This document shows, piece after piece, positions 1-64,000 of a DNA stretch of 64,000 nucleotides; positions within the stretch are counted from its first letter, which is position 1, and each line of letters begins with the position of its first letter. Made by a program: the position numbers and the translations under genes. The notes beneath the pieces are model-generated. The model was not told the DNA's origin. It saw only the letters and a program-made list of their open reading frames with translations, and did not search any database. Source of the DNA: a candidate division FCPU426 bacterium (GTDB lineage: Bacteria; Oederibacteriota; PGYV01; Palsa-1178). Location: the NCBI GenBank assembly GCA_963840035.1, contig CAWIXE010000002.1, positions 1,280,001-1,344,000 on the forward strand. The letters run 5' to 3'.

Positions 1-825
1 GGGTCAACAAAAACATCAGGCCCATTTGGCATGGAAATACCCGTCATGGGCGACCTTGGCGACCAGCAGGCAGCGCTTTTCGGCCAGACATGCTTTGAAA
101 AAGGCATGGCAAAAAATACATACGGTACAGGATGCTTCCTTCTGTTAAATACCGGTGAGAAGCCGGTATTTTCAAAGAACGGATTGATAACCACAGCCGG
201 TTATAAAATCGGGGATTCCCCTGCTGTATACGCCCTTGAAGGTTCTATCGCGGTAGCAGGAGCGCTTGTGCAGTGGTTCCGCGACAAACTCGGCATAATC
301 ACCTCAGCACCTGAGATAAATTCCCTTGCTTCTAAAGTTGAAGACAACGGCGGAGTTTACTTTGTCCCCGCATTCTCCGGCCTCTTTGCCCCCTACTGGC
401 GCTCTGACGCGAGAGGCTTGTTAATAGGCTTAACGCACTTTACAGGCAAGGAACATATCGCGCGCGCCGTACTTGAAGCTGTTGACTTCCAGGCAAGGGA
501 AATTTTCGAAGCCATGGCAAAGGACTCGGGAATAAAACTCACCACCCTTAAAGTAGACGGCGGCATGACAGCCAGCGAACTGTTAATGCAGTTCCAGGCG
601 GACATACTCAACGTAACAGTCGCAAGGCCCAAGGTTGCGGAAACCACAGCCTTAGGCGCCGCGTACGCGGCAGGCCTGGCTGCAGGGTTCTGGAAGGATC
701 AGGATGAATTAAAAAAGAACTGGATACTTTCAAAGGAATGGAAACCGCAGATGCCCGAGGAAAAACGGGAGAAATATTTTAAACAATGGAAAAAGGCAGT
801 TTCTAGGTCCATGGCCTGGATGTAG
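1..825 (+). CDS. glpK: Glycerol kinase, C-terminal part (5' end outside window)
   Basis: FGGY kinase motifs [57 protein letters not shown]. The stop TAG (823-825) lies inside a GTAG REP. Confidence 0.95.
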
Positions 826-992
826 GGGACGCGCTCCTGCGCGTCCCGCCAAGCTTTGGAACGCGGCTTTAAGATCTAATACCATGCTGACAGCACTTGT
901 AGGGGACGCGCTCCTGCGCGTCCCGCCAATGCTTTAGAACGCGGCTTTAAGATCTAATACCATGCGGACAGCGCGGGAGCGCTGTCCCTACA
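821..992. repeat. GTAG-REP cluster: two ~77-bp tandem direct units (starting 821 and 898) plus an inverted REP (966-991)
   Basis: tgtaggggacgcgctcctgcgcgtcccgccaa(t)gcttt(g/a)gaacgcggctttaagatctaataccatgc occurs twice, followed by ggacagcgcgggagcgctgtccctac. Confidence 0.85.
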
Positions 993-1003
993 AAGGAAAA
1001 AAA

Positions 1004-2482
1004 ATGAAAAACAAGTACGACATCATCATAATAGGTTCCGGCATTGTTGGTTCCCTTGTTGCCCGCTATCTGTCCCGTTATGAGCTGTCTGTGCTTGTCA
1101 TTGAAAAAGAAATAGACGTCGGCATGTGCCCTTCTTCCGCAAACTCAGCCATCATACACGCGGGTTATGACCCGCTTCCGGGAACCTTGAAGGCAAAAAT
1201 GAATGCCGAAGGCAATAAAACATGGCATAAACTCGCGCCCGAGCTTGGCATTATTTATGAAAAAACAGGCAGCCTTGTAGTTGCCGTAGGTGATAACGAA
1301 CTTCCCCACCTGAAAGAACTCTATGACCGCGGCATTGCAAATAACATCCCCGGAATCGCTTTAATAGGCAAAGAAGAACTCATAAAACGCGAGCCCATGA
1401 TAAACCCGGAAGCTTCAGGCGCGCTCTGGGCGCCTTCCGCCGCTGTCATTGACCCTTTTGGCGCTGTCCTTGCCGCTGCCGAGAACGCCGTGGAAAACGG
1501 CGTCACTTACCTCTTTGAAACCGAATTTTTAGAATTTATTCTTGGTAGGGACAGCGCTCCCGCGCTGTCCGCACGGGTCATAGGCGTTAAAACCACAAAA
1601 GGCGATTTCTTCGCCAAGTGGTGCGTCAATTCAGCGGGCTTGTATTCAGACGAGGTCAGCCATAAAGCGGGTATAAGAAACGAATTCGTAATCACCCCCC
1701 GCAAAGGCAGCTACCTTATATTTGACCCGGCCGCGGTACACCTGAACAACGTGATATTCCCTGTTCCTTCTGATAAAGGCAAAGGAATACTTGTATCCAC
1801 AACCACACACGGCAATGTCCTCATAGGCCCGAATAATGAACCCTGCGGGAACAAAGAAGACTCATCCACTACAGCCGCCGGTTTTGAAGAAGTATTTAAC
1901 GGCGCGAAAAAGCTGGTCCCGTCGCTTGCCTTAAAGAACGTTATTGCCTCCTACAGCGGCATCAGGGCCACAGGCAACCACGTGAAAGTAAGAGACTATA
2001 TAATAGAAACTCCAGCCGAAGTTAAAGGCTTTATCAACATATGCGGCATTGAATCCCCCGGCTTCGCGTCAGCCCCGGCTATCGCTTTATACGTTGTGGA
2101 ACTGCTAAAGGCGCAGGGCGAGATTCTAAATGAGAAACCGGACTGGAACCCTGTAAGGAAACCAAAGGTCCACTTCCATATGCTTTCAAACGCTGAAAAA
2201 GCCGAACTTATAAGGTCCAATCCCTCTTATGGCAGGATTGTATGCCGCTGTGAGGAAATAACTGAAGGCGAGATTTTAGACGCCATCCACTCCAATATCC
2301 CTGCCCGCACATACGATGGCATCAAACGCAGGACATGGCTGGGCACAGGCAGGTGCCAGGGGGCGTTTGATTATCCAAGGGTAATACAGATACTCGCGAA
2401 GGAACTCGGAATACCTGAGACAGAAGTCACAAAGAAGGGCAAAGGAAGCGAGCTGGTATTTAGAAGAACAAAACAACTGTAA
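1004..2482 (+). CDS. FAD-dependent oxidoreductase (glycerol-3-phosphate dehydrogenase GlpA/LhgO-like) with C-terminal BFD-like [2Fe-2S] domain
   Basis: GSGIVG Rossmann motif, SSANSAIIHAG, GIESPG, C-terminal VCRCEE...GRCQG; follows glpK. Start moved to ATG 1004, after AAAGGA. Confidence 0.85.
   Translation: MKNKYDIIIIGSGIVGSLVARYLSRYELSVLVIEKEIDVGMCPSSANSAIIHAGYDPLPGTLKAKMNAEGNKTWHKLAPELGIIYEKTGSLVVAVGDNELPHLKELYDRGIANNIPGIALIGKEELIKREPMINPEASGALWAPSAAVIDPFGAVLAAAENAVENGVTYLFETEFLEFILGRDSAPALSARVIGVKTTKGDFFAKWCVNSAGLYSDEVSHKAGIRNEFVITPRKGSYLIFDPAAVHLNNVIFPVPSDKGKGILVSTTTHGNVLIGPNNEPCGNKEDSSTTAAGFEEVFNGAKKLVPSLALKNVIASYSGIRATGNHVKVRDYIIETPAEVKGFINICGIESPGFASAPAIALYVVELLKAQGEILNEKPDWNPVRKPKVHFHMLSNAEKAELIRSNPSYGRIVCRCEEITEGEILDAIHSNIPARTYDGIKRRTWLGTGRCQGAFDYPRVIQILAKELGIPETEVTKKGKGSELVFRRTKQL
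1545..1573 (+). repeat. GTAG REP located inside the coding sequence
   Basis: gtagggacagcgctcccgcgctgtccgca is the exact reverse complement of 963-991. Confidence 0.9.
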
Positions 2483-2515
2483 CGTCGGCTTTGCAGCCAC
2501 TTTACAACAGTTTTT

Positions 2516-2603
2516 GTAGAGAGGGGGCTTGCCCCCTCTCAGCGCTGGCTCAAACAACCGGTTTATAAACCCGGCGTAGAGAGGGGGCAAGCCCCCTCTC
2601 TAC
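2516..2603. repeat. GTAG-REP pair (GTAGAGAGGGGGC..GCCCCCTCTC)
   Basis: Palindromic copies at 2516-2540 and 2576-2603. Confidence 0.85.
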
Positions 2604-2637
2604 AGTAGTTATAAAAATTTGATAAAAAGGAATACCC

Positions 2638-3987
2638 ATGAACAAAACGTACGACGTAATAATAATCGGCGCCGGGCCGGCTGGCCTTGCAGCCGCCATA
2701 GAGGCTAAAAATACAGGGGCAAAAGACGTGCTCATCATTGAGCGAAATGACGAGCCCGGAGGCATACTTCCCCAGTGCATACATAATGGCTTTGGCTCGG
2801 TCATATTTAAAAAAGACCTTCCCGGGCCTTTATACGCGCACAACTTCATTCAAGAGGCAAAGGCAGCCGGGGTTGAAATGCTTCTTGATACAATGGTCCT
2901 GGATATAAACCCTGCGCGCCGCATTTCAGCTACAAATAAGCAGCTTGGCTTTATCGAACTTGACGCAAAAGCCGTCATCCTTGCCATGGGGTGCCGCGAG
3001 CGCACGCGCGCGCAGATACGTATACCAGGCGAGAGGCCAGCGGGTGTTTATACCGCCGGCATGGTACAACGGCTGGTCAATATCGAAGGTCTTATGCCGG
3101 GCAAAAACTTCGTTATATTGGGCTCCGGTGATATCGGCATGATAATGGCAAGAAGACTGACTCTGGAAGGCGCTAATGTACTTAAGGTTGTAGAGCTTAT
3201 GCCCTATCTGACCGGCCTGCGCAGGAATTATGTTCAGTGCCTGCAGGACTTTTCCATCCCCCTTTCGCTTTCAACAACCATAAAAAAAATAATCGGAAAA
3301 AGCCGCGTCGAAGCCGTCGAGACCGTAAAGGTGGATGAATCATTAAGGCCAATCGCCGGCACTGAAGAGATTATACCTTGCGACACGCTTTTATTATCCG
3401 TAGGGCTTATCCCTGAAAACGAACTTTCCAAGAAAGCAGGCGTAATTCTCGACCCTCTGACAGGCGGTCCGATTGTGGATGAGAACATGGCCACAAACGT
3501 CCCCGGCATATTTGCCGCGGGTAACGTGGTAACTATTTACGACCTCGCGGATTATGTCTCCAAAGCCGGCATGATAGCGGGCAAAAACGCGGCAATGTAC
3601 GCGTCGGGAAAAAACACAGTAAAAAAATATACGGAATTAAAGCCAGGTGACGGAGTAAGGACTGTTGTGCCCCAGAGAATCAACGTAGAGACGCCACCCG
3701 TGGGCGTCTCCGGGCCTGCTGAGACGGGCACGGGTCCCGTCTCTACGGAGCTATTACTTGAACTCCGCGTAACCCGCGAGTTCCCCTCGGCTGTAATGGT
3801 TGAGATTGTAGACGGCGATAAGGTCATATTTTCCCACAGGGAAAAATACGCCCGCCCCGCGGAAATGATAACAATAAAGGCCAAGACCGAGGATTTTCTT
3901 TCAAAAATCAGCAAAGACTCTAATGGATTGACTGTACGCATAACGCCAGCGCATAATCCCATGACACAAGACTCAGTACCCAGGTAG
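2638..3987 (+). CDS. NAD(P)/FAD-dependent pyridine nucleotide-disulfide oxidoreductase, partner of the GlpA-like protein
   Basis: GAGPAGLAAA, GGILPQCIHNGFG, AMGCRER, GSGDIG, CDTLLLSVGLIPENEL, GIFAAGNV. Confidence 0.85.
   Translation: MNKTYDVIIIGAGPAGLAAAIEAKNTGAKDVLIIERNDEPGGILPQCIHNGFGSVIFKKDLPGPLYAHNFIQEAKAAGVEMLLDTMVLDINPARRISATNKQLGFIELDAKAVILAMGCRERTRAQIRIPGERPAGVYTAGMVQRLVNIEGLMPGKNFVILGSGDIGMIMARRLTLEGANVLKVVELMPYLTGLRRNYVQCLQDFSIPLSLSTTIKKIIGKSRVEAVETVKVDESLRPIAGTEEIIPCDTLLLSVGLIPENELSKKAGVILDPLTGGPIVDENMATNVPGIFAAGNVVTIYDLADYVSKAGMIAGKNAAMYASGKNTVKKYTELKPGDGVRTVVPQRINVETPPVGVSGPAETGTGPVSTELLLELRVTREFPSAVMVEIVDGDKVIFSHREKYARPAEMITIKAKTEDFLSKISKDSNGLTVRITPAHNPMTQDSVPR
3684..3747. repeat. 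Inverted GTAG-REP doublet (REPIN-like) located inside the coding sequence
   Basis: cgtagagacgccacccgtgggcgtctc, 10-nt spacer, gagacgggcacgggtcccgtctctacg. Confidence 0.9.
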
Positions 3988-4042
3988 ACAACCTGGGTCA
4001 TGGGTCTTGAGCCTTGAGACCGCTTTTACCGGAGGTTTATTC

Positions 4043-4402
4043 ATGCAACGCAAGTACATTTGTATCCGCTGTCCTCAGGGCTGTGAAGTCACAACCACGC
4101 TTGACGGCAACGGCGCCATAACAGAAATTACAGGCAATTCCTGCAAACTTGGGATTGATTATGTAAAAGCCGAGTCCACTGACCCGCGCCGCACTCTTAC
4201 AACCACAGTCATGGTGGAAGGCGGGCGCCATCCCCTGTGCCCCGTGTGGACGGAAAAACCCATACCAAAGGATAAGATATTGAAGGCCGCGGATGAATTA
4301 AGGGGCATAAAATTAAAGGCGCCTGTCATGGCAAACCAGATAATACTGGAAAATATCGCGGGGACGGGAATAAATGTGATTGCCAGTACGGACATTGGCT
4401 GA
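4043..4402 (+). CDS. DUF1667-like CxxC small metal-binding protein of glycerol operons
   Basis: CIRCPQGC...GNSCKLG...PRRTLTTTV. GGAGG RBS precedes ATG 4043. Confidence 0.8.
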   Translation: MQRKYICIRCPQGCEVTTTLDGNGAITEITGNSCKLGIDYVKAESTDPRRTLTTTVMVEGGRHPLCPVWTEKPIPKDKILKAADELRGIKLKAPVMANQIILENIAGTGINVIASTDIG

Positions 4403-4507
4403 TTCTAAATTCTAGATTCCGGATTCTGGATTACAATCAAATACCAAATAAAACAACACCGCATTTCCCCGCATCAATCCAGAATCTAGAATTCAGAATC
4501 CAGAATC
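4401..4507. repeat. Inverted heptamer arrays (GATTCTR / CAGAATC) between convergent genes
   Basis: 4401-4432 gattcta aattcta gattccg gattctg; 4476-4507 cagaatc tagaatt cagaatc cagaatc. Confidence 0.8.
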
Positions 4508-5304
4508 TTCTTAACCCACTTATAAAGGTCCGAAAAAACCTCATTCCTGTTCTTCTCTATGGAGAGCGCGTGGTATGAGTCGTGGTATAGGTGCAGTTCT
4601 TTTTTTGCCTTTATTTTATCAAACAGCATGAGGTTGTACTTTGTATCCCCCAGCATATCCTTTCCTGCCAGCAGGAAGAGTACCGGTATGTGAATCCTTC
4701 CTTCTGTCAGGGAAACCTTTAACTCCCTTAATAATATCTGAACAAGCAGCCCTGCCGACGCCAGCCTGTGTTCCCTTTTATCAGCCTTAATTTTCTTTAC
4801 GACCGCATTATCTCTGGTGAGTTCCTCTGCGGTAAACGGCATATGAATCGCCTTTGACGGATTGAACATCCCGGTAATTGCCACATTTGCCCTTTTTGCG
4901 AGGCTCATTTTCATAACATCCTTATAAACAGGGGCGATCTCTATCAGGCCCTTATATCCGCTGTCAAAATCAAGGACTGTCATGTGAGCGATAAGCGCAC
5001 CCATTGATTCTCCGGCGATGAATACCGGAACTCCCTTATTTTCAGCCTTTATTATCCCCTTTAATACGGCGATGTCCTTGCTGTATATATCCATTGAATC
5101 AACATGACCCGGCTTATCCCCGGAAATCTCCCCAAATCCGCGCAGGGCTATGGCGTATACCGCTATTTTTTTTGCTTTCAGGTATTTTGCCATAAAATCC
5201 CAGCGTTCCGAGTGCGCGCCCATTCCGTGTACGGCAAGTATGACCGCGGCCGCTTTCTTTACGGGCCATTTCCTGAAGCAGATGCCTTCCTGTTTAATAA
5301 GCAT
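4486..5304 (-). CDS. Alpha/beta hydrolase, lysophospholipase/monoacylglycerol lipase-like
   Basis: VHGMGAHSERW, LRGFG, nucleophile elbow GESMG, C-terminal YHAL. Confidence 0.85.
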   Translation of the reverse strand: MLIKQEGICFRKWPVKKAAAVILAVHGMGAHSERWDFMAKYLKAKKIAVYAIALRGFGEISGDKPGHVDSMDIYSKDIAVLKGIIKAENKGVPVFIAGESMGALIAHMTVLDFDSGYKGLIEIAPVYKDVMKMSLAKRANVAITGMFNPSKAIHMPFTAEELTRDNAVVKKIKADKREHRLASAGLLVQILLRELKVSLTEGRIHIPVLFLLAGKDMLGDTKYNLMLFDKIKAKKELHLYHDSYHALSIEKNRNEVFSDLYKWVKKILDSEF

Positions 5305-5316
5305 AAGACCCTCCCA

Positions 5317-5688
5317 TTATGGCTGTTGTACCAGCCAGTCAAGAGCTTCGTCCCTTGTTGATTTGGTGACAAGATTCTTCCTTCCGGAAAACATCAGGAT
5401 TGCCTTTAGCAGCGCTTCCTTAATTCCGGTCGCGCCCACTATAGCAGAGACTTTCATGTAAGGCTTGTTATGAAGGGCCATTTCTTTTAAAGCTTTAATA
5501 ATGTCGGAATCGTAAGGGCTGCCGCTTATGTCCACGATCCCAAGCGTTGACATGTCCGGCTTCCTTGTTTCAGCAAGCACTTTTACATCCTCAACCGTTT
5601 TAAGCACAGCCTCTTTGTCGGGAGTGTTGGTAAAATCCATTAAAAGCACTTCTTTCCCTTTATGAGTGATTATCGACGCTTTTGACAT
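5317..5688 (-). CDS. Small STAS/SpoIIAA-like hypothetical protein
   Basis: 123 aa with alpha/beta pattern (LLMDFT, GIVDIS, SAIVGATG) and C-terminal TRDEALDWL typical of SpoIIAA-like folds. Confidence 0.55.
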   Translation of the reverse strand: MSKASIITHKGKEVLLMDFTNTPDKEAVLKTVEDVKVLAETRKPDMSTLGIVDISGSPYDSDIIKALKEMALHNKPYMKVSAIVGATGIKEALLKAILMFSGRKNLVTKSTRDEALDWLVQQP

Positions 5689-5827
5689 ATCCGCCCCCTG
5701 TTTCCTTTATTGTATTAAAGCCATATCCGTGCAGTCCCTCTTTTTCCTTGGGTTTTTGGGGCCCGGCACATCCGGTCAATGATATGAAAACCGCAAATAT
5801 AAAGAGCGCTTTTAGTATTTTATTCAT
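5660..5827 (-). CDS. Small lipoprotein, 55 aa (not in ORF track)
   Basis: Manual translation: MNKILKALFIFAVFISLTGCAGPQKPKEKEGLHGYGFNTIKETGGGYVKSVDNHS. Lipobox LTGC, GGGG RBS, upstream TGgTATAAT. Confidence 0.7.
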   Translation of the reverse strand: MNKILKALFIFAVFISLTGCAGPQKPKEKEGLHGYGFNTIKETGGGYVKSVDNHS

Positions 5828-5890
5828 AATTACCCCGCGTTAAGAATAATACGTTACAAACATATTATACCACAATCCGGGCAAAAAAAT

Positions 5891-6127
5891 AGGGCGGGGG
5901 TTATAATCGATATTGTAAACAATAGTGTGTAAACTCACTTTGGCCTTTAAATATGTTTGTTTTCATTAGAAACGGCTTTCACCCCTCTCCTCTTAGGAGA
6001 GGGGCAGGGGTGAGGTGAAACCAATTGTCTTATTCCCCTCACCCTACCCTCTCCCAAATGGGAGAGGGATAAAAGAACAAATCAATTTACACACAATTAA
6101 TGACAGTATCGTTATAATCCCCGCCCT
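5891..6127. mobile_element. MITE-like ~237-bp nested imperfect palindrome
   Basis: Outer inverted repeats agggcgggggttataatcgatattgt / acagtatcgttataatccccgccct; inner CCCTCTCC..GGAGAGGG hairpins at about 5979-6016 and 6035-6069. Confidence 0.55.
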
Positions 6128-6142
6128 GTTAAGATTCTTATA

Positions 6143-7657
6143 TCAGGAAACAAATAGGCTGTTCGATGAAAAATTCGCATCAGCAGTTAAATTAACTCCG
6201 AGCCTTTTTAACCCCATCTCATCCCCCGGGGTCGGTATGTGCGTTATATGCATCTCGCATCCGCTTAAGTCCTTAAGTTTTTCCATGGCAAGCTGGGCCG
6301 TAGGGCTCTGCGTGGCGCTGATACTGAGTGCGATAAGCGTCTCCTCAAGGTCAAGGCTGACTGTTTTTTTGCCGAAGATGTCTTTTTTAAATTTGCCTAT
6401 GGCTTCTATTATATTCGGCGCCAGAAGGTGTATCTTATCAGGCACTTCAGCCATGTGTTTTATGGCGTTGAGAATAAGGCTTGAAGTAGCGTGCATGGTC
6501 ATGGAATTTTTTCCCGTGATTATGGTCCCGTCCTTGAGCTCCAGGGCTGCGCCGCAAAAAATCCCGTCATTTCCCTTCCCTGATTTTTCAAGGTCTGAAG
6601 CGGCTTTCCTGGACGGCAGGACAACCTTCCTGTCCTCTTCCTTTACTCCCAGTTCTTCCATTAAGAGCTCGCACCTCTGGGCTGATTCCTCATCCACCAG
6701 CCCCACCAGGTACTCGCATTTATACCTGAAATGCCTGCGTATGACTTCCTGGTTTGCCGCTTCCCTGCATGCCGCGTCATCAACAATGCCGAATCCTGCG
6801 CGGTTAACGCCCATGTCAGTGGGTGATTTATAAACGTCGCCGCCCATTATTTTTTTCAGTATCCTGCTTATTACCGGAAAGCACTCCACATCGCGGTTGT
6901 AATTGACCGATACCTGGTTATACGCTGTCATGTGGAAAGGGTCAATCAGGTTCACATCCTTTAAGTCCGCGGTCGCAGCCTCATAAGCGACATTAACCGG
7001 GTGTTTTAACGGCAGGTTCCATATGGGGAATGTCTCAAATTTGGCGTAACTCGACGAGATGCCCCTTTTATGGTCATGATAAAGCTGTGATAGACAGGTG
7101 GCAAGCTTTCCGCTGTTGGGCCCCGGTCCGGTTACAACAACGAGCGGTTTGTCCGTTTCTATGTAATCATTCGCCCCATAACCCTCGTCGCTGACAATTA
7201 AGTCCACGTCCGTGGGATATCCTTTTGTGTATTTATGCGTGTATACCTTTACCCCGCGCCTTTCCAGCTTTGTCTTGAAAAGCTGGGCAGCGGGCTGGCC
7301 TTCAAAACGCGTAATTACCACGCCTATAACGTCAAGGCCTTCTTCCTTAAGGTCATCAATGAGTTTCATCACATCCGCGTCATACGTGATGCCAAAATCC
7401 GCCCTGACTTTTTTTCTCTCAATGGCGCCGGCGTAAATGGCAATTAATATTCCGGCCTTGTCTTTTAGCTTCTGGAGCAGGCGGATTTTTACATTGGGGT
7501 CATACCCCGGCAGGACCCTCGCGGCGTGAAAGTCAAACATAAGCTTGCCGCCAAACTCAAGGTAAAGTTTGTTGTTGAATTTTTTTACGCGTTCAAGGAT
7601 ATACGAGGTCTGTTCGCTTAAATACTTGTCATTATCAAATGCCTTAATACCTTTCAT
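6143..7657 (-). CDS. DUF1846 (UPF0371) family protein
   Basis: KLYLEFGGKL, FHAARVLPG, GPGPNSGKLATCLSQLY, YAKFETFPIWNLPLKHPVNVAYEAATADL, SPTDMGVN. Confidence 0.9.
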   Translation of the reverse strand: MKGIKAFDNDKYLSEQTSYILERVKKFNNKLYLEFGGKLMFDFHAARVLPGYDPNVKIRLLQKLKDKAGILIAIYAGAIERKKVRADFGITYDADVMKLIDDLKEEGLDVIGVVITRFEGQPAAQLFKTKLERRGVKVYTHKYTKGYPTDVDLIVSDEGYGANDYIETDKPLVVVTGPGPNSGKLATCLSQLYHDHKRGISSSYAKFETFPIWNLPLKHPVNVAYEAATADLKDVNLIDPFHMTAYNQVSVNYNRDVECFPVISRILKKIMGGDVYKSPTDMGVNRAGFGIVDDAACREAANQEVIRRHFRYKCEYLVGLVDEESAQRCELLMEELGVKEEDRKVVLPSRKAASDLEKSGKGNDGIFCGAALELKDGTIITGKNSMTMHATSSLILNAIKHMAEVPDKIHLLAPNIIEAIGKFKKDIFGKKTVSLDLEETLIALSISATQSPTAQLAMEKLKDLSGCEMHITHIPTPGDEMGLKRLGVNLTADANFSSNSLFVS

Positions 7658-7735
7658 ATAACACCCCTTCTACACGGCGCAGGCACCCTTCCGACAGGGT
7701 AATGACGCCTTAAGCCGAAAATTTTTACTGAAAAA

Positions 7736-7764
7736 ATTATATCATTGCGCGATAATTAGGTCAA
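7736..7764 (-). promoter_or_regulatory. Sigma70-type promoter of the DUF1846 gene
   Basis: TTGACC-17 nt-TATAAT with extended TG on the minus strand. Confidence 0.7.
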
Positions 7765-7768
7765 ATTA

Positions 7769-10033
7769 TTATAACGGTTTTCTGACAAGCAAAAGCGCGT
7801 ATAAAAGAGCCCCTGCCAGCGCGAGCAGCAATCCGTAATATATTTCTTTTCTTTCCATATATAATTCCACCGTATGCGCCCCCGGCTTCAGCACTACGCC
7901 CTGCACAAGGTAATTCGCCTCCATCAAGCGCTCTTTCCTTCCGTCGACTTTTGCTTTCCATGAATCATAGTACATCGAGGAATTTATTAGCACGCATTTC
8001 TTATTTACGGTAACCGCAAGTTGTATTTTGTTTGGCGAATACATGAGTACTTTTACATCCTGCTTAAGAGCCGGGCCGTTTTTATCCAGTCCCGGATCTT
8101 CCTTAAGGATTACTCTATCAGGCCAGGCCGCCCCGTCCCTGAATTTATTGACCGCGTCCGCGTCATTTTCCGCCAGAACAACCTTATCAACAGCGTAAAA
8201 ACGCGGCAGCGCCTTTTTGTCCAGAAAAATCTTCACCCCTGAGTCATATACTTTTTCAAGCCCCGGCATATCTTCCCTGGACACGTAATATTTTACGTTC
8301 AGCATCCTTTTTGTCCACGGCATTGCAAAAGCCCCGCTTGTTGAAAGCCCGGCTATCTTTTCCGGCAGGTTGCCATGGTATCCGTCCACAGTCTCTATTG
8401 AGTAAAATATATTCTGGTTCATTATCTTCTGCACCCTGTTTAAATCAACACGGAACTGGCTTTTATCGCCGCTGAAAAACGCCACCAGAGGGCTTTTTTC
8501 AGCTATTATTTCCTTAATTGGGCTGTATGGCAGATATACGCTGTTTATCCTGTAGGTATCGGCAAAATGCGCCGCAAGCAGGACTAATAGAAGTATCAAT
8601 GGGTTTTTCACCCCGTATTTTATAATTATAAATACAACCGCCGCGACAAGGAATGCCAGAAGCGAAAAGGCAGCTATATCCCCCCCTATTTCTGTGAGGC
8701 TCGAAGACAATGCCCCGGCAGGCATAGCCATGCCCCGTGTGATTACATGCAGTTTTTCCACGATTGCATTCATTGCGCCGGTAATAAATAACGCGGAAAG
8801 CGATACCGCGAGCATCAGGTAAATGGAAAGCATGGCTTTCGATATCTTCCTGACCGGGCCCGTATTTTTATCAGAAATCAGGGAATCAAACGAAAACGCG
8901 GATAGCACCGCCATGGCCATATTCAGGCCAAAAAGAAGCCTGTCATGCGACCTGAATTTATTAAAAACAGGGACGTGATATAAAAGCTGGAAGAGAGGGG
9001 TATTCCCGCCATAGGAAAGGACAAGCGCCGTAGCGCCTAAAACCGCGAAGAAGAACGCCCTTTTTTGATTTGCCCCCCGGATAAATGCGAACGGCAGCAG
9101 GAGGTACGGCAGCAATCCTATGTAAAAATTTGTCAGCGGTATGTTTGACATTCCCCAATAACCGGAATTAATGGTGCCAAAAAAACGCGGCAAAAAAAGG
9201 CGGATTGTTTCGATTGGAAAAAAAGAATATGATGTAAAGTTTTCATAAGTCATTGCCGGCCGAATCGAGTATTCCGCGATATAATGCAGCGTGGGCAGGA
9301 ACTGCACCGCCGAAAAAAGGAACGCTGCAAACCCGGCCAAAAACAGCCAAAGCGGCAGTTTTATCCATTGCGTCCCGCTCTCATCGCCTTTTATGGCCAT
9401 TTCAAATATGAGGTATGCTGCCGCGGCAATATATGTGTAAAACGCCATCTGGAACATTATTGAAAGATTCTGCAGCGCCAGGAATATACCGGCATTAATA
9501 AAGTGGATTGCCTTTTTGGAGTCCACCCCTTTTTTTATGAAGTAGAAGACATACGGAATCAGTGCCGCCGCCTGAATGGCGCTTAAAATGCCATTCATGC
9601 ACTGCGACAGCATCACCCCGCTTGACATATAGACAAAACCGGCAAAAACAGAAGCCGGTTTGCCGGCGCCGAGAGCCCCCGCAAAAAGATACATGCCGAA
9701 TCCGGCGGCAAAAACATGGAGCAATACCTGGATGGTTTCATATGCCCAGGCAGGCACCGGAAGCAGCAGAAGAAGCATTGCTGGCGGATAAAAAATCTGG
9801 GTGTTGGCCGAATCAATCAGCGGCACGCCGGTAAATATCTGCGGCAGCCACAGCGCTATATCATGATACCGGGCAAAAGTATCCCTGATAAAAACCTCAA
9901 ACGGCAGGCCAAGACGCACCGTGTCAAAACCCGCCAATGTCATACCCGGGATAAAACCCTGCCTGAAAAGAAAAAACGGGCAGAAGAGAACAAACAACCC
10001 GGCAAGTATGGCCCAGAAGCCGTATTTTTTCAA
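7769..10033 (-). CDS. YfhO-family multi-TM GT-C glycosyltransferase-like protein
   Basis: LWLPQIFTGVP, FYPP, many TM segments, VPVFNKFR, C-terminal YYDSWKAKVDG...ANYLVQGVVLKPGAHTVEL. Confidence 0.8.
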   Translation of the reverse strand: MKKYGFWAILAGLFVLFCPFFLFRQGFIPGMTLAGFDTVRLGLPFEVFIRDTFARYHDIALWLPQIFTGVPLIDSANTQIFYPPAMLLLLLPVPAWAYETIQVLLHVFAAGFGMYLFAGALGAGKPASVFAGFVYMSSGVMLSQCMNGILSAIQAAALIPYVFYFIKKGVDSKKAIHFINAGIFLALQNLSIMFQMAFYTYIAAAAYLIFEMAIKGDESGTQWIKLPLWLFLAGFAAFLFSAVQFLPTLHYIAEYSIRPAMTYENFTSYSFFPIETIRLFLPRFFGTINSGYWGMSNIPLTNFYIGLLPYLLLPFAFIRGANQKRAFFFAVLGATALVLSYGGNTPLFQLLYHVPVFNKFRSHDRLLFGLNMAMAVLSAFSFDSLISDKNTGPVRKISKAMLSIYLMLAVSLSALFITGAMNAIVEKLHVITRGMAMPAGALSSSLTEIGGDIAAFSLLAFLVAAVVFIIIKYGVKNPLILLLVLLAAHFADTYRINSVYLPYSPIKEIIAEKSPLVAFFSGDKSQFRVDLNRVQKIMNQNIFYSIETVDGYHGNLPEKIAGLSTSGAFAMPWTKRMLNVKYYVSREDMPGLEKVYDSGVKIFLDKKALPRFYAVDKVVLAENDADAVNKFRDGAAWPDRVILKEDPGLDKNGPALKQDVKVLMYSPNKIQLAVTVNKKCVLINSSMYYDSWKAKVDGRKERLMEANYLVQGVVLKPGAHTVELYMERKEIYYGLLLALAGALLYALLLVRKPL

Positions 10034-11033
10034 TTATTTATCCGTTTTTATGGTTTTTAAAGCGTCTTCCCTGCCTATCAATTTATAATATACAGTAAGC
10101 TCATCCTTAAGGTCGGATTCCTGCCTGTCAAATATTTCCTGCATCTTTGTGCCTGTCCAGTTAAAGACTGATTTAACAAGGGTGCGCTGCATTTTTATAT
10201 ATGCCTTTATTGCCTGCGTCGCCTCCGAATCATTCATGGCAGCGAGCATTTCTTCCGTCCTTTTGGCCAATTTTTCATCAGTACTGTAAAGGAGCCTTAC
10301 GAAAGCAGGCAATATCTGTTTCCTAACTTCGGATTTTTTTCCCAGGTATACATACAGCTCTGAAAGCTTTTCAAAAGCGTGCGCGCCGGCTTTATCCCCG
10401 GCGTCCTTCATGTCCACAATGAGCTTGACAGTGGCTATCCTCGGGTTTATCATCGCCGCGGCGTCGTAAATGCCGGAGTATTCGTCAAGATTATCCGCGG
10501 CCTGCATGGCTTCAAATATGTCAGGCATGGCGCTTTCCGCTTTTTTTGACATATTGCCGAGCGCCTTTGCCGCGGAAAGCCTTGTCTGGCTGTTCTTATC
10601 CTTTAAAAGCTCCACAAGGGGCTTTATCTCAAATGACGAAGGGTCCATGGACGCTATAAACACATTGACTTCCCTCACAAGATTTTTCGAACCGCTTTCC
10701 CCGGCCGCCTGTATGAGCGGGGCCACTATATATCCTCCGGCCTTCAGGCTTCCAAGCACGTCAAAAGTCCTGGCCCTGACTGTGGGATCCGCTTCATCGC
10801 CGAGTGTATAAGCCAGGTATATAAGTATCTTGCGCTTTTCTTCGTCATTAAAAGTATTGAACCTTACGACCGCGTCGTATTGCTGGGCGCTGCTTCCCGT
10901 TATAAAATGTTCGGGAAAGAACCTTTCCAGTTTATTGAACTGCCAGTATTCAGTATCAACTTTCTTCTGCGGGGACGCGCAGACCTGCCGCCAGTAAAAC
11001 GGCCAGGGCCATGTACAGCCATATTTTTTTCAT
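10034..11033 (-). pseudogene. HEAT-repeat lipoprotein with a single extra base at the lipobox (pseudogene or sequence error)
   Basis: ATG 11033 gives MKKIWLYMALAVLLAAG. After one extra base (~10982) the frame of ORF 10034..10759 reads CASPQKKVDTEYW... into HEAT repeats (LVELLKDKNSQTRLSAAKALG). Confidence 0.7.
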
Positions 11034-11070
11034 TTTTCCTCCATGATTTTACGGCACTTTATTATGGCGC

Positions 11071-12486
11071 TCAATTTTTCAGTTCTATCCTTGAAGCCTT
11101 CAGGTTCAATGAAGGCTGGTCCTTACGGAAAGGCTTAAGGTTAATTTCCTTAGAACCTTCCATCCTTGCCGCCTCATTTTTCAGCTCCGGAAAGAGCACG
11201 CTGCCGTTGATAAAAGTTATAATGCCGGACGGTGAGGACGCGTCAATCGACTTTAACCCGGAGGGTTTAACGGCTTTACCCATGTTGATGGTTATGTTCC
11301 CTCCCGCTTCGAGCAGGATATCACCCGAGACCGTGCCCGCGGAAGGCGAAAAGACAATTTCCCCGCGCGGCGCGGAGGCCTTAAGCCCGGCGGACCCGGC
11401 TGATGCCGTGTAATTAATCCCCCCGTTTTTATTAATTATATCATAAGTATATGTATTTGCAGCCGGGACAAATGTTATTATTGAGGCGTTCAATTCGGTA
11501 AAGTAGCCTTTTGACCTGACGGTGTAATCATGGCCTGTTTCAAAACGGTTAATGGCATCCTCGTAATCAGCCCACGGAAGCCCAAATCCCGAAGCTTCAA
11601 ATTCTATCCTGCCCGCGCTGCCGGCCGCGTCTTTTATTGAGACATCTCCCGCGTCTACGCTCATTTTTATGGAATAAGCGCTCCCCGGCGAAAACCCGTC
11701 AGCCCTCACCCTGTAAAAAGGCGTCGCCATCATGAATGAAATTGCCATTGCAGTAACGACTATCCCTGCCGCGGAAAAAACCAGCGGCTTATTCCTGATT
11801 TTTATCCTTTCAAGCATGTTGTTGCCCGCGTTTAAAACACGGTAATAGAGTATCTCGGCTGTCAGGACCGTTATCCCTCCCGCCCACAGGACATCAGAGG
11901 CAAAGTGCGCGCCCTGCGCCATGCGCGCGAGCCCCAGCGCCCCCCCGAAAACAGCTGACCCGGCCAGCCAGCCGGCTGCCGCGCCTTTGTTTGTTTTTCT
12001 GTTAATAAGGTAAAGCGCGTAAAAAACAAAACCCATGGAACAGTGCCCGCACGGAAAAGAAAAACCCTTTCCGGGTGTTCCCGGCACAAGCGGCCGCTTA
12101 AAGTCCCACTTTCCGCCAAGCTCAACAACCTCGCGGGGCCTTGGCCTTCCGGCGTAATTTTTAAGAATTACATTGATTATAAGGCCGGGGCCTAAAAGCA
12201 TTGTAAGAATTATAAGCGCGGCTGCCCTGCGGCTGTCCTTGAATCTTTTATAGATAAAACCCAGGAAAAATATGACAATAGCGCCTAAAGCCAGGCATAC
12301 AGCGGGTATGGTCCCGTATTTATAGAGCATGTCAAAAAACGGGTTATCCGCAAAGGTGAATCTGTGAAGGTTTTGGTCATATAACGCCGACTCAAGCTTC
12401 ATATCGAGGTTAAAAACCCAGAAAGGGACGGTAAATAATATAAGCAGCGCGGCATGAAGCAGTATTTTACCCGTTTCTTTTTTCAT
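11071..12486 (-). CDS. PAP2 phosphatase (LpxF/LpxE-like) fused to a C-terminal beta-rich extracytoplasmic domain
   Basis: KNYAGRPRP, FSFPCGH, RMAQGAHFASDV motifs; an extra TM followed by ~200 aa of Gly/Ser/Ile-rich beta sequence. Confidence 0.75.
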   Translation of the reverse strand: MKKETGKILLHAALLILFTVPFWVFNLDMKLESALYDQNLHRFTFADNPFFDMLYKYGTIPAVCLALGAIVIFFLGFIYKRFKDSRRAAALIILTMLLGPGLIINVILKNYAGRPRPREVVELGGKWDFKRPLVPGTPGKGFSFPCGHCSMGFVFYALYLINRKTNKGAAAGWLAGSAVFGGALGLARMAQGAHFASDVLWAGGITVLTAEILYYRVLNAGNNMLERIKIRNKPLVFSAAGIVVTAMAISFMMATPFYRVRADGFSPGSAYSIKMSVDAGDVSIKDAAGSAGRIEFEASGFGLPWADYEDAINRFETGHDYTVRSKGYFTELNASIITFVPAANTYTYDIINKNGGINYTASAGSAGLKASAPRGEIVFSPSAGTVSGDILLEAGGNITINMGKAVKPSGLKSIDASSPSGIITFINGSVLFPELKNEAARMEGSKEINLKPFRKDQPSLNLKASRIELKN

Positions 12487-12521
12487 GAATGTCCTTTATC
12501 CGTTTCTATAATTTGCGTGAA

Positions 12522-12584
12522 TTGGTAGCCGCAGCCTTTAGGCTGCGATACCAGGTTGCGCAACCTGAAGGTTGCGGCTACCAA
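12522..12584. repeat. Inverted GTAG-REP doublet
   Basis: ttggtagccgcagcctttaggctgcg ... cgcaacctgaaggttgcggctaccaa. Confidence 0.85.
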
Positions 12585-12608
12585 CATCTCAGTTCAGTAA
12601 TAAATACA

Positions 12609-13022
12609 TTACACAAACATCAGGTCTATAGGTTTCTTAAGTTTATGATGTACTGACTCGACTTCAAAATTTTCTGTAATCTTTATCTCCGCCGACTCCG
12701 ATACCACCCTGACCCCGTGCCAGATGTTCTTTGCCACGCACACGGGCTTATCAAGGAGGAACGCCTCGATCTTATCAGGCGCCTTCTGCGGCGCCACAAG
12801 AAGTATGGTCGTGCCGGAAACAGGCTCAAAAGTCTCCATGGATTCCGGGTGGCACTCAATGCTCTCAAGCGGCGCCGGGTGGAATATCAGGTAGCCTATC
12901 CTCCAGCCCGCGGCTGTCTTATCCCCGGTTAAAACCGAGAAGACTTTTTTCTTATCCTTCTGGCCTATTACCATGCCGTAAGGTTTGAACGCCTTGTCAC
13001 TCAGGTTTTTTACTTTTATCAT
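12609..13022 (-). CDS. Cupin, ureidoglycolate lyase/DUF4867-like
   Basis: AFKPYG N-terminus, IECHPESMETF and NIWHG cupin motifs. Confidence 0.65.
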   Translation of the reverse strand: MIKVKNLSDKAFKPYGMVIGQKDKKKVFSVLTGDKTAAGWRIGYLIFHPAPLESIECHPESMETFEPVSGTTILLVAPQKAPDKIEAFLLDKPVCVAKNIWHGVRVVSESAEIKITENFEVESVHHKLKKPIDLMFV

Positions 13023-15672
13023 CTTTTTTCCCCTTTTTTTCAGCCGGACCAACCACGACCTGCGTGTAGTTTTTCAGCTTAAAATATTTTTTTATAACTT
13101 CATTTACATCCGCTTTTTTTACCTTGTCTATCTCTTCGAGGAACGAATCCACTTCCTTATAACCCCTGCCCCATATTTCATATGAGAGGTAGGAATCCGC
13201 CTGCGCCATATAGTCCTGCAGCCCGACTTTATACATGCCTTTAATATAGCTCTTTGACGATTTGATCTCGGCGTCAGTAACCCCTTTATCATAGAGGTCC
13301 TGCAGCACGTTGAAAATCTCGGTTACTGCCTTTTCCTCGTTTTCCGGGGCTGTGGCGGTATATATCCTGAAAGCGCCGTTCTCCACATTCCTGTCAAATG
13401 TCGAAAACACCGTATAACACAGGTTTCTTTTTTCCCTTATTTCCGAAAAAAGCCGCGAGTCCATGCCTCCGCTTAGAATATTATCAAGCACCCTGAACGC
13501 GAAGTAATCATTGGACGAGGATTTCGGTCCCATGAACCCTATCATGATATGCGACTGGTTTTTATCAATGACCTGCCTTAACACTTTTTTCTCGCTCGTA
13601 ATCTTTAAGGGGAGTTTCGGCTTCAGTTCCCTTCCGGCCTTCCACCCCTTAAACGCAGCGTTAAGGATGTCCTTCATCACTTCCGCGTCCACATTGCCCA
13701 CGGTTGAAACATAAAAGTTATTCGGCGTCATGTATGTGTCGTGCCATTCCTTGAGTTTTTTTACGGATGTGCGCTTTACGGTATCAAGCTCGCCGAGCAC
13801 CGGAAATCCGTAGGGGTGCCATTCGAAAAAGAGCTCATTAAACAGTTTTGTCAGGTACCCCGGCGGGTTATCTTTTATCTGTTTTATCTGATTATATATC
13901 TCTTCCTTTTCCTTATATACCTCGTCCGGGTCGAACTGGGGGTGAAGGATAATGTCCGACGCAAGCCCCATGAACTGTTCAAGGTTCGTATTTACCACTT
14001 CCGCCGACCAGCCGTAAATATCCCTTTTTATGTCCTTGCTTAATACCGCGCCTAGGTCGTCAAGCTCATTGGCAATCTGCCTTGCGGTCCTTTTCGCGGT
14101 GCCCTTCTGCATGGAGCGCAGCATAAGGTTTGTTATGCCCTTATACATGCCGTCATCCGCCCCCTCATATACGACTCCGCCCCTGAACATCAGTTTCATG
14201 TCGACTATGGGGGTGTTTTCCAGTTTTTTATGTATTAAGGTTATCCCGTTATCCAGCACCAGCTTTACCGCCTGTCCGGCAGCAGCCTGTTTCTTTTCAA
14301 CCGGCGCGGGCACCAGCTTCTTAATATCCTCAATGGTCTTTAATTTCTTAAATTCCGCTTCCTTATTCTCAGGATAATAAATGACTATGTTTGACGCCTG
14401 GGTGTTGAGATATTTATTCATTACGTCCTTTATATCCGATTCAATGACCCTTTTTACGCTGTCATTATAGGTATAATACAGGTTGTAGTCCCCGAGGACC
14501 TCATAGTAACCGAGGTTCATGGCGGCATTTTCCACCTGCATTTCCTCCTTGGCTTCTTCCCTGAGAATGTCGGATTTAACGCGCTGCAGGCGCTCTCCTG
14601 ATATTCCGCTTTTCTTCAGCAGCTCTATCTCCGCGAAGATTTCCTGTATCGCGGAAGCGGCCTTGCCTTCCCTGATGTCCGCCGATATCATAAGCATGCC
14701 GCCGAATTTTCCGGAAAATATATCGGTACTAATCTCGTCCACAAGCTGTTTTTCTTCCTTAACAGACTGGTAAAGCACCGAGCTGTCGGAGCCGCCGAGT
14801 ATCCTCGCCAGGATCTCAAGCTTGGGTGCGTCTTCGCTTAAAGCGTCCGGTATCCTGAACCCTATGGCCAGATACCTTCCTTCAATGGGTCCGCTGTATG
14901 ATTTGAAACTGATGCCCTGTTTTACCGGCGCCTGCTGGGGCTTTTCTTCCGCCGCCTTATCGCCATTTTTAATTTTGCCGAATGTCGCCTTTATGCTTTC
15001 AAGGACTTTATCCTTTGACACATCCCCGCTTACCACGACCACAATATTGTCAGGCCTGTAATATTTTGAATAAAATCCGGCAATATTGTCCCTCTTGTAT
15101 TCCTTCAGGTTCCCGGCAAAACCAATGATGGGGTCTTTATAGTATTTATCGAAGGCAAGGTTCATGAACTTCTGCCACAGGAATGTCTCGGGATTATCAA
15201 GCCCCCTGTAGAGTTCCGCTAAAATAACCTCGCGTTCCTTGTCCACTTCGGCCGCGTCAAATGACGACGCGGTCAGCGCGTCATATTCTATCTCCAGGGC
15301 CTTATCAACCTGGTCTGAAGGAAGGACTATTACGTAATTCGTGGCGTCATAAGATGTAAAGGCGTTATTATACCCGCCAAGCTCCTTAATCTCCTTATCT
15401 ATCTGCCCGACGGGCCTTTTCTCCGTGCCCTTGAACATCATATGCTCAAGAAAGTGAGAAAGCCCTTTTTCGCTGTCGGATTCAAAAGCAGCCCCGGTCT
15501 TTACCCAGAAATTACACGCGGCCACAGGGGCCGTATGATTCTCCTTGATCAGGACAGTTATGCCGTTTTCCAGCCGTTCTTTATACACTTCGTCCTGTGC
15601 CATGATATATGCCCCCGGTGTGATTAAATTTAAAATTAGCGCCGCTGCAAGTAGCAACTTCCTGCTTTTCAT
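12997..15672 (-). CDS. M16 (pitrilysin/insulinase) zinc peptidase, exported
   Basis: GLSHFLEHMMFKGT (HxxEH), NAFTSYDATNY, second half DSRLFSEIREKRNLCY; signal peptide from MKSRKLL. Confidence 0.9.
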   Translation of the reverse strand: MKSRKLLLAAALILNLITPGAYIMAQDEVYKERLENGITVLIKENHTAPVAACNFWVKTGAAFESDSEKGLSHFLEHMMFKGTEKRPVGQIDKEIKELGGYNNAFTSYDATNYVIVLPSDQVDKALEIEYDALTASSFDAAEVDKEREVILAELYRGLDNPETFLWQKFMNLAFDKYYKDPIIGFAGNLKEYKRDNIAGFYSKYYRPDNIVVVVSGDVSKDKVLESIKATFGKIKNGDKAAEEKPQQAPVKQGISFKSYSGPIEGRYLAIGFRIPDALSEDAPKLEILARILGGSDSSVLYQSVKEEKQLVDEISTDIFSGKFGGMLMISADIREGKAASAIQEIFAEIELLKKSGISGERLQRVKSDILREEAKEEMQVENAAMNLGYYEVLGDYNLYYTYNDSVKRVIESDIKDVMNKYLNTQASNIVIYYPENKEAEFKKLKTIEDIKKLVPAPVEKKQAAAGQAVKLVLDNGITLIHKKLENTPIVDMKLMFRGGVVYEGADDGMYKGITNLMLRSMQKGTAKRTARQIANELDDLGAVLSKDIKRDIYGWSAEVVNTNLEQFMGLASDIILHPQFDPDEVYKEKEEIYNQIKQIKDNPPGYLTKLFNELFFEWHPYGFPVLGELDTVKRTSVKKLKEWHDTYMTPNNFYVSTVGNVDAEVMKDILNAAFKGWKAGRELKPKLPLKITSEKKVLRQVIDKNQSHIMIGFMGPKSSSNDYFAFRVLDNILSGGMDSRLFSEIREKRNLCYTVFSTFDRNVENGAFRIYTATAPENEEKAVTEIFNVLQDLYDKGVTDAEIKSSKSYIKGMYKVGLQDYMAQADSYLSYEIWGRGYKEVDSFLEEIDKVKKADVNEVIKKYFKLKNYTQVVVGPAEKKGKKDDKSKKPE

Positions 15673-15703
15673 CTTAACCTTCTTATAAAGTATGATTTTA
15701 AAC

Positions 15704-16684
15704 TCAGACAACTTCCGTAATCAAAAAATCCGTCCGTTCTTTAGCCTTGATTAAAAACCCGGTCAGGTCATATGGCAAAAGCGTGGTAAACCCGGTTTTT
15801 AACCTGTACGTGCCGCCGTCCATGGACTGTATTTCCAGCTCGCCTTCTATTATATTAATTACAGCTGATTTTTTTTCATTATACCAGTATTTAAACCCTT
15901 TTTCCACTTTAAGCTCATTAACTTTAAAATAGCCGCATTCAACAAGAGGGCGCCGCTGCATGCCTGTTTCAATAACCGCAAAATGCGTTTCAACCCTGCC
16001 GCTTCCCGGGGTGTTTTTAAGGGAATTAAGCGCGTCATGTATATTCAGCTGCCTGTCATCCTTTAAATTCTGCCTGCCCCAGTCATAAAGCCTGTATGTG
16101 ATGTCGGAATTCTGCTGTATTTCAAGTATCAGGTTGCCTTTGCCGATGGTATGTATGGTGCCTGCCGGTATGAAAAAGCAATCCCCTTTTTTTGTCCTGT
16201 ATTTTTTTAGTTTCTTATCAAGGCCGCCTTTTTTTGCGCGTTTTTCAAGCTCCTTTACATTTATCTTTTCCTTTAAGCCAAGCAGCAGCGAAGAACGGAA
16301 CTTGTTGCGGAGCACATACCACATCTCTGTCTTTCCCGCTTCAAAACCGCGGCCCCTGGCATAAGCATCGTCAGGATGGACCTGCACGGAAAGACGGTCA
16401 TTCGTATCAAGGAACTTAAAAAGCAAAGGAAATTTAGGCCCGTATTTTTTCAGGATTTTCCTGCCCAGCATCTGCTCCGGAAAATCATTAATCACGCTGC
16501 GAAGGTTCCTGCCTTTATACGCCCCGTTTGAAATAACGGAATTATTGCGGGTCTGGTCGGCCAGCGTCCATGCCTCGCCGGTTATGTCGCTTTTAATGTC
16601 CATATAATCCTTTAAATTCTTCCCGCCCCATACCTTTTCCTTGAGTATAGGCGTGAAAAACATCGGGTATGCTTTGAATTTCAC
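15704..16684 (-). CDS. manA: Mannose-6-phosphate isomerase, class I
   Basis: KVWGG, GEAW, FPLLFKFLD, LSVQVHPDD, GKTEMWY, PAGTIH, EIQQNSDITYRLYDW. Confidence 0.9.
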   Translation of the reverse strand: MKFKAYPMFFTPILKEKVWGGKNLKDYMDIKSDITGEAWTLADQTRNNSVISNGAYKGRNLRSVINDFPEQMLGRKILKKYGPKFPLLFKFLDTNDRLSVQVHPDDAYARGRGFEAGKTEMWYVLRNKFRSSLLLGLKEKINVKELEKRAKKGGLDKKLKKYRTKKGDCFFIPAGTIHTIGKGNLILEIQQNSDITYRLYDWGRQNLKDDRQLNIHDALNSLKNTPGSGRVETHFAVIETGMQRRPLVECGYFKVNELKVEKGFKYWYNEKKSAVINIIEGELEIQSMDGGTYRLKTGFTTLLPYDLTGFLIKAKERTDFLITEVV

Positions 16685-16738
16685 TCGTTCCTCCGCGTTT
16701 TTATCTTAAATTGAAAATTCAAAATTGTAAATTGAAAA

Positions 16739-18766
16739 TCAATATTTAGTCTTTATATAGCTTCCCGGAAAATAATGGTAAAGTATTGATTCATATCCCT
16801 GATTGGCCTCAGCCATGCCTTTTATGCCCCTCTGGCACATACCGACGCCATGGCCCCAGCCCGCGCCATATATGTATATTTCCTTTATATATCCTTCGCT
16901 GTCTTTCTTATATTCCCATTTTATCACATTGGACCTGATTTTACCCAGCACATTTCTCATGGAATCAAACCCGTAAGTTTTAGACCCTTTGTCGCCTTCC
17001 ACATATACCTTTGTAAGCGCGCCGCCCTGCGCCCTCCTGACAGGTTTTATTTCCTTTATCCTGCCAAGCTTCGAGCCCCTGTTAAAGTAATATTCCAGCG
17101 AATCCGCGTCCAAGTACCTTATCCACCTGAAACTGGTTTCTATGCTGCCCTCGGCTTTGCAATAAACGTCAGGTTTGGTCCTTACGTATTCTTCCAGAAA
17201 AAACGGCGACAGCGGGAAATCCCATGTCTGCTTCTTGCCGTCAAAAGTGCCGCCAAGCGAAGCCACACGTTTTAATCCCCAGACCTCGTTTACATCCTGC
17301 GTATGCCCGCCGCAACAGTGGGAAAAAAACGTATCAAGCATCTTATAATTGGAACCATAAAGCACCTGGCCCCTCGTTTCATCCACAGCCTGATTTGTTG
17401 TCTTATACTCCCCGGTTACCCCGGTATATACGGCGCAATGCTGCTGCGCGCACACGTCAAAACCGCTGCCCGAGTGCTTTTTTAAGTGCTTAAAAGTATA
17501 AGTCCTGGCCGCGACCGCCTGCGATTTTAAAGCCTCTGTATGCCATGTCGGCGGTATTTCCGAGGGCACAACCCCGTAAAGGTATTCCTCCATGTTCAAG
17601 ATATTTATCAGCGCCAGCGCCTTATCCCTGAACTTTATCTGGAAATCGCCGCGGTAGGTAGTATCCTTTTTTTCCGACCAGTAAAACCCTTCCGCGTACT
17701 GTACATTATAAATGGTGGTCGACGACTCGGGGTTGTCCCTGACTATGAACATGTCGTCCGAGAAATATATCTTTTCCGTGCCGTCGGAAAAGAGCGGTTT
17801 TTTCTTTGCCTTGTCATACTCAAAGAAGTATTCTTTCAGCTTTTCCCCCCTGAAAAGGGTCTCATAACGGTCATTAACCAGCTCAAAATTCGATCCGCAC
17901 TTGAAGCTGATGGATGAGACTTCTTCCATGAGGCCGACCTTTATGTCTGTTATATCTCCGCTGTTCTTTACGCTGAGCTTATCAGGCGGCGTGTGTTTGT
18001 CCCTTGTCTGTTTTTTAAGTTCCTTATACTCCATGGCCTTCTGCTTGAGTATCGGCAGGTTTGCCATGAACGAAGCAATTTTTTGGGTAACTTCGGTATC
18101 CTTAGTGTCTATATCCCCGGTCTTTTTCCAATAGGCGTAGGAATTAAGCTGCTCGCCCTTTTTTTCGTACAATTCGGCTATGCGCCTGTTTATTTCGGTA
18201 TAGGTCTTGTCGTATTTTATGGCCAGCTTATAATTCGTTATGGCGTTGTCATAATCGGATTTTTTTACGTATAACTCGGCTATTTTCATGTATGTTATGT
18301 TCTTCAGCTTATCAAGCTCAATTGCCTTATTGAATTTTTCCAGCGCCCCGTCGTACTCGCCTTTTTCAAGAAGGACGCATCCCCACCAGAAATACACTTC
18401 CCAGTTGAGAACGTTCTTAAACGCCAGCTCTTTTATCTCTTCTTCGGCGCGGTCGTATGAATTCAGGAAATAATATGCCTTGGCTATTTCAAAATGCGCC
18501 CTGAATTCATTCGGGTACGCTGTTAAAATTTCATGATAGGCATTGTAAGCTTCCTCGTTATTGCCAAACTCCTTCTGCACCGATGCGAGGTCAAAAAGGC
18601 CGATTTTTCCGGCTCTTCCGGCCAGGGCTTCCTCATTATACGCCTTAAGGGCACGCTCGGGGTTTTCAGAATAGTAATCGTCCTTAGGGTTTCCGCAAAA
18701 AACCGCTGAATTGGACATGATTATAAGACAGGATGTTAAAACCGCTATTTTACAGGCGGGGGTCAT
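16739..18766 (-). CDS. TPR-repeat + SpoIID/LytB-domain protein (peptidoglycan lytic transglycosylase-like)
   Basis: N-terminal TPRs; [44 protein letters not shown]. Confidence 0.9.
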
Positions 18767-19509
18767 AACGTAAACTGTTCACCCAGGTATATTTCGCGGG
18801 CTTTTTTATCTTTTGCCAGCTTTTTAGCGGGGCCTGAGAGCAGTATTTTTCCTTCATATAGTATGTAAGCCCTGTCAGTAATGGAGAGTGTCTCCCTGAC
18901 GTTATGGTCTGTTATCAGTATTCCTATGCCTTTTTTCTTTAATTCCCTTATTATATTCTGAATGTCATTGACGGCTATGGGGTCTATGCCGACAAAAGGC
19001 TCGTCTAATAGTATGAACTTAGGAGAAAGCACCAGTGAACGCGCTATCTCTGTCCTGCGCCGCTCGCCGCCCGAAAGCGTAAAAGCCTTTTGCTTCCTTA
19101 AGTGCGCTATCTTGAACTCTTCAAGCAGGTGTTCCAGTTTCTTTTCTTTCTCATGCTCTGAAATATCCAGAAATTCAAGTACCGCCTTGATATTTTCCTC
19201 CACGGTTAAGCGCCTGAATATGGAAGGTTCCTGTGCAAGGTATGATATGCCAAGCCTGGCCCTTTTAAACATGGCCATATTTGTTATGTCTATTTTCGAA
19301 TCCTGCTTTTTATTGCCTTCCTGCAGGTATATGTTTCCCATGTCAGGCTGTATTATGCCCAATATCATATAAAAAGTGGTGGTTTTGCCGGCGCCATTTG
19401 GCCCCAGCAGGCCGACTATTTCGCCTTCCTTTACCTCTATGTTCACGTCATTTACAACGCGCTTGCCTGCGTATATCTTAACGAGGTGTTGCGTTCTTAT
19501 CTCTCTCAA
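18763..19509 (-). CDS. lptB: LPS export ABC transporter ATPase
   Basis: [54 protein letters not shown]. Confidence 0.95.
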
Positions 19510-20446
19510 TTACTGCCTCCCCTGATTCCTTTTCAAAATCGCGGTAAAAAAGCTTTGTCCATATTGATTTATTCATTTTAATCGTCTTTTTATCCACGTC
19601 AAGTTTAATATTATCCGAAAAAAACAGACTTTTACCTTTTTTAATGAAAGGTGCGCCTGATATCTCAAGCTGCCTCGTTTCATTATTATACTTTACTTCG
19701 TCCCCAAACGCCATAATATCCTGCATGGTAACGCGCACCCTGGACGGGTCCTTTTTGGCAAGCATGGTATCGTCATCGGCGTTAAAAATGAAGATATCCG
19801 ACCTCATGGTTATGGTATTGCCGTTATCGAGCGCCTTTTTTGCCACCACATTTTTCCTGGCAATTATGTTGCTTAGCTTGCCGCCATAGTCAAGCGTCTC
19901 GCATGTTATATATATACCATAATCCTTATAATATGCCGTTACATTGCCTTCCGCCACCGCATTATCCTTATAATTTTTTGACCTTAACCTGTCAGACCTT
20001 ATCAGGACATTATCAGCCGAAGCTTCCACACTGCCTGTAAAGACAGCTTCCGACGTTTCCTTATTAAACGTCATTGAGTCTGAATTAATTACAAGTTCCT
20101 TTACCTTAAATTTCCGCTTCGGTTTCTTTACCGACGGCGTTACGGACAGCGCCGGAACAATCTCCACAGCAGCTGTTTTTGTCACTGCAGCCGGCTGCTG
20201 CTGTTTTGCCTGCGCCGATACCGCAGCTGGAGCCGCTGCCGCGCCGGCAGCCGGTGTGGCTGCCTTTAACTGCGTTGCCGCGGGAATAACTGCCGGCACC
20301 GTGGCCTCAGGGGTAACCTGCGCGTTTTCATCGGCCATTTTTGCCGTTTTGGAAAAATATAACTGTTCATACTTTGAAGCGTCAATGTGAACACAGCCCG
20401 CGGATATCGCGCAAACAAGCACCGCCGGCATGATAGCCTTATTCAA
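19478..20446 (-). CDS. lptA: LptA/OstA-like lipoprotein with Ala/Pro-rich linker
   Basis: Lies between lptC and lptB. Lipobox SAGC; beta-jellyroll pattern INSDSM...AVFTGSV...IRSDRL...AEGNV. Confidence 0.7.
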
Positions 20447-21005
20447 TCCGGGCCTCTTCCAGGTCCTTCGCGGTAAGCCTTACTTTTTTCTTTATTACCA
20501 TGTTCTTCATTTCAGCGTCGGATTCAAAGCCTATGCCTTTCAATACATTTCCGTCCTTAATTATTATGACTTCCGCTTCAGTGTACATCTTGCGTTCTTT
20601 GTCATCCCAGAAAAGACGCTGCGTCTTTAATATCATCCCGTTTGACGCCTTAAACCTCACGTTCTCATTTACTTCCATGAAGTTGGTATCTGTCTTTATT
20701 TCAGCCCTTTTGCCCGTTAAAACAGATTCTTTGCCGTTCTTTTCAAAGGTTGTCATGGTAAAATCCTGTACAAATATCTTCTTTTTTATTTCAAAAACCT
20801 GCGCGCCTATGCCCCGTATTTCCCAGTCCTTTGCGCCTTCCCTTGTGGAAGTGTATTTAAAACCTTCCATGACAAAGTTTGGTATATCCTCTATTTTCTC
20901 GCCCACGGGAAGCCGGGGCTTTATCTTTTTCGCGTCCCCGCAGCCGGATAAAAACACGGTCAACGAGACAGCTACAGCTATGATTACGGCAATACTTTTC
21001 TTCAT
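20439..21005 (-). CDS. lptC: LPS export periplasmic protein LptC
   Basis: WEIRG..A, LKTQRLFWD, YTEAEV, LKGIGFESD pattern; lipobox LSGC; operon context. Confidence 0.8.
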   Translation of the reverse strand: MKKSIAVIIAVAVSLTVFLSGCGDAKKIKPRLPVGEKIEDIPNFVMEGFKYTSTREGAKDWEIRGIGAQVFEIKKKIFVQDFTMTTFEKNGKESVLTGKRAEIKTDTNFMEVNENVRFKASNGMILKTQRLFWDDKERKMYTEAEVIIIKDGNVLKGIGFESDAEMKNMVIKKKVRLTAKDLEEARIE

Positions 21006-21024
21006 GGCGCTCCTCTTTGATTTT

Positions 21025-21113
21025 CTTAACCCTTACCCTTAACCTTATCCTCAGCCTTCAGCACTGGTTTCAGTTCCAAGAGCTAAGGATAAGGGTAAGG
21101 ATGAGGATTAAGG
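21025..21113. repeat. Inverted hexamer arrays (CCTTAN / TAAGGA)
   Basis: ccttac ccttaa ccttat cctcag ... taagga taaggg taagga tgagga. Confidence 0.75.
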
Positions 21114-22007
21114 CCTCAATACCGATTTCCACCGTTCATGTATCCACACCCACTGTTCCGGGTATTTTTTTATCATTTCGCTTATTTCATTGTTATATTT
21201 TAACGCTATCTCTTCTATGGTCTCATTTTCGCCGGGTATATGCGGCTCATTTATTGTCATCTCATAGTAGCCGTCATCGCGCCTGTTTATAAATACCGTG
21301 CCTATATACGCCCCGAACTTTTTCGCCAACATTGCCGGCGCCACAGGCGTCTTGGCGTCCATGCCTAAAAACGGTATTATTTTGGACTCCACGCTTGTAT
21401 CCTGATCAACTAACACTCCAAGCATCATACCGTCCCGCAGGCCCTTTATCATTTCCCTTGATACATTATCCTTGTCATATACCTCATAACCCGCCCTTAC
21501 CCTTGTGGAATTGACTATCTTATCCAGGGTCGGGTCAAAGATCCTTTTTCCTATCACTCCGACGCGCTTCCATATAAGTTTCGTGAAAACCGGAAGTATT
21601 TCCCAGTTTGCCATATGCATGGTAACCGCGATATATGATTTTCCTTCTTTCACAGCCTTTTCGTAATGCTGGAGCCCGCGCACTTCTTTTATCAGCGACG
21701 CTATCTTTTCAGGATTCCAAATGGAAAATTTAGCAAACTCAAAAAAACCTATTCCATAATTTTCACAGTTCTTTTTGGCGAAAAGCACCTTCTGTTCCTG
21801 CGTCATTCCCGTGCTGCCGTAAACCAGGTCAAGGTTTTTAAATATCTTGGCGCGTTCTTTGGGCACCAGATAATAGGCTAAAAGCCCTATGCCGCGGCCG
21901 ATTACCCTGCCCGCCCTCCACGGAATAAAAAATATGATGAGACGCAGGAGCTGGATTATTATTACAAGAAGAAAGTTCCTGGCCGCCTTCAGCGCCTTAT
22001 TTTTCAT
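21108..22007 (-). CDS. lpxL: Lipid A biosynthesis acyltransferase (LpxL/HtrB family)
   Basis: HMANWE, LVDQD, FLG, YPEQWVWIHERWK. Confidence 0.9.
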   Translation of the reverse strand: MKNKALKAARNFLLVIIIQLLRLIIFFIPWRAGRVIGRGIGLLAYYLVPKERAKIFKNLDLVYGSTGMTQEQKVLFAKKNCENYGIGFFEFAKFSIWNPEKIASLIKEVRGLQHYEKAVKEGKSYIAVTMHMANWEILPVFTKLIWKRVGVIGKRIFDPTLDKIVNSTRVRAGYEVYDKDNVSREMIKGLRDGMMLGVLVDQDTSVESKIIPFLGMDAKTPVAPAMLAKKFGAYIGTVFINRRDDGYYEMTINEPHIPGENETIEEIALKYNNEISEMIKKYPEQWVWIHERWKSVLRP

Positions 22008-22533
22008 GCCGCAAATACCTGGCTATCGCTTTCTGCCACAATCCCTGCGTTTTCAGGATGAGCTCTATGGTTTCCCTGACAGCGCCCCGTCCGCCTTTCG
22101 AGCGGCATATGTAATCAGCCGCTTTTTTGGCTTCCGCGACGGAGTCCCCGGGCGCGGCGGAAAAGCCGCACGCTTCCATGGGCGGGACGTCTATTATCTC
22201 GTCCCCTACAAAGCAGATCTCGTCATCAGAATAACCGTGGTCTTTTTTAAATTTCTCATACGCCTCGATCTTTACCAGCACGTGCTGGTAAACAACGTCG
22301 CACTTAAGCTCCTTCGCGCGGTGCGCGATGACTTTTGAGTATCTGCCGCTCATGATGCCGAACTTAATCCCGGCATACCTTCCCAGGGCCATGCCCGTGC
22401 CGTCCTTTACGTCAAAATTCTTATACTCGGTTCCGTCGCTTCCTATGATAATGCCGCCGTCGGTCAAAACCCCGTCAACGTCAAGCATTATGAACTTTAT
22501 CTTTTTAACCGCTGATTTAACAGCTGCGTTCAT
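21997..22533 (-). CDS. kdsC: KDO-8-phosphate phosphatase
   Basis: LDVDGVLTDG, FDVKDG, FVGDEIID, GGRGAVRE. Confidence 0.92.
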   Translation of the reverse strand: MNAAVKSAVKKIKFIMLDVDGVLTDGGIIIGSDGTEYKNFDVKDGTGMALGRYAGIKFGIMSGRYSKVIAHRAKELKCDVVYQHVLVKIEAYEKFKKDHGYSDDEICFVGDEIIDVPPMEACGFSAAPGDSVAEAKKAADYICRSKGGRGAVRETIELILKTQGLWQKAIARYLRHEK

Positions 22534-23495
22534 TATACAACCCCTGACTTAAGCAGGTCATGCAGATGCAGCACGCCTTCCGGTTTGCCGTTTTTGCCCG
22601 GAACCACAAGCACTGTTATTGAATACTTCTGCATGAGCGCCAGGGCCGCGATTGCAAGCACATCCGCCGATACGGATTTGGGCTTTCTGGTCATAACGCT
22701 GGACATCTTTTGGTTGTAAGGGTTATCGTGCTTTTCAAGAAGGCGCCTTAAGTCTCCGTCCGTGAATATGCCGGTCATGACGCCCTTGCTGTTTACCACT
22801 GCCGTACAGCCCAGGCGTTTTTTTGTCATCTCAAGCAGGCCGGTCTGAAGGGTTGCGGTTTCCGGAACCTGCGGCACAGCTTCGCCCGTATGCATTACAT
22901 CGCTGACCTTCATAACGAGTTTTTTTCCAAGGGCGCCTCCGGGATGAAGCAGCGCGAAATCCTCTTTTTTAAATTTCTTAAGTTTCAAAAGCGCCACAGC
23001 CAGCGCGTCCCCGATTGCCAGCTGCACCGTGGTGGAAGCCGTCGGCGCCAGGCCCATGGGGCAGGCTTCTTCTTTAACGGATGAATCAAGGAAACAATCC
23101 GCGTTCTTAGCCAGAGTCGAATTTTTCTTTCCGGTTATGGCTATTAAGGGTATGCCGAACCTTTTTACCGCCGGCAGCACGCCTATTACCTCGTCAGTCT
23201 CGCCGCTTTGCGATATTACTATGGCCACATCGTCGCCCGATACCATTCCCAGGTCGCCGTGCGCCGCCTCTGTGGAATGCAGGAATATGGAAGGCGTGCC
23301 CGTGGAAGACATGGTCGCGGCTATCTTCTGCCCTATCAGCCCTGATTTGCCTATGCCCGATATGACAACTTTTCCTTTGCAGTTCATGATGAAATTTACG
23401 GCCGTTTCAAAATTATGGTCCACCCTGGACTTTACAAGGCCTATGGCGGACTGCTCAATGGCCAATACCCTTTTTATTTCTTTTTTCAGGTTCAT
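22533..23495 (-). CDS. kdsD: Arabinose-5-phosphate isomerase (KpsF/GutQ family; SIS + CBS domains)
   Basis: GIGKSGLIG, STGTP, EAAHGDLG, EACPMGLAPTAST, HPGGALG, TDGDLRR. Confidence 0.95.
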   Translation of the reverse strand: MNLKKEIKRVLAIEQSAIGLVKSRVDHNFETAVNFIMNCKGKVVISGIGKSGLIGQKIAATMSSTGTPSIFLHSTEAAHGDLGMVSGDDVAIVISQSGETDEVIGVLPAVKRFGIPLIAITGKKNSTLAKNADCFLDSSVKEEACPMGLAPTASTTVQLAIGDALAVALLKLKKFKKEDFALLHPGGALGKKLVMKVSDVMHTGEAVPQVPETATLQTGLLEMTKKRLGCTAVVNSKGVMTGIFTDGDLRRLLEKHDNPYNQKMSSVMTRKPKSVSADVLAIAALALMQKYSITVLVVPGKNGKPEGVLHLHDLLKSGVV

Positions 23496-24232
23496 TTTAC
23501 CGGCTCCTCTTTCTTTTCAAGGTACCATATCCTCGCGCAGTTGGAGCACGTCATTATGTTGAGCAGTTTTTTCATTTCAATCACGGCCTGCGGCCTGACA
23601 TTGAACCGGCAGCCTCCGCAGGAGCCCGAACCGTCCGCTTCAACAATTACCGGCGCAAGGGCAAGCCCTTTGCTCTTCCTGATTTTTTCATACCTGTCAT
23701 ACCATACCTTTTCCACTTTTGACGCGGCTGCCTCGCGTTCCTTCATGTGCCCGCTGATCACTCCGTCTTTTGTTGCCAGGACAGCTTCTATGGATGCGAT
23801 CTCCGCCTTATACTTCGCCTCTTCTTCTTTCATGGCCTTTTCCTGTGTTTTTACCCACACAACAACGGCTTCCTCATCTTCCATATGCTTGATAATATCA
23901 TCTTCAAGTTTTGTAATGGATTTTTTAATTCCGTCTATCTCGTTTTGAAGCGCCTTAAAAGCCTCGTTTGTCTTTACATTGCCGGTATTGCCTTCTTTGG
24001 CTTTTATGTCCGCTTCCTTGCCCTTTATTTCCATTTCAATAAGCGCTTTTTTCTTCTTGGAATCGTCCAGTTTGGTTTTCTTTGACACAAACTCCGCGTT
24101 GATCGCGGCGATCTTGTCCTTTAAAGCCTTTATCTGGTCAACAAGGTCTTTCTTGTCATTGTCCACCGCAAGTATGGCCGAATCCACCTTCTGCAGTACG
24201 ACAAGCGTATCAAGTATTTCTGACTCTTTCAT
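23492..24232 (-). CDS. Coiled-coil + C4 zinc-ribbon protein (DUF164/CT398-like)
   Basis: LQKVD N-terminus, long coiled coil, YEKIR, CGGC...CSNCARI. GGAGG RBS precedes ATG 24232. Confidence 0.85.
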   Translation of the reverse strand: MKESEILDTLVVLQKVDSAILAVDNDKKDLVDQIKALKDKIAAINAEFVSKKTKLDDSKKKKALIEMEIKGKEADIKAKEGNTGNVKTNEAFKALQNEIDGIKKSITKLEDDIIKHMEDEEAVVVWVKTQEKAMKEEEAKYKAEIASIEAVLATKDGVISGHMKEREAAASKVEKVWYDRYEKIRKSKGLALAPVIVEADGSGSCGGCRFNVRPQAVIEMKKLLNIMTCSNCARIWYLEKKEEPVK

Positions 24233-24308
24233 AAAACCTCCAGGTAAAACAAATTTTATATTTTCAATTTTAAATTTTAAATTAACGGCAAAATACATCT
24301 AAAAAAGC

Positions 24309-24345
24309 AAAAAGCCGCGCAACCTTAACGGCGCGCGGCTTTTTT
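24309..24345. terminator. Intrinsic (bidirectional) terminator
   Basis: aaaaagccgcgc-loop-gcgcggcttttt, just downstream of the GT2 gene. Confidence 0.75.
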
Positions 24346-24360
24346 AGCCATGATTTATGC

Positions 24361-25509
24361 TTATCCTTCGACATTGATGGTGCCGAATTTCTTCTGCCCA
24401 TCAAGGCCGCCTTTTATGAAGTTCCACTTTGACATGTACGCGATAGTCATCCAGGTCAGCAGTTTTCCTGCCGGCTTGATCTTAAAGCACGGCGCAAAAA
24501 AGCGCATGCCAAATACTATGGCAAGCGCCAGCTGTATGCCCCATCCGAGGAAGTTCCCGATGATACCCGGGATGCCGCCCGTAAGGAGGTTTGTTAGTAT
24601 TGTAACCACTGATGATATTGTAAGCAGGTTCATCATAGTAAAGTCGCCGAAGTAGATTATCCCTATTACCGGGAACGGTATGACGAACGAGAAGCCTTTT
24701 CCGAAAGCAAAGTAGAATTCAAGCACTTTCTTCGCGTGCATTTTCAAAAGAAGCGGATGTCCGTAGCCGTATCCGTAAAGCTGTTTGTAGAACATCTCAG
24801 GGGTGGCTCTGTGCATGTGGTCGACAACAGCCGAAGGCTGGAAGAAAAGCTTGAACCCTTTTTTCAGGACCCTTAAGTTAAAGTCGACGTCTTCGCCGGT
24901 TGGCTCGTGCCAGAATTCATTGCCGATGGCCAGGGCCGCTTTTTTCGATACTGCCGCGTTTGCTGTGGCAAAGAACGGGCATGACTGCGAGCCATTAATC
25001 TCGCTGGGCCAGTCTTTCTTGATTGTAGGATAAACTCCGCCGTTCTTCATGCCGACCCTGTCACCGATGGAAAGGAAACCCGTGGCTTCGCAGTATGTCT
25101 CGGTGTCATTGTTCGGGTCTGTCCTTAATGTATAAACTTCACCGCCAACCATGCCGACTTCCGGGTCCTTTATAAAAGGTTCGACCATCTTATCGACCCA
25201 GTCCTTATGCGGGGCGCAGTCTCCGTCTGTAAAGAGGATGTACTCGCCTTTTACCACTTTTAAAGCCGCGTTCCTGGCGTGTCCCGGCGACTTGGAATCC
25301 GGTACCGGAACCAGCGTGATGAACGGGTATTTCTCCTGCCACTTTTTTATGATTTCCACTGTCTTATCCGTGGAGCCGCCGTCCGCAAATACTATTTCCA
25401 TGCATACACGGGGATAATCCACGTTTAAAAGGTATTGAATGGTGGTGTCTATGGTTCTTTCCGCGTTCCTTACCGGGCTGATAATGCTTACAAACGGTTT
25501 CTCTGCCAT
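24361..25509 (-). CDS. Family 2 glycosyltransferase with C-terminal TM helices
   Basis: VSIISPVRN, DGGSTD, ARNAAL, FTDGDC, GEDVDF. Confidence 0.9.
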   Translation of the reverse strand: MAEKPFVSIISPVRNAERTIDTTIQYLLNVDYPRVCMEIVFADGGSTDKTVEIIKKWQEKYPFITLVPVPDSKSPGHARNAALKVVKGEYILFTDGDCAPHKDWVDKMVEPFIKDPEVGMVGGEVYTLRTDPNNDTETYCEATGFLSIGDRVGMKNGGVYPTIKKDWPSEINGSQSCPFFATANAAVSKKAALAIGNEFWHEPTGEDVDFNLRVLKKGFKLFFQPSAVVDHMHRATPEMFYKQLYGYGYGHPLLLKMHAKKVLEFYFAFGKGFSFVIPFPVIGIIYFGDFTMMNLLTISSVVTILTNLLTGGIPGIIGNFLGWGIQLALAIVFGMRFFAPCFKIKPAGKLLTWMTIAYMSKWNFIKGGLDGQKKFGTINVEG

Positions 25510-25568
25510 CTTTCTGTTTCCTCCTTGATGTTTTTAGCGCAAAATTTAGTAGTCAAAAATACCTGATG

Positions 25569-25597
25569 ATTATAAGGAATTTAGCGGGATTTTTCAA
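25569..25597 (-). promoter_or_regulatory. Sigma70-type promoter
   Basis: TTGAAA-17-TATAAT upstream of the GT2 gene. Confidence 0.65.
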
Positions 25598-25612
25598 GGG
25601 AAATTTTTACCT

Positions 25613-25683
25613 AAATCACAAGTCCCAAATCACAAATCCCAAATAAATGATGCTTTGGGCTTTGGGATTTGGGACTTGTGACT
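25613..25683. repeat. Inverted heptamer arrays (AAATCCC / GGGATTT family)
   Basis: aaatcac aagtccc aaatcac aaatccc ... tttgggc tttggga tttggga cttgtga. Confidence 0.8.
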
Positions 25684-25693
25684 AAAAAAGCCT

Positions 25694-26350
25694 TTAATCT
25701 ATAGTGTAATACACCGTAAGTTTCGGCCTGTAGGACACATAAGCTTCATTGGCAAAATAGCACCATAAATAACCCTGCGCAGATTCATTAACGCCCTTTA
25801 ATAATACCCCATAATTATAGGAACTATCGTTAATCCAGGACTGAACCACAGCCGCGTCAAGCGCGAAAGTGTAATAATTGGCCGTACCCATAGCCACGGT
25901 GCTCATTGGCGAGGCGTTAAACGTTTCCCCGCCTGATGAGTTATTCCATGTTATTAAAGTATCTAACCATCCGGCTGTTTTTTCATGGGCTGAAAAACTC
26001 CCGGTACCGTATACATAATATGAATACATTGTAAGAAACGCCTTTTTAACCTTTATCCCTGCCGGCAGCGAGCCGACATCAAATCTTACCACATACCTGG
26101 TAATACCGGCAGTAGCGTCGTAATAACCAAATGACCCTTCAGGCTGAGTCCCATAATTATTCCCGGCAACTGAAGCGCCGCTCGCGAAATTCGCGTCAGT
26201 ACAGCCCTGATAGCCCGCGTACGGCAGCGTGCCGTTCTGGAACTCGGCAACCAGGTAGTTTGTTACTGCCGTAGGATTATTGTTATTCGTGGTGCACGAT
26301 GACAGGACAACAACGGACAGGATCAAAACCGCAAATAAATACTTTTTCAT
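25694..26350 (-). CDS. Lipoprotein with DNRLRE-like beta-sandwich domain
   Basis: Lipobox LSSC; NYG, RYVVRFDV..LP..A.L, TWNN, VQSWI...NYGVLL, RPKLTVYY. Confidence 0.7.
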   Translation of the reverse strand: MKKYLFAVLILSVVVLSSCTTNNNNPTAVTNYLVAEFQNGTLPYAGYQGCTDANFASGASVAGNNYGTQPEGSFGYYDATAGITRYVVRFDVGSLPAGIKVKKAFLTMYSYYVYGTGSFSAHEKTAGWLDTLITWNNSSGGETFNASPMSTVAMGTANYYTFALDAAVVQSWINDSSYNYGVLLKGVNESAQGYLWCYFANEAYVSYRPKLTVYYTID

Positions 26351-26385
26351 TAAAGCCTCCTTTTAAATACCACTAATTTTGTCGT

Positions 26386-26414
26386 ATCATAGCAGGTTAT
26401 TAAATATATAGCAA
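26386..26414 (-). promoter_or_regulatory. Sigma70-type promoter
   Basis: TTGCTA-17-TATGAT with extended TG. Confidence 0.55.
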
Positions 26415-26467
26415 ATTTTCTTTTGATTTGTCGTAGGAAGAAAAAATCGGCAGGCTTATTGAGACAA

Positions 26468-28072
26468 TTAATCTATTCTTTTAAATACAGTTATCCTATG
26501 CAGTTTCTTGTAATCCTTATCTTTAACATCCTTACCCCACCGGTACTCTGTATGCATAGGGGTCACCATATCAGCAGTGCCCGCAATCTCATACCGGCTC
26601 TTTTCATATTTGTCAAACCACGTAAAAATATACCTGTCAGATTCCGGATTCATAATCCAGGAGAACGGCAGATTCACAAGCACTATGAACCGCGGTTTTG
26701 ACTTTTCCATCTGTTTTACAGCCTGCTCCTGCATGCCACCGGCATAATCATGCTTTTCCATCAGCGGAAACATGTAAATATAACCGCTTGCGGAATACCT
26801 GCCGGAATAAAAATAGACCTGCGGTTCAGACCCCAACACAGCCACAGTATCTTCCGGCGATGAATTTGCCTTAATGTATGCCGCAATTGTTTTCATTTCG
26901 GGGAATGGATTCTCATAGTGCAGGTTCTTTGAAACATCATCAGGGGAACCGGTGAAATATACCCAAGTATTCATCAGCACCGGGGCCGCGAGAGCGGCTG
27001 CGAGTACTACCCTCGCAATCACTTTCACATACGCCTTAAAATCCGCGCGTTCAAAAACATAAACAGCCGCACCGCACATAAGCGCTGCCGCCGGCATAAT
27101 GTATATAAAATAGTGGCCCCTAAAGTACAATCCCACACTTGTTGCCGCAAACGATACCGCAAAAAACAGAAGAAGAAGCGCTCCTGTCCCCCTCGTTTTT
27201 CTGTCAACCATAAGAGCCACAGCGCCTGCGAGGGCTAATAGCAGGATGGTGAAGCCGTTACTAAAGATTAATCCGAAAGTGGCTGAAAAGAGCGCGGCGC
27301 CTGACGCCGGTGAAACAGAACTGACATATTTCATCCCGTAAGTAAAGACCCAGAAAAAGAAATTTGACGACACTCCCGCAGCGTAAATATAAGCAGTCAT
27401 TACCGCAACCGGCGCTAAAGCCCCGCCAATGACGCACAGGCAGTTTATTGCCGCCCTTTTTAGGCCTCCTGCCCTGCCATCATAGGCCGCGTAAACAACC
27501 CCTGCCGCGAGGAAAAATAGGCCGTGCTGCCTGACCACCAGAGACATACCCAACAGCAGCCCGGCTAATACATAAAGACGTTTTGACCCCTTTTCCACAG
27601 CTGCCATAATAACGCGAAGCCCTGCAAGGGCAAAGAGAAGAAGCCCGTTTTCCGCGCAGGCAAACATACCCTGCAGCCAGTTTGACATCATGATAATAAT
27701 GAAACACGCGGCAGCGGCAAAGCCGGCTTTGCTGTCCATGAGTTTTTTTCCAATGGAAAATATGAGTGCGGCATTGAACAAATTGATGATTAAAAATCCC
27801 GTGCGTATTGCGACATCTGTCTGCCCGAATAAGCCCATAATAAGCGCATATAGCCAGTAAATACCCGGTAATTTCATATTGTAAGCCATCAGATAAGGAG
27901 GCACCCCGCGCAAAGCCAACTGCCCGGCATAAGCAAACTCCCCCTCGTCCCGGTCCAAAGGCATCCCCGCAAGCCTGAACCTGACATATATAGCTAAACA
28001 AACAGCCGTTAAAGCCAACGCCGCATAGAAAATACGGGTTAAATCCCATGAATTGCCTTTCTGATTATTCAA
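26468..28072 (-). CDS. ArnT/PMT-like (GT-C) membrane glycosyltransferase
   Basis: DRDEGEFAY, PPY...KLPG, many TM segments, HYFIY, C-terminal periplasmic domain. Confidence 0.8.
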   Translation of the reverse strand: MNNQKGNSWDLTRIFYAALALTAVCLAIYVRFRLAGMPLDRDEGEFAYAGQLALRGVPPYLMAYNMKLPGIYWLYALIMGLFGQTDVAIRTGFLIINLFNAALIFSIGKKLMDSKAGFAAAACFIIIMMSNWLQGMFACAENGLLLFALAGLRVIMAAVEKGSKRLYVLAGLLLGMSLVVRQHGLFFLAAGVVYAAYDGRAGGLKRAAINCLCVIGGALAPVAVMTAYIYAAGVSSNFFFWVFTYGMKYVSSVSPASGAALFSATFGLIFSNGFTILLLALAGAVALMVDRKTRGTGALLLLFFAVSFAATSVGLYFRGHYFIYIMPAAALMCGAAVYVFERADFKAYVKVIARVVLAAALAAPVLMNTWVYFTGSPDDVSKNLHYENPFPEMKTIAAYIKANSSPEDTVAVLGSEPQVYFYSGRYSASGYIYMFPLMEKHDYAGGMQEQAVKQMEKSKPRFIVLVNLPFSWIMNPESDRYIFTWFDKYEKSRYEIAGTADMVTPMHTEYRWGKDVKDKDYKKLHRITVFKRID

Positions 28073-28130
28073 CCAGGAACCTCACATAATTATTTTTCTC
28101 ATAAACCCTGCAACAGTATATGCATTTTGA

Positions 28131-31127
28131 CTAGAACAGCACATCCGCCTTTGAGTGCGGGCAGATGTTGAAGAAGGCGCAGTATTTGCAGACAAAGGCG
28201 CTCGGGGTGGCATCGAAGTTTCCTTTTCTTATATCCCCTGCCACCTCGTGTATCTGCGCTTCGTATTTATCCAGGGTGTCTTTCCTCATTTTCTTGGTGG
28301 CTATTATCCTTGACTCAAAAAAGTACACCCCGACCTCGTCTAAGGGCTTTCCAAAGACCTTTTCAAAAGATATGGAATAGAGCTTTAACTGCCTTGATAT
28401 GTTCACAGAGTCGAGCTTTTCCTCCGCCTTTTCAATATCCTTCACATCCGACGTCTTATAGTCTATGATGCGCCATTTCCCGTCTATCTCGTCCACCCTG
28501 TCCCACCTGCCGCGGACTATTATGTCGTCGCCGAGTTTGTATTCAAAATCCTTTTCCAGGTATTTCGGGACTATGTCATTCTTCATTTCCTCGTTATAGA
28601 AAGCCTCTATGGTATTTAAACCCTGTTCAAAACGTCTGGCCTCGTGCTGGGCTGATATGAAGCCGACCGGTTTCCACATGGACCTGAATATGTCCTTCAA
28701 TTCTTCAAGCTTTACCTGCCTGCCGTCCTGCCTGGCTTTAAAAAATTCCGAGGCCGCCTTGTGCATGGCCTGGCCGTAAATTATGTTGGGGTCTTCCTTG
28801 ATGGGCACGCGCAGGACATGTATGAGCCTGTATTTGTACGGGCACGTCAGGTAGTCGTCTATCTGGTAATTGGACAGCTTCAGGACCTTTGGCCCGGCAA
28901 CAACCGGCGCTTCCCTGACATCAACGGATATCTTTTCGAAAAATTTGAGCTTGTCTTCCCTGGATGTTTTGGCGAATGTTTCCGGCTCCTTATAGCCCAT
29001 CTCAAGGAGGAATATTGACGGCTTTTTATTTCCGGCGCCCTCATACTGTTTTGAATATGTAAGTATAAGGCTGTCCTTGGCCCTGGTAATGGCCACATAA
29101 AAGAGCCTGCGCTCCTCTTCCTGCATGTATAATTTCTCATCAACCATGTCTTTCATGATGGTTTCAGGCAGAGGGAACGGGAAACAGCCTTTGAAACGCG
29201 CCGGGAACTTTTCCTGTATCAGGGCCGCCACAAAAACCACCTTAAACTCAAGCCCCTTTGCCTTGTGTATCGTAGTCACCTGGACCGAATCTTCCTCAAC
29301 GTCCTCAAATATGTCGCTTGAAGGGTTATCCCCTGACTTCTGTCTTAGGTCTATGTAATTTACAAAGTTGTTTACCGTATCATAATCATCCGAGACCGAG
29401 AACTGCTTTAAGATATCAAAGAACTTTGATATATTTGCCACTTTCCTGTCAGATTCTATTGATTTATCCTTCAGCAGCCCCGCGAAGATATTGCGGTTCT
29501 TCACAAAATCATATAATATCTCGCCCGCGCTCCAGCCCTGCTTTACCAGGTCTGAATAGTATTCAGAGTCGCTGATTAACTTTGTCACTTTTTCCGCCGC
29601 TTCCGGGTCAAGCTCCAGCTCAGGGTAAGTATCGGGTTTTTTCATCATATCCAGCGCCGTTATCGAATACTCCCTGGCGCGGCTGCCTATTTTTGACATC
29701 ACATACGGGTCTATGGCGTAAAACTCGGATATGGCCACGTCAAAGACCGGGTTGAATTCATACGGGGTGGCCAGCATCCTGCAGAAATTAATGAGGAACT
29801 GCACCTCTTTCTTATTATATAACCCCTCATCCCCTGTAAACCTGTATGGTATGCCGCGCTTTTCAAGGGTTTTTAAGAACATCTTCGCGTCGTTTCTGGC
29901 GCGCAGCAGCATGGCAAAATCATTATATTTATACCTGCCCGCCTTTACGTGCCTTTCTATCTCATCCGCGATGAAGTCAGCCTCTTCCGAATAGCTCTGA
30001 AAACACTTTATGACAAGCGGGTCTATCTTATGGTCCGGCGTGTATTTTGACTCCAGGTGTTTTTCTATTCCGAGCCTGGTCTCAAGCCTGTCCGTATTAT
30101 TGCAGATGGACTTGTGCGCGGCATCCAGTATGGGCTGCACGGAACGGTAGTTGTTTTTCAGGACTACCACTTCAGCGTCCTTATAGCATTCCTTAAACCC
30201 CATGATGTTTGAGATGGCGGCGCCGCGGAAACGGTAAATCATCTGGTCATCGTCTCCCACCACGGTTATGTTGTTGTATTTCCCCGCGATAAGCTTTATG
30301 AGCTCGAACTGGGCGTAATTTGTATCCTGGAACTCGTCTATCAATATGAACTTATAACGCCGCTGATACTTTAGCAGGACTGATTTCTTTTCCTTTAAAA
30401 GGTAAAACGGGACCATGATAAGGTCCCCGAAGTCCATGTAATTTTTTTCAATCTTCAGCCTTTCATAATTGCGGTAAAACCCCGCCAGCTCCTTATGTTC
30501 GGCAAGTATCTCTTCAAAAGCCTGTTTATCCTCGCCCGCGCCCTTTTGTTCAAATTCAGCCACAAACCCGTCATACATATCCGGGGTTATTAAGTTATCT
30601 TTAAGTTTTGATATGAAATTGGTGAGCTCTCCCACATACATGGCGGGGTTGTTCATGGGCCGGTAAAGCTTAAGCCCCATCTCCTCAATGTGCTCGACAA
30701 TGAAGATTATGGAATCGGGTTTTTTCATTATCTGCCAGTCAGGCGCGATGCGCAGCTCGGCGAACGAGTCCCCTATGATGTCATGGCCGAATGAATGGAA
30801 GGTGGAAATATGGGTGTCTATCATGCCGTAAGGCACAAGCGTATCCACCCTGCGCTGCATTTCTTTGGCGGCTTTTTCGGAGAATGTGAGTGCGAGTATT
30901 TCCTCAGGCTTGGCGAGTTTTGAGTTGATGAGCCAGGCTATACGCTCGGTAATGACCCGGGTCTTTCCTGTTCCCGCGCCGGCGACTATGAGGATCGGCC
31001 CTTCTTTATGATGTATGGCCTTTTCCTGCGAAGGGTCTGCCTGTGAGGATGTATCCGGCTGCTCGCCGAGCAAAAAAGACTCTATCTGTGATTCAGCCTG
31101 TTTTAAAGTTTTCTTTTTCTTTGCCAT
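28131..31127 (-). CDS. UvrD/PcrA-family helicase fused to PD-(D/E)XK nuclease with 4-Cys motif
   Basis: AGAGTGKT, LIDEFQDTN, VGDDDQMIYRFRGA, NYRS, TIHKAKGLEF, EERRLFYVAITRAK; C-terminal CPY, GRWDRVD..IIDYKT, CKYCAFFNIC. Confidence 0.92.
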   Translation of the reverse strand: MAKKKKTLKQAESQIESFLLGEQPDTSSQADPSQEKAIHHKEGPILIVAGAGTGKTRVITERIAWLINSKLAKPEEILALTFSEKAAKEMQRRVDTLVPYGMIDTHISTFHSFGHDIIGDSFAELRIAPDWQIMKKPDSIIFIVEHIEEMGLKLYRPMNNPAMYVGELTNFISKLKDNLITPDMYDGFVAEFEQKGAGEDKQAFEEILAEHKELAGFYRNYERLKIEKNYMDFGDLIMVPFYLLKEKKSVLLKYQRRYKFILIDEFQDTNYAQFELIKLIAGKYNNITVVGDDDQMIYRFRGAAISNIMGFKECYKDAEVVVLKNNYRSVQPILDAAHKSICNNTDRLETRLGIEKHLESKYTPDHKIDPLVIKCFQSYSEEADFIADEIERHVKAGRYKYNDFAMLLRARNDAKMFLKTLEKRGIPYRFTGDEGLYNKKEVQFLINFCRMLATPYEFNPVFDVAISEFYAIDPYVMSKIGSRAREYSITALDMMKKPDTYPELELDPEAAEKVTKLISDSEYYSDLVKQGWSAGEILYDFVKNRNIFAGLLKDKSIESDRKVANISKFFDILKQFSVSDDYDTVNNFVNYIDLRQKSGDNPSSDIFEDVEEDSVQVTTIHKAKGLEFKVVFVAALIQEKFPARFKGCFPFPLPETIMKDMVDEKLYMQEEERRLFYVAITRAKDSLILTYSKQYEGAGNKKPSIFLLEMGYKEPETFAKTSREDKLKFFEKISVDVREAPVVAGPKVLKLSNYQIDDYLTCPYKYRLIHVLRVPIKEDPNIIYGQAMHKAASEFFKARQDGRQVKLEELKDIFRSMWKPVGFISAQHEARRFEQGLNTIEAFYNEEMKNDIVPKYLEKDFEYKLGDDIIVRGRWDRVDEIDGKWRIIDYKTSDVKDIEKAEEKLDSVNISRQLKLYSISFEKVFGKPLDEVGVYFFESRIIATKKMRKDTLDKYEAQIHEVAGDIRKGNFDATPSAFVCKYCAFFNICPHSKADVLF

Positions 31128-31133
31128 GGAAGG

Positions 31134-31162
31134 ATTATAGCATATTTAGGGCGTGTAGTTAA
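31134..31162 (-). promoter_or_regulatory. Promoter, probably giving a leaderless mRNA
   Basis: TTAACT-17-TATAAT with extended TG; the -10 ends 6 nt before ATG 31127. Confidence 0.5.
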
Positions 31163-31231
31163 TCACAAATCCCAAATCACAGATCCCAAAGAAAACCGTG
31201 GTTTGGGATTTGTAATTTGGGATTTTTGATT
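31161..31231. repeat. Inverted heptamer arrays (AAATCCC / GGGATTT family)
   Basis: aatcacaaatcccaaatcacagatcccaaa ... tttgggatttgtaatttgggatttttgatt. Confidence 0.8.
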
Positions 31232-31589
31232 AGTTTAAAGCCAGACTCTCCGCGACTTCAGCCGCCAGAATCCGCCTGTATACGAATGAATACTCATCCT
31301 TGTTTTCCCAGATAACCTCGTAGATAACATCCTTTATCATATCGCCCTGGGGCTCAAGCATTTCGATTTCCGTGTCCATGCCCGCATTATAAATATTCGC
31401 CATTTTTAGCTTCTTAAATACCCGCACCATATTCTTCAGCTTATCATCCGGAAGCCCGAGAAATCCTGCAAGCACACCGATATTTACCCTGTCATAACGC
31501 TTTGAGTAGTTAATGTTAAAGCAGATAAGGGCAATTGCCTCAGGATAGGACAGCAGTTCTTTTAAGTCATCATAACGGTTTTGCGCCAT
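31230..31589 (-). CDS. Hypothetical protein, possible winged-helix fold
   Basis: 119 aa, AGGAG RBS; segment VNIGVLAGFLGLPDDKLKNMVRVFKKLKMANI resembles a wHTH. Confidence 0.6.
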   Translation of the reverse strand: MAQNRYDDLKELLSYPEAIALICFNINYSKRYDRVNIGVLAGFLGLPDDKLKNMVRVFKKLKMANIYNAGMDTEIEMLEPQGDMIKDVIYEVIWENKDEYSFVYRRILAAEVAESLALN

Positions 31590-31660
31590 TTCATGTCTCC
31601 TTTTTGTATATACATTAGACACGAAAACGGCGAAAAAGTTGCATTATTTCTTTGTGTTCT

Positions 31661-31732
31661 TAATCACAAATCCCAGATCCCAAAAAAAACGCAATTTGGG
31701 ACTTGGGACTTGGGACTTGGGACTTGTGATTA
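31661..31732. repeat. Inverted heptamer arrays (AAATCCC / GGGACTT family)
   Basis: taatcacaaatcccagatcccaaa ... tttggga cttggga cttggga cttggga cttgtgatta. Confidence 0.8.
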
Positions 31733-34700
31733 ACGAATTACTACCAAAACCCCTATTTTAAAAGCACTTTCATTGCCTGTTTCGCCGTAGGTCAGGACAT
31801 ACATATAAGTCCCGTTTGCGAGTTCTTTAAGGTAATTTCCGCTGACTTGTCCCTGATTTAACCCGGACGGCCTGACAGCCCATGCTTCTTCCCTGACCAG
31901 CCTGTATGAATTGGTAAATATCCTGAACCTGACTGTTTTTGCGGTTGCTTTTAAGTTGTACCATATAGTAATTCCGCTTTTATCAGGGTTAACCGGGTTC
32001 GGATAAACAAGCACTTCATTATCATTTTGCGGCATGGTTACGGAGTGCGTTGGTGTTATTGTGGGGGTTATGGTTACTGTCGGGACAATATTTGGCGTTT
32101 TGGTTTTTGTAAAGGTATATGCCGGCGTGGGGGTTTTTGTAAAAGTGCGCGTCCAGGTACGCGTCGCAGTAACAGTCGCGGTAGGGCTAAAAGACGGCGT
32201 TTCAGTGGCTGACGCCGTAAATGTTTCTGTTATAGTCATTGTCCCTGTTGCCGTCATAGTGTATGTAAATGTCGGCGTATCTGTTTCCGTCGGCGGCGTG
32301 CCCGTTATGGTCTGTGTCGGGCTGTAATCCGGAGTTTCTGTTTTGGTACTGGTAAAAGTCGTGCTTTGTGTTTTTGTGGATGTCATGGTAGCGGTTGATG
32401 TCGCGGTTTTTGTGTTGCTTGGGGATGGTGTAAATGTGACAGTCCTTGAATAAGTCGGGGTCGCCGTAGCCGCCTTTGAATGCAGCACGAGGTTGTCCAT
32501 GTAAAACACGCCGGTTTTGATTGCCGCAGGGTCGCTGTTTAGCGCAAAAAAGTAATTCACTATGGGGTCCGCCGCCGAAAGTGGCGCGGGATTTGGCTGT
32601 GTCGCATGGCTGTCCGTGTCCAGCGCCGGGTCCAGGATAAATGTCAGGTGGTTCATCCCTGACTGTATGGTCACCGGGCCTGTCAGTTTTCTGTAGTCCT
32701 TTCCATTTGATGTATCGACAAAAAGCTGAAGTTCATGCCAGCCCGAACCCGCGAGCCACGGCAGGTTTGCCGGGTCCACGTAAACATCCATGGTAAGCGT
32801 CTCATACCCGCTCCAGTCCGTGGTTGTTATGCCGTTGCAGAAAATAATCTGATCATTCCATCCTGCCGCGGCTGTGATATCAACTTTTACAGAACCGGTA
32901 CCTTCAAAAATAGCGGCCGGAACCGTTGTATTTATGGTTACCGTGGAATTTGTGCCTCCGGCAAGGGTCCCGTTGTATGTCAGCGAATCGCATGTATTAA
33001 GTATGGTAACAGGCGTCGTGGCTGTCGCGGTTAAGGTCGGAGTGGCTGACCAGTTTGGCGTACTTGTCCTTGATGCCGTCCTTGTGGAAGTTGGCGTAGA
33101 GGTCCAATTTGGCGTGTTGGTCGGTGTCGCGCCTGACTTTATAATAAAATGGAAGGCCGAATGCGCCGGGACCGAATACGAGAAAACGTTTCCGGAAATC
33201 GACGGCGCTGTCCTTAAGGTAATCGCGGAACTCGCGCCTCCAAAAGCCCAGGCCTCGCCCGATGTATACGTCTGCGCGCTTGCGATTGACACATTGGCAG
33301 TCTGCGCGGTGGCAGCCTTATTTAACACAATTACATGCACCGTCGAATCATCGCTTCCTGTTATAGACGCGTAGCATGTTATGTTCGGTATGTCATTTGA
33401 ATCGCACTGGACATTGGTATCTCCGTAGGTCCCGTTGGAACCGTTGTAATTGCGGTACAATTTGTACGCTGCAGAGTGGAATAGCCCGTAGCCGGATTTC
33501 CACATGGTGGCAAAGTATACGCCGTACTTCCCGAATATTCCAAGCACGTCAGCCAGGCATATTCCCCCGGAATAATCATTGCCGCCTCCAAATCCGTGCT
33601 CTGTAATGGCGATTTTTGTGCCGGGGTAATATGTATTTATCGAAGCCTGCACCTTCGGAAGCAGGGGCAACCCGTAGGTCCAGCTGTTTAACACATTTTC
33701 CCCTAGCGAGCTGTTCTCAACATATGTTGCGTCCCATAGCGACCTGGGCGATTGGAGGCGCGCCAGTGCCGCCGCCGTTGACGTACAGCCATCCGCTGTT
33801 ATCCTGCACTGGCCGCCCGAGAAATTAAACGGCGGGTACAGCCCTTCCCTTGCCTCGGAATAATAATGAATGTCTATGGCGTCGAGCAGCCTGCGTCCGT
33901 CCGCATCAGAAGCGGATTTCATCTGCTTTAAATAATAATCAACATACCACGAATAAGTGCCTTTCAGGGAAGCCCAATCAGCCCCTACGCTGGCCATGGT
34001 CCATACGCCGTAAAACGCCGGGCCGAAAACCTGCGCGTACTGGTCCACATCCTTGATGGCCTTGGAAAGGCTTATGCCCTTGTTCACCCACTCTGCCGCG
34101 CCGACAGGGGCCGGGTGGATGAGCGGGTGCGTCCCGTCCCACGCGTCCCCCTCGTTATCAAGCTGGTATATTTTAACCCCGGTCTGGGTCGAGGCATTGC
34201 CGTATTTTTGAACCAGGTGCCATACTTCCTCATCATCATATACATAACCGTCGCCGGTATCCGGCGGGAAAGCAAAAGCGCTCCCTTTTTTGAATACCAC
34301 CTGTTTCCATCTTGCTGACGGCGCAATTTCCGCCGCAGATACGGTCCCGTTCTTGTCAGCCGCGACGTACCCGGCCATGGGAAGCGTGAGTATGGACACG
34401 TAGTTGCGGCTGTTGCAGTATTCCACGAAATGATCTATGACTGAGGCAGGTGACGCGCATTCCGCGGCCGAGACGGGATACTCAGTGGCTCCGCACATGT
34501 AGTCGTCGCTTGACTGGAACCAGTCCGCACCGGCATTGGACGCGTTATTTTCCCAATTGTAACCGGTCATCCTGTTGCCGCCCAAACGCATGCAGGTTAA
34601 GTTTTCATCGCCTTCCATCTGCTGGTTGGTGCCGTAGATATAGGGGCTTATGGCAGAGCGGTTGTTATTTGTGTTTATTGTTATGGTGGCGGCATATGAC

Positions 34701-34747
34701 AGCTGTGCAAATATTAACGTGAAAACAAACGCAAGTTTTAGCCTCAT
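31730..34747 (-). CDS. Secreted GH44 endoglucanase/xyloglucanase + CBM-like module + Thr-rich linkers + YPNP C-terminal domain
   Basis: ISPYIYGTN, RLGGNRMTGYNWENNASNAG.DW, LDNE, RLLDAIDIHYY, PGTKIAITE; T-rich tracts; C-terminal YPNP...NGTY...LVVIR. Confidence 0.88.
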   Translation of the reverse strand: MRLKLAFVFTLIFAQLSYAATITINTNNNRSAISPYIYGTNQQMEGDENLTCMRLGGNRMTGYNWENNASNAGADWFQSSDDYMCGATEYPVSAAECASPASVIDHFVEYCNSRNYVSILTLPMAGYVAADKNGTVSAAEIAPSARWKQVVFKKGSAFAFPPDTGDGYVYDDEEVWHLVQKYGNASTQTGVKIYQLDNEGDAWDGTHPLIHPAPVGAAEWVNKGISLSKAIKDVDQYAQVFGPAFYGVWTMASVGADWASLKGTYSWYVDYYLKQMKSASDADGRRLLDAIDIHYYSEAREGLYPPFNFSGGQCRITADGCTSTAAALARLQSPRSLWDATYVENSSLGENVLNSWTYGLPLLPKVQASINTYYPGTKIAITEHGFGGGNDYSGGICLADVLGIFGKYGVYFATMWKSGYGLFHSAAYKLYRNYNGSNGTYGDTNVQCDSNDIPNITCYASITGSDDSTVHVIVLNKAATAQTANVSIASAQTYTSGEAWAFGGASSAITLRTAPSISGNVFSYSVPAHSAFHFIIKSGATPTNTPNWTSTPTSTRTASRTSTPNWSATPTLTATATTPVTILNTCDSLTYNGTLAGGTNSTVTINTTVPAAIFEGTGSVKVDITAAAGWNDQIIFCNGITTTDWSGYETLTMDVYVDPANLPWLAGSGWHELQLFVDTSNGKDYRKLTGPVTIQSGMNHLTFILDPALDTDSHATQPNPAPLSAADPIVNYFFALNSDPAAIKTGVFYMDNLVLHSKAATATPTYSRTVTFTPSPSNTKTATSTATMTSTKTQSTTFTSTKTETPDYSPTQTITGTPPTETDTPTFTYTMTATGTMTITETFTASATETPSFSPTATVTATRTWTRTFTKTPTPAYTFTKTKTPNIVPTVTITPTITPTHSVTMPQNDNEVLVYPNPVNPDKSGITIWYNLKATAKTVRFRIFTNSYRLVREEAWAVRPSGLNQGQVSGNYLKELANGTYMYVLTYGETGNESAFKIGVLVVIR

Positions 34748-34758
34748 AGTCATCCTTT

Positions 34759-37700
34759 TTATTTTATTATCAACAAAAGTTTTATCGTTGATTTTTCTTC
34801 CCTGCTGCCGTAATTATATTCAACCTGCATAAAATAGGTGCCATTCGACATTGATTTAAAGCCGCTTTTGCTTAAATATACCACCTGTTTTCCGGGGCTT
34901 AAAGTGTTAAACTTTTCCGATAAAACACACCTGAACGAATTGGTATACACCTTTACTATAACGTCCGAAACCTTCGCCGGTTGCAGTACAATTCCGAGAT
35001 CCTGCGCCCCATCCGGGTCAAACGGGTTCGGAAAAACAGTTAAAACATCAGGAACGAGCGGCGCGGCGAATATGGTCGGGGTCATGGTGCCGGTTGGCGG
35101 TATGGTAATGGATGTTGTCGGCGTCATGGTTTTAGTCGCTGTAGCAGATGGCTGCGGCGTACGCGTAAAAGTCCATGTAAATATTGCTGATGTCCACGTT
35201 AAAGTTGGCGTGGCTGTCACTGTATTTGTTGAAGTATTCTCCGTAGTCTGCGTCAGAGTAGCCGTACGCGTCGCGGTATATGACGGCGTATTTGTGGCCG
35301 TATGCGTCAGGTAAGGAGGCACAAATGCCGGGCATAATTCATTTGACGCGTCAGCCTGCACAAGCACATTGCCCGCCCCCGAAGCGTCCATTAGATACAG
35401 ATTATAATTTCCCGGGCTGTTATTTACATAAACAATCTTAGAGCCGTCAGCGTTGTAATAGGGGTCGTCATTATCACCCGTTAATGACGAGACAACGGAT
35501 TTACCGCTTCCGGAGTAATCCATGGTAAAGATATTATCCGGCTGGCCCGCCGATGTTTTTGATACAAATAAAATCTCATCCGACAACGGGTTGCATGACG
35601 GGTACCAGTCCGGCATTGTATTATTTGTCAGCCTCACCGGCCCCGTCCCATTTGCATTCATCAGATAAATCTCATCTGTCAGGGAGTCGCCGGGCGTCAA
35701 ACGCGACACAAATACTATCTGCGAACCGTCCCGGGTGAAATCAGGGTCCCATTCTTCCGACGAAGCCATTCCCGCGGTCAAATTTACCTGGCCCGTCCCG
35801 TCCGAATTCATGATAAATATATCGCCGTAACCGTCATCCCTGTTTGACTTGAAAACAATCCTTGCGCCATCCGGTGAAAATGACGGGTCCCATTCAGTCG
35901 CGCCATTGCTTGTAAGCCTTGTAATTGAAAAATCATCCATATCCATTTTGTATATCTGGTAATTACCGCTCCTGTCGCTGGTAAACACCATCCAGTTTCC
36001 GTCTCTGGACATCATCGGGTTAAAGTCATTATACGCGTTGCTTGAGATGTTCGTTTCCACTCCGTTTGAAAGGTCGCGCGAGTAAATCTGCTCCTTGCCT
36101 CCCCTGTCAGAACAAAAAACAATTAAACCCGTAAGGCCGGTTACAGATGTGCCTGTAGCGGTGGGAGTATTCACAGCAGTACTGGTATTAGTAGCGGTAT
36201 TAGTCCGGGTGTCGGTATTAACCGGAGTATTTGTCCCGGTGCGTGTTGCCGTCTGTGTCGCCGTAGATGTATCCTCTGCCTGAGTATTTGTTGACGTGGG
36301 TGTGGCAGAGCGCGTATATGTGGCCGTGGGGCTGTGAGTGCGCGTATCAGTATCAGTTATAACAGGTGTGCCGCTGCCGGTGCCTGTCGGCGTGGATGAC
36401 GCGGTCTGTGTGCGCGTGGGCGTGGGTGTTGCTGTCTGAGTATGCGTCTTTGTGGCTGTCCGGGTTGCGGTTTTAGTCTGCGTCACAGTGGGTGTCATGG
36501 TGGCTGACATGCAGCTTATAAACGCGGATACTTCGGGCCTGTTGATTACATACGGGCTGCCATATACCGATTGTACATGCGCGAGCGAATTTTGAGCAGT
36601 ATCATTTTCAAAACCGTTCCATGTCATGAAGTACAACCAGCGCGCGCCTTCTGACTGCGCCTGCGCCATGTCCGGAATTGTTCCGGTTTCTGTCAGAGCC
36701 ACCATTTTATTCCCGTTTACCATGCTGAGTATATTGTAATATACAGAAGTGGACGGGCTATAATCAAGCCCGTTTAAATATATGTCCGCGCCGACTATGT
36801 CCACATACGCGTCTCCCGGATACCAGTTTATGGACTGCGCATTGTCCTGGCTGGTCCACACCCAAATGAGGTTGTTCAACCCGTGGTAATTTGTAAGCCT
36901 GTCATATACAAGCCTGTAAAGGCGCACGCACGCGTCATACCCCTGAGAACCCCACCAGAACCAGCCTCCCTGAGCCTCATGTAAAGGCCTCCACAAAACA
37001 GGAACCCCGGCGTCGCGCAGTTTTTTAAGCTGAACCGCAATCGCGTCAATGTCCCGCAGTATGTCAAGATAGTCCTGGGATGCCGGGTTATCCATTGCAT
37101 ATTTTACGTCAAAAGTTGAACAGGTATTATAGAAACCCCTCCACCATTCGCAGCCCGCCGTATTGCTGAGCTTGTTTGGCGCGTTCCAGTGCCACTGAAA
37201 CTGCACTATGCCGCCCGCCTGGTGCCATGCTATGGCTTTCTCAGCTTCAGTGGAAGTCGCGCCGAACGCCACGCGCGACGGCGAATAATCCATCATATCA
37301 AAACCTTTTATGGCGGGATATTGACCTGTGGCGGTATTAATCCATGTAACATCAGCGTCGCCGCACTGGCCCGATACTATGTTGCTTCCATAAATATCCG
37401 CAAAATAGTTCAGCAGGCAGTTTACTGCGGCGGTAGAATTAGGGTTAACCGGTATCCTGTTGCCCATAATCGGAGGAACTACGGCGGCCTCAACCCCGAA
37501 CCAGTCAATGTCCACCCAACCCCATGTGGCCACGATCTTAATCTCATTATTGCCCGCCATAAGCGGGACCATTCCCGCGGTAATAGTTGTAAATCCGGCG
37601 TTAACCGGAAAAACAACCCCAGCCTGGCGCGTGCCGTTTGCGTACAGGTCATTTTCCTTATAATCGGGCGCGTAGTAACGGATAGTTATGGTATACATGC

Positions 37701-37893
37701 CGCCTGTCGGCACGTTAACAGTTACAGCGCATGACGCCGGAGTACCGTCTATGCCGACACACGCCACACCCAGTGTTGTTGTGTCCGTGGCGTTGCCCGT
37801 ATTAACCCCATTTTCCGCCTGGTAAATGACAGGGGCGGAAAAAAGCAAAACTGTCAGTGTGATAAATGCCGCTGTGAATACTGCTCGTTTCAT
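34759..37893 (-). CDS. Secreted CBM35-like + GH26 beta-mannanase + Thr-rich linker + TolB/PD40 beta-propeller + FPNP C-terminal domain
   Basis: YQAE...WGWVDID; WHWNAP, VLWRPLHEAQGGWFWWG, WYPGDAYVDIVGAD, ALTETG; PSFSPDGARIVF repeats; C-terminal FPNP...NGTY...LLIIK. Confidence 0.88.
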   Translation of the reverse strand: MKRAVFTAAFITLTVLLFSAPVIYQAENGVNTGNATDTTTLGVACVGIDGTPASCAVTVNVPTGGMYTITIRYYAPDYKENDLYANGTRQAGVVFPVNAGFTTITAGMVPLMAGNNEIKIVATWGWVDIDWFGVEAAVVPPIMGNRIPVNPNSTAAVNCLLNYFADIYGSNIVSGQCGDADVTWINTATGQYPAIKGFDMMDYSPSRVAFGATSTEAEKAIAWHQAGGIVQFQWHWNAPNKLSNTAGCEWWRGFYNTCSTFDVKYAMDNPASQDYLDILRDIDAIAVQLKKLRDAGVPVLWRPLHEAQGGWFWWGSQGYDACVRLYRLVYDRLTNYHGLNNLIWVWTSQDNAQSINWYPGDAYVDIVGADIYLNGLDYSPSTSVYYNILSMVNGNKMVALTETGTIPDMAQAQSEGARWLYFMTWNGFENDTAQNSLAHVQSVYGSPYVINRPEVSAFISCMSATMTPTVTQTKTATRTATKTHTQTATPTPTRTQTASSTPTGTGSGTPVITDTDTRTHSPTATYTRSATPTSTNTQAEDTSTATQTATRTGTNTPVNTDTRTNTATNTSTAVNTPTATGTSVTGLTGLIVFCSDRGGKEQIYSRDLSNGVETNISSNAYNDFNPMMSRDGNWMVFTSDRSGNYQIYKMDMDDFSITRLTSNGATEWDPSFSPDGARIVFKSNRDDGYGDIFIMNSDGTGQVNLTAGMASSEEWDPDFTRDGSQIVFVSRLTPGDSLTDEIYLMNANGTGPVRLTNNTMPDWYPSCNPLSDEILFVSKTSAGQPDNIFTMDYSGSGKSVVSSLTGDNDDPYYNADGSKIVYVNNSPGNYNLYLMDASGAGNVLVQADASNELCPAFVPPYLTHTATNTPSYTATRTATLTQTTENTSTNTVTATPTLTWTSAIFTWTFTRTPQPSATATKTMTPTTSITIPPTGTMTPTIFAAPLVPDVLTVFPNPFDPDGAQDLGIVLQPAKVSDVIVKVYTNSFRCVLSEKFNTLSPGKQVVYLSKSGFKSMSNGTYFMQVEYNYGSREEKSTIKLLLIIK

Positions 37894-38062
37894 AATGCCC
37901 TCATTTATTGACTATTGTCGATTGTCCATTGTCTATTCCTGGTATTTAGACAATGCCGGCTTTAATATGTTCTTATTATAACGTATTTATTGCGGGGTTT
38001 CAAACTATGATTAAGCGGTAAATCAAAATGTTTTAGTTTTATCTGTTTGGTTTTATATGGTT

Positions 38063-38192
38063 TGTTTTCGTAGGGGCGAGCCGGTGGCTCGCCCGGATTT
38101 AGACTTAGATCTAGAACTGGAACTGGATCTATTTCTATATCTGGATCCAGACCTAAAGCCGGGCGAGCCACCGGCTCGCCCCTACGAAAACA
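38063..38192. repeat. REPIN-like element: perfect 34-bp inverted GTAG REPs around a 62-nt hexamer-repeat spacer
   Basis: tgttttcgtaggggcgagccggtggctcgcccgg (38063-38096) and its exact reverse complement (38159-38192). Confidence 0.9.
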
Positions 38193-38219
38193 CAACGAAT
38201 CCAACACTTCAAAATATAG

Positions 38220-38245
38220 AAAAGCCCCCGTTTAAGGGGGCTTTT
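38220..38245. terminator. Intrinsic terminator-like hairpin
   Basis: aaaagccccc-gtttaa-gggggctttt. Confidence 0.65.
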
Positions 38246-38513
38246 CCGGGAAATAGCACAAAGAGCGTTCGCCCGCTCGTGTTGGCCGGGTTATCATATA
38301 TATCATAATTATCTGACAATCCTTTACCAATGGTTATGACAAGACATATTCTATTTAGTTGCTTTTAATAAGTGTGACGGAGGTCACAATTGCGGGAACT
38401 AAACTAAAAGTTAGAAGTTAAAAGCCAGAAGTAAATCGATAAACCAATAACTTCAAAACATTCGATTTTTTCTTTGAATTAGTATTCCTTCCGGATTATA
38501 ACTTCTTACTTGC

Positions 38514-39314
38514 TTATATACTTTTTATCTTATCAATCGGGGGTATTTTAGCTATACCCGCCTTAAACTCATAGGCTTTCAGGTACCTGACAAGGTTGTG
38601 TATGGCCAGGAAATAGCACAGCACAAATCCGGCTTTTCCGTCCAGAAACCCTTTACGGCCGATATAAAATTTAAAAAAAGTCATTACCGCGCGCGTATAT
38701 GCGGAGGCCACACCCACCCCCTTCATCTTCTTTGGATTTTCTGTTAAATCAACAGCGTCCGAAGTGGTGTAAGGGTTCATCTTCCTTAAAAATTGAAATA
38801 AATCAGGGTCAGTAAGGTGGTCAAAAGCGTTCTTTGATTTAATTGTTTTCCCCTGAAGGCTGACGGTGCAGTGTATATTCGCCGCGTTCCATTTGCCCTT
38901 TGACTTGCGGTAAAAACGCAGCTGGTAATCCGGGTGCCAGCAATGCATGGGTTTTCCCCAGAAATAATTCCAGCGCAGGACCCACATGCCCTCATATGAG
39001 GCGGTCATGGAGTCGTCTTCGAGGAAGTTAATAATCTCCTTTTTCAGCGGTTCTGTTACCCGCTCGTCAGCGTCAAAGGAAAAAACCCATTCATTTTTTG
39101 TCTTTTTAGAGAGCATTTCTTTTGACCTTGCGTGGCCCAAAAATGGTATTTTATATATTTTATTTGTGTATTTGCGGGCTATCTTTACCGTATTATCCGT
39201 GCTTCCCGTGTCGCCTATAACGATTTCATCCGCCCACGAAATGGATTTTAAGCATGCCTCTATGTTCTTTTCTTCATTAAGGGTGAGTATGAAAAAGGAT
39301 ACTTTTTTGCGCAC
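38514..39314 (-). CDS. Family 2 glycosyltransferase (WaaE/KdtX-like LPS core)
   Basis: ILTLNEEKNI, DTGSTDNT, WVFSFDADERV, PDYQLRFY, GFLDGKAG. Confidence 0.88.
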   Translation of the reverse strand: MRKKVSFFILTLNEEKNIEACLKSISWADEIVIGDTGSTDNTVKIARKYTNKIYKIPFLGHARSKEMLSKKTKNEWVFSFDADERVTEPLKKEIINFLEDDSMTASYEGMWVLRWNYFWGKPMHCWHPDYQLRFYRKSKGKWNAANIHCTVSLQGKTIKSKNAFDHLTDPDLFQFLRKMNPYTTSDAVDLTENPKKMKGVGVASAYTRAVMTFFKFYIGRKGFLDGKAGFVLCYFLAIHNLVRYLKAYEFKAGIAKIPPIDKIKSI

Positions 39315-39361
39315 AGGTCATCGCCTTTATCTTATTTTATGCCATTTCTTGAAGTTATTCA

Positions 39362-39524
39362 ATATTAAACAAATCACCCATAAAAGTCAAGGGAATTCCC
39401 TTTTATGCCCAAATTTGGCACTGTAGCGGGCGCATTATATGCACCCGACAGCGGCCTGTAATGCTACAGCGGTAAAATACTGATGAATTTTCCCCTTGTC
39501 CTTATTGGCCATATGTTTTATGAT
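39362..39524. promoter_or_regulatory. Divergent sigma70-type promoters
   Basis: Minus strand TTGACT-17-TAATAT (39362-39390); plus strand TTGTCC-17-TATGAT (39496-39524). Confidence 0.55.
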
Positions 39525-39550
39525 ATTTTCATGCTAAAAACTAACGGTTT

Positions 39551-39601
39551 CGGGACGCGCGGCTATGTCCCCGGCAAGTCGGGGAGAGCGCGTCCCCTAC
39601 A
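39551..39601 (-). repeat. GTAG REP of the 821 family with a second hairpin nested in its loop
   Basis: Reverse complement reads tgtaggggacgcgctc-tccccgacttgccgggga-catagcc-gcgcgtcccg. Confidence 0.7.
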
Positions 39602-39623
39602 ACGCATATTATAATGAGGTTGC

Positions 39624-41063
39624 ATGAAGACAAAACAATGGATTATTACGCTTATAGGGGGCTTGACGCTTTTCCGTCTCTTCTTTATTAACACATTCCC
39701 CCTTTTAGGGGACGAGGCCTATTACTGGCAGTGGGCGCGGCATCTGGATTTCGGTTATTACGAGCAGGGTCCCATGGTGGCCCTCGTAATTTTTATATGC
39801 ACCCTGTTTACCAAAATAAGCACTGTTTTTACTATACGCCTTGGGGCGGTCCTGCTTTCACTTGGCACGATGATCGTAATGTACTTTACTTACAAAAAAC
39901 TTAAGCCCGAAGATGAAAAATCCAACCTGCTCCACCTGGCCTTAATCAGCAGTTCCCTCCTATACGCTGTCGGCGCGGTGCTCATGATGCATGATACTGT
40001 AATGGTATTTTTCTACGCGCTTTTTCTTTATAATTTTACCAATATTTTAAAAGAACCTGAAAACAACATGCACTGGGGCCACGCCGGCATATTGCTCGGT
40101 CTTGCTATCATGAGCAAGTATACAGCCGGCGTCATATACTTCGGGATGGCCGCGTTCCTGATATTTACAGGTACCTTCCGCAAATATCTTAAGGGTTTTA
40201 TCTTCTTCACGCTTTTCACCCTGCTGTTTACAACCCCTGTCATATACTGGAATTTCACCCATGATTTTACCACTGTTAAGTATCTTATGATAAGAAGCGG
40301 CGTTAAAAGCGGATTTACCATTAAATATTTGCTTGAACTATTGGGGTCGCAGGCAGCCCTGTTATCCCCCATGCTTTTCATTGTATTCATATTTGCGTGT
40401 GTTTCAGCCTTAAAAAAACCGGCATTTGACGCCCGCTATGGTTTCACAACCCTGGCCTGGGTATCTCTGGCGCCTTTTGTCCTGCTCAGCCTTAAAGGCC
40501 GTGTAGAGGCCAACTGGCCGGCCTTCGCGTTCCTGCCCTTGTTTTACATTACCGCCGATTACATCTCATCGCTTAATCCGCCCCTCAAAAAGCGGGTAGT
40601 CTCATCCGTATTAATTACCGGTTTTGCCCTTGTAATCATTGCATTCGCGGCAGCGGCAAATTCATACAGCCTGCCTGAAAAAATCAACCCCTTAAGAAAA
40701 GCATACGGCTATAAAGAACTTGCCGAAAAAACTTATAAAATATATAATGAATACCGAGATAACGACAGGGTATTCCTCGCGGCAAGGCATTATCAGGCGG
40801 CCAGCCTGCTTAGTTTTTATACCCCGGGTCAGCCTGATTATTTTGTCTTAATACCCCATGAATCATCAAAAAATTACAGGTTCTGGAAGGGCTATGAAAA
40901 GTATAAAAACGGGAGCTGTATATTCGTATACAGCGATCCGTGGGAATCATCCGAGAACACGAAGTTCTTTAATAAGGCCTTAAAAACCGAGGAAGTAAAG
41001 ATTAAATTCGGCAATTACGGGATTAATACTTATAAGGTGGATGTTTTGGAAGGTTTGAAGTAG
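39624..41063 (+). CDS. ArnT-like (GT83/GT39) membrane glycosyltransferase
   Basis: DEAYYWQWARHLDFGYYEQGPMV, GLAIMSKYT, PVIYWN, EANW. Confidence 0.85.
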   Translation: MKTKQWIITLIGGLTLFRLFFINTFPLLGDEAYYWQWARHLDFGYYEQGPMVALVIFICTLFTKISTVFTIRLGAVLLSLGTMIVMYFTYKKLKPEDEKSNLLHLALISSSLLYAVGAVLMMHDTVMVFFYALFLYNFTNILKEPENNMHWGHAGILLGLAIMSKYTAGVIYFGMAAFLIFTGTFRKYLKGFIFFTLFTLLFTTPVIYWNFTHDFTTVKYLMIRSGVKSGFTIKYLLELLGSQAALLSPMLFIVFIFACVSALKKPAFDARYGFTTLAWVSLAPFVLLSLKGRVEANWPAFAFLPLFYITADYISSLNPPLKKRVVSSVLITGFALVIIAFAAAANSYSLPEKINPLRKAYGYKELAEKTYKIYNEYRDNDRVFLAARHYQAASLLSFYTPGQPDYFVLIPHESSKNYRFWKGYEKYKNGSCIFVYSDPWESSENTKFFNKALKTEEVKIKFGNYGINTYKVDVLEGLK

Positions 41064-41177
41064 CTAGAAACGTGGTGCGTGATACGTTTTATGTGCTAAG
41101 TGACGGAACTGTTGTTTTCCACATGTCACATATCACGTAACACTTAGCACCAAAGAAAACATTAAAAGGAAAAACCA

Positions 41178-42326
41178 ATGAAGATCTTAGACCGATACAT
41201 AATCAAAGAGGTGGCTTTCATTTCCCTGATAGGGTTCTTCATATTCACGTTTTTCCTTGTGATGAACTCCCTCTTTGTCATGAGCGACCTGGTTATAAAA
41301 TACGGCATAAACATCTTCAAGGTCTTAAAGCTGCTCCTACTCCTGCTTCCTTCCACTGTCGCGGTCACAGTCCCCATGGCTTTCCTGGTGGGTATCCTGC
41401 TTACCTATTCGCGCCTGGTCCAGGATAACGAGTATCACGGCATGCAGGCCTCGGGAATAAGCATAACCGCTATAACGCTTCCGTCTGTCTGGCTTGCAAT
41501 AATTGTAACAATTGGCATGATATTCTTTAATAATTACGTCCTCCCTTTTTCCAACCTCGAATACAAGAAACTCTATTATGATATAGTAAAAAAACGCTCG
41601 AGCATCATGCTGCAGGAGCATACTTTCATAAATGACTTTGACAACTATGTGTTTTACATAGGCGACAAGGACAACAAGAACGATACGTTAAAGAACGTCA
41701 TTGTCTTCGTCAAAAATGAAAATGACCCGAACCAGCCTGCCAAAGTGATACTTTCCCGCACCGGCGAATTTATTTCAGACGAGGCCAGCTACAGGCTGGC
41801 TTTAAAGCTTCAGGACGGCCTCATACAGCTGGGTTCCTATGCCGACCCGGGTAAGCTTGACCAGATTGACTTTAGGACCAATTATGTCGACCTGGATATC
41901 CGCGGCGTGCTCCGCGCCAGGGCAAATCCTGATGACATAAAAGGCACCCGCGAAATGACCGGCGAAGAACTGATAAAAGAGATAAAAAAGGGGGCCGAGA
42001 GCAGGCACGATAAGAACTGGGTTTTTATAGAACTCTATAAAAAGGTTTCTATCCCATTTGCCGTCATTGCCTTTGCCATAGCCGGGATCCCGCTGGGACT
42101 GATGACTAAAAGGGGCGGCAGGGTTACGGGAATCAGTTTCTCTCTGGTACTTATATTCATTTATTACATACTCCTTTCCACCGGCCAGAACTACGGCTAT
42201 AACGGCCAGATGAATTATTTCTGGTCAGTGTGGATGCCCAATGCCTTCTTAACCGGCATCGGGCTGGCGCTTTTCCTGTACATGATGATAAAGCCCCATT
42301 TAAAGAAAAAGGTGAAACTCAAATGA
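41178..42326 (+). CDS. lptF: LPS export permease LptF
   Basis: KILDRYIIKE, VPMAFLVGILL, DNE..GMQASGIS, IPFA, IYYIL, WMPN; paired with the next gene. Confidence 0.85.
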   Translation: MKILDRYIIKEVAFISLIGFFIFTFFLVMNSLFVMSDLVIKYGINIFKVLKLLLLLLPSTVAVTVPMAFLVGILLTYSRLVQDNEYHGMQASGISITAITLPSVWLAIIVTIGMIFFNNYVLPFSNLEYKKLYYDIVKKRSSIMLQEHTFINDFDNYVFYIGDKDNKNDTLKNVIVFVKNENDPNQPAKVILSRTGEFISDEASYRLALKLQDGLIQLGSYADPGKLDQIDFRTNYVDLDIRGVLRARANPDDIKGTREMTGEELIKEIKKGAESRHDKNWVFIELYKKVSIPFAVIAFAIAGIPLGLMTKRGGRVTGISFSLVLIFIYYILLSTGQNYGYNGQMNYFWSVWMPNAFLTGIGLALFLYMMIKPHLKKKVKLK

Positions 42327-43432
42327 AGCTAAAAATTATATACCGCTACATAGTGGCTGAGATACTTAAGATATTTTTCGTTATAATGTGCGGCATTATG
42401 CTTTTTATCATGATATCAAACCTTATTGACGAAATACCGTCCATGCTGCGCTTCAAACCGTCCTTTATCCACCTCTTTAATTATTTTCTTTACAAGATGC
42501 CGTTTTTAGCGGCGGAATCGGCACCTTTTGCCATTCTGTTATCCATCCTGTATGTGTTTTCGCAGTTCAACAGGTATGGCGAATTAAACGCAATGAAATC
42601 CGCGGGAATTGATTTTTATTCGATTGTAAAACCCGTACTTGCCCTTTCTCTGGTAATCAGCGTTTCCGCCATGGCCTTAAACGAGACTGTCGTATCGCGG
42701 GCATCCGAAAAAGCCACTTATATTAAGGAAGTGCTTATAGAAAAAAGAAGCGGAGTGCCCACAGGCGAAGTCAGGATGGACCTTGCCAAACTCGCCTCAG
42801 GAGGCAGGGTGTTTTACATAAGGGTTTTTGACGGCCTTCTTGGCACCATGAAAGGCGTTTGTGTGCTCACCCTTGATAAAAACTTCAACCTTCTTGAACG
42901 GCTTGACGCCAAAGAAGGCAACTGGAAGGATAATAAATGGGTTTTAAAAGACATAACAGTCCGCACCTTCGCTGCGGGAATGGCAAAAGAGCAGAAACAG
43001 CTCAAGGAATTCATCCTCGACACCAAGGACACTCCGGCTGATTTTACGGTAAGAAAAAAATCCGCCGACGATATTTTGACCGTAAACATTGTCCGCCTGA
43101 ACAAGCTGATACGGCTTTTAAAAGACAGCGGTTTTGATTATAAGGAAGAGGAAACAAATCTGCATTTAAAGATAGCCTTCCCCTTTGCCAGCTTCATACT
43201 TGCGCTTTTAGGCGTGTCTTTGCCATTTCTTTTCACAACCACCAGGTCGCTTGTAAACGCGGCGCTTGGCTTCCTCTCAACCGTAGTCGTTTCTTTCTTC
43301 TATATGGGGTTCGTCACCATAGGCCTCTCCCTGGGAAAAGTTGGAGTTATGCCGCCAATGCTTGCCGCATGGGCCGCAAACATCATATTCGCGGCTGTCG
43401 GCTTTGCGATATTGTGGAAGATACGGAGATAA
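42323..43432 (+). CDS. lptG: LPS export permease LptG
   Basis: IIYRYIVAE, GELNAMKSAG, KIAFPF, MPPMLAAWAANI; ATGA overlap with lptF. Confidence 0.85.
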   Translation: MKLKIIYRYIVAEILKIFFVIMCGIMLFIMISNLIDEIPSMLRFKPSFIHLFNYFLYKMPFLAAESAPFAILLSILYVFSQFNRYGELNAMKSAGIDFYSIVKPVLALSLVISVSAMALNETVVSRASEKATYIKEVLIEKRSGVPTGEVRMDLAKLASGGRVFYIRVFDGLLGTMKGVCVLTLDKNFNLLERLDAKEGNWKDNKWVLKDITVRTFAAGMAKEQKQLKEFILDTKDTPADFTVRKKSADDILTVNIVRLNKLIRLLKDSGFDYKEEETNLHLKIAFPFASFILALLGVSLPFLFTTTRSLVNAALGFLSTVVVSFFYMGFVTIGLSLGKVGVMPPMLAAWAANIIFAAVGFAILWKIRR

Positions 43433-43436
43433 GACC

Positions 43437-43527
43437 AATTTTCTATTTTCAATTTTGAATTTTCAATTAAAACCAGCAGGACACACTATTTGCACAATTA
43501 AAAATTGAAAATCTAAAATTGAAAATC
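43437..43527. repeat. Inverted heptamer arrays (ATTTTCA / TGAAAAT family). Same family at 16708-16742, 24251-24285, 46274-46361, 56091-56204, 57466-57571
   Basis: aattttc tattttc aattttg aattttc aatt ... aattaaa aattgaa aatctaa aattgaa aat. Confidence 0.8.
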
Positions 43528-44743
43528 ATCTTTTCTTAAGGTAACTCATCGGGTTTACAGGCGTGCCTTTCTTTCTTAATTCAAAATACAGTTCATCCCC
43601 GTAGAACGACTCGGTATCGCCAACTTTTCCTATCTGCTGCCTTATGGCCACTTTCTGGCCCTTGTTAACATCAATGTCGGATAAGTGGCCGTAAATTGAA
43701 AAATAGCCGCCGCCATGATAAACGATAACCATTTTTCCGTAACCCTCGAACCAATCGGCGTATTTTATTATTCCGCCGAATATCGAATATACCGGAGCCG
43801 CGTATTTTTCCTTTATATGTATGCCCCGGTTCTCCACAATCGTTTTAAACTGGGGGTGCTTGTATTTTCCGAAACCCGCCAGGATATATCCGGCGTCTAC
43901 AGGCCACGGGAACCTGCCCCTGCTGGATTCAAACGCCCTGGCCGCGTCCTTGTCGGAGAGCTCCGCGGTGGCCTCCATGCCGTCGATGAACTTTGTCAGC
44001 TTCCTGGCGTTGGTTTCAAGTTCCGAGAGCATGCGGCTTCTTTGCTTTATATTTGATTTTATGGATTTTAAAAGGGTGTTCTTCTCGCGTTTCTCGTTAT
44101 TGTACCTTTTCCACTCGCTTTCCTTCTCCTGCTTTACGCTTACCAGCTCGCCTTTATAGTCATCAAGGGCCTGCCTGTCCTCGGATAATTTTTCAATCAG
44201 GCGCCTGTATTGTTCTATCTGCTCCGCGTTCTTGCCGCTTAATATCTTGACAAACTTATACCTTCTGACAAAATCGGAAATATTGCCGGAATTCAGGAGA
44301 AATTTCAGGTACATAGTATCCTTGCGCTCGTACTGCTTGCGCAGGATATTCATGACAGCCTGCCTTTTCTCCTCCTTGAGTTTTTCCGCTTCGGCAATCC
44401 TGGAGTTTAAATCCTTCATGCCGGACTCAAGCACGCTGATATTATTGTTGAAAACATTGAGTTCCTTGCGGGTTATATCTATGGCCCTGTCAAGTTTTTG
44501 GATGTTTTTAGAAGTGACTTTTTCCTTATATTTTTCTTTGACCAGCGTTTCCCTCTGCTTTTTAATCTGATCCCTTATTGAACTCAGCTCTTTTTTTGTC
44601 TTGTCCAGATGTTCCCTGTAATCCCGTATTTCCTCTTTTATCACAGGATCCGCGGCTAATAATAATGACGGTACAACGATCAGGGTGAGGATGAGGAAAA
44701 TGAAATACCTGCGGTAATCATGCCTGCTGGCGTGATCGCCCAT
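43526..44743 (-). CDS. envC: EnvC-like coiled-coil + M23 domain protein
   Basis: Long coiled coil, FPWPV, NRGI, YADWFEGYGKMVIVYH, SIYGHL, LYFELR; TGATG-coupled to ftsX. Confidence 0.85.
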   Translation of the reverse strand: MGDHASRHDYRRYFIFLILTLIVVPSLLLAADPVIKEEIRDYREHLDKTKKELSSIRDQIKKQRETLVKEKYKEKVTSKNIQKLDRAIDITRKELNVFNNNISVLESGMKDLNSRIAEAEKLKEEKRQAVMNILRKQYERKDTMYLKFLLNSGNISDFVRRYKFVKILSGKNAEQIEQYRRLIEKLSEDRQALDDYKGELVSVKQEKESEWKRYNNEKREKNTLLKSIKSNIKQRSRMLSELETNARKLTKFIDGMEATAELSDKDAARAFESSRGRFPWPVDAGYILAGFGKYKHPQFKTIVENRGIHIKEKYAAPVYSIFGGIIKYADWFEGYGKMVIVYHGGGYFSIYGHLSDIDVNKGQKVAIRQQIGKVGDTESFYGDELYFELRKKGTPVNPMSYLKKR

Positions 44744-45621
44744 CAGCGGAACAGCCTGCCCTGCGAGAGTATGGCTCCTGTGAACCCGAGGCCGGTGCCG
44801 GCAAGTACCAGGTACGACATGAACCTTATATTGAAATATTCGGGTGAAAACAGGTAAAATGACGCGAGGTCTATTCCTGTCTGTTTCCTTATCTCGGTGA
44901 TTAGTATCGTAATGACCGCGTACATAAGCCCCCATCCTATCAATCCGCCCACAAGGCCGTGCACGATGCCTTCCACAATAAACGGCATCCTGATGAATGA
45001 CTGCGAGGCCCCGACCATTTTAAAAACGTATATATCCTGCCTGCGCGCGTATATGGTAAGCTTTATTATATTTGATACCACAAGAAGCGCGGATATAAGA
45101 AACACTATGCCCGCGACGCCCATGATAATCTTAACCACATTCATGATATTTATCAGGTTCTCAATCTCCCCGCCGCCGTATTGTATCTCTTCAACGCCTT
45201 CCTTCGCGTCAAAGAATCTGACTATCCTGTTTATGTTGTCCTTGGTAAATTCCTTAAGTTTCACAACTACAGAATCAGGCAGGGGATTTCCTTCAAAACC
45301 TTTCATTATCTGCTGCATGTCGGCGTCCTGCATGAATTCCTGATATGCCTGGTCCTTGGAGACAAAAGCGGCAGTCTCTACGCCCTGCATTGCCTTCGCG
45401 TCATTGATGATCGTATCCACCGTAGCCGCGTCGAGGTTTTCCTTAAGGAATACAACTATCTCAACTTTCTGCTGTATTTTTGCAATCGTATAATTAAGCC
45501 CTTCGTTGACAATAAAATACCCGCCCAGGGTCACAACGGCCAGGATTATAGTGCCTATGGATATAAGGCTCATAAAGCCGCTTCTTTTGAAGTTAAGGAA
45601 GACTTCTTTAAACAACCGCAT
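44743..45621 (-). CDS. ftsX: Cell division permease FtsX
   Basis: VEIVVFL, NPLPDS, NIIKLTIYARR, MVGASQSFIRMPFIVEG. Confidence 0.92.
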   Translation of the reverse strand: MRLFKEVFLNFKRSGFMSLISIGTIILAVVTLGGYFIVNEGLNYTIAKIQQKVEIVVFLKENLDAATVDTIINDAKAMQGVETAAFVSKDQAYQEFMQDADMQQIMKGFEGNPLPDSVVVKLKEFTKDNINRIVRFFDAKEGVEEIQYGGGEIENLINIMNVVKIIMGVAGIVFLISALLVVSNIIKLTIYARRQDIYVFKMVGASQSFIRMPFIVEGIVHGLVGGLIGWGLMYAVITILITEIRKQTGIDLASFYLFSPEYFNIRFMSYLVLAGTGLGFTGAILSQGRLFR

Positions 45622-46273
45622 CAGAAGCCACCCTTCCCTTCTCAAGCCTGATCACGCGCTTTGCCATCTTTGCCACAATTTCCTTGTTATGTGAAGCCAT
45701 GATAACAGTGGTGCCTCTCTTATTGAGGTCCTCAAATGTATTCATTATCTGCCAGGAGCTTTCATCATCAAGGTTGCCGGTGGGTTCATCAGCCAGTATG
45801 ACCGGAGGGTTTAATATCATTGCGCGGGCTATTGCAACCTTTTGTTTTTCACCGCCGGATAAATGCCAAGGGTTCAATTTTGCCCTGTCTTCAAGGCCGA
45901 TCTTTTTGAGGCTTTCGGCAACGGCACGTTTTACGTATTCGTCGGAGGCCCCGCTTATGACAAGCGGCAGCCCGACATTCTCGGCTATGGTCCTGTCAAA
46001 AAGGAGCTTAAAATCCTGGAACACGAACCCGATCCTGCGGCGGTAATATGGTATTTTCCCCGATGACAGATGGGCCACATCGGTATTGTCAACGAGTATG
46101 GACCCCATGTCGCAGGTGTCTTCGCGGTATAAAAGGTTAAATAAAGTGGTTTTGCCCGCGCCCGAAGGGCCGGTTATGAATACGAACTCGCCTTTTTCCA
46201 CGGTAAAGGATACGTCTTCCAGCGCCTTAATATCCCTCTCGTAGACTTTGTAAACGTGGTTGAATTTTATCAT
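45608..46273 (-). CDS. ftsE: Cell division ATPase FtsE
   Basis: GPSGAGKTT, IPYYRRRIGFVFQDFKLL, LSGGEKQ, LADEPTGNLD; next to ftsX. Confidence 0.93.
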   Translation of the reverse strand: MIKFNHVYKVYERDIKALEDVSFTVEKGEFVFITGPSGAGKTTLFNLLYREDTCDMGSILVDNTDVAHLSSGKIPYYRRRIGFVFQDFKLLFDRTIAENVGLPLVISGASDEYVKRAVAESLKKIGLEDRAKLNPWHLSGGEKQKVAIARAMILNPPVILADEPTGNLDDESSWQIMNTFEDLNKRGTTVIMASHNKEIVAKMAKRVIRLEKGRVASDAVV

Positions 46274-46358
46274 AAATTCGGATTTTCAATTTTAAATTTT
46301 CCATTTTCAATTTAAAGCGACTGTTGTTAATTGAAAATTCATAATCGAAAATTTAAAA

Positions 46359-47765
46359 TTAAAGCTCAACCTCCTCACCCGGTGCAGGGTTTGATACGTT
46401 CTTTAAGCCTATATGCGCTAAGGCGGCCATCAATTCCTCCTGCTGTCCTTCTTCGCCGTGGACCAGGAATACCTTTTTAAGCCTGCCTTCGCTCATGACA
46501 TCGGTGGCTTTTATGAATTTCATGAGTTCCTTCTGGCCTGCATGGCCGGAGAACTCATTTATGATCTTTACCTGGGCGTTAACAGCGTATGAATCGCCGA
46601 ATATCTTTATCTGCTTGTCGCCTTCCATTATCCTTCTTCCAAGGGTATTTACAGTCTGATAACCTACAATCAGCACCGTACAGCGCGGGTCGCCTATGTG
46701 GTTTTTCAGGTGGTGAAGGATCCTGCCCGCTTCGCACATTCCCTGTGCTGAGAGTATAATGCATGGTTTTTCATAATTATTTATAGCCTTGGATTCGTCG
46801 ACCGATTCCGTAAACCTCACAAGTTCAAGGTGAAACGGGTCATTGTTGTCTGCGATAAATTCAAGCATGGCGCTGTCAAAACATTCGGAATGGTTCTTAA
46901 AAACCTCGGTAACGTTGGTTGTCAGCGGCGAATCGACGAATACGGGCATGGGAGGTATTTTTTTATCGACGAAAAGCTTGTTCAGGACATAAAGGACTTC
47001 CTGCGCGCGCTCAACCGCGAATACCGGGATAATTATCTTACCACCCCTGTTATATGTCTCATTTACGACATTCGCCAGTTTTTGGTATGCCGCGCCCACC
47101 GGCTTATGGTCCCTGCCTCCGTATGTTGACTCCACTACCAGGTAATCGACATCCTTTATCTGGTCCGGATCGGTCAGTATCGGCAAACTCTTCCTGCCAA
47201 GGTCCCCGGTAAAACCTATCTTTATTTCACGGTCTTTATCCATCACCTTAACTATAACCATTGTCGAACCGAGTATGTGCCCGGCATTGATAAACCACAT
47301 ATCCATATCTTCCCTAAGCTGTATGTTCTCACCGAGATTTTTGGGGACAAACTGTTTTAAGGAGTCTTCAGCCTGCTCCACAGTATACAGAGGCTCAAAA
47401 AGTTTTTTGCCCTGCTTGAGCCTTTTTTTATTTACGTACTCAAGGTCCTTTAACTGGACAAAAGCCGAATCCGGGAGCATGAGCTTGCACAAATCCCTCG
47501 TGGCGTATGATGAGTATATAGAGCCTTTATAACCCTGTGCCGTGAGCGTGGGTATATTTCCGCTGTGGTCAATGTGCGCGTGCGTTAAGGCCACAGCGTT
47601 AATCTCAAGAGGATTGAGCGGAAAATGGCGGTTTCTCTCGTATGACTCTTTCCTTTTTCCCTGTATCATGCCGCAGTCAACAAGCAGCCTGAAACCGTCC
47701 TTTTCCAGGACATGCATTGATCCGGTGACTTCCCTTGCCGCGCCTAAAAACCTCAGTTTAACCAA
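46359..47765 (-). CDS. MBL-fold beta-CASP ribonuclease (YSH1-like)
   Basis: GAAREVTGS, THAHIDHSG, AGHILGS, FTGDLG, ESTYG, GMCEAGRILHHL, FSGHA, LVHGE. Confidence 0.92.
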   Translation of the reverse strand: MVKLRFLGAAREVTGSMHVLEKDGFRLLVDCGMIQGKRKESYERNRHFPLNPLEINAVALTHAHIDHSGNIPTLTAQGYKGSIYSSYATRDLCKLMLPDSAFVQLKDLEYVNKKRLKQGKKLFEPLYTVEQAEDSLKQFVPKNLGENIQLREDMDMWFINAGHILGSTMVIVKVMDKDREIKIGFTGDLGRKSLPILTDPDQIKDVDYLVVESTYGGRDHKPVGAAYQKLANVVNETYNRGGKIIIPVFAVERAQEVLYVLNKLFVDKKIPPMPVFVDSPLTTNVTEVFKNHSECFDSAMLEFIADNNDPFHLELVRFTESVDESKAINNYEKPCIILSAQGMCEAGRILHHLKNHIGDPRCTVLIVGYQTVNTLGRRIMEGDKQIKIFGDSYAVNAQVKIINEFSGHAGQKELMKFIKATDVMSEGRLKKVFLVHGEEGQQEELMAALAHIGLKNVSNPAPGEEVEL

Positions 47766-47775
47766 GAAATCACCC

Positions 47776-48750
47776 CTATAGTGAGAATATTTTATTCATA
47801 TTGTAGGCGTATGCGTCTATCTTTCTTTCCTTGCCGATGACGTCCTTCATGTCATGGCAGACCAAACCGCCGTATTGCATGCCAACCATCCGGCTCTGCC
47901 CTTTTTTAAGTTTTATAAGTTCCTTTACAGCAGAATAACCGAAGGTAAGCCCCAGTTTTCTGGATACCGCAGTCGGCGTCCCGCCCCTCTGTATATAGCC
48001 AAGAACGGTATACCTTGTTTCCATGCCCGTGGCCTTTTCAATTTTTTTGGCGAACTCGGATGAAAGCCCCACGCCTTCAGCCATAACTATTATGCAGCTG
48101 TTTTTGCCCCTTGCGATGCCATGATTGAGCGTTTTCGTGATACTCTTCATCGTAATGTCTTTTTTAAATTCAGGTATAAGAATCAGCTCCGCGCCGCCGG
48201 TCAAACCCACTTCAAGAGCCAGAAAGCCATGCTCCCTGCCCATGACTTCAACTATAAAAATACGCTCATGCGAAGCTGCCGTATCCCTGATCTTGTCTAT
48301 GGCATCAAGGCCGACATTTATCGCCGTGTCAAAACCTATTGTGTAATCAGTCCCATAAACATCATTGTCAATAGACGCCGGTATGAATGCCGAAGGTATC
48401 CCTGTTTCTTTTGTAATTGTATATAACCCAACCCGGGACCCGTCCCCGCCTATCGAGATAAGGCCGTCTATACCCCTGTCTTTCAGGTAGTCATACGCGA
48501 TCATCCTGACCTGTTTTTTATGGAAATCCTTTGACCTTACTGTCTGGAGTATTGTTCCTCCCCTGTTTATGATTCCTCCGACGCTCTTTAAATCCATGGG
48601 TATAAACTGGTTATGCAGCAGCCCGTGAAGGCCCTCTTCTATTCCGAATACTTCCAGGCCGTTTCCAATGGCAGTTCTGACGACCGCCCTGATGGCCGCG
48701 TTCATGCCGCAGGCATCGCCTCCGGTAGTCATTACAGCTATGCGTTTCAT
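47776..48750 (-). CDS. pfkA: 6-phosphofructokinase (probably ATP-dependent)
   Basis: GGDACGMNAAIRAVVR, GGTIL, IGGDGS, IDND, TIGFDTA, VEVMGR, LGYIQRGG. Confidence 0.93.
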   Translation of the reverse strand: MKRIAVMTTGGDACGMNAAIRAVVRTAIGNGLEVFGIEEGLHGLLHNQFIPMDLKSVGGIINRGGTILQTVRSKDFHKKQVRMIAYDYLKDRGIDGLISIGGDGSRVGLYTITKETGIPSAFIPASIDNDVYGTDYTIGFDTAINVGLDAIDKIRDTAASHERIFIVEVMGREHGFLALEVGLTGGAELILIPEFKKDITMKSITKTLNHGIARGKNSCIIVMAEGVGLSSEFAKKIEKATGMETRYTVLGYIQRGGTPTAVSRKLGLTFGYSAVKELIKLKKGQSRMVGMQYGGLVCHDMKDVIGKERKIDAYAYNMNKIFSL

Positions 48751-48783
48751 AAAATCTCCTTTCATATTTAAACAAAATTACCC

Positions 48784-48813
48784 CGTAAGGACGGGGTTAA
48801 CCCCGTCTCCACG
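48784..48813. repeat. REP-like palindrome (variant flanks)
   Basis: cgtaaggacggggttaaccccgtctccacg. Confidence 0.6.
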
Positions 48814-48920
48814 CAGGCATTAAATTAATTTACAGGCAGAAATATTGCGTCATCTTATTGGACTTGCAAAAGGGGTTATTCAATTACAAATTAATATCGA
48901 CAATTGTCAATTGACAATTC

Positions 48921-49505
48921 CTAAATAGTCAAATGCTTGTTCTTTATCCACTTCCATATTTTTACCCGGAGCTGCTCGTCGTCCCTGGTCTCCCAGTACG
49001 ACGACGTATCCATGACTTCCAGGTCCTTGACATACCTTTTCTTGACATAATCAAGGAGTTTAACCACCTGGACGTGGTGCTCAAAATCCGCCGTTATGGT
49101 CTTAACAAAGGGGAAATACATGAATTCGTATTTTTTAACGCTGATTTTTTTAGTAAGGCCGGGCGCGTTGCTTGAGGTAAATATTATTGTGGAAAGCCTG
49201 CCGTTCCTGTCAAAAGTAAGTTTTACCGGTTCTTTATCCGGGGAAGGCTTGATTATGACTCCTTCAAGGTATACTTCGGAGCTGGAAAGCGCGAGGATTC
49301 CTTCTTCATCAGCCGACCCTTCGGTTCCATCGCCCGCAGCCGCTGTATCCGCCGTGATGTGCGTCCTTGCTGTCATTGACTGGAAATTTTCCTTTACAAT
49401 CTCATAACCCCAGCCGTTTATCCTGCAGATGTCGACAAACTCCTCAACAAGCTGGCTGATGGATTCTTTTCCCGCTATGGTCCCGTTATATTTTATATAT
49501 ATCAT
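48921..49505 (-). CDS. Hypothetical protein
   Basis: 194-aa ORF directly downstream of the Ton/PorV operon; no family recognised. Confidence 0.7.
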   Translation of the reverse strand: MIYIKYNGTIAGKESISQLVEEFVDICRINGWGYEIVKENFQSMTARTHITADTAAAGDGTEGSADEEGILALSSSEVYLEGVIIKPSPDKEPVKLTFDRNGRLSTIIFTSSNAPGLTKKISVKKYEFMYFPFVKTITADFEHHVQVVKLLDYVKKRYVKDLEVMDTSSYWETRDDEQLRVKIWKWIKNKHLTI

Positions 49506-49527
49506 TTTTCGCCTTTTTTTAGCTGAA

Positions 49528-50442
49528 TCAGCCGTTTATAATAAATACTATCCTGTAATTTTTCGGAAGGCTGTTGTCTATAAGCGCGTCCATCTTAAAA
49601 AATTCCTTCGGCACCTTAAGGTCGGCTTCAAAATACTTCTGGAACGTCCTTATCTGGTCCGCGGATATGCCCGCGTCCTCCGAGAATACCTGAATATTGA
49701 CCGGGAACCTGTTGTTCATTTTCATGAAGTCCTCTATCTCCTGCAGTATGGCCTTACCCGCGTCGGTAAGCCTTTCCTTTCTCTTCTCTTCAAACATGGA
49801 CTTGGATGAAACCTCTATTACCAGTTTACCGTCCCTGCGGTACTTTATGCCGTTTACTTCCTTGGGGGTTTCCCTGCGGACATTGCCGATATTTCCGGCT
49901 TTATCCTGATATGAAAGCAGGTACCAGTACGGCGACCCCATCTTAAGCATGCGGCCTTCCTTATCAAGCCCGTCCCACTTTATCTCCTGCGGCAGGTTCC
50001 CGTCGCCTTTCTGAAAATATACGGTTCCTCCCGTGGAATCTGTCACTTTAAAGGTCCATTTGTCCAGGTTAAAACCCGCCGGCATCTTGGGTGATATCTT
50101 AAACACAGGCGGTGATTCAAGAAAGCTCAAAGCAGGGTGATAATCAACCCTTTTTTCCGACATTGTATCCGGAAGGCTGGCCTTAACATCCTTTACATCT
50201 TCCGGTGAAATATTAAGAAAGGTTTCTTCTGTTGAAATTATACTCTGCGCTACTTCGTTCGCGTCTGTCTGTATTTCAATCTCGGGTTTTTCAGTCTCAA
50301 TTTTAATCTTAAGCTGGCCTTTTACCACGACTTCCTGTGAGGAGTCGCCCTGTCCCGCGGCAGGCTTATCCTCGCAAAATACCGCAGTTGTAAAAACAAA
50401 TAGAGATGCCGCTACCGCAGCCGAAATCAAATACTTTTTCAT
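49528..50442 (-). CDS. Exported protein: TonB-box-like N-terminus, FlgD-like Ig domain, degenerate OmpA-like C-terminus
   Basis: Signal peptide; QEVVVKG; WTFKVTD...IKWDGLDKEG...YQDKAGN; C-terminal MFE...LTDAGKAILQEI...NYRIVFII. Confidence 0.6.
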   Translation of the reverse strand: MKKYLISAAVAASLFVFTTAVFCEDKPAAGQGDSSQEVVVKGQLKIKIETEKPEIEIQTDANEVAQSIISTEETFLNISPEDVKDVKASLPDTMSEKRVDYHPALSFLESPPVFKISPKMPAGFNLDKWTFKVTDSTGGTVYFQKGDGNLPQEIKWDGLDKEGRMLKMGSPYWYLLSYQDKAGNIGNVRRETPKEVNGIKYRRDGKLVIEVSSKSMFEEKRKERLTDAGKAILQEIEDFMKMNNRFPVNIQVFSEDAGISADQIRTFQKYFEADLKVPKEFFKMDALIDNSLPKNYRIVFIING

Positions 50443-50448
50443 ATTACA

Positions 50449-51399
50449 TCACCTCGAAAGTTTATAAACAAATATAGCCGTTCCGGACTGGTCCTCTGAA
50501 CTCGATAATGGCGCGAACATGAACTGTACCAGCGCCTCTTTTGCCAGGTCATCAAGTTCCGGATACCCGGATGTTTTTTCTATATAAAGATTATCCTTAA
50601 CCGAACCGTCGGACCTTACGGTAAATGCCACGGCAACCTGGGCTTCTATGCCCTGTTCCTCGGCCCAGCGCGGATATATGGGCGAGGTCTTTCGCAGGAT
50701 CTGCCTGCCTGAAAGCTGGCCTGTAATAAGCAGGGCTGTGCCTTTTTCCTTTTTAATAACTATGTTTTCCTCAGCCTGCCTTTTAGGTTCCGGCGTCGGT
50801 TTTTCCAGCTTTGGGGCCATGGTCTTTAATCCGCTTCCGCCTTTTGCCATGGCGTCAGCGGATATGGCCGGCCTGTTTACAGGAAGGAAGCTGTTTGTCT
50901 TCGGCGCGTTAGCTGAAAGGTTTAACTTTGAAGGCCCCGCCGCCAGTTTCTTTTCATTATCAAGGGCCAGTTTCTGCTGTTCTATCATAGCCGGCGATAT
51001 CTTTTTCTTGCCTATTTCATTGTCAAGGTCCAGCGTTTTCATGTTTGGCTTTAAGGCGTCAAGCTTTGTCTTGTCAAGCGACAGGGCCTGGGGTTTTTTC
51101 AGGTCCATCTCCGGCTTTTTAAGGTCAAGCGCTTTGGGCTTGGCAAGTTCCAGCTGCTGGTTCTGCTTGATGGGTATAAGCTGCTTGAACATATCAAACA
51201 TTTTTTTCGGTTTTTCAAGTTCCATCGGCTTTTGCTCGTCCGGGATCTCCTCAAGCATGGTTATCTCGGTTAACTTGTAATCCTCCATCTTCTGCTTGTG
51301 CTGATAGCTTAAGAAAAGGAGGAATATGGCAACTTCGATGGTTATTGCGAAAAGGAACGAACCTGTTAACCCTTTTCTGTCAAAATCGCTTGCGAACAT
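50449..51399 (-). CDS. tonB: TonB-family energy transducer
   Basis: N-terminal TM, Lys/Pro-rich linker, C-terminal PIYPRWAEEQGIEAQVAVAFTVRSDGSV...TSGYPELDDLA. Confidence 0.85.
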   Translation of the reverse strand: MFASDFDRKGLTGSFLFAITIEVAIFLLFLSYQHKQKMEDYKLTEITMLEEIPDEQKPMELEKPKKMFDMFKQLIPIKQNQQLELAKPKALDLKKPEMDLKKPQALSLDKTKLDALKPNMKTLDLDNEIGKKKISPAMIEQQKLALDNEKKLAAGPSKLNLSANAPKTNSFLPVNRPAISADAMAKGGSGLKTMAPKLEKPTPEPKRQAEENIVIKKEKGTALLITGQLSGRQILRKTSPIYPRWAEEQGIEAQVAVAFTVRSDGSVKDNLYIEKTSGYPELDDLAKEALVQFMFAPLSSSEDQSGTAIFVYKLSR

Positions 51400-51418
51400 A
51401 TTTTAGTCTCCTTTTTAT

Positions 51419-51844
51419 TTATTTCATATTCTTTTTTGTCATAGTGGCAAAATATATCTTTTTGGGTTTTGCCTTCTTAATAACGTCCATAGCGTCGAGG
51501 ACCACGCCTTCCTGCACTCCCTCGTCCGCCTTTATGATGACCACGTGTTCCTCGGTCTTGACCAATTTCGTGGCCACCCACTGCTGAAGTTCCTTGTCGT
51601 TGCTAACTTCCTTTTCATTAACGGACATCTTTCCGTCCTTATCTATGGTTACCGTAACATGCTCTTCGTTTTTCGTCTCGTCCGTCATAGCCTTGGGCAG
51701 CGTCACCTCAAGCTTTGACTGTGTCATAAACGGGGTTGTTACCATGAATATGATAACAAGCACCAGCGAAACGTCCACAAGCGGTGTTACATTAATGTCT
51801 GTTATCGGCTCGTCTTCCCCGCCGCCTCCGGCTTTCATTGACAT
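51419..51844 (-). CDS. exbD: ExbD/TolR family protein (copy 2)
   Basis: DINVTPLVDVSLVLVIIFMVT, VTLPKA, IIKADEGV. Confidence 0.9.
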   Translation of the reverse strand: MSMKAGGGGEDEPITDINVTPLVDVSLVLVIIFMVTTPFMTQSKLEVTLPKAMTDETKNEEHVTVTIDKDGKMSVNEKEVSNDKELQQWVATKLVKTEEHVVIIKADEGVQEGVVLDAMDVIKKAKPKKIYFATMTKKNMK

Positions 51845-51862
51845 ATGGCCTTCCTCCTGATG

Positions 51863-52285
51863 TTATTCTTCAGCTTTTTGTACTTTATCCTGCCTCATGA
51901 TAGAAAGTGTCTTTGCTCCCGCCATTTTCGCGGTATCAAGGACCCAGACAAGCCTGCCGTGCGTGGCATCCCTGTCGGATGTTACCATGCAAAGCTTCTT
52001 TTTATTGGCGGCCATGGCCGACTTTAAAGCCTCAATCTCTGTCCCGGCCTGGACCTTTTTATTGTTTATAAAAAGGGCGTTCGCCGTTATCCTCACCTGT
52101 ACGGCTTCGTCTTTTGTCGACTTTCCGACAGACTCGGTTACCTTGGATGAGTTTACTATAATACCCGACTGCACGACCATCGGCGCCGTTACCATGAATA
52201 TGATAACCAGCACGAGCGATATGTCGACGAGCGGGGTGACGTTAATGTCTGTTATTGCTGATTCTTCATCCGCGCTTCCTGCCAC
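51863..52285 (-). CDS. exbD: ExbD/TolR family protein (copy 1)
   Basis: GTG start at 52285 after GGGAGG; DINVTPLVDISLVLVIIFMVTAP, SDRDATHG. Confidence 0.88.
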   Translation of the reverse strand: MAGSADEESAITDINVTPLVDISLVLVIIFMVTAPMVVQSGIIVNSSKVTESVGKSTKDEAVQVRITANALFINNKKVQAGTEIEALKSAMAANKKKLCMVTSDRDATHGRLVWVLDTAKMAGAKTLSIMRQDKVQKAEE

Positions 52286-52919
52286 TTGCGCCCTCCCCGT
52301 AATTTGCCAGAAGAACCAGCAGTTTTTTTGAAACCGCGTCCATCTCAACCGATATGGTCTTTACTTTTTTCATATATATATTAAAAATAATAACCGCCGG
52401 AATGGCGACCGCAAGGCCCGCAGCCGTGGCAATCAGGGCTTCCGCGATGCCGACCATGACAACTTCAGGGCCGCCGCCTGCTGACGACGCGAGGTCCTTA
52501 AACGCCTTGATGATACCCAGAACGGTTCCGAGCAGCCCGATGAACGGCGATGTGTTTCCGAGCGTTCCCAGGATGTCTAAGTACCTGTCCAGGTTAAGCC
52601 TTTCTTCCATCCTTTTGGCTTCCATTAACTTGTCATTTTCTTCCCTGGGGAACTGCCTGTTTTCCAGGCCGAAGCGCACCACTGCGGCCACGTTTCCCTT
52701 AAACGTCTTGCAGTATTCGACAGCCTCTTTGTAAGCTCCGTCAACTATGAAACCCTTTATTTTCTCCATGAAAGAATCAGAGTCGAGTTTTGTCTTCTGG
52801 AAATAGATCCACCTTTCGACCGATATTGCGACAACCACGACCGAGAGCAACAACATGAGAACTATAACCCAGCTGGACCTTAGGACTTGTAATACGTCAA
52901 TTGAATAAGCATTTTCCAT
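52266..52919 (-). CDS. exbB: MotA/TolQ/ExbB proton channel
   Basis: TSPFIGLLGTVLGIIKAF, GIAEALIATAAGLAVAIPA. Confidence 0.9.
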   Translation of the reverse strand: MENAYSIDVLQVLRSSWVIVLMLLLSVVVVAISVERWIYFQKTKLDSDSFMEKIKGFIVDGAYKEAVEYCKTFKGNVAAVVRFGLENRQFPREENDKLMEAKRMEERLNLDRYLDILGTLGNTSPFIGLLGTVLGIIKAFKDLASSAGGGPEVVMVGIAEALIATAAGLAVAIPAVIIFNIYMKKVKTISVEMDAVSKKLLVLLANYGEGASGRKRG

Positions 52920-52954
52920 TCTGTAAGTTCCTCCTTCAAGTTTAGTATATTTTT

Positions 52955-55900
52955 TTACTTGCTTTTTTCTTCCTTTTTATCGTCTGTATTCTTCGCCGGC
53001 GCCTTAAATAGGTCCGGATACGCGCTCTTTATCTCCTCTTTCCTTGCCGCGGCCGCTGTCACATACTCTTTCTGGCCACCACTTACAGCCACTTCTTCAT
53101 ATGCCGCGACAGCGCCCTTCCAGTCAGACTTTCCCTCACAAATGGTCGCGAGGTTAATCAGCCCGGATACCCTGAATATGGAATCCTTGGGCTGGGCTTT
53201 GAACAGCTGTGTTAATGTCTGTATTGCCATTTCAGGATTTTCCAGGGTGGTGTATATGTCGCCTGCCCTGTACATGGCCTCGGTTTTAATCGCGTCATTG
53301 GCCCCATTTACCGCCAGCGCCGCGTATTCAGCGAGGGCGTCCTTATATCTTTTGGCCTCCAGGTACATACCCGCTATCTGGAGCGCTATGTCATTTGACT
53401 TTGGGTCCTTGGGAAATGTCTTTGCAAAAAGTTTATATACCCGGATGGCTTCATCCTGCTTGCCTGATTCCCCGTATGCCAGGGCCAGGTTATACATGGC
53501 GTTTGTTTCGTATTCCGTTCCCGGATACTGCTGGATAATCCTCTCATAATAGAATATCGCGTCAGGATAACTCTTGGACATGTAGGCCGCCGTCGCCAGC
53601 CTGAAAGTCACGTCTGAAGCAAGTTCGTGTTTGGGGTAATTTTTAATAAAAGCCTTGTACGCGGCAACCGCTTCCGCCATCTGCTGAAGGCCTTCGTAAC
53701 AGGCGCCCACATAGTAATGCGCGTTTACTGCCATGGTGTCGTTCGGGAACTGCTCTATGAGCTTATTGAACGCGTCGATTGATTCCTTATACTTATTTTC
53801 GGTGTAATAGGTCTCGGCGGCCTTATACAGCGCGTTAACCGCGAGGTTGCTGTCCGGATATTTGTTATAGTACTCCAAAAGTGCTTTGGGGTCGTTGGTC
53901 TTTTCCGCCTTTTTATAAGTAGCCCTCTGCATTCCCTCTTCCACGCTTGTAACCTTATTGGAATCCGGATATTTCGTCATGAACCTTTTATAAGCGTCCA
54001 CTGCTTTTGCTTCCTGGTCCGAGTTGTAATAAACCTCGGCTATAGATAGCATGGCGTCTTCTGCCGTGTCTGTCTTCGGGTACTTGTCCAGTATTTCCTG
54101 GAATCCCGCGAGTGATTTTTCAAACTGCTGGGCTTTAAAATAAATATCAGACATCTTATAAAGCGCCTCAGCCGCCCTCTTGGACTTCGGGTACCTGCTG
54201 GCCAGGATCTGCCATGACTTTATGGCGTCATTATAAAATTCCTGCGTTTCAAAGACCCTTCCCTGCTGAAATAACGCCTCTGCCGTAGGTTCGAAATCCT
54301 TGTCCTTTTCATGGGCATACGCGAACTCGCCGTACTTGGCCGATGCCTTGTCATATTCCTTTTCACTGAAATATGAGTGGGCTATTAAAATGTCGCAGGC
54401 TTTCTTTACCTGGTCATTTGCCAGCGCGCTTGATACGACATCCTTTGCCATGGTCCTGGCACCGCGGTAGTTCTCAAGCTCATAATAGCACCATGCCAGG
54501 TTAGCCCTGGACTCAGTGACTATATCGCTGTCATAATAAACATCCACTATCTGCTGAAATGACTTTGCGGCAAGGCCGTACATGCCTGACTTAATGTAGG
54601 ATTTTCCGAGGTAATAATAAGCCCTTGCCCTGACCTTCGGGTTTGGCGCCTGGTATTTATCCGAAAGCGTGCCGAGCGTCATGGCCGCCTCATTAATAAG
54701 GAGGCTGTACTGCTGCTGGTCATAATAGCACAGCTCAATCATGAGCATGGCAGCGTCTGTCAGCCCTGAAAAGCCCACCTTATCTATTATATACTTGTAC
54801 GCCTCCACAGCCGGGCCGTATTGCTTAAGTTTGTAATCAGCCGTTCCCAGCAGGTAATATCCCAGCGGCAGGTTCTCATGTGTCACAAATTTTTCAACAA
54901 AAGACCTTAATACTCCCTGTGCCTTTTCGTACTTGCCCTGGGTCACATAGCACCAGCCGGCTTTAACCAGCCCTGAAGCATATACGTCATATATGTCCGG
55001 ATACGCAGCCATGAGTTTCTCATAAGCCGCGAGCGCCTGGTCATATTTCTTCAGCTGAAGGAAACACTCCGCGATCAGGTACTGGGCAAAAGCCTTAACC
55101 TTTTTATCCCCGGTCCCGTCCATGACCTGCTTGTATACCGCGGCTGCCGCCTCATATTTTTTGTCTTTAAATAATGCCGCGCCGCGTTTGTATATGGCGT
55201 AAGGAGCGAGGCTGCTTGTCGGGAATGTATTAATGAAGTTCAGATAATCAGCGGCAGCTACAGGATAGTTAAACGACTTGTAAAAAGCCTCTGCTTTGTT
55301 ATACATGGCGCTTTCATAATATTTTGATTTTTTCGCGTCAGCGCCCTCGCCCACATTTTTAAAGGCCTCCGCAGCCTCAGGATATTTATTCTGCTTTAAA
55401 AGGCTGTGCGCCAAATAATAATATGAGGCGTCTGATTTTAATGTTTTCAGCTTTGCCGCCGCGTCCTCGTACCTTTTCAGGTAAAAATCAATAAGGCCGC
55501 CGATGAACCTGACATTATCATCTTTGGTATAGTACGGATATTTTGCCAGAAAGTCGGAAAGCTCCCTGTCCGCCTTCTTGTAATCGGTAAGGTTCAGGTA
55601 TGAAAGCGATATGCCGTAGACTGCCTCCATTATAAAAAGGCTGTTTGTGTATTTGAAGCGGAACCTGGTCCAGTCATCAATGGCCTCGGAGTACTTGCCC
55701 ATGTTGTAATCCGCTTCGCCGAGCTTATACATGGCGCTGTCGGCAAAGGCGGTGGATGAAAAATCATCGGATAATTTCTTAAAAGTATCATAGGCCGGCG
55801 CGTATTTCTTCCCTTCATAGAGCGCCTCGCCTTTTAAGTACATAATCCTCGCCGACTCAAGCTTGCTTGTATCCTTCCACCTGGCTGTGAAGCCGTCCAT

Positions 55901-56068
55901 CTTGGCGATGGTATCATCGGCAAGCGGGGCCGCCTTATACGCGTCCAGCACAAGGTTCAGGTTCTTCTGCAGTTCCTTGTCGTCATCAGCCCTGGAATTC
56001 ACAGGCATGGTTGCGCATCCCACAAGAAAAGCCAAAAATGTCACTACCGCGAGTATTCTTTTCATCAT
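52955..56068 (-). CDS. Very long TPR lipoprotein (BamD/CpoB-type repeats)
   Basis: Lipobox LVGC; about 20 or more TPRs ending in YPxS/FPxx motifs. Confidence 0.85.
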   Translation of the reverse strand: MMKRILAVVTFLAFLVGCATMPVNSRADDDKELQKNLNLVLDAYKAAPLADDTIAKMDGFTARWKDTSKLESARIMYLKGEALYEGKKYAPAYDTFKKLSDDFSSTAFADSAMYKLGEADYNMGKYSEAIDDWTRFRFKYTNSLFIMEAVYGISLSYLNLTDYKKADRELSDFLAKYPYYTKDDNVRFIGGLIDFYLKRYEDAAAKLKTLKSDASYYYLAHSLLKQNKYPEAAEAFKNVGEGADAKKSKYYESAMYNKAEAFYKSFNYPVAAADYLNFINTFPTSSLAPYAIYKRGAALFKDKKYEAAAAVYKQVMDGTGDKKVKAFAQYLIAECFLQLKKYDQALAAYEKLMAAYPDIYDVYASGLVKAGWCYVTQGKYEKAQGVLRSFVEKFVTHENLPLGYYLLGTADYKLKQYGPAVEAYKYIIDKVGFSGLTDAAMLMIELCYYDQQQYSLLINEAAMTLGTLSDKYQAPNPKVRARAYYYLGKSYIKSGMYGLAAKSFQQIVDVYYDSDIVTESRANLAWCYYELENYRGARTMAKDVVSSALANDQVKKACDILIAHSYFSEKEYDKASAKYGEFAYAHEKDKDFEPTAEALFQQGRVFETQEFYNDAIKSWQILASRYPKSKRAAEALYKMSDIYFKAQQFEKSLAGFQEILDKYPKTDTAEDAMLSIAEVYYNSDQEAKAVDAYKRFMTKYPDSNKVTSVEEGMQRATYKKAEKTNDPKALLEYYNKYPDSNLAVNALYKAAETYYTENKYKESIDAFNKLIEQFPNDTMAVNAHYYVGACYEGLQQMAEAVAAYKAFIKNYPKHELASDVTFRLATAAYMSKSYPDAIFYYERIIQQYPGTEYETNAMYNLALAYGESGKQDEAIRVYKLFAKTFPKDPKSNDIALQIAGMYLEAKRYKDALAEYAALAVNGANDAIKTEAMYRAGDIYTTLENPEMAIQTLTQLFKAQPKDSIFRVSGLINLATICEGKSDWKGAVAAYEEVAVSGGQKEYVTAAAARKEEIKSAYPDLFKAPAKNTDDKKEEKSK

Positions 56069-56211
56069 TTATTGTCCTCACCTTTGAATGAATTTTCAAT
56101 TTTACATTTTCAATTTTCAATTAAAAAAAAGCGCCAACCGGCACTTTAATAAAGTCCCTGTTTTTCAGCCTTCAATTTAAAATTGAAAATTCAAAATTTA
56201 AAATCGTTTTA

Positions 56212-57450
56212 TTATTCTTCCAGCTTTATGGATCCCGGCGACATCGGTATGGAGCTTGATATCTTTACCGTTTCCTTGCCGGATTCAATGACCTTTTTAT
56301 TTTTATCGATTACCTTCATGACGAGCTTGTATTCCCCGTCGCCTGACGGCAGTCCCCTGTCGTCTTTTCCGTCCCAAATAATCGATGCCGGCGGATTATC
56401 ATCGCCGCTGTATGTCCTTACGACGTCGCCGTCCTCATTGAATATATTCAGTTCCCATTCATTAATAGTGTATTTTGTAACCGCGTATATTGATATGGTG
56501 GTGTTTTTCTTCATGCCAACCGGCGAGAACATGGAAGGTTCAGCCTTTAAATTAATGTCAAAACCGCCGTAGAGCAGCGTTACCGATACCCTGTGCGCTA
56601 ACCCAAGTTCCTGCATGGCAATAGAATAGTCAACCTTAACCGGCTTTAAAAAATAGCCTATACCGAAGGTGTATTCAGACTCATCAATCCCCGCCCTTAA
56701 AGCAAGGTCCTGTATGGGGAAAGCCTCAAGACCCATCCTGAACTTAAGCTCTTTTTTAGACAATTCCTGCTCAAAATCAATTACTGGTATGATCCTGTCC
56801 CCCAGGAATTTAAAAGCAATACCGCCCCTTATAATAATGGGAAAAGACTCCGATGTCTGGTTGAGTTTAACAGACGCCGGTACTGCGTTTATAACTGAAA
56901 GCCCGAAGCTGAAAAAATCCGAAGGCACAAAAAGAAATCCCACGTCAAGCCCGTATCCCATGGCATTCTTGTCATATACCGATTCGCTGATGAGTTTTAA
57001 GTTCGCTCCGGCGCTGAGCCATGACGTGATATCCCTGGCATATGAGATTATATATGCCTGGTTTGTAACCGCAAAATTGCCTGTCCCCGGAGATTCCCAT
57101 AATCCGTTACGGGGATCAAAACCCGTGGTGCGAAGGCTCACAAACGAACCCGCAAAAGTGCCTATGCCCGAGACCGGATATGTAACAGCCGCAAAATCAT
57201 ACATCGTGTCATAAAATAATACAACGTGCTGCAGTGTTACCTGCAGTGGGTTTTGCAGGGCAAGCCCGGCCGGGTTGTAATAAACAGCCGAAGGATCGTC
57301 CGCCAGTCCCGTAAATGCCCTTCCCATCCCAAGCGACCTGGCGCCGGCGCCCCAGTTTAAAAACTCTCCGGGCGTCCCGTAATCGCCTTTTGCAAAGGCA
57401 AAAGACACGGCCGTCAGCAGGGCCAGCAGTATTAAAGACACTCTTTTCAT
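56212..57450 (-). CDS. PorV/PorQ-like (FadL-fold) outer-membrane barrel with C-terminal FlgD-like Ig domain
   Basis: Signal peptide; GAGARSLGMGRAFTGLADDPSAVYYNPAGL; LALRAG, VDYS...LGLAHRVSV; then FSP...WELNI...WDGKDDRG...DGEY. GGAGG RBS precedes ATG 57450. Confidence 0.8.
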   Translation of the reverse strand: MKRVSLILLALLTAVSFAFAKGDYGTPGEFLNWGAGARSLGMGRAFTGLADDPSAVYYNPAGLALQNPLQVTLQHVVLFYDTMYDFAAVTYPVSGIGTFAGSFVSLRTTGFDPRNGLWESPGTGNFAVTNQAYIISYARDITSWLSAGANLKLISESVYDKNAMGYGLDVGFLFVPSDFFSFGLSVINAVPASVKLNQTSESFPIIIRGGIAFKFLGDRIIPVIDFEQELSKKELKFRMGLEAFPIQDLALRAGIDESEYTFGIGYFLKPVKVDYSIAMQELGLAHRVSVTLLYGGFDINLKAEPSMFSPVGMKKNTTISIYAVTKYTINEWELNIFNEDGDVVRTYSGDDNPPASIIWDGKDDRGLPSGDGEYKLVMKVIDKNKKVIESGKETVKISSSIPMSPGSIKLEE

Positions 57451-57570
57451 AAATACCTCCGAATTAATTTTATATTTTACATTTTCAATTTTCAATTAAA
57501 AACACAAGCAAGCATGTTACATCCACGCCTGTCGCAATGAATCGAAAATTTAAAATTAAAAATTCAAAAT

Positions 57571-60500
57571 TTACTTCTGTACAGCGATCTTCCTAGCCAG
57601 TTTCTTCTTTGACCCGCCAAAAACAGCCTCAACCACGCAGATGTAGCCGCCGTTTCCGACAACTTCGCCTTTAGTGTTTTTGCCGTCCCAGTCAAATATG
57701 TTGACCTGGCCGCCAATAGCCCCGGCAGAGCCTGACATGATATCCTTGCTGTAAACCGCATCACCAAACAGCGAATAAATCCTGACCTTAACATCGCTGG
57801 AAGAATCAAGCAAATATGTTATGTGCGTAACCTCAGCCCCGGCCCTGAACGGGTTCGGGTAATTTGAAACCTGGTTTTCAGCCGGTTCCGCAAGTGAAAC
57901 ATTTACCGTCACATACCTGTATGTGCCGTTATACGCGGCCCTTATCAGGCATGATTCATTTGTAAGCCCGCCGTAAAATATTACCGAAGAGTCGCCGCCG
58001 GCGTTTGTCGACGCGCTGGCATTTTTCGTAAGGCCGCTGAATGTGCCGCTTCCTTTTATAACCGAGAAGCTGACATTAACGCCGCTTACAAAATTACCGT
58101 TTCCATCCACAACATTTCCGATGATATCATCGGCGGCATTTGCCCTTATATTCGGCCTGGACGCCCTTGCCGTAAATGTCACGGCATTCGGGTTTGCGCC
58201 GACTATAATGACCGGACACGGCGCTATATTATAAGATGGTAAAAGCGGTACCGAGCCCGTAACTTTAAGCCTCATGCTTCCGGAGGAGGTATACTGCATA
58301 TCGGCAATTTCCAGTTCCCCATTTACGACATTACCGCCCGGGAACGCTATCCCGGTCGAGTATAATAATGAGCCTGGCGCGTTCACGCTGGAATCAACTG
58401 GCACGGTCAGCGCCGGCGTCAGGTTAAAACTGTCATTTGAAGAGTATACCGGGTTATTTGAAACAGTGTCATTGACCTGCACTCGCACCCTAAATGTGGC
58501 GGGCGCCGCAAGGACATTGACAGTTTCAAGGCCGGTGAGCCTTCCGACCCATTCATTTTTGGATGTATCCCATACCTGAATGGCATAATATTTCTGATCT
58601 CCTACTATGGTCTTGATTGTGGCCGCCGTTGACTTAAGCGGATTGGAAGACGCGGTATCCGCAACATTCAATCCGACAGCCGTATAATATGTCACCAGGA
58701 AATTAGCCTGGAAATAGGCCGTACCTGTCGCCGGATTTATGGATACCAATTTCGGGTATGTAGGGCCGGTATTGTCCTCAGGTATTGATCCGTCATTTAC
58801 CCCTCCCGCGTAAAAACTTAATATCGCGCTTGAGCCCAAAGTAAAATTACCGAATTTATCGCAAGCCTGCGCTGATACCGGGAATGGCGCTCCATTGGTC
58901 TGGGTCCTTGCCACTCCGGAAATTCCGTTATACCATGTTGACGGGCCCCTCATGCCGCCTGAACCGCCTATTGGATAAAGCCCGGGCACCAGAACCTGAA
59001 GCCCGTATGAATCTCCAGGTATGGTCGTAAAAGTCATGCCGTTTGCCTGTAAACTAAAGGGTTCAATCGCGGGGCTTGATACATCCGCTTTTACCCACAT
59101 GCCAGGCGCGGCAGTATGGAATATGACATTAGTATGTACCTCACCGTCGGAAGCCGGAATTGTCGTCCTGGTTACAGGCACGCCGTAAATATCATTTGTG
59201 GTCACTGTCAGTGTATATCCGCTTAAGTCAGGGTAAGGCGTCTGAACTTTGTTTCCGTAAAGGTCGCAGGCCATAACCAGGAAGTCAGTCCCTGCGGGGT
59301 TATGGCTAACGTTATCATCGTTCACAGATACCTCAAAAGTCGGGTTAAACGGGCTTAAGTCCGGATTATACATGAGGAATGTGTTGTTATTCGGACCGCT
59401 GTATACGCCGGGGTCCGCATCCATTCCGGAAGCGATTATGAGCAGCCTTTTAAACACATTCGCAACCGTGGCTATGTCCGCGCTCCTGCCGTTTGGCGTT
59501 CCGAAGTTTGCGGTTATATACGCTTCAAACTCACCGCCCTTAAATATCTTTGTGCTGATTGTCGCTTCACCGTTGACAAGCGCGTACGCTGTCGGCGACA
59601 TGGTATTAGCGCCTGTCTGGCATTGAAGCGTTATAGGTTTGCTGAAAGGCTTTCCCACGTTCCAGCCATTATCGTGCACATTATCCCACTCGTCCATGGC
59701 CTTAACCACTATGTTAAACGGCTCGCCCGCGGTTACAGGCGTAACCGGCGCGTCGACGGTAAAATGGTGAAGTGTGTCATTATGATAAACGTGTATAGGG
59801 TCTGTCGTAAAATTATTTGCATAACCGCCGTCAGCCGTAACAGTCCTTAAGCCCGTAGTTCCGACCGTCTTTAAAACCATGTCCGAGAAAATAGCCCCTC
59901 CCGCAGTAAGAGACACGGTCCGGCTCAAGTCTATGCCGCCCAGCGACGCCCTGGGGTCAGATGAAGAAATGGTAACCGAATTTGACCCGAGATTGAAACA
60001 TCTGTTAAAAAACTCGTCAACAATCATTACATTCATGGTTGAGTTTGTGCCGGCCATTACATACTTGGGGTTTTTATTTATGTCATATCCCTTTATGTCG
60101 CTGGCCTGTATTCCGTCAGCGAAAGGCGATATGCCCGGCATGTGCTCCATCCCCTCAAAAATAATAAGGGTGCCTTTGGGCGCCGCCGGCACCAGGTTAA
60201 ATGAATTGCTCGGAATCGGCGTCATGTTGCCAAATGCCACGCTGAAGGTAATCTGCCCGCCCATCCATATCGGGGTGCTCTGGGACGCCCTGTACATGGT
60301 AACTTCAAAAACCGCCAGGCCTTTGGTAAACAACGGCGACTTAACCGGGTAAATACAAGGAAGGTCCGGGTAATTATTTGAAGCCGCAAGATTGACGTCG
60401 AAATTATTAAAACCCATCAGTATCTGGCCGTTTGAATCAACCGCCGTGATGGAAACCATGAACGGCACTCCCGCTGTCTGCGCGCCTATCGGCCCTCCTG

Positions 60501-63156
60501 ACGTGGTTGTTATCATAAAACCATACACGTCAAAGATGGATACCGGCTGGCTTGTGTCAGACGCAATTCCGCTGGCGTTTGTGGAAGCCGTTATGATATA
60601 TGAATTTGACGGCGAACCGCATTTTATCGTAAACGTCCTTGTCCCTGACGAGAGGTTTCTCGTCGTTGGAAGTGACCCTGTGCCGTCGATATTGGAATTT
60701 CCGTTATTTGAAGTGGTTACCGTGAACTGCTGTGTCGCTGTAGTCACGACGTTATAATAATCATCGCACATATTTACCCTGACAGTAAAATTCTGGCTTA
60801 TGCCCTGCCCTGTCGGGGTGCCGGTCTCGCCCAGCGTGGTTCCCGGCCTTGCTGTAACTCCCGGTACTATGACCTGGAACTTTTTAGGGGTGGAGCCGGC
60901 CGTAACCGTGACAAAACTGCTGAAACCCACATGGCCCGTAAACGAGACCATGTTCGGCGTATCGTTAAAGCTATCGCTTACAAAAAGCTGCGCTGTCTGC
61001 GTGCCCGCCCTGTAAAAACGGGCTATCAAATCCGCCCTTTCACCCTGCGCCGTGAATGTGACAGCCCATTTGTATGAATACTGCCCGGTGGTGTCCTGAA
61101 CGCTCGCGGTGGATGTAACGTCAATGGTCGACGCGTTAGGCAGCGTGTAATCAAGGTTGCTTGAAACATACACCACACCCGTATAATCGGTCTTCACATT
61201 GCCAAACTGGTCCCTGGCCCTGATTACGGGATTAAATGAAGCGCCCGCGGCCCTGGAAGACGGCATGCCGCCTATCTCAAAATACGCGACATTTCCCGCG
61301 CTTACAGATATGGTGTCAGTATAATCATTTGAATTGCCTGAAACTATGCCGGGATTAGTGGAATCAGCGGCTGAAATAGTCCGCGTGCCCACGCCGACCG
61401 AAAAAGTCCTGAAAATAAAGTGACACTGGGATTTACCTTCGGCAAGCGCGATGGTAAACGGGACCGGCGATGAATTGACCGTTGCGCTTAAATCGCTGGA
61501 ATCTATGACCACGTTATCCGTAACCGTATCTATAATATTCCCGAAGTAATCCGTGGCGTATACATCAAACGTAAAATCCTGCCCGACCGTCTGCGCGTCA
61601 GCCCCGGGCACCTTCCCAAAGGTTGTTTTGCTTCCGGCATCGTGGGCATCTCCGGGGGCCAGCAGCAAGATTTTGCTTAATGTACCGGCCAATACGTCAA
61701 AACTGTTTGTCGCGCCTTTTTTATTTGAATCAGAATCATCGGCCACGAGTATGGCCGCGGAAAATACTTTTTTGAAGATATAAAGCCTTATGCTGGCTAT
61801 GCCGCTTATACCGTTAAACGTACCGCCTGAGAAATCCCACTTATCCGTACTAAGCAAAGTTCCTCCGGGATAACCGCCCGTATACACGGAAACATCCACG
61901 GGCCCCGCATACGACGTAACCGTATTTTCATATAAATCCCTCGCGGATACTAAGGCTGTTATTTCCTGCTCTGTATTCACGGTTGAAATGGTATTTACGA
62001 CCTTGAAGTGGTCAATGGTGCTAAATGTCATCGGCGCGGTATCAATGTCATCTGCGGCAATGGCGGGTACATGGGAAACAGTAATATTTTGAGCGCCTGC
62101 GCCCACGGTCTTTAAAGTTATTGTAGTGGTCGCAACGCCTGATGACAGGGCCACCACAACCGGGGTAAACTGAGGATCTGCCGACGTTATGGAAACATTG
62201 CCTGTTATGGCGGTGTTAGTGTTCCAGTATGCGTCGCAGGCTATGATATTAACGCTAAACGGCGTTCCCGCTGTCCTCTGAGTCATGGCCTCGCTAACTG
62301 ACACCCTTCCGTTGCCGGTGGCTGTGCCGGGCAAATATGTCTGTCCGGGCCCTATAATCAGGAGCCTCGGCGAACTTGCATTAGCGTCAACTGAAAATCC
62401 TCCGGCGGTACTGGGCGATGTTAACGAAAGCGCCGGATACGAACAGTAAAAAGTCACCTTCTGCCCCGCTGCTGTCGCATCATAAAGGACTACGGGCACA
62501 TTAACCGCCACTCCCGCCGTAAATGTCACATTGCCGAGGTTCACGGTTATGTTCTGGCCGCCATACACGGCTGTAAGCGACGCTATACCGTAAAAACTCG
62601 TAACCGCCGCCGCGCCTGAATCCTGCGCGGTAACGCTTATGTTAAAAGATGTCCCCGCTGTTTTATTTGTGGTAAGCGCGCAAAAAGTAAACTGGTTTAT
62701 TTTTTGGGTTGTTATCGTAACAGAACCCGGCTGTATGCCCACTGATGTGGGCAGGTTATTCGCGTATAATCCCACCGCCCCGTTTACTACCGCCGAACTT
62801 ATGGTCGCCTGAATAATTTTCTTTGAGTTTAACACAGGTGTCGCCGATGAATTCGGGCTTGATAAATTAACCGTGGTCGGATCGGGTGAATACGCCACAG
62901 TCTGGCTGGCTGACAAATCAAGATCTGAAGCGCTTGTATTCACAGGTTCATTTGTTAAATCATTAATGGCATAAACAGTCACATTAAATGGCACTCCCGA
63001 GGTCTGCGGATTTGGAGCCCCGCCTTTTACCCCCGCCGGATTCCATGTCTCACCCGGCGCCACAAGCAAGTACCTGGTCGCCCCAAAAGCCGGTATCGCC
63101 AGAATAATAATAAGGAAAATAGAAAAAATGACTTTTTTGGTTATTTTTAAACCCAT
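57571..63156 (-). CDS. Giant (1861 aa) secreted Ig-like repeat protein with invasin-type Big_1 module and T9SS/FlgD-like C-terminal domain
   Basis: Signal peptide; recurrent AGxPFxVxVxAxDxxxN motifs; VVDGNGNFVSGVNVSF; C-terminal NYPNPF...VRIYSLFG...WDGKNTKG.VVGNGGY...KIAVQK. Confidence 0.8.
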   Translation of the reverse strand: MGLKITKKVIFSIFLIIILAIPAFGATRYLLVAPGETWNPAGVKGGAPNPQTSGVPFNVTVYAINDLTNEPVNTSASDLDLSASQTVAYSPDPTTVNLSSPNSSATPVLNSKKIIQATISSAVVNGAVGLYANNLPTSVGIQPGSVTITTQKINQFTFCALTTNKTAGTSFNISVTAQDSGAAAVTSFYGIASLTAVYGGQNITVNLGNVTFTAGVAVNVPVVLYDATAAGQKVTFYCSYPALSLTSPSTAGGFSVDANASSPRLLIIGPGQTYLPGTATGNGRVSVSEAMTQRTAGTPFSVNIIACDAYWNTNTAITGNVSITSADPQFTPVVVALSSGVATTTITLKTVGAGAQNITVSHVPAIAADDIDTAPMTFSTIDHFKVVNTISTVNTEQEITALVSARDLYENTVTSYAGPVDVSVYTGGYPGGTLLSTDKWDFSGGTFNGISGIASIRLYIFKKVFSAAILVADDSDSNKKGATNSFDVLAGTLSKILLLAPGDAHDAGSKTTFGKVPGADAQTVGQDFTFDVYATDYFGNIIDTVTDNVVIDSSDLSATVNSSPVPFTIALAEGKSQCHFIFRTFSVGVGTRTISAADSTNPGIVSGNSNDYTDTISVSAGNVAYFEIGGMPSSRAAGASFNPVIRARDQFGNVKTDYTGVVYVSSNLDYTLPNASTIDVTSTASVQDTTGQYSYKWAVTFTAQGERADLIARFYRAGTQTAQLFVSDSFNDTPNMVSFTGHVGFSSFVTVTAGSTPKKFQVIVPGVTARPGTTLGETGTPTGQGISQNFTVRVNMCDDYYNVVTTATQQFTVTTSNNGNSNIDGTGSLPTTRNLSSGTRTFTIKCGSPSNSYIITASTNASGIASDTSQPVSIFDVYGFMITTTSGGPIGAQTAGVPFMVSITAVDSNGQILMGFNNFDVNLAASNNYPDLPCIYPVKSPLFTKGLAVFEVTMYRASQSTPIWMGGQITFSVAFGNMTPIPSNSFNLVPAAPKGTLIIFEGMEHMPGISPFADGIQASDIKGYDINKNPKYVMAGTNSTMNVMIVDEFFNRCFNLGSNSVTISSSDPRASLGGIDLSRTVSLTAGGAIFSDMVLKTVGTTGLRTVTADGGYANNFTTDPIHVYHNDTLHHFTVDAPVTPVTAGEPFNIVVKAMDEWDNVHDNGWNVGKPFSKPITLQCQTGANTMSPTAYALVNGEATISTKIFKGGEFEAYITANFGTPNGRSADIATVANVFKRLLIIASGMDADPGVYSGPNNNTFLMYNPDLSPFNPTFEVSVNDDNVSHNPAGTDFLVMACDLYGNKVQTPYPDLSGYTLTVTTNDIYGVPVTRTTIPASDGEVHTNVIFHTAAPGMWVKADVSSPAIEPFSLQANGMTFTTIPGDSYGLQVLVPGLYPIGGSGGMRGPSTWYNGISGVARTQTNGAPFPVSAQACDKFGNFTLGSSAILSFYAGGVNDGSIPEDNTGPTYPKLVSINPATGTAYFQANFLVTYYTAVGLNVADTASSNPLKSTAATIKTIVGDQKYYAIQVWDTSKNEWVGRLTGLETVNVLAAPATFRVRVQVNDTVSNNPVYSSNDSFNLTPALTVPVDSSVNAPGSLLYSTGIAFPGGNVVNGELEIADMQYTSSGSMRLKVTGSVPLLPSYNIAPCPVIIVGANPNAVTFTARASRPNIRANAADDIIGNVVDGNGNFVSGVNVSFSVIKGSGTFSGLTKNASASTNAGGDSSVIFYGGLTNESCLIRAAYNGTYRYVTVNVSLAEPAENQVSNYPNPFRAGAEVTHITYLLDSSSDVKVRIYSLFGDAVYSKDIMSGSAGAIGGQVNIFDWDGKNTKGEVVGNGGYICVVEAVFGGSKKKLARKIAVQK

Positions 63157-63203
63157 AATGAAAACCTCCCGCCATTATTTGAAGTTATTACAATACCCTA
63201 TAT

Positions 63204-63232
63204 ATAATAATAGAATTATGCCATTAAATCAA
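63204..63232 (-). promoter_or_regulatory. Putative sigma70 promoter of the giant-protein/PorV/Ton operon
   Basis: TTGATT-17-TATTAT on the minus strand. Confidence 0.4.
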
Positions 63233-63300
63233 GTGATTTTTTAGAGCAATTTTGCAGGTTATGGAAAACCGTTTGAAAAAAGCCTTTAATATATGGGTGT

Positions 63301-64000
63301 TTATTCAGCCGGTAAAATAAAGCTGAATATATTGCCATTATCGTCTGTTTTTGACTGTTCTATCCACACCATGCCATGGTGCGCTTCCACAATTGCCTTT
63401 GTCAGGGTTAACCCCATACCCAGACCCTTTGCGGACTTGCTTGTTTCAAAATCATCGCCATATTTGGCCACGTTATGGAATTGCCTGAAAATCTCGCGCC
63501 TGTCCATACCGGCAATCGGATTTCCGGTATCATATACGGATACCTTTATGAATTCATTTTCATTATATATGAATTTTCTGATGGAAATCTCTATGGCTGC
63601 TTTTACCGGCCCGAATTTGGATGCATTGTCCACAAGGTGAAATATCACCCTAATTATTTTTTTTATATCGCAGCTTATCTCGCCGATATCATCAAATATC
63701 TTGATGCTTAATTCCTGCCTTTTTTGCTTTAACTGTTCCTGAAGGCTGTCTACGGACTTTTCTATGATTTCCATTACCCGGTGTTTTCTGACACACAACG
63801 GTTCCCCCGCTTCCTCAAGGGAATAGAGCATTATGAGGTCATCTGTAAGGTCTTTGAGCCTTTTGCTGTTTTTTGCTATGTTCCTGATAACATCAAGCTG
63901 CCTCGGCGGGATTTCGCCAAACTCTTTTTTCATCAGAAGGGTTATATAACCGGCCACCGGTGTTAAAGGCGTGCGTAATTCATGGGAAAGCAGGTTTAAA
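63301..64000 (-). CDS. Sensor histidine kinase, C-terminal HisKA/HATPase part (5' end outside window)
   Basis: Window edge reads LNLLSHELRTPLTPVAGY; HLVDNASKF, VYDTGNPI, GLGMGLTLTKAIVEAHHG. Confidence 0.9.
   Translation of the reverse strand, partial: LNLLSHELRTPLTPVAGYITLLMKKEFGEIPPRQLDVIRNIAKNSKRLKDLTDDLIMLYSLEEAGEPLCVRKHRVMEIIEKSVDSLQEQLKQKRQELSIKIFDDIGEISCDIKKIIRVIFHLVDNASKFGPVKAAIEISIRKFIYNENEFIKVSVYDTGNPIAGMDRREIFRQFHNVAKYGDDFETSKSAKGLGMGLTLTKAIVEAHHGMVWIEQSKTDDNGNIFSFILPAE

Follow-up and report, generated by a model that had tools for sequence, protein, structure and literature searches.

How does a palindromic repeat that normally lies between genes come to occupy the middle of an intact enzyme gene, and is its presence there a single accident or one state in a longer history? 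The question is raised by a stretch of 64,000 nucleotides (the window) in the 3.46-Mb, three-contig genome assembly of a candidate-phylum bacterium (G000), in which an earlier note had described two inverted GTAG REPs at codons 350-370 of a flavoprotein gene. Our analysis bears out this description. The 62-nt element (positions 3685-3746) consists of two unlike GTAG REPs in head-to-head arrangement, a heterodimer with its GTAG ends outermost and its partners on the plus and the minus strand, respectively (Table 1). The open reading frame runs from 2638 to 3987 without interruption, codons 350-370 are read as claimed, and the element is stop-free in the fngB frame alone among the three forward frames. 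Two copies of the 9-mer GTAGAGACG are present in the window, one at 3685 (+) and one at 3738-3746 (-), against an expectation of 0.09, and this count was reached in 0 of 100 shuffles. Each 26-nt REP is predicted to fold into an 8-bp stem closed by a 7-nt loop, with the 5' tag left unpaired (z-scores of -3.4 and -4.2), and the doublet as a whole yields a z-score of -4.55, with no equally good fold among 200 shuffles. A comparison of both REPs reveals differences at 4 of 26 positions, corresponding to two stem pairs swapped from C-G to G-C. This swap had been interpreted as compensatory change. It is real, but it does not represent compensation within fngB, since both stem subtypes are abundant in G000 and paired there as 41 heterodimers of the loop type (60-82 nt, the fngB copy included). 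Stem covariation is thus a trait of the REP family, and heterodimers with unlike stems have already been described (Di Nocera, De Gregorio and Rocco, 2013, PMC3733652).

Table 1. Positions of the repeats, the surrounding genes and the inserts in relatives. Plain coordinates refer to the window; all other entries name a contig, a protein row or a locus.
Feature	Location	Strand	Basis or remark
glpK (glycerol kinase), 3' part	31..825	+	likely begins upstream of window
REP cluster, glpK to likely fngA start	822..991	.	sequence
fngA-like subunit gene (DAO + BFD [2Fe-2S])	1004..2482	+	ORF-finder start 962, likely start 1004
In-frame REP inside fngA, GTAGGGAC family	1545..1570	+	net +7 aa; in 0/15 orthologues
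Intergenic REP pair, GTAGAGAG family, fngA-fngB gap	2516..2603	.	second REP double-footed
fngB-like FAD/NAD(P) subunit gene, 449 aa	2638..3987	+	PF07992; QCIH at residues 46-49
fngB codons 350-370, predicted disordered loop	3685..3747	+	between strands 347-349 and 371-378; pLDDT
GTAG REP, left partner (GCC-stem subtype)	3685..3710	+	motif count, fold, copies in genome
Dimer spacer, 10 nt	3711..3720	.	between the two REPs
GTAG REP, right partner (GGG-stem subtype)	3721..3746	-	motif count, fold, copies in genome
fngC-like DUF1667 gene	4043..4402	+	domain match
REP-containing insert, HdrA-like protein, +21 aa	G000 C1:34868-34892		L081
REP-containing insert, FolC, +22 aa	G000 C2:456745-456770		L082
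Full heterodimer in FngB loop	P0003, P0013		peptide alignment
Longer compound in FngB loop	P0012		peptide alignment
Single or collapsed hairpin in FngB loop	P0002, P0009, P0010, P0016		peptide alignment
Dimer, left REP read in another frame, FngB loop	P0006		peptide alignment
Residue 92-97 inserts in FngB	P0003, P0013, P0016, P0036/L017 (G014, perfect REP), L016 (G011, decayed)		alignment

The loop REPs have numerous counterparts elsewhere in G000, which contains 604 GTAG hairpins (with 12 listed prefixes) in 296 clusters and 187 copies of the GTAGAGACG head. Two other copies identical to the left loop REP and 14 identical to the right one are found in this genome, and the nearest other dimer copy (C1:709990) contains the same two REPs, separated by a different, 8-nt spacer. 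At all 14 fourfold-degenerate positions within them, the loop REPs are equal to other G000 copies, whereas 58-67% of the fourfold sites differ between G000 and its relatives (8 of 8 comparisons). The loop sequences are therefore either much younger than the divergence of the gene or homogenised. Searches for Y1 transposases gave eight matches in G000. A RAYT-like gene for a 172-aa protein (C1:7050-7565) is flanked by REPs of the loop REP family (GTAGAGACGCC and GTAGAGACGGG), and its product matches PF01797 above the cut-off. This gene speaks for the rewriting of the loop proposed below. Two points bear against it: the flanking REPs are at least 2 bases away from the loop REPs, and the sole NCBIfam match, to the RAYT model NF047646 (E 1e-17), scores 64.4 bits and hence lies below its cut-off of 80.

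The earlier note described REPs in general as normally extragenic, and in G000, 281 of the 296 clusters are located outside predicted ORFs even though ORFs cover 84% of the sequence. Based on the gene calls made in this analysis, a search for REPs inside coding sequences returned the other 15 clusters; 11 of them were disregarded because the gene ends on which they lie are probably mis-called (10 in the first 38 codons, 1 C-terminal), leaving 4 that are internal. Three of these 4, in fngA (+7 aa), an HdrA-like gene (+21 aa) and folC (+22 aa), are private to G000, as they are absent from all 15, 10 and 18 orthologues, respectively. REPs are thus strongly purged from genes, and what sets the FngB loop apart is its occupation in several lineages. 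A degenerate REP-like stretch with 4 mismatches was also noted at C1:2616-2641 (L083), inside a predicted gene of 967 aa.

Judged by its sequence, the host protein is likely to be FngB, a subunit of a glycerol-phosphate enzyme. It fits the published definition of this subunit in the electron-bifurcating FngABC complex (PMC13689815), comprising PF07992, a QCIH motif, an adjoining DAO+BFD subunit of ~500 aa, a DUF1667 subunit and glycerol kinase, and the QCIH motif is invariant in 98 of 98 aligned rows. The complex would accordingly be expected to oxidise G3P in a ferredoxin- and NAD-dependent manner. The gene order glpK, DAO+BFD, PF07992 with QCIH and DUF1667 is common to the published system and G000; in G000, FngA and FngB additionally contain one REP-derived loop each. 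Fold searches with FngB returned generic, thioredoxin-reductase-like matches, none of which was named as a solved FngB structure. In an AlphaFold2 model (mean pLDDT 88), the insert is located between two strands of the C-terminal domain, and pLDDT drops below 50 at residues 354-368. This low-confidence loop agrees with the expectation that the insert falls in a surface loop, and the REP segment would accordingly be translated as a flexible, predicted surface loop of FngB. Several further features of the operon were seen in passing. The N-terminus assigned to FngA by the ORF finder (962-1003) crosses a REP at 966-991, so that the true start likely lies at 1004, and the REP within fngA is identical in sequence to those on either side of another RAYT-like gene at C2:1380687. 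A GC-rich palindrome at 3948-4010 overlaps the fngB stop codon, and the protein extends ~12 aa further at its C-terminus than most homologues do; this palindrome was rejected as a repeat family, having one weak match elsewhere in the genome. Downstream of fngC, A/T-rich inverted repeats with gattctaga-like units were recognized by eye at 4398-4510.

To what extent is the loop new? We aligned 119 homologues, comprising the 15 closest and 104 more distant ones, and measured the span from P345 to E375. In all 104 distant homologues, this span comprises 14-17 residues (17 in 79 of them), as compared to 31 in G000, so that a segment of equal length, which would have argued against an insertion, is absent from homologues without the insert. 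A gap is indeed found exactly here, as predicted, but it is smaller than the expected ~20 aa, the net gain amounting to ~14 residues. With 21 REP-derived codons, about 7 ancestral codons must thus have been replaced. The suggestion that a selfish repeat had created a new 21-aa loop consequently stands as far as the insertion of a repeat, the predicted surface position and the 21 REP-derived codons are concerned, but the loop is not wholly new. We are nearly certain that the insert in fngB represents an in-frame REP dimer, either recent or refreshed, in a loop that tolerates it.

The insert is not a one-off. In close orthologues, this site is filled by other segments derived from REPs, including full heterodimers, a longer compound, single or collapsed hairpins and a dimer read in another frame (Table 1). 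Twelve of the 15 closest homologues have 20-45 residues in this loop, and 8 of the 15 show a match of 6-9 residues to translations of the G000 REPs, as opposed to at most 5 residues in the 104 others. A search with the region 325-440 produced 12 matches, one of them new (P0121), and no further close orthologue with a repeat-bearing 350 loop was detected among genome and metagenome contigs, the close matches being duplicates of P0005 and P0007. Within the class, fngB is present in 17 of 24 genomes, with open frames of at least 421 aa in all 17; the loop was read as DNA in 14 of them and as protein in the other 3. Repeat-derived loop DNA was identified in 4 of the 17 genomes, clearly in G000, G010 and G006 and in decayed form in G002, whose loop is only weakly REP-like (19 matches against a background of 14-17). 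These 4 repeat-bearing loops were examined as DNA, and the remaining ones were judged by their peptides. The 18-residue loop of G001 was rejected as a decayed REP, as its 17 matches do not exceed the background of 14-17. In the G002 loop (L003, C88:82191-82203), a 13-mer of another repeat is nested within the decayed REP, inside the coding frame; it is exact and has 14 copies in G002 and 13 in G000.

The segments at this site largely match the REPs of their own hosts. In a reciprocal search across five genomes (G000, G001, G002, G006 and G010), the intact loop REPs had their closest match in their own genome in all 3 genomes that carry them, with one REP also present in G001. Both loop REPs of G010 have copies with 1 mismatch in G010, one of which lies in the RAYT gene of this genome, whereas G000, G001, G002 and G006 contain no copy of them within 2 mismatches. 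The right REP of G000, in turn, has no counterpart within 2 mismatches in G010, G006 or G002; it has 5 exact copies in G001, whose own loop lacks a REP. The G006 loop REP is 1 mismatch away from a G006 copy, with the next bases also alike, and 2 mismatches away from copies in G001 and G002, while none was found in G000 or G010. At the level of subtypes, G006 and G002 contain no GTAGAGAC-type REPs, and GTAGAGAGG-type matches number 81 and 103, respectively. For each loop REP, the best of many copies was picked, and REP cores can be common to different genomes, as in the case of G001, so that host matching is a weaker proof that the loop REPs arose locally.

In several relatives, this site is thus occupied by REPs that differ and belong to the respective host, suggesting that the loop has likely been rewritten repeatedly. 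In addition, the junctions are shared: among 12 repeat-bearing rows, the repeat begins ~3 codons past the residues PQ in 8 (5 clear, 3 decayed) and ends directly before E-x-L/F in 9. These common junctions, together with the missing ancestral codons, favour a founder insertion that was followed by rewriting. At a probability of roughly 0.55, we therefore prefer the reading that a tolerant FngB loop was colonised once and then rewritten by the REP/RAYT system of each lineage; the insert itself is probably neutral. In this scenario, an ancestral REP event would have replaced ~7 loop codons. The resident REP may then have become a target of strand exchange catalysed by the RAYT, or of gene conversion by abundant copies, leading to its swap for the current subtype. 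Slippage could have collapsed some dimers to single hairpins, with others decaying or being lost, and selection would have kept frame-preserving, stop-free outcomes only, leaving the peptide sequence free to vary. There is precedent for these steps, since the TnpA-REP protein of E. coli catalyses strand exchange between REP sites in vitro and has been proposed to mediate integration at or near resident REPs (PMC3333891), and REPINs are described as inserting into or beside existing REPINs and as undergoing central deletion (PMC3116915). One observation bears against a founder with later rewriting: G001, the weakly supported sister of G000, has REP copies but a background-like loop.

The main competitor of this reading posits that there was no common founder and that the loop, as one of the few places in an operon rich in REPs where inserts are tolerated, was hit independently in at least five lineages. 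We regard it as possible, if clearly less probable. Phylogeny leaves room for both. In a quick tree of 70 rows, calculated with the loop removed, all repeat-bearing rows fall into a clade of 26 (SH-aLRT 87), in which they are mixed with empty rows. This clade was not recovered with support in a careful tree (30 of the 70 rows, LG+G4), whose deep forks are open, which requires 5-7 changes of the REP label and in which a single REP group appeared in 0 of 200 bootstraps. These label changes and open forks speak for independent hits. An AU test nonetheless did not reject a single origin, represented by one clade that includes three empty rows (p 0.36), the group having been picked after seeing the trees. 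Independent hits would also explain why the inserts are unlike in family and reading frame, and the fngABC operon is indeed dense in REPs, with 4 clusters in 3 kb, a density of at least 4 being reached in 6 of 1152 3-kb bins (a post hoc comparison). Moreover, a second FngB loop, at residues ~92-97, contains dissimilar repeat-like inserts of ~17-29 aa in 5 class-level rows and a different palindrome in one distant row (L060), and in G011 and G014 this loop is occupied while the 350 loop is empty. Independent hits thus also occur in fngB. On the other hand, clean insertions should retain the ancestral codons, which most repeat-bearing rows lack, and they provide no reason for common junctions. 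Furthermore, the three other in-frame REPs of G000 are private to this genome, indicating that a single site is not, as a rule, hit repeatedly and independently.

A second alternative holds that the hairpin, as a structure in mRNA or DNA, or the peptide is kept by selection, for instance because it tunes how stable the fngABC message is or how well it is translated, or because it contributes to subunit contacts. Such a role would fit with the persistence of repeat-derived DNA at this site in 4 of the 17 class genomes that have the gene and with the presence of inserts in both subunits of G000. We nevertheless consider it improbable, given that length (20-45 versus 14-17 residues), family, frame and peptide are all variable, that 13 of the 17 genomes, including the REP-rich G012, G022 and G023, lack a recognisable repeat here and that the loop is predicted to be disordered. 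Finally, a dead gene or an assembly artefact is very improbable, because the frame is intact here and at all 17 orthologous loci, the invariant family residues are kept, including QCIH, the protein is 69-79% identical to its orthologues despite a difference of ~60-67% at fourfold sites, and the same architecture recurs at the same site in independent assemblies (P0003 and P0013).

How does the FngB loop compare with known systems? The earlier note had assumed that translated palindromic inserts are known mainly from Rickettsia. This assumption does not hold, as intragenic GTAG REP dimers coding for 20-30 aa have been reported from several species and proposed to be neutral in loops (PMC3733652). 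The fngB insert shares with these cases a head-to-head GTAG heterodimer within an ORF that codes for ~20-30 aa. It differs from those described in the available text in that the site is filled across families of one order, with host-matched subtypes, varied frames and replaced ancestral codons, and that it lies in a candidate phylum. The closest precedent mentioned there is recB, in which two Xanthomonas species have unlike REPs at approximately the same position. Rickettsia RPEs are likewise palindromic repeats translated within conserved genes (PMC3184786, PMC3733652), but they measure ~105-146 bp (PMC3184786), and RPE-4 and RPE-6 bear CGTC tags (PMC3733652), whereas the fngB element comprises 62 nt, carries GTAG tags and would be linked to RAYTs; based on size and tag, an assignment to the RPEs was rejected. 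Another parallel is provided by RAYT/TnpA-REP proteins of subclass 2.4 (Bertels group 4; Quentin et al., 2018, PMC6006769), which are associated with long, double-foot GTAG REPs and in which frame-preserving REP insertions give rise to a hypervariable protein segment. There, the variable loop is part of the transposase itself, whereas here it belongs to an unlinked metabolic enzyme. REPINs and BIMEs (Bertels and Rainey, 2011, PMC3116915; Ton-Hoang et al., 2012, PMC3333891) share the doublet unit, insertion at existing copies and collapse by central deletion; these elements are extragenic, whereas in fngB the same life cycle would proceed under the constraint of a reading frame. Switches of REP class have further been described at orthologous RAYT loci (PMC3686654).

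REPs within genes were therefore known before, and a single insert of this kind is ordinary. What is added by our sequence comparison is the finding of different, host-matched REP-derived segments in the same loop of close orthologues, and it is this repeated recolonisation that lifts the case above routine. The literature searched, whose coverage was limited, gave no example of a metabolic gene in which host-matched REPs turn over across an order, and same-site turnover in orthologous genes was represented there by the recB remark and the insertions within RAYTs only. The comparative pattern is useful since the movement of REPs in vivo is still described as unresolved (PMC3333891, PMC3116915). 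A coding site with conserved flanks fixes the orthology and the junctions to the base, so that the loop records a dimer, a collapsed hairpin, a nested repeat and decay, and these successive states span lineages with near-saturated synonymous sites. The FngB loop thus offers a direct test of resident-REP replacement. It is tempting to speculate, although we hold this idea with considerable reserve, that FngB contains 'REP-writable' loops, in which a seeded REP keeps recruiting the domesticated RAYT of its host and the segment is continually rewritten with the current repeat. If true, the replacement of REPs in vivo would be recorded in such loops in a form that can be dated and is constrained by the reading frame, and the loops might also supply variation on which selection has acted. 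From a practical perspective, the analysis points to two loops of the FngABC family, itself characterised only recently, that tolerate insertions and could be used for tagging or engineering, and it serves as a warning that such loop peptides are repeat-derived rather than functional motifs.

In-frame REPs were also observed in the RAYT genes themselves, where they directly follow the HUH motif at 5 of 21 RAYT-like loci of this order (L178, L172, L166, L162 and L183), a placement already described for subclass 2.4. The gene at C1:545248 of G000 is among them, and the RAYT gene at C1:7050 lacks such repeats. At L178 (G010 C5:416791-417438), three in-frame REPs follow the motif. G010 additionally contains a multi-copy element of ~1.65 kb (L186 and L187, C1:191805-193450 and C5:60865-62510) whose ends lie within one REP subtype, with at least 6 such pairs. 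Its 480-aa transposase-like frame presumably encodes a DDE/IS1182-like transposase.

Follow-up and report, generated by a model that had tools for sequence, protein, structure and literature searches.

Reviews of the T9SS describe a system of the FCB group with GldLM as its power source (PMC11205867, PMC10994853), in which periplasmic force acts on the carriers and, in F. johnsoniae, the extraction of carriers costs energy (PMC10994853). The type B carriers of F. johnsoniae are reported to be encoded behind their cognate cargo genes, as in the mobile SprB-SprF and the static PorE-PorP-cargo systems, where a large repeat adhesin has a partner with TPR and OmpA-like parts (PMC12618676). In Tol-Pal (TolQ-TolR-TolA-TolB-Pal-CpoB), a 5:2 motor is described together with a transducer, an OmpA-like domain and a TPR partner, and what the transducer targets is a soluble protein of the periplasm that has a box at its N-terminus, as is likely for the locus investigated here (PMC12204202). 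Accounts of the Myxococcus Agl-Glt core (AglRQS, GltC/D/E/G) combine one ExbB/TolQ and two ExbD/TolR proteins with a TonB-like protein, a giant TPR protein and an outer-membrane barrel that presents an adhesin (PMC3169522, PMC11761067). The present locus resembles all of these systems, Agl-Glt at the family level only, and differs from each.

The window analysed is a 64 000 nt stretch from a candidate division FCPU426 bacterium. ORF calling places eight ORFs, all on the minus strand, at 49528-63156, in the order giant Ig-repeat cargo, PorV-family barrel, giant TPR protein, ExbB, ExbD, ExbD, TonB and a protein here called X, with intergenic gaps of 120, 143, 35, -20, 18, 19 and 6 nt, respectively; these calls bear out the co-oriented, tightly spaced operon proposed in a preliminary description of the sequence. 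A promoter and terminator scan gave nothing decisive. As that description stated, the operon has no classical TonB-dependent receptor (22-stranded and plugged) detectable by Pfam search, and the five PF00593 matches are elsewhere in the genome. We favour, with a probability of roughly 0.45, the reading that the operon encodes a Ton/Tol-type proton motor, co-inherited with a single carrier of the PorV family and a single giant surface protein that bears a T9SS tag, and that the motor acts as a dedicated force module that repositions this adhesin after export.

The cargo (57571..63156, minus strand; 1861 aa) consists of a signal peptide and Ig-like repeats of ~240 aa, and its orthology across phyla holds in the repeats, not in the C-terminal domain (CTD) alone. 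It has no catalytic or carbohydrate-binding domain in Pfam, where a C-terminal FlgD_ig is the sole match, and its Atlas neighbours are unnamed or Ig-like; it is probably a surface adhesin or stalk. The YPNP C-terminal domain reported earlier (YPNP...KIAVQK; 57574..57885, minus strand) proved to be a sorting domain homologous to type A CTDs. Its profile (A7) matches the CTDs of PorU (6ZA2, E 6e-9), PorZ (5M11) and 8GLJ_D, and TIGR04183 at E<=0.01 matches 29 of 30 members, although the CTD in the window itself scores below the cut-off of that model (19.5 vs 23).

The carrier ('PorVF', 56212..57450, minus strand; 412 aa from its ATG) scores 106.5 bits on NF033709 (PorV/PorQ, cut-off 90). Its AlphaFold2 model has 14 strands (pLDDT 79.7), for which the best Foldseek matches are PorV (8GL6_F, E 1.4e-9; 6H3I_F, E 4.3e-9), followed by FadL/TodX at ~1e-6; a search of solved structures with the barrel sequence profile returned FlgD-like matches only, PorV being recovered by the fold search. 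The FadL profile PF03349 gives 14.6 bits against a cut-off of 29.7. A FadL porin is rejected, since PorV is ahead by both profile and fold, and the Foldseek ranking upholds the PorV-like assignment made previously. The C-terminal part of the barrel is a FlgD-like Ig domain (56260..56559, minus strand; PF13860 above cut-off), present in the model as a separate beta domain after strand 14 and predicted, from the topology of the barrel, to be a periplasmic handle. This domain does not appear in the preliminary description.

The exported giant TPR protein (52955..56068, minus strand; 1037 aa) is recognised by TPR Pfams and by TIGR02795 repeats, which are of the CpoB/YbgF type, and has a weak match, below cut-off, to PorW/SprE. 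It had been called a lipoprotein, and a lipobox-like LVGC is present in this genome, but such a motif occurs in just 5 of 49 orthologues; a conserved lipoprotein is therefore rejected as a feature of the family. ExbB (52266..52919, minus strand; 217 aa; PF01618, E 1e-30; conserved TM motifs), the two ExbD/TolR copies (PF02472; 51863..52285, 140 aa, with a GTG start read from the sequence, and 51419..51844, 141 aa, both minus strand) and the TonB C-domain (PF03544, also TIGR01352) are all above the Pfam cut-offs. For ExbB and ExbD, TolQ/TolR models outscore ExbB/ExbD models, all below cut-off. The motor TM Asp is kept in both ExbD copies, and in 126 of 133 ExbD sequences from these loci.

The TonB-type force transducer (50449..51399, minus strand; 316 aa) has only ~10 cytoplasmic residues and no FHA domain. 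Its TM segment has A18-x3-E22 where relatives have S/T-x3-H (alignment A3; codons read), a motif found by regular expression in 62 of 67 homologues; this deviation went unnoticed in the preliminary description. E. coli TonB needs its TM His, although Asn can substitute (bioRxiv 10.1101/2022.09.26.509584), therefore the copy in this genome, in which the His is missing, may be impaired. An assembly slip at the His-to-Glu codon is unlikely because two base changes would be required.

Protein X (49528..50442, minus strand; 304 aa; AlphaFold2 pLDDT 81.6) is made up of a signal peptide, a disordered linker, helices, a FlgD-like Ig domain and a degenerate OmpA-like domain, and is not a lipoprotein. 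It had been presented as an exported protein with Ig and OmpA-like parts; the signal peptide and both parts stand, with Foldseek matches to OmpA/MotB-like and FlgD folds, but the OmpA-like part is detected by fold only (PF00691 missed it) and its binding residues are degenerate, the canonical peptidoglycan-binding Arg site being Gln in 30 of 52 sequences and Arg in 12. The genome also encodes PorV-Ig-OmpA fusions, whose tails are homologues of the Ig and OmpA half of X. A TonB-box-like motif, EVVVKG, is found at residues 37-42 (50317..50334, minus strand; conserved in alignment A1) and is a further element absent from the preliminary description. TonB boxes are short, low-information motifs. 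A regular expression drawn up after alignment A1 had been viewed is matched by 53 of 61 X homologues (including L043 and L044, duplicates of L040 and L008), compared with 7 of 98 cargo proteins and 2 of 40 PorV proteins. By profile comparison, the box also matches the one at the N-terminus of a family of TBDR-like barrels, with a score of 25.7 where controls reach at most 10.5; four wrong ORFs of alignment A6 (L154, L161, L162 and L164) were left out of this comparison.

The genome is 98 % complete and, when searched as the preliminary description had suggested, contains the outer-membrane half of a T9SS. A SprA-like ORF of 2165 aa lies outside the operon at C2:374859-381356 (TIGR04189, four segments, 188 bits vs a cut-off of 200, E 1.5e-55), and its orthologues in related genomes pass the cut-off. 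As in the Bacteroidota T9SS, this giant barrel is accompanied by PorV-family carriers, a periplasmic TPR protein and type A-like CTDs on many secreted enzymes (14 of 19 hand-picked CTD proteins carry glycoside hydrolase domains), and the cellulases of this organism appear to use the same export route as the cargo. In contrast to the single PorV there, this genome has 40 PorV-family genes and ~98 CTD proteins, and half of the carriers are paired with a cargo gene (21 of 40 directly behind a CTD gene; CTD genes are 3.5 % of genes); here, too, a Ton/Tol motor is linked to one carrier with a periplasmic Ig domain. Also unlike Bacteroidota, no match to GldL, GldM or GldN was detected in this genome, and GldK is limited to three weak partial matches (27-35 bits vs a cut-off of 350). 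PorU (PF01364) was found neither in this genome nor in G089, but is present in G032, G129 and the control G170. GldL and GldN were each found in none of 74 test genomes and in all six controls, which are GldM-positive Bacteroidota; absence across the 74 rests on these two models, the GldM model having been validated on the controls. SprA-like genes are present in 79 of the 80 genomes; in 73 of the 74 sampled genomes, from about ten lineages, SprA, CTD cargo and PorV-family carriers occur while neither GldL nor GldN is detectable.

The same order of genes is found again in Firestonebacteria, WOR-3, Eisenbacteria and Krumholzibacteriota, and in some of the sampled Elusimicrobiota. Among 51 loci anchored on X and extending 8.5 kb or more upstream, the two duplicates being omitted here and from the barrel tree, the full order is found in 30 (L008, which has frameshifted genes, is outside these) and TPR-ExbB-ExbD-ExbD-TonB-X in 45. 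This recurrence is far beyond chance, and the linkage of Ton genes to the PorV gene, as sought by synteny, is conserved in other phyla. In a FastTree phylogeny of the barrel only, 36 of 38 motor-linked barrels lie on one side of a branch (SH 99), with two WOR-3 barrels outside and six barrels that do not adjoin a motor inside. A second operon copy, seen in two families, has a divergent barrel and no CTD gene directly before it. This barrel type, defined by 245 bits with the Ig domain covered, a cut-off set after the scores were seen, occurs in 17 of the 29 genomes that encode X, and in 1 of the 51 that do not. Chance adjacency of the cargo-carrier pair and the Ton cluster is rejected on barrel tree, co-occurrence and locus order; a single carrier clade and a single family of adhesins accompany the module. 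The two outcomes named beforehand as contrary to the earlier proposal, a complete T9SS without Ton-PorV linkage and a FadL porin, are not what was found. The six-gene motor module is present without this barrel type in 12 of the 29 X-positive genomes, mostly Elusimicrobiota, therefore the carrier is not the only output of the module.

In the favoured reading, Sec would carry the cargo over the inner membrane and the SprA-like pore would let it through the outer one, and the CTD of the cargo would bind the cognate barrel encoded right behind the cargo gene. Because there is no PorU, the CTD would probably stay uncut and keep the cargo displayed on the barrel. ExbB and the two ExbDs would convert proton flow into a pull on TonB, the C-domain of which would pair with the TonB box of soluble X, like TolA with TolB, and not with a receptor plug. 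X and the TPR scaffold would transmit this pull to the periplasmic Ig domain of the barrel, X standing in for the immobile Ig-OmpA wall anchor that is part of the same polypeptide in other PorV paralogues. Through cycles of pull and release, the carrier and its adhesin would be shifted or put under tension within the outer membrane. We infer all of the contacts among operon proteins, that with the SprA-like pore included. The Ton system with TonB-dependent transporters likewise has ExbB-ExbD-TonB and a TonB-box-like motif, but here the box is on a soluble protein and the operon has no 22-stranded receptor. Unlike SprB-SprF and PorE-PorP, the operon has a type A-like CTD, a PorV-family carrier, TPR and OmpA-like parts on separate proteins, and its own motor.

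It is unlikely that the operon is instead a Tol-Pal-like envelope machine, in which the motor would cycle X, a single chain that combines a TolB box with a Pal-like domain, so that the outer membrane is tethered or constricted, with barrel and cargo as anchor point or passenger. The barrel-less motor modules of some sampled Elusimicrobiota, the CpoB/YbgF-type repeats, the TolQ/TolR scores and the lack of a TolB above cut-off in this genome are consistent with such a machine. However, the operon has neither a TolB beta-propeller nor a lipoprotein Pal, has two ExbD/TolR genes, and adds a 1000-aa TPR protein, a barrel and a surface protein; the wall-binding residues of X are degenerate, and G129 has both the operon and a TolB above cut-off. 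The distribution is also patchy for a housekeeping function (43 of 99 genomes in the phylum; 11 of 81 in the Elusimicrobiota sample at E<=1e-35).

Surface motility, in which the module would move the adhesin along the cell and thereby carry the cell across solids such as cellulose (compare Agl-Glt with CglB, and GldLM with SprB-SprF), is decidedly unlikely, even though the set of one ExbB, two ExbDs, a TonB-like protein and a TPR protein of giant size has the make-up of AglRQS-GltG-GltD (PMC3169522, PMC11761067) and the pairing of a cognate carrier with a giant, non-catalytic cargo made of repeats resembles SprB-SprF (PMC12618676). TonB has a short cytoplasmic part, there is no FHA or other cytoplasmic platform, GltG with FHA, GltA/B/H/K and CglB have no match in the operon, and no Agl/Glt-named NCBIfam model was matched. 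The barrel is of another family than that of Agl-Glt, the adhesin takes a T9SS-type route, the genome has flagellar genes, and the core of Agl-Glt is not considered to power motility by itself (PMC11761067).

The preliminary description had proposed a hybrid machine that exports or moves CTD proteins without PorLM. The missing GldL/M/N and the conserved Ton-PorV linkage agree with this. General export, in which the Ton module would extract all loaded PorV carriers from SprA in the role of GldLM/PorLM, would suit the near-universal SprA-like genes with GldL and GldN confined to the controls, the energy cost of extraction and the weak PorW/SprE match. This reading is nevertheless improbable, and a general T9SS motor is rejected, because 36 of the 73 SprA-positive, GldL/GldN-negative genomes lack the module and it is never beside sprA (no exbB or exbD in 21 sprA neighbourhoods). 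The 36 have no X, no ExbB orthologue (except G138) and no such barrel (except G135), and many of them are incomplete bins, although several are 96-99 % complete in 1-30 contigs. With linkage to one of 40 carriers and to one cargo family, the module is better described as a machine that 'moves' a single CTD protein than as one that 'exports' every CTD protein. Unusual uptake, with TonB opening the hatch of a FadL-class barrel through X and the giant protein gathering substrate, is very improbable: Ton motors usually drive import, PorV and FadL have a common fold by Foldseek and the organism is rich in glycoside hydrolases, but the barrel is nearer PorV, the cargo has no catalytic or carbohydrate-binding domain, and true TBDRs with their own ExbBD-TonB are present elsewhere in the genome.

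A literature search of main texts, chiefly those of open-access papers, found no description of this operon or of a T9SS powered by a Ton motor; the locus lists in the supplements of PMC12204202 and PMC3169522 may bear on novelty. A term search of the main text of a paper on cellulose-degrading Goldbacteria gave no mention of T9SS or TonB (PMC7031533).

Where SprA, carriers of the PorV family and cargo with CTDs occur but neither GldL nor GldN is detectable, the question arises of what performs the energy-requiring step. Tentatively, phyla with SprA and PorV but without GldLM may have a second means of energising T9SS-type surface machinery, in which ExbB-ExbD2-TonB would grip a soluble TonB-box adaptor and drag a carrier together with its CTD adhesin. 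The pair would be pulled away from the translocon, or else along the cell; in the latter case the machine would be a surface-motility engine of a kind not yet described, working for example on cellulose in Goldbacteria-type bacteria. TonB-X, X/TPR-barrel and barrel-CTD form a small set of concrete contacts that can be assayed with recombinant proteins, without culture, and with this operon the 5:2 Ton/Tol/Mot motor family would gain a new kind of output.

All eight genes of the operon set out in the preliminary description were found, on the minus strand (window 49528-63156) and in the order given there: the giant Ig-repeat cargo, the barrel, the TPR protein, ExbB, two copies of ExbD, TonB, and a last protein of 304 aa (X), with intergenic gaps of 120, 143, 35, -20, 18, 19, and 6 nt. 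Pfam and NCBIfam profiles place FlgD_ig at the C-terminus of the cargo, assign the barrel to the PorV/PorQ family above cut-off with FlgD_ig in addition, identify TPR repeats, MotA_ExbB, ExbD (twice), and TonB_C in the genes that follow, and give X a weak FlgD_ig match only. The source genome, G000 (3.46 Mb, three contigs C1-C3, 98.3 % complete), contains the window; records of its close relatives are labelled Ca. Firestonebacteria, and its order is presumably that named Goldbacteria. Downstream of X are a 194-aa ORF without known family and a phosphofructokinase-like gene (window 48921-49505 and 47776-48765, minus strand); ORFs of equal length lie behind X across this order and are absent there in other lineages. 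An A/T-rich short intergenic element with TTGAAAAT repeats (window 57451-57495, 56070-56120, and 46270-46360, and elsewhere in G000) gives rise to false TTG starts and promoter-like hits.

Within the phylum, 43 of 99 genomes have an orthologue of X (E<1e-30); full-length matches occur in 14 of 50 genomes of other lineages, and matches at E<=1e-35 in 11 of 81 genomes of an Elusimicrobiota sample. These counts, like those given below for loci and barrels, are descriptive, because the genomes were chosen through X or PorV hits and are related to one another. Conservation of gene order across related phyla, as previously suggested, was observed: among 72 X-anchored loci, the 51 with at least 8.5 kb upstream have the full order in 30 cases, barrel to X in 34, and TPR protein to X in 45. 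Records labelled WOR-3, Eisenbacteria, Krumholzibacteriota (split across two contigs), and Fibrobacteraceae show the full or the barrel-to-X order, as do four genomes of the Elusimicrobiota sample, and the cross-lineage operons carry a cargo of the same repeat family as in G000. Two families have a second operon copy (L032-L036), with a divergent barrel whose gene follows an ORF of 165-175 aa, a protein of 1500-1900 aa that has no clear T9SS C-terminal sorting domain (CTD), and a second PorV gene. In variant L027 (genome G012), X reaches 659 aa through a long extension at its C-terminus; L145 (genome G138) combines an ExbB close to that of the operon with two ExbD genes and, upstream, a TonB-like gene, with no X or TPR gene nearby.

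The cargo (1861 aa) is made of Ig-like repeats of about 240 residues each, and no catalytic domain was found by Pfam/NCBIfam domain search or repeat comparison. Its last 104 residues fall in a CTD family, the profile of which matches the CTDs of PorU (E 6e-9) and PorZ and one solved in a T9SS complex, with 29 of 30 members matching TIGR04183 at E<=0.01. The proposed genome-wide count, using a profile from G000's own YPNP tails, gave 98 CTD proteins. Glycoside hydrolase domains (GH5, 8, 9, 16, 26, 30, 44, and 129) were found in 14 of 19 hand-picked examples. Two further CTD proteins, with GH44 (1007 aa) and CBM35-GH26-propeller (1044 aa) architectures, are encoded at window 31730-37893 (minus strand), and anti-sigma-like proteins with a terminal CTD-like domain adjoin PorV genes at C1:101534-102475 and C2:331455-332420.

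The AlphaFold2 model of the barrel has 14 strands, hatch helices at its N-terminus, and a distinct beta domain at its C-terminus. PorV takes the top two places in the Foldseek ranking, ahead of FadL/TodX, so that the predicted fold favours a PorV-like carrier over an ordinary FadL porin. Forty PorV-family genes are present in G000 (42 matches merged), 21 of them directly behind a CTD gene, CTD genes being 3.5 % of all genes; this layout is that of the cognate cargo-carrier gene pairs described for type B cargo of F. johnsoniae in excerpts of PMC12618676. Among 159 PorV-family sequences placed in a tree from the barrel part alone, 36 of the 38 motor-linked barrels group on the same side of a branch (SH 99), joined by six not beside a motor; two WOR-3 barrels and five second-copy barrels fall elsewhere.

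The predicted structure of X (signal peptide, low-confidence linker, helices, FlgD-like Ig domain, OmpA-like domain) agrees with its description as an exported protein with Ig and OmpA-like parts. Barrel and X look like a PorV-Ig-OmpA fusion cut in two, because the Ig and OmpA half of X matches in sequence the tails of such fusions in G000 (E down to 7e-21). Canonical OmpA motifs are retained in the fusions; the OmpA Arg position in X is Gln in 30 of 52 sequences and Arg in 12. The fusions (C1:345821, C1:296089, C1:1103358, C2:365328, and C2:988870), and other PorV paralogues ending in TPR or FN3 tails, are carriers with built-in periplasmic anchors.

Immediately C-terminal of the X linker sits EVVVKG. 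A TonB-box-like expression, patterned on TonB-dependent receptors and tuned on an alignment of X homologues (A1), matches 53 of the 61 sequences of X, against 7 of 98 cargo proteins and 2 of 40 PorV proteins. The N-terminal profile of X also aligns with the N-terminal box of a TBDR-like barrel from a paralogous cluster (24 columns, score 25.7, E 4e-4, probability 36 %), against at most 10.5 across seven other families and 60 shuffles. Because of this motif and profile match, X is the best candidate target of TonB. The S/T-x3-H motif kept in TonB homologues reads A-I-T-I-E in the window, and the G000 copy may therefore be weakened. The ExbD transmembrane Asp, essential in E. coli according to excerpts of bioRxiv 10.1101/2022.09.26.509584, is retained in 126 of 133 sequences. 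The TPR protein had been described as a lipoprotein; a lipobox-like motif in only 5 of 49 orthologues speaks against this, and the best reading of the protein is a soluble scaffold in the periplasm.

A whole-genome search for T9SS components, as earlier proposed, identified in G000 a SprA-like gene (2165 aa) about 950 kb from the window and weak partial GldK matches; PorU was not found by profile, and GldM, GldL, and GldN had no match at the level of profile detection, which remote homologues may escape. SprA-like genes are present in 79 of 80 panel genomes, the exception being the X-positive bin G102, and GldL and GldN are confined to six GldM-positive Bacteroidota genomes, included as controls since the built-in ones had no T9SS. 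Records with SprA-like genes and no detectable GldL/GldN are labelled Zixibacteria, Ignavibacteria, Calditrichota, Cloacimonadota, KSB1, WOR-3, TA06, Eisenbacteria, Krumholzibacteriota, Elusimicrobiota, and Firestonebacteria. A divergently oriented pair of genes, presumably YjgP/YjgQ (LptF/LptG)-like, adjoins sprA or sits within two genes of it in 11 of 21 neighbourhoods (L179-L198). The SprA of G000 bears N-terminal FN3-like repeats, and in Firestonebacteria an FN3-repeat CTD gene often lies behind sprA; in G000 (C2:381378-384589, L123) an in-frame stop divides it into 818-aa and 250-aa ORFs. The T9SS is assigned to the FCB group in excerpts of PMC11205867.

Several functions were considered. 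Tol-Pal-like envelope upkeep is unlikely. Tol-Pal shares with the operon a soluble box protein (PMC12204202, in part), but the operon fails its defining features. Surface motility of the whole cell is less likely again; SprB-SprF and Agl-Glt (PMC3169522 and PMC11761067, both in part) likewise couple a motor to an adhesin carrier, but the defining features of each are not those of the operon. Improbable, below both, is that the Ton module is the general T9SS motor exporting CTD proteins, a role that the preliminary description had put forward as possible: X is present in 37 and absent in 36 of the 73 SprA-positive genomes without GldL/GldN. The best ExbB in X-negative genomes does not exceed about 200 bits, where orthologues score 280-300 (exception G138, 247), X is found in none of 18 ExbB neighbourhoods of these genomes, and exbB/exbD in none of 21 sprA neighbourhoods. 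The motor-type barrel was found in a single one of the 51 X-negative genomes and in 17 of the 29 that have X; no more than 22 candidates were scored in each genome, the cut-off was set afterwards, and G219 (weak X match) was tallied as X-negative. Eight of the 18 ExbB neighbourhoods hold the paralogous cluster TPR-barrel-ExbB-ExbD-TonB, which is a candidate for a broader role; it is located at L148, L150, L151, L153, L154, L155, L158, and L159 in relatives, and G000 has it too, at C3:78759-85217 (L124). It encodes a TPR protein of about 980 aa, a TBDR-like barrel of about 570 aa whose N-terminus is TonB-box-like and which has scant room for a plug, ExbB, ExbD, and TonB, and many relatives without the window's operon possess it. 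Uptake is the least probable function.

The reading preferred here, at a probability of roughly 45 %, is that the module acts after export on one adhesin-carrier pair, and it is the likelier because about half of the SprA genomes without GldLM export without the module. TonB, X, and the TPR protein would hold, release, and shift this pair. In F. johnsoniae, according to excerpts of PMC10994853, the energy-requiring step is extraction of the loaded carrier from SprA, and carrier-bound adhesins are moved by the same chain; here, in contrast, the motor is a different one, tied to one carrier with a periplasmic handle. The module lacks a motor-type barrel in 12 of the 29 X-positive genomes, and in two such cases (L135 and L173) a protein with repeated FlgD-like domains stands alongside instead, suggesting the Ig domain as the handle and an output of the module that can be swapped. 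No description of the operon was found in the literature searched. It is real and conserved, its function is inferred, and it belongs to the Ton/Tol kind of force transducer.

Follow-up and report, generated by a model that had tools for sequence, protein, structure and literature searches.

A putative TonB box on a probably soluble Ig-OmpA-like protein encoded beside tonB in a candidate division FCPU426 bacterium

Results

A Ton-type motor encoded between a PorV-like barrel and protein X

The window, a 64,000-nucleotide stretch of the genome of a candidate division FCPU426 bacterium, carries a run of genes for a 1861-aa CTD-type protein, a PorV/PorQ-family barrel, a 1037-aa TPR protein, ExbB, two ExbD proteins, TonB and a 304-aa protein, designated X herein. 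In gene order these are:

57571..63156, minus strand: 1861-aa secreted protein with a FlgD-Ig/CTD-like C-terminus
56212..57495, minus strand: PorV/PorQ-family barrel (NF033709) with a C-terminal FlgD-like Ig domain and no box-like N-terminus
52955..56068, minus strand: 1037-aa TPR protein with CpoB/BamD-like repeats, a likely scaffold
52266..52919, minus strand: ExbB/TolQ (PF01618, E 1e-30)
51863..52348, minus strand: second ExbD/TolR (PF02472, E 2e-19)
51419..51844, minus strand: ExbD/TolR (PF02472, E 1e-25)
50449..51399, minus strand: TonB-family transducer, 316 aa, with a TM helix, a D-box-like strand (residues 43-50) and a C-terminal domain
49528..50442, minus strand: protein X, 304 aa, an ORF 6 bases past the tonB stop

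The barrel scored 106 bits against NF033709 (cut-off 90), and the TPR protein matched CpoB/YbgF models. The 1861-aa protein, whose domain matches were FlgD_ig (E 6e-6) and, at E 0.054 only, CHU_C, is likely the cargo of the barrel. Directly 3' of X lies a 194-aa gene (48921-49505, minus strand) that keeps its place in L047-L049 and has only a weak Pfam match (E 0.044).

Five TonB-dependent-transporter barrel matches were found in the genome, all outside the operon, and no transporter gene was recognised in the X operons of 55 loci, which were annotated against the window's proteins. Since the operon thus specifies a full Ton-type motor without a recognised transporter, what its TonB grips becomes the key question. 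About 36 ORFs of the genome match the PorV-like barrel, several of them barrels with Ig and intact OmpA tails, so the operon appears to serve one barrel among many; about 36 also match the C-terminal domain of the cargo, some of these matches being weak or repeat-driven. The genome holds 11 other OmpA-family matches and a SprA/Sov-like 2165-aa ORF (G000:C2:374859-381356; L145, L146) with four matching segments, below the family cut-off. SprA_N, GldM and C25 gave no genome match, but neither did the positive controls for these searches give any signal.

Anatomy of protein X

The features of X, all on the minus strand, are:

50374..50442, minus strand: signal peptide, likely Sec/SPI, residues 1-23 (from the sequence and Ala23 in homologues)
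50317..50340, minus strand: TonB-box-like 8-mer SQEVVVKG, residues 35-42 (from sequence, conservation and matrix scores)
50284..50316, minus strand: conserved stretch continuing the box, residues 43-53, with K52-P53 at its end (from the homologue alignment)
49843..50112, minus strand: FlgD-like Ig domain, residues ~111-200 (from Pfam and the model)
49531..49851, minus strand: OmpA/MotB-like domain with an altered peptidoglycan-binding motif, residues ~198-304 (from fold matching)

A previous sequence-only reading of this DNA had pointed to the motif DSSQEVVVKG at 50317-50346 (minus strand), and both the letters and the position are correct; with the next codon, Q (50314-50316), it spans residues 33-43 of X. 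That reading also placed the motif right after the signal peptide, as in a TonB box, which is accurate only in part. Ala occupies column 23 in 21/31 close and 31/43 distant homologues; cleavage is therefore likely after residue 23, and a variable linker of ~10-13 residues precedes the motif. The motif does lie near the mature N-terminus, behind a free linker. A lipobox-like pattern occurred in 1 of 80 X sequences, and X is, as judged from sequence, likely a soluble periplasmic protein.

In an AlphaFold2 model of X, built on 41 sequences (mean pLDDT 73.5), residues 21-60 and 93-105 fall below pLDDT 50, two weak helices occupy 61-89, and a beta-sandwich (~111-200) is followed by an alpha/beta domain (~198-304). 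Thus the motif is predicted not to be buried in a folded domain of the monomer. The Ig domain that had been assigned to X appears as a beta-sandwich in the model, while its Pfam match (FlgD_ig, E 0.017) stays below the family cut-off. The degenerate OmpA-like domain is borne out: the best fold matches of the C-terminal domain are MotB/MotS-type domains (a MotB-like domain at Z 13.2, rmsd 2.5, 117 residues aligned), and at the Arg column that we take to bind the wall, mapped by eye, Gln is found in 55/80 X sequences and Arg in 12/80. No TonB-dependent-transporter plug or 22-strand barrel is present in X, which consists of Ig and OmpA-like domains, and in the model it has neither a beta-propeller nor a TolB N-domain fold. 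Matches of the Ig-OmpA portion lie in the tails of PorV-Ig-OmpA proteins of the same genome; X therefore looks like such a tail with a box where the barrel would be.

Conservation of the box

The close homologues, 40 besides X itself, are named mostly Candidatus Goldiibacteriota, and the distant ones include Elusimicrobiota and WOR-3. An alignment of 80 X sequences was assembled from 29 close proteins (of 41), 38 distant matches and 13 locus translations, the distant set being 38 of 40 full-length single-stretch matches picked among 150 listed (two long ones were left out). A second homologue search with these 80 rows returned 51 proteins, mostly known already, a number too small for coupling analysis. 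Column entropy was computed over 32 close and 48 distant sequences, with the box taken as residues 36-42 and the extension as 43-53. Mean entropies (bits) were:

Close: linker 2.10, box 0.51, extension 0.66, Ig 1.10, OmpA-like 1.34
Distant: linker 2.82, box 1.87, extension 2.35, Ig 2.25, OmpA-like 2.59

The box is the best-conserved region of X, both among close homologues and among those at 19-31% identity, although its position ranges over residues 25-82. The expected conservation of the motif is thereby confirmed, but the idea of EVVVxG as an isolated island is not: the box opens a longer conserved stretch with alternating hydrophobics that runs up to K52-P53, K52 being present in 44/48 distant homologues.

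Likeness to transporter TonB boxes

A box matrix was derived from the phylum's 30 top-ranking plug-domain loci, in 27 of which a box was found by pattern (23 distinct 8-mers); the search pattern used to pick these boxes shapes the matrix. X of the window scored 7.0 bits, which is a modest rank of 14 among 708 secreted-like ORFs of the genome (top 2%). The family as a whole gave a clearer signal. At least 6 bits were reached by 54/80 X homologues at the fixed column versus 20/708 background ORFs at their best position, and the box was the top-scoring 8-mer of the whole protein in 57/80 X sequences (19/32 when non-redundant). In the 32 homologues less than 40% identical to one another, the box register averaged 3.4 bits, the runner-up -7.1 and all registers -16.5 +/- 3.4, placing the box 5.8 SD above all registers. 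When the best N-terminal 8-mer was taken instead, 17/49 X proteins reached 6 bits, compared with 0/34 PorV-like and 1/43 TPR proteins.

True transporter boxes, scored by leave-one-out, averaged 18.3 bits against 3.6 for X boxes, a deficit that stems mostly from position 7, which is mostly Lys rather than Thr in X. Distant X boxes such as LEDVVVKG, LDDVVVRG, LPDVVVKA and LDDVTVTG closely resemble the transporter boxes LDDVVVTG and LPEVVVTA of the phylum. A PROSITE PS00430-type pattern matched none of the 80 X sequences, which we do not consider conclusive. Putative BtuB sequences of P. aeruginosa are described as likewise missing the TonB-box consensus (PMC6118199). We also scored the boxes on a matrix of the D-box-like strands of their own TonBs: 25 of the 32 non-redundant X boxes lay nearer the transporter matrix, and X of the window gave 7.0 bits on the transporter matrix versus -10.3 on the D-box one. 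The proposed resemblance to TonB boxes therefore stands, in that the motif is the best register of X and is closer to a transporter box than to a D-box, yet it scores well below true boxes.

Gene context and losses

Full-length X (E <1e-70) was found in 40/99 genomes of the phylum and, with E values as high as 1e-28, in 10/81 genomes sampled from the phylum to which an Elusimicrobia genome belongs. Among 35 of 36 fetched X loci that passed the filter, some of them cut by contig ends, 30 had tonB directly upstream of X and 33 had it no more than 9 kb away; the other genes were ExbB (30), ExbD (32), TPR (31) and, within 12 kb, PorV-like (22). In a wider set of 55 loci, which includes an Elusimicrobia genome and, being composed of best hits plus paralogues, is not made up of independent cases, tonB was within 9 kb of X in 49.

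Where a stand-alone X lies near tonB, the box pattern was matched in 38/49 and missed in 11. Of these 11, three were near misses, two were degenerate, and six, which read (D/E)F-x-A-x-G, belong to a single paralogue clade. The box is retained in two X genes (L065, L111) that have no tonB close by. Four fusions of TPR and X have neither box nor tonB in the fetched DNA:

L098:2003-4048: TPR-X fusion, no Ton genes in the fetched DNA
L099:613-2409: TPR-X fusion, no Ton genes in the fetched DNA
L100:14635-16731: TPR-X fusion, no Ton genes in the fetched DNA
L106:3546-4889: TPR-X fusion, no Ton genes in the fetched DNA

The four are related and may represent a single event, and two of them are on contigs of <6 kb. 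Fusion also ties X to a TPR partner. For the PorV-Ig-OmpA proteins, and for all but one of the four fusions, the match to the X profile starts no earlier than position 73.

Several variants of the locus were encountered. In the paralogue clade (L042, L044, L045, L105, L107-L110) X is flanked by the TPR gene on one side and exbB on the other, with a box of the form (D/E)F-x-(A/S)-x-G-K-N. Genes with long Thr-Pro repeats precede three of the fusions. A 659-aa X variant has an unannotated C-terminal extension (L034:1989-3968), two tandem tonB-like genes occur at L064:9029-10575, and a 1000-aa multi-Ig-OmpA gene is inserted between TPR and exbB at L062:4304-7504. In L047 the cargo, barrel, TPR and exbB genes are broken up by frameshifts, apparently as a result of sequencing error.

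The TonB of the operon

The TonB C-domain overlays E. coli TonB 1u07 with Z 11.1 (rmsd 1.8, 82 residues aligned), compared with Z 6-7 for TolA domains. Ahead of it, the model and conservation define an extra strand:

50719..50736, minus strand: extra beta-strand ALLITG, TonB residues 222-227, ahead of the C-domain

This strand is confidently modelled, and its Gly is invariant in 33/33 aligned TonBs of TPR-linked operons. Overlaid on the g3p-TolA fusion 1tol, the TonB aligns over 90 residues that begin within the g3p part. As described, g3p and TolB bind the same TolA edge (PMC7391070). Taken together, these two points raise the prospect that in the predicted structure the extra strand occupies the edge to which a box would bind, and it may be self-inhibitory. 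It need not block binding, since E. coli TonB is described as giving up its last strand in exchange for the box (PMC6118199), and TolB as displacing a TolA helix on binding (PMC8928145). None of 48 extra strands scored as a box at 6 bits. Their region reads LLITGQL in the window, close to VVVKGQL of X.

At TonB residue 22, a transmembrane position, the window has Glu (51334-51336, minus strand) in place of the His of 15/15 relatives; this may reflect a variant, an error or a copy that has weakened. Among these relatives is an orphan tonB paralogue at G000:C1:133530-134480, 44% identical and with its His intact.

A second TPR-Ton operon

A second TPR-Ton operon lies elsewhere in the same genome (G000:C3:78759-85217; L004, L010, L118) and was found in 25/99 genomes. 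Its TPR protein is homologous to the first (23% over 968 aa), and it further encodes ExbB, a likely ExbD, a TonB sharing the extra strand, and a 566-aa barrel with weak transporter-family matches only, at its C-terminus. The N-terminus of this barrel carries a conserved box plus extension in 25/25 aligned sequences, reading P-E-I-x-I-(T/K/S)-G-x-x-D-T-x-I in 24 and LPDVIITG in the remaining one. Hence the box is on the barrel in the second operon, whereas in the first it is on X. Profile alignment of the X box with the N-terminus of the 566-aa barrel covered 19 columns at a probability of 6% (E 0.006), a match too weak for a claim of homology between these N-termini, which we regard as a parallel.

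Discussion

A candidate grip for TonB

Sequence, position, synteny and pattern of loss all fit a TonB-binding strand. We propose that residues 35-42 of X are a TonB box bound by the C-domain of the adjacent TonB, with a probability of roughly 0.63. X would then likely be a pulled adaptor, comparable to TolB or GltF, for a barrel that has no box of its own. In such a machine the extra strand of TonB would move aside, and the C-domain would take the box as an added beta-strand, parallel to the last TonB strand, in the manner of TonB-transporter and TolA-TolB complexes. The ExbB-ExbD-ExbD motor would pull, through TonB, on X. Residues 43-110 together with the Ig domain would hold the TPR protein or the Ig tail of the barrel, an attachment suggested by the TPR-X fusions and by domain homology, and the pull would release or reposition the barrel together with its large CTD-type cargo. 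This whole chain, from the grip on X to the relay to a cargo-laden barrel, we rate a little below an even chance; the adaptor interpretation put forward earlier is accordingly supported in part.

The conserved stretch could, alternatively, be a static assembly strand in which residues 37-60 pair with the TPR protein, the Ig tail of the barrel or another X, while TonB acts elsewhere. Any short amphipathic strand looks like a box, and conservation with alternating hydrophobics runs on through residues 43-53. The edge of TonB is possibly already occupied by its own strand, one clade retains tonB beside a decayed box, and loss of the box in the fusions is also expected if a TPR-binding strand became redundant. 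In the model described for GltG and GltD, moreover, the TPR scaffold has a long TonB-family linker wound directly around it (PMC11761067). The match, however, extends to the Leu-acid-acid start and the closing Gly/Ala that are typical of transporter boxes, the location behind a free linker is where a box would lie, and the other operon proteins tested lack one; we therefore consider a static strand rather unlikely. Mimicry of a different Ton element is improbable. It would have the X strand imitate the D-box of TonB and bind the ExbD pair, and X would then serve as a MotB-like wall anchor that can detach, or as a motor regulator, as the MotB/MotS-type fold matches might suggest. The first six box positions do resemble the D-box-like strand L-T-E-I-T-M of TonB, but D-boxes end hydrophobic-acidic while the X box ends Lys-Gly, and the matrix comparison above favors transporter boxes for most of the family and for X of the window. 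Least probable is that the motif belongs to the fold of X itself or is a chance look-alike. The lone X sequence does rank only in the top 2%, and a model built on 41 close sequences could let an intramolecular pairing escape. Against this, both domains of X fold while residues 21-60 stay below pLDDT 50, the box register stands out family-wide, and the Ig-OmpA relatives and most fusions align only downstream of the box, from profile position 73 on.

A further alternative accepts a pull on X but makes X the end target of TonB, a one-chain TolB-plus-Pal-like tether pulled on or off peptidoglycan, with the barrel uninvolved. Its OmpA/MotB fold and the CpoB/YbgF matches of the TPR protein agree with such a role, as does the finding that no TolB_N (PF04052) match exists in the genome, for which the controls were positive. 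X and the motor genes also occurred with no PorV-like gene seen nearby in 13/35 loci, some of them cut short, and TolB-Pal fusions have been reported (PMC12204202). On the other hand, X has no lipid anchor or beta-propeller, the likely wall-binding Arg is mostly replaced by Gln (55/80), and the 11 further OmpA-family proteins matched in the genome stand against it. On the whole a wall tether seems quite unlikely, and a TonB box on an adaptor remains the preferred interpretation. A bolder extension, which we consider less likely than not, is that in a family of envelope machines of Goldiibacteriota, Elusimicrobiota and WOR-3 the TonB box has passed from the barrel to a separate Ig-OmpA adaptor, allowing a Ton motor to pull on a type IX-style PorV barrel and its giant surface protein, with TonB guarding its binding edge by its own strand until the adaptor displaces it.

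Comparison with known systems

The box on X resembles that of a transporter in being an 8-residue acid-Val-x-Val-x-Gly/Ala strand behind a free N-terminal linker. It differs in that X has no plug or barrel, position 7 is mostly Lys, and a conserved extension runs to Lys-Pro. As a named candidate grip for the TonB of the operon, it narrows the problem to a domain of 100 residues and a single peptide. The hosts are apparently uncultured. In a literature survey covering few subscription papers, no description of X or its operon was found; the supplements of PMC12204202 are said there to list tol-pal loci, including those of Elusimicrobia, and could cover the operon under another name.

A box on a soluble protein is not new in principle. 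A box-like strand on soluble periplasmic TolB has been shown (PMC8928145, PMC7391070), and for GltF a parallel strand on the TonB-like domain of GltG was predicted with AlphaFold (PMC11761067), its resemblance to a TonB box being cited in PMC9389320. If X does bind TonB, it would join TolB (shown) and GltF (predicted) as a third type of soluble target for TonB/TolA, and Ton motors would be linked to type IX-style barrels outside Bacteroidota.

A lipidated Pal with an intact wall motif is not what X represents, as the single lipobox among 80 sequences and the Gln in the mapped Arg column indicate. The X operon shares with Tol-Pal an OmpA-like domain, a CpoB-like TPR protein, and a TolQ/TolR-type motor with a transducer, but X is without the TolB N-domain and propeller, a Pal-type lipoprotein is absent from the operon, and two ExbD genes are present. 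The TonB C-domain of the window is also nearer TonB (Z 11) than TolA (Z 6-7). The proposed contact is nonetheless like that described for TolA and TolB, in which a domain of TonB fold takes hold of a soluble protein at its disordered N-terminus by a parallel strand and displaces a part of itself.

Agl-Glt offers a comparable arrangement, with one ExbB-type and two ExbD-type genes, a TonB-like transducer and a long TPR scaffold (PMC11761067, PMC9389320, PMC3169522); the likeness is judged from the published descriptions set beside the genes of the window. GltF, as described, is like X a periplasmic protein with a predicted parallel strand on a TonB-like C-domain and a bridge to an outer-membrane module. 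As far as its published description goes, it is unlike X in its small size, its largely disordered chain and its lack of Ig and OmpA-like domains, and it is reported there only in Myxococcales and Bdellovibrionales. GltG is described with FHA domains, whereas the TonB of the window has no FHA match, and the operon has a single TPR gene. The outer module of Agl-Glt is given as GltABH-K-CglB; in the X operon it is a PorV-like barrel with CTD-type cargo.

The T9SS, or type IX secretion system, resembles the X operon in its PorV-family barrel beside a CTD-type protein, and a SprA-like gene occurs elsewhere in the genome; the T9SS motor is GldLM, while that of the X operon is ExbB-ExbD-TonB. PorE is, like X, an Ig plus OmpA-like periplasmic partner for which TonB-type pulling was suggested, according to PMC12204202. 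X differs from PorE in that it is not a lipoprotein and carries neither TPR nor propeller in the same chain.
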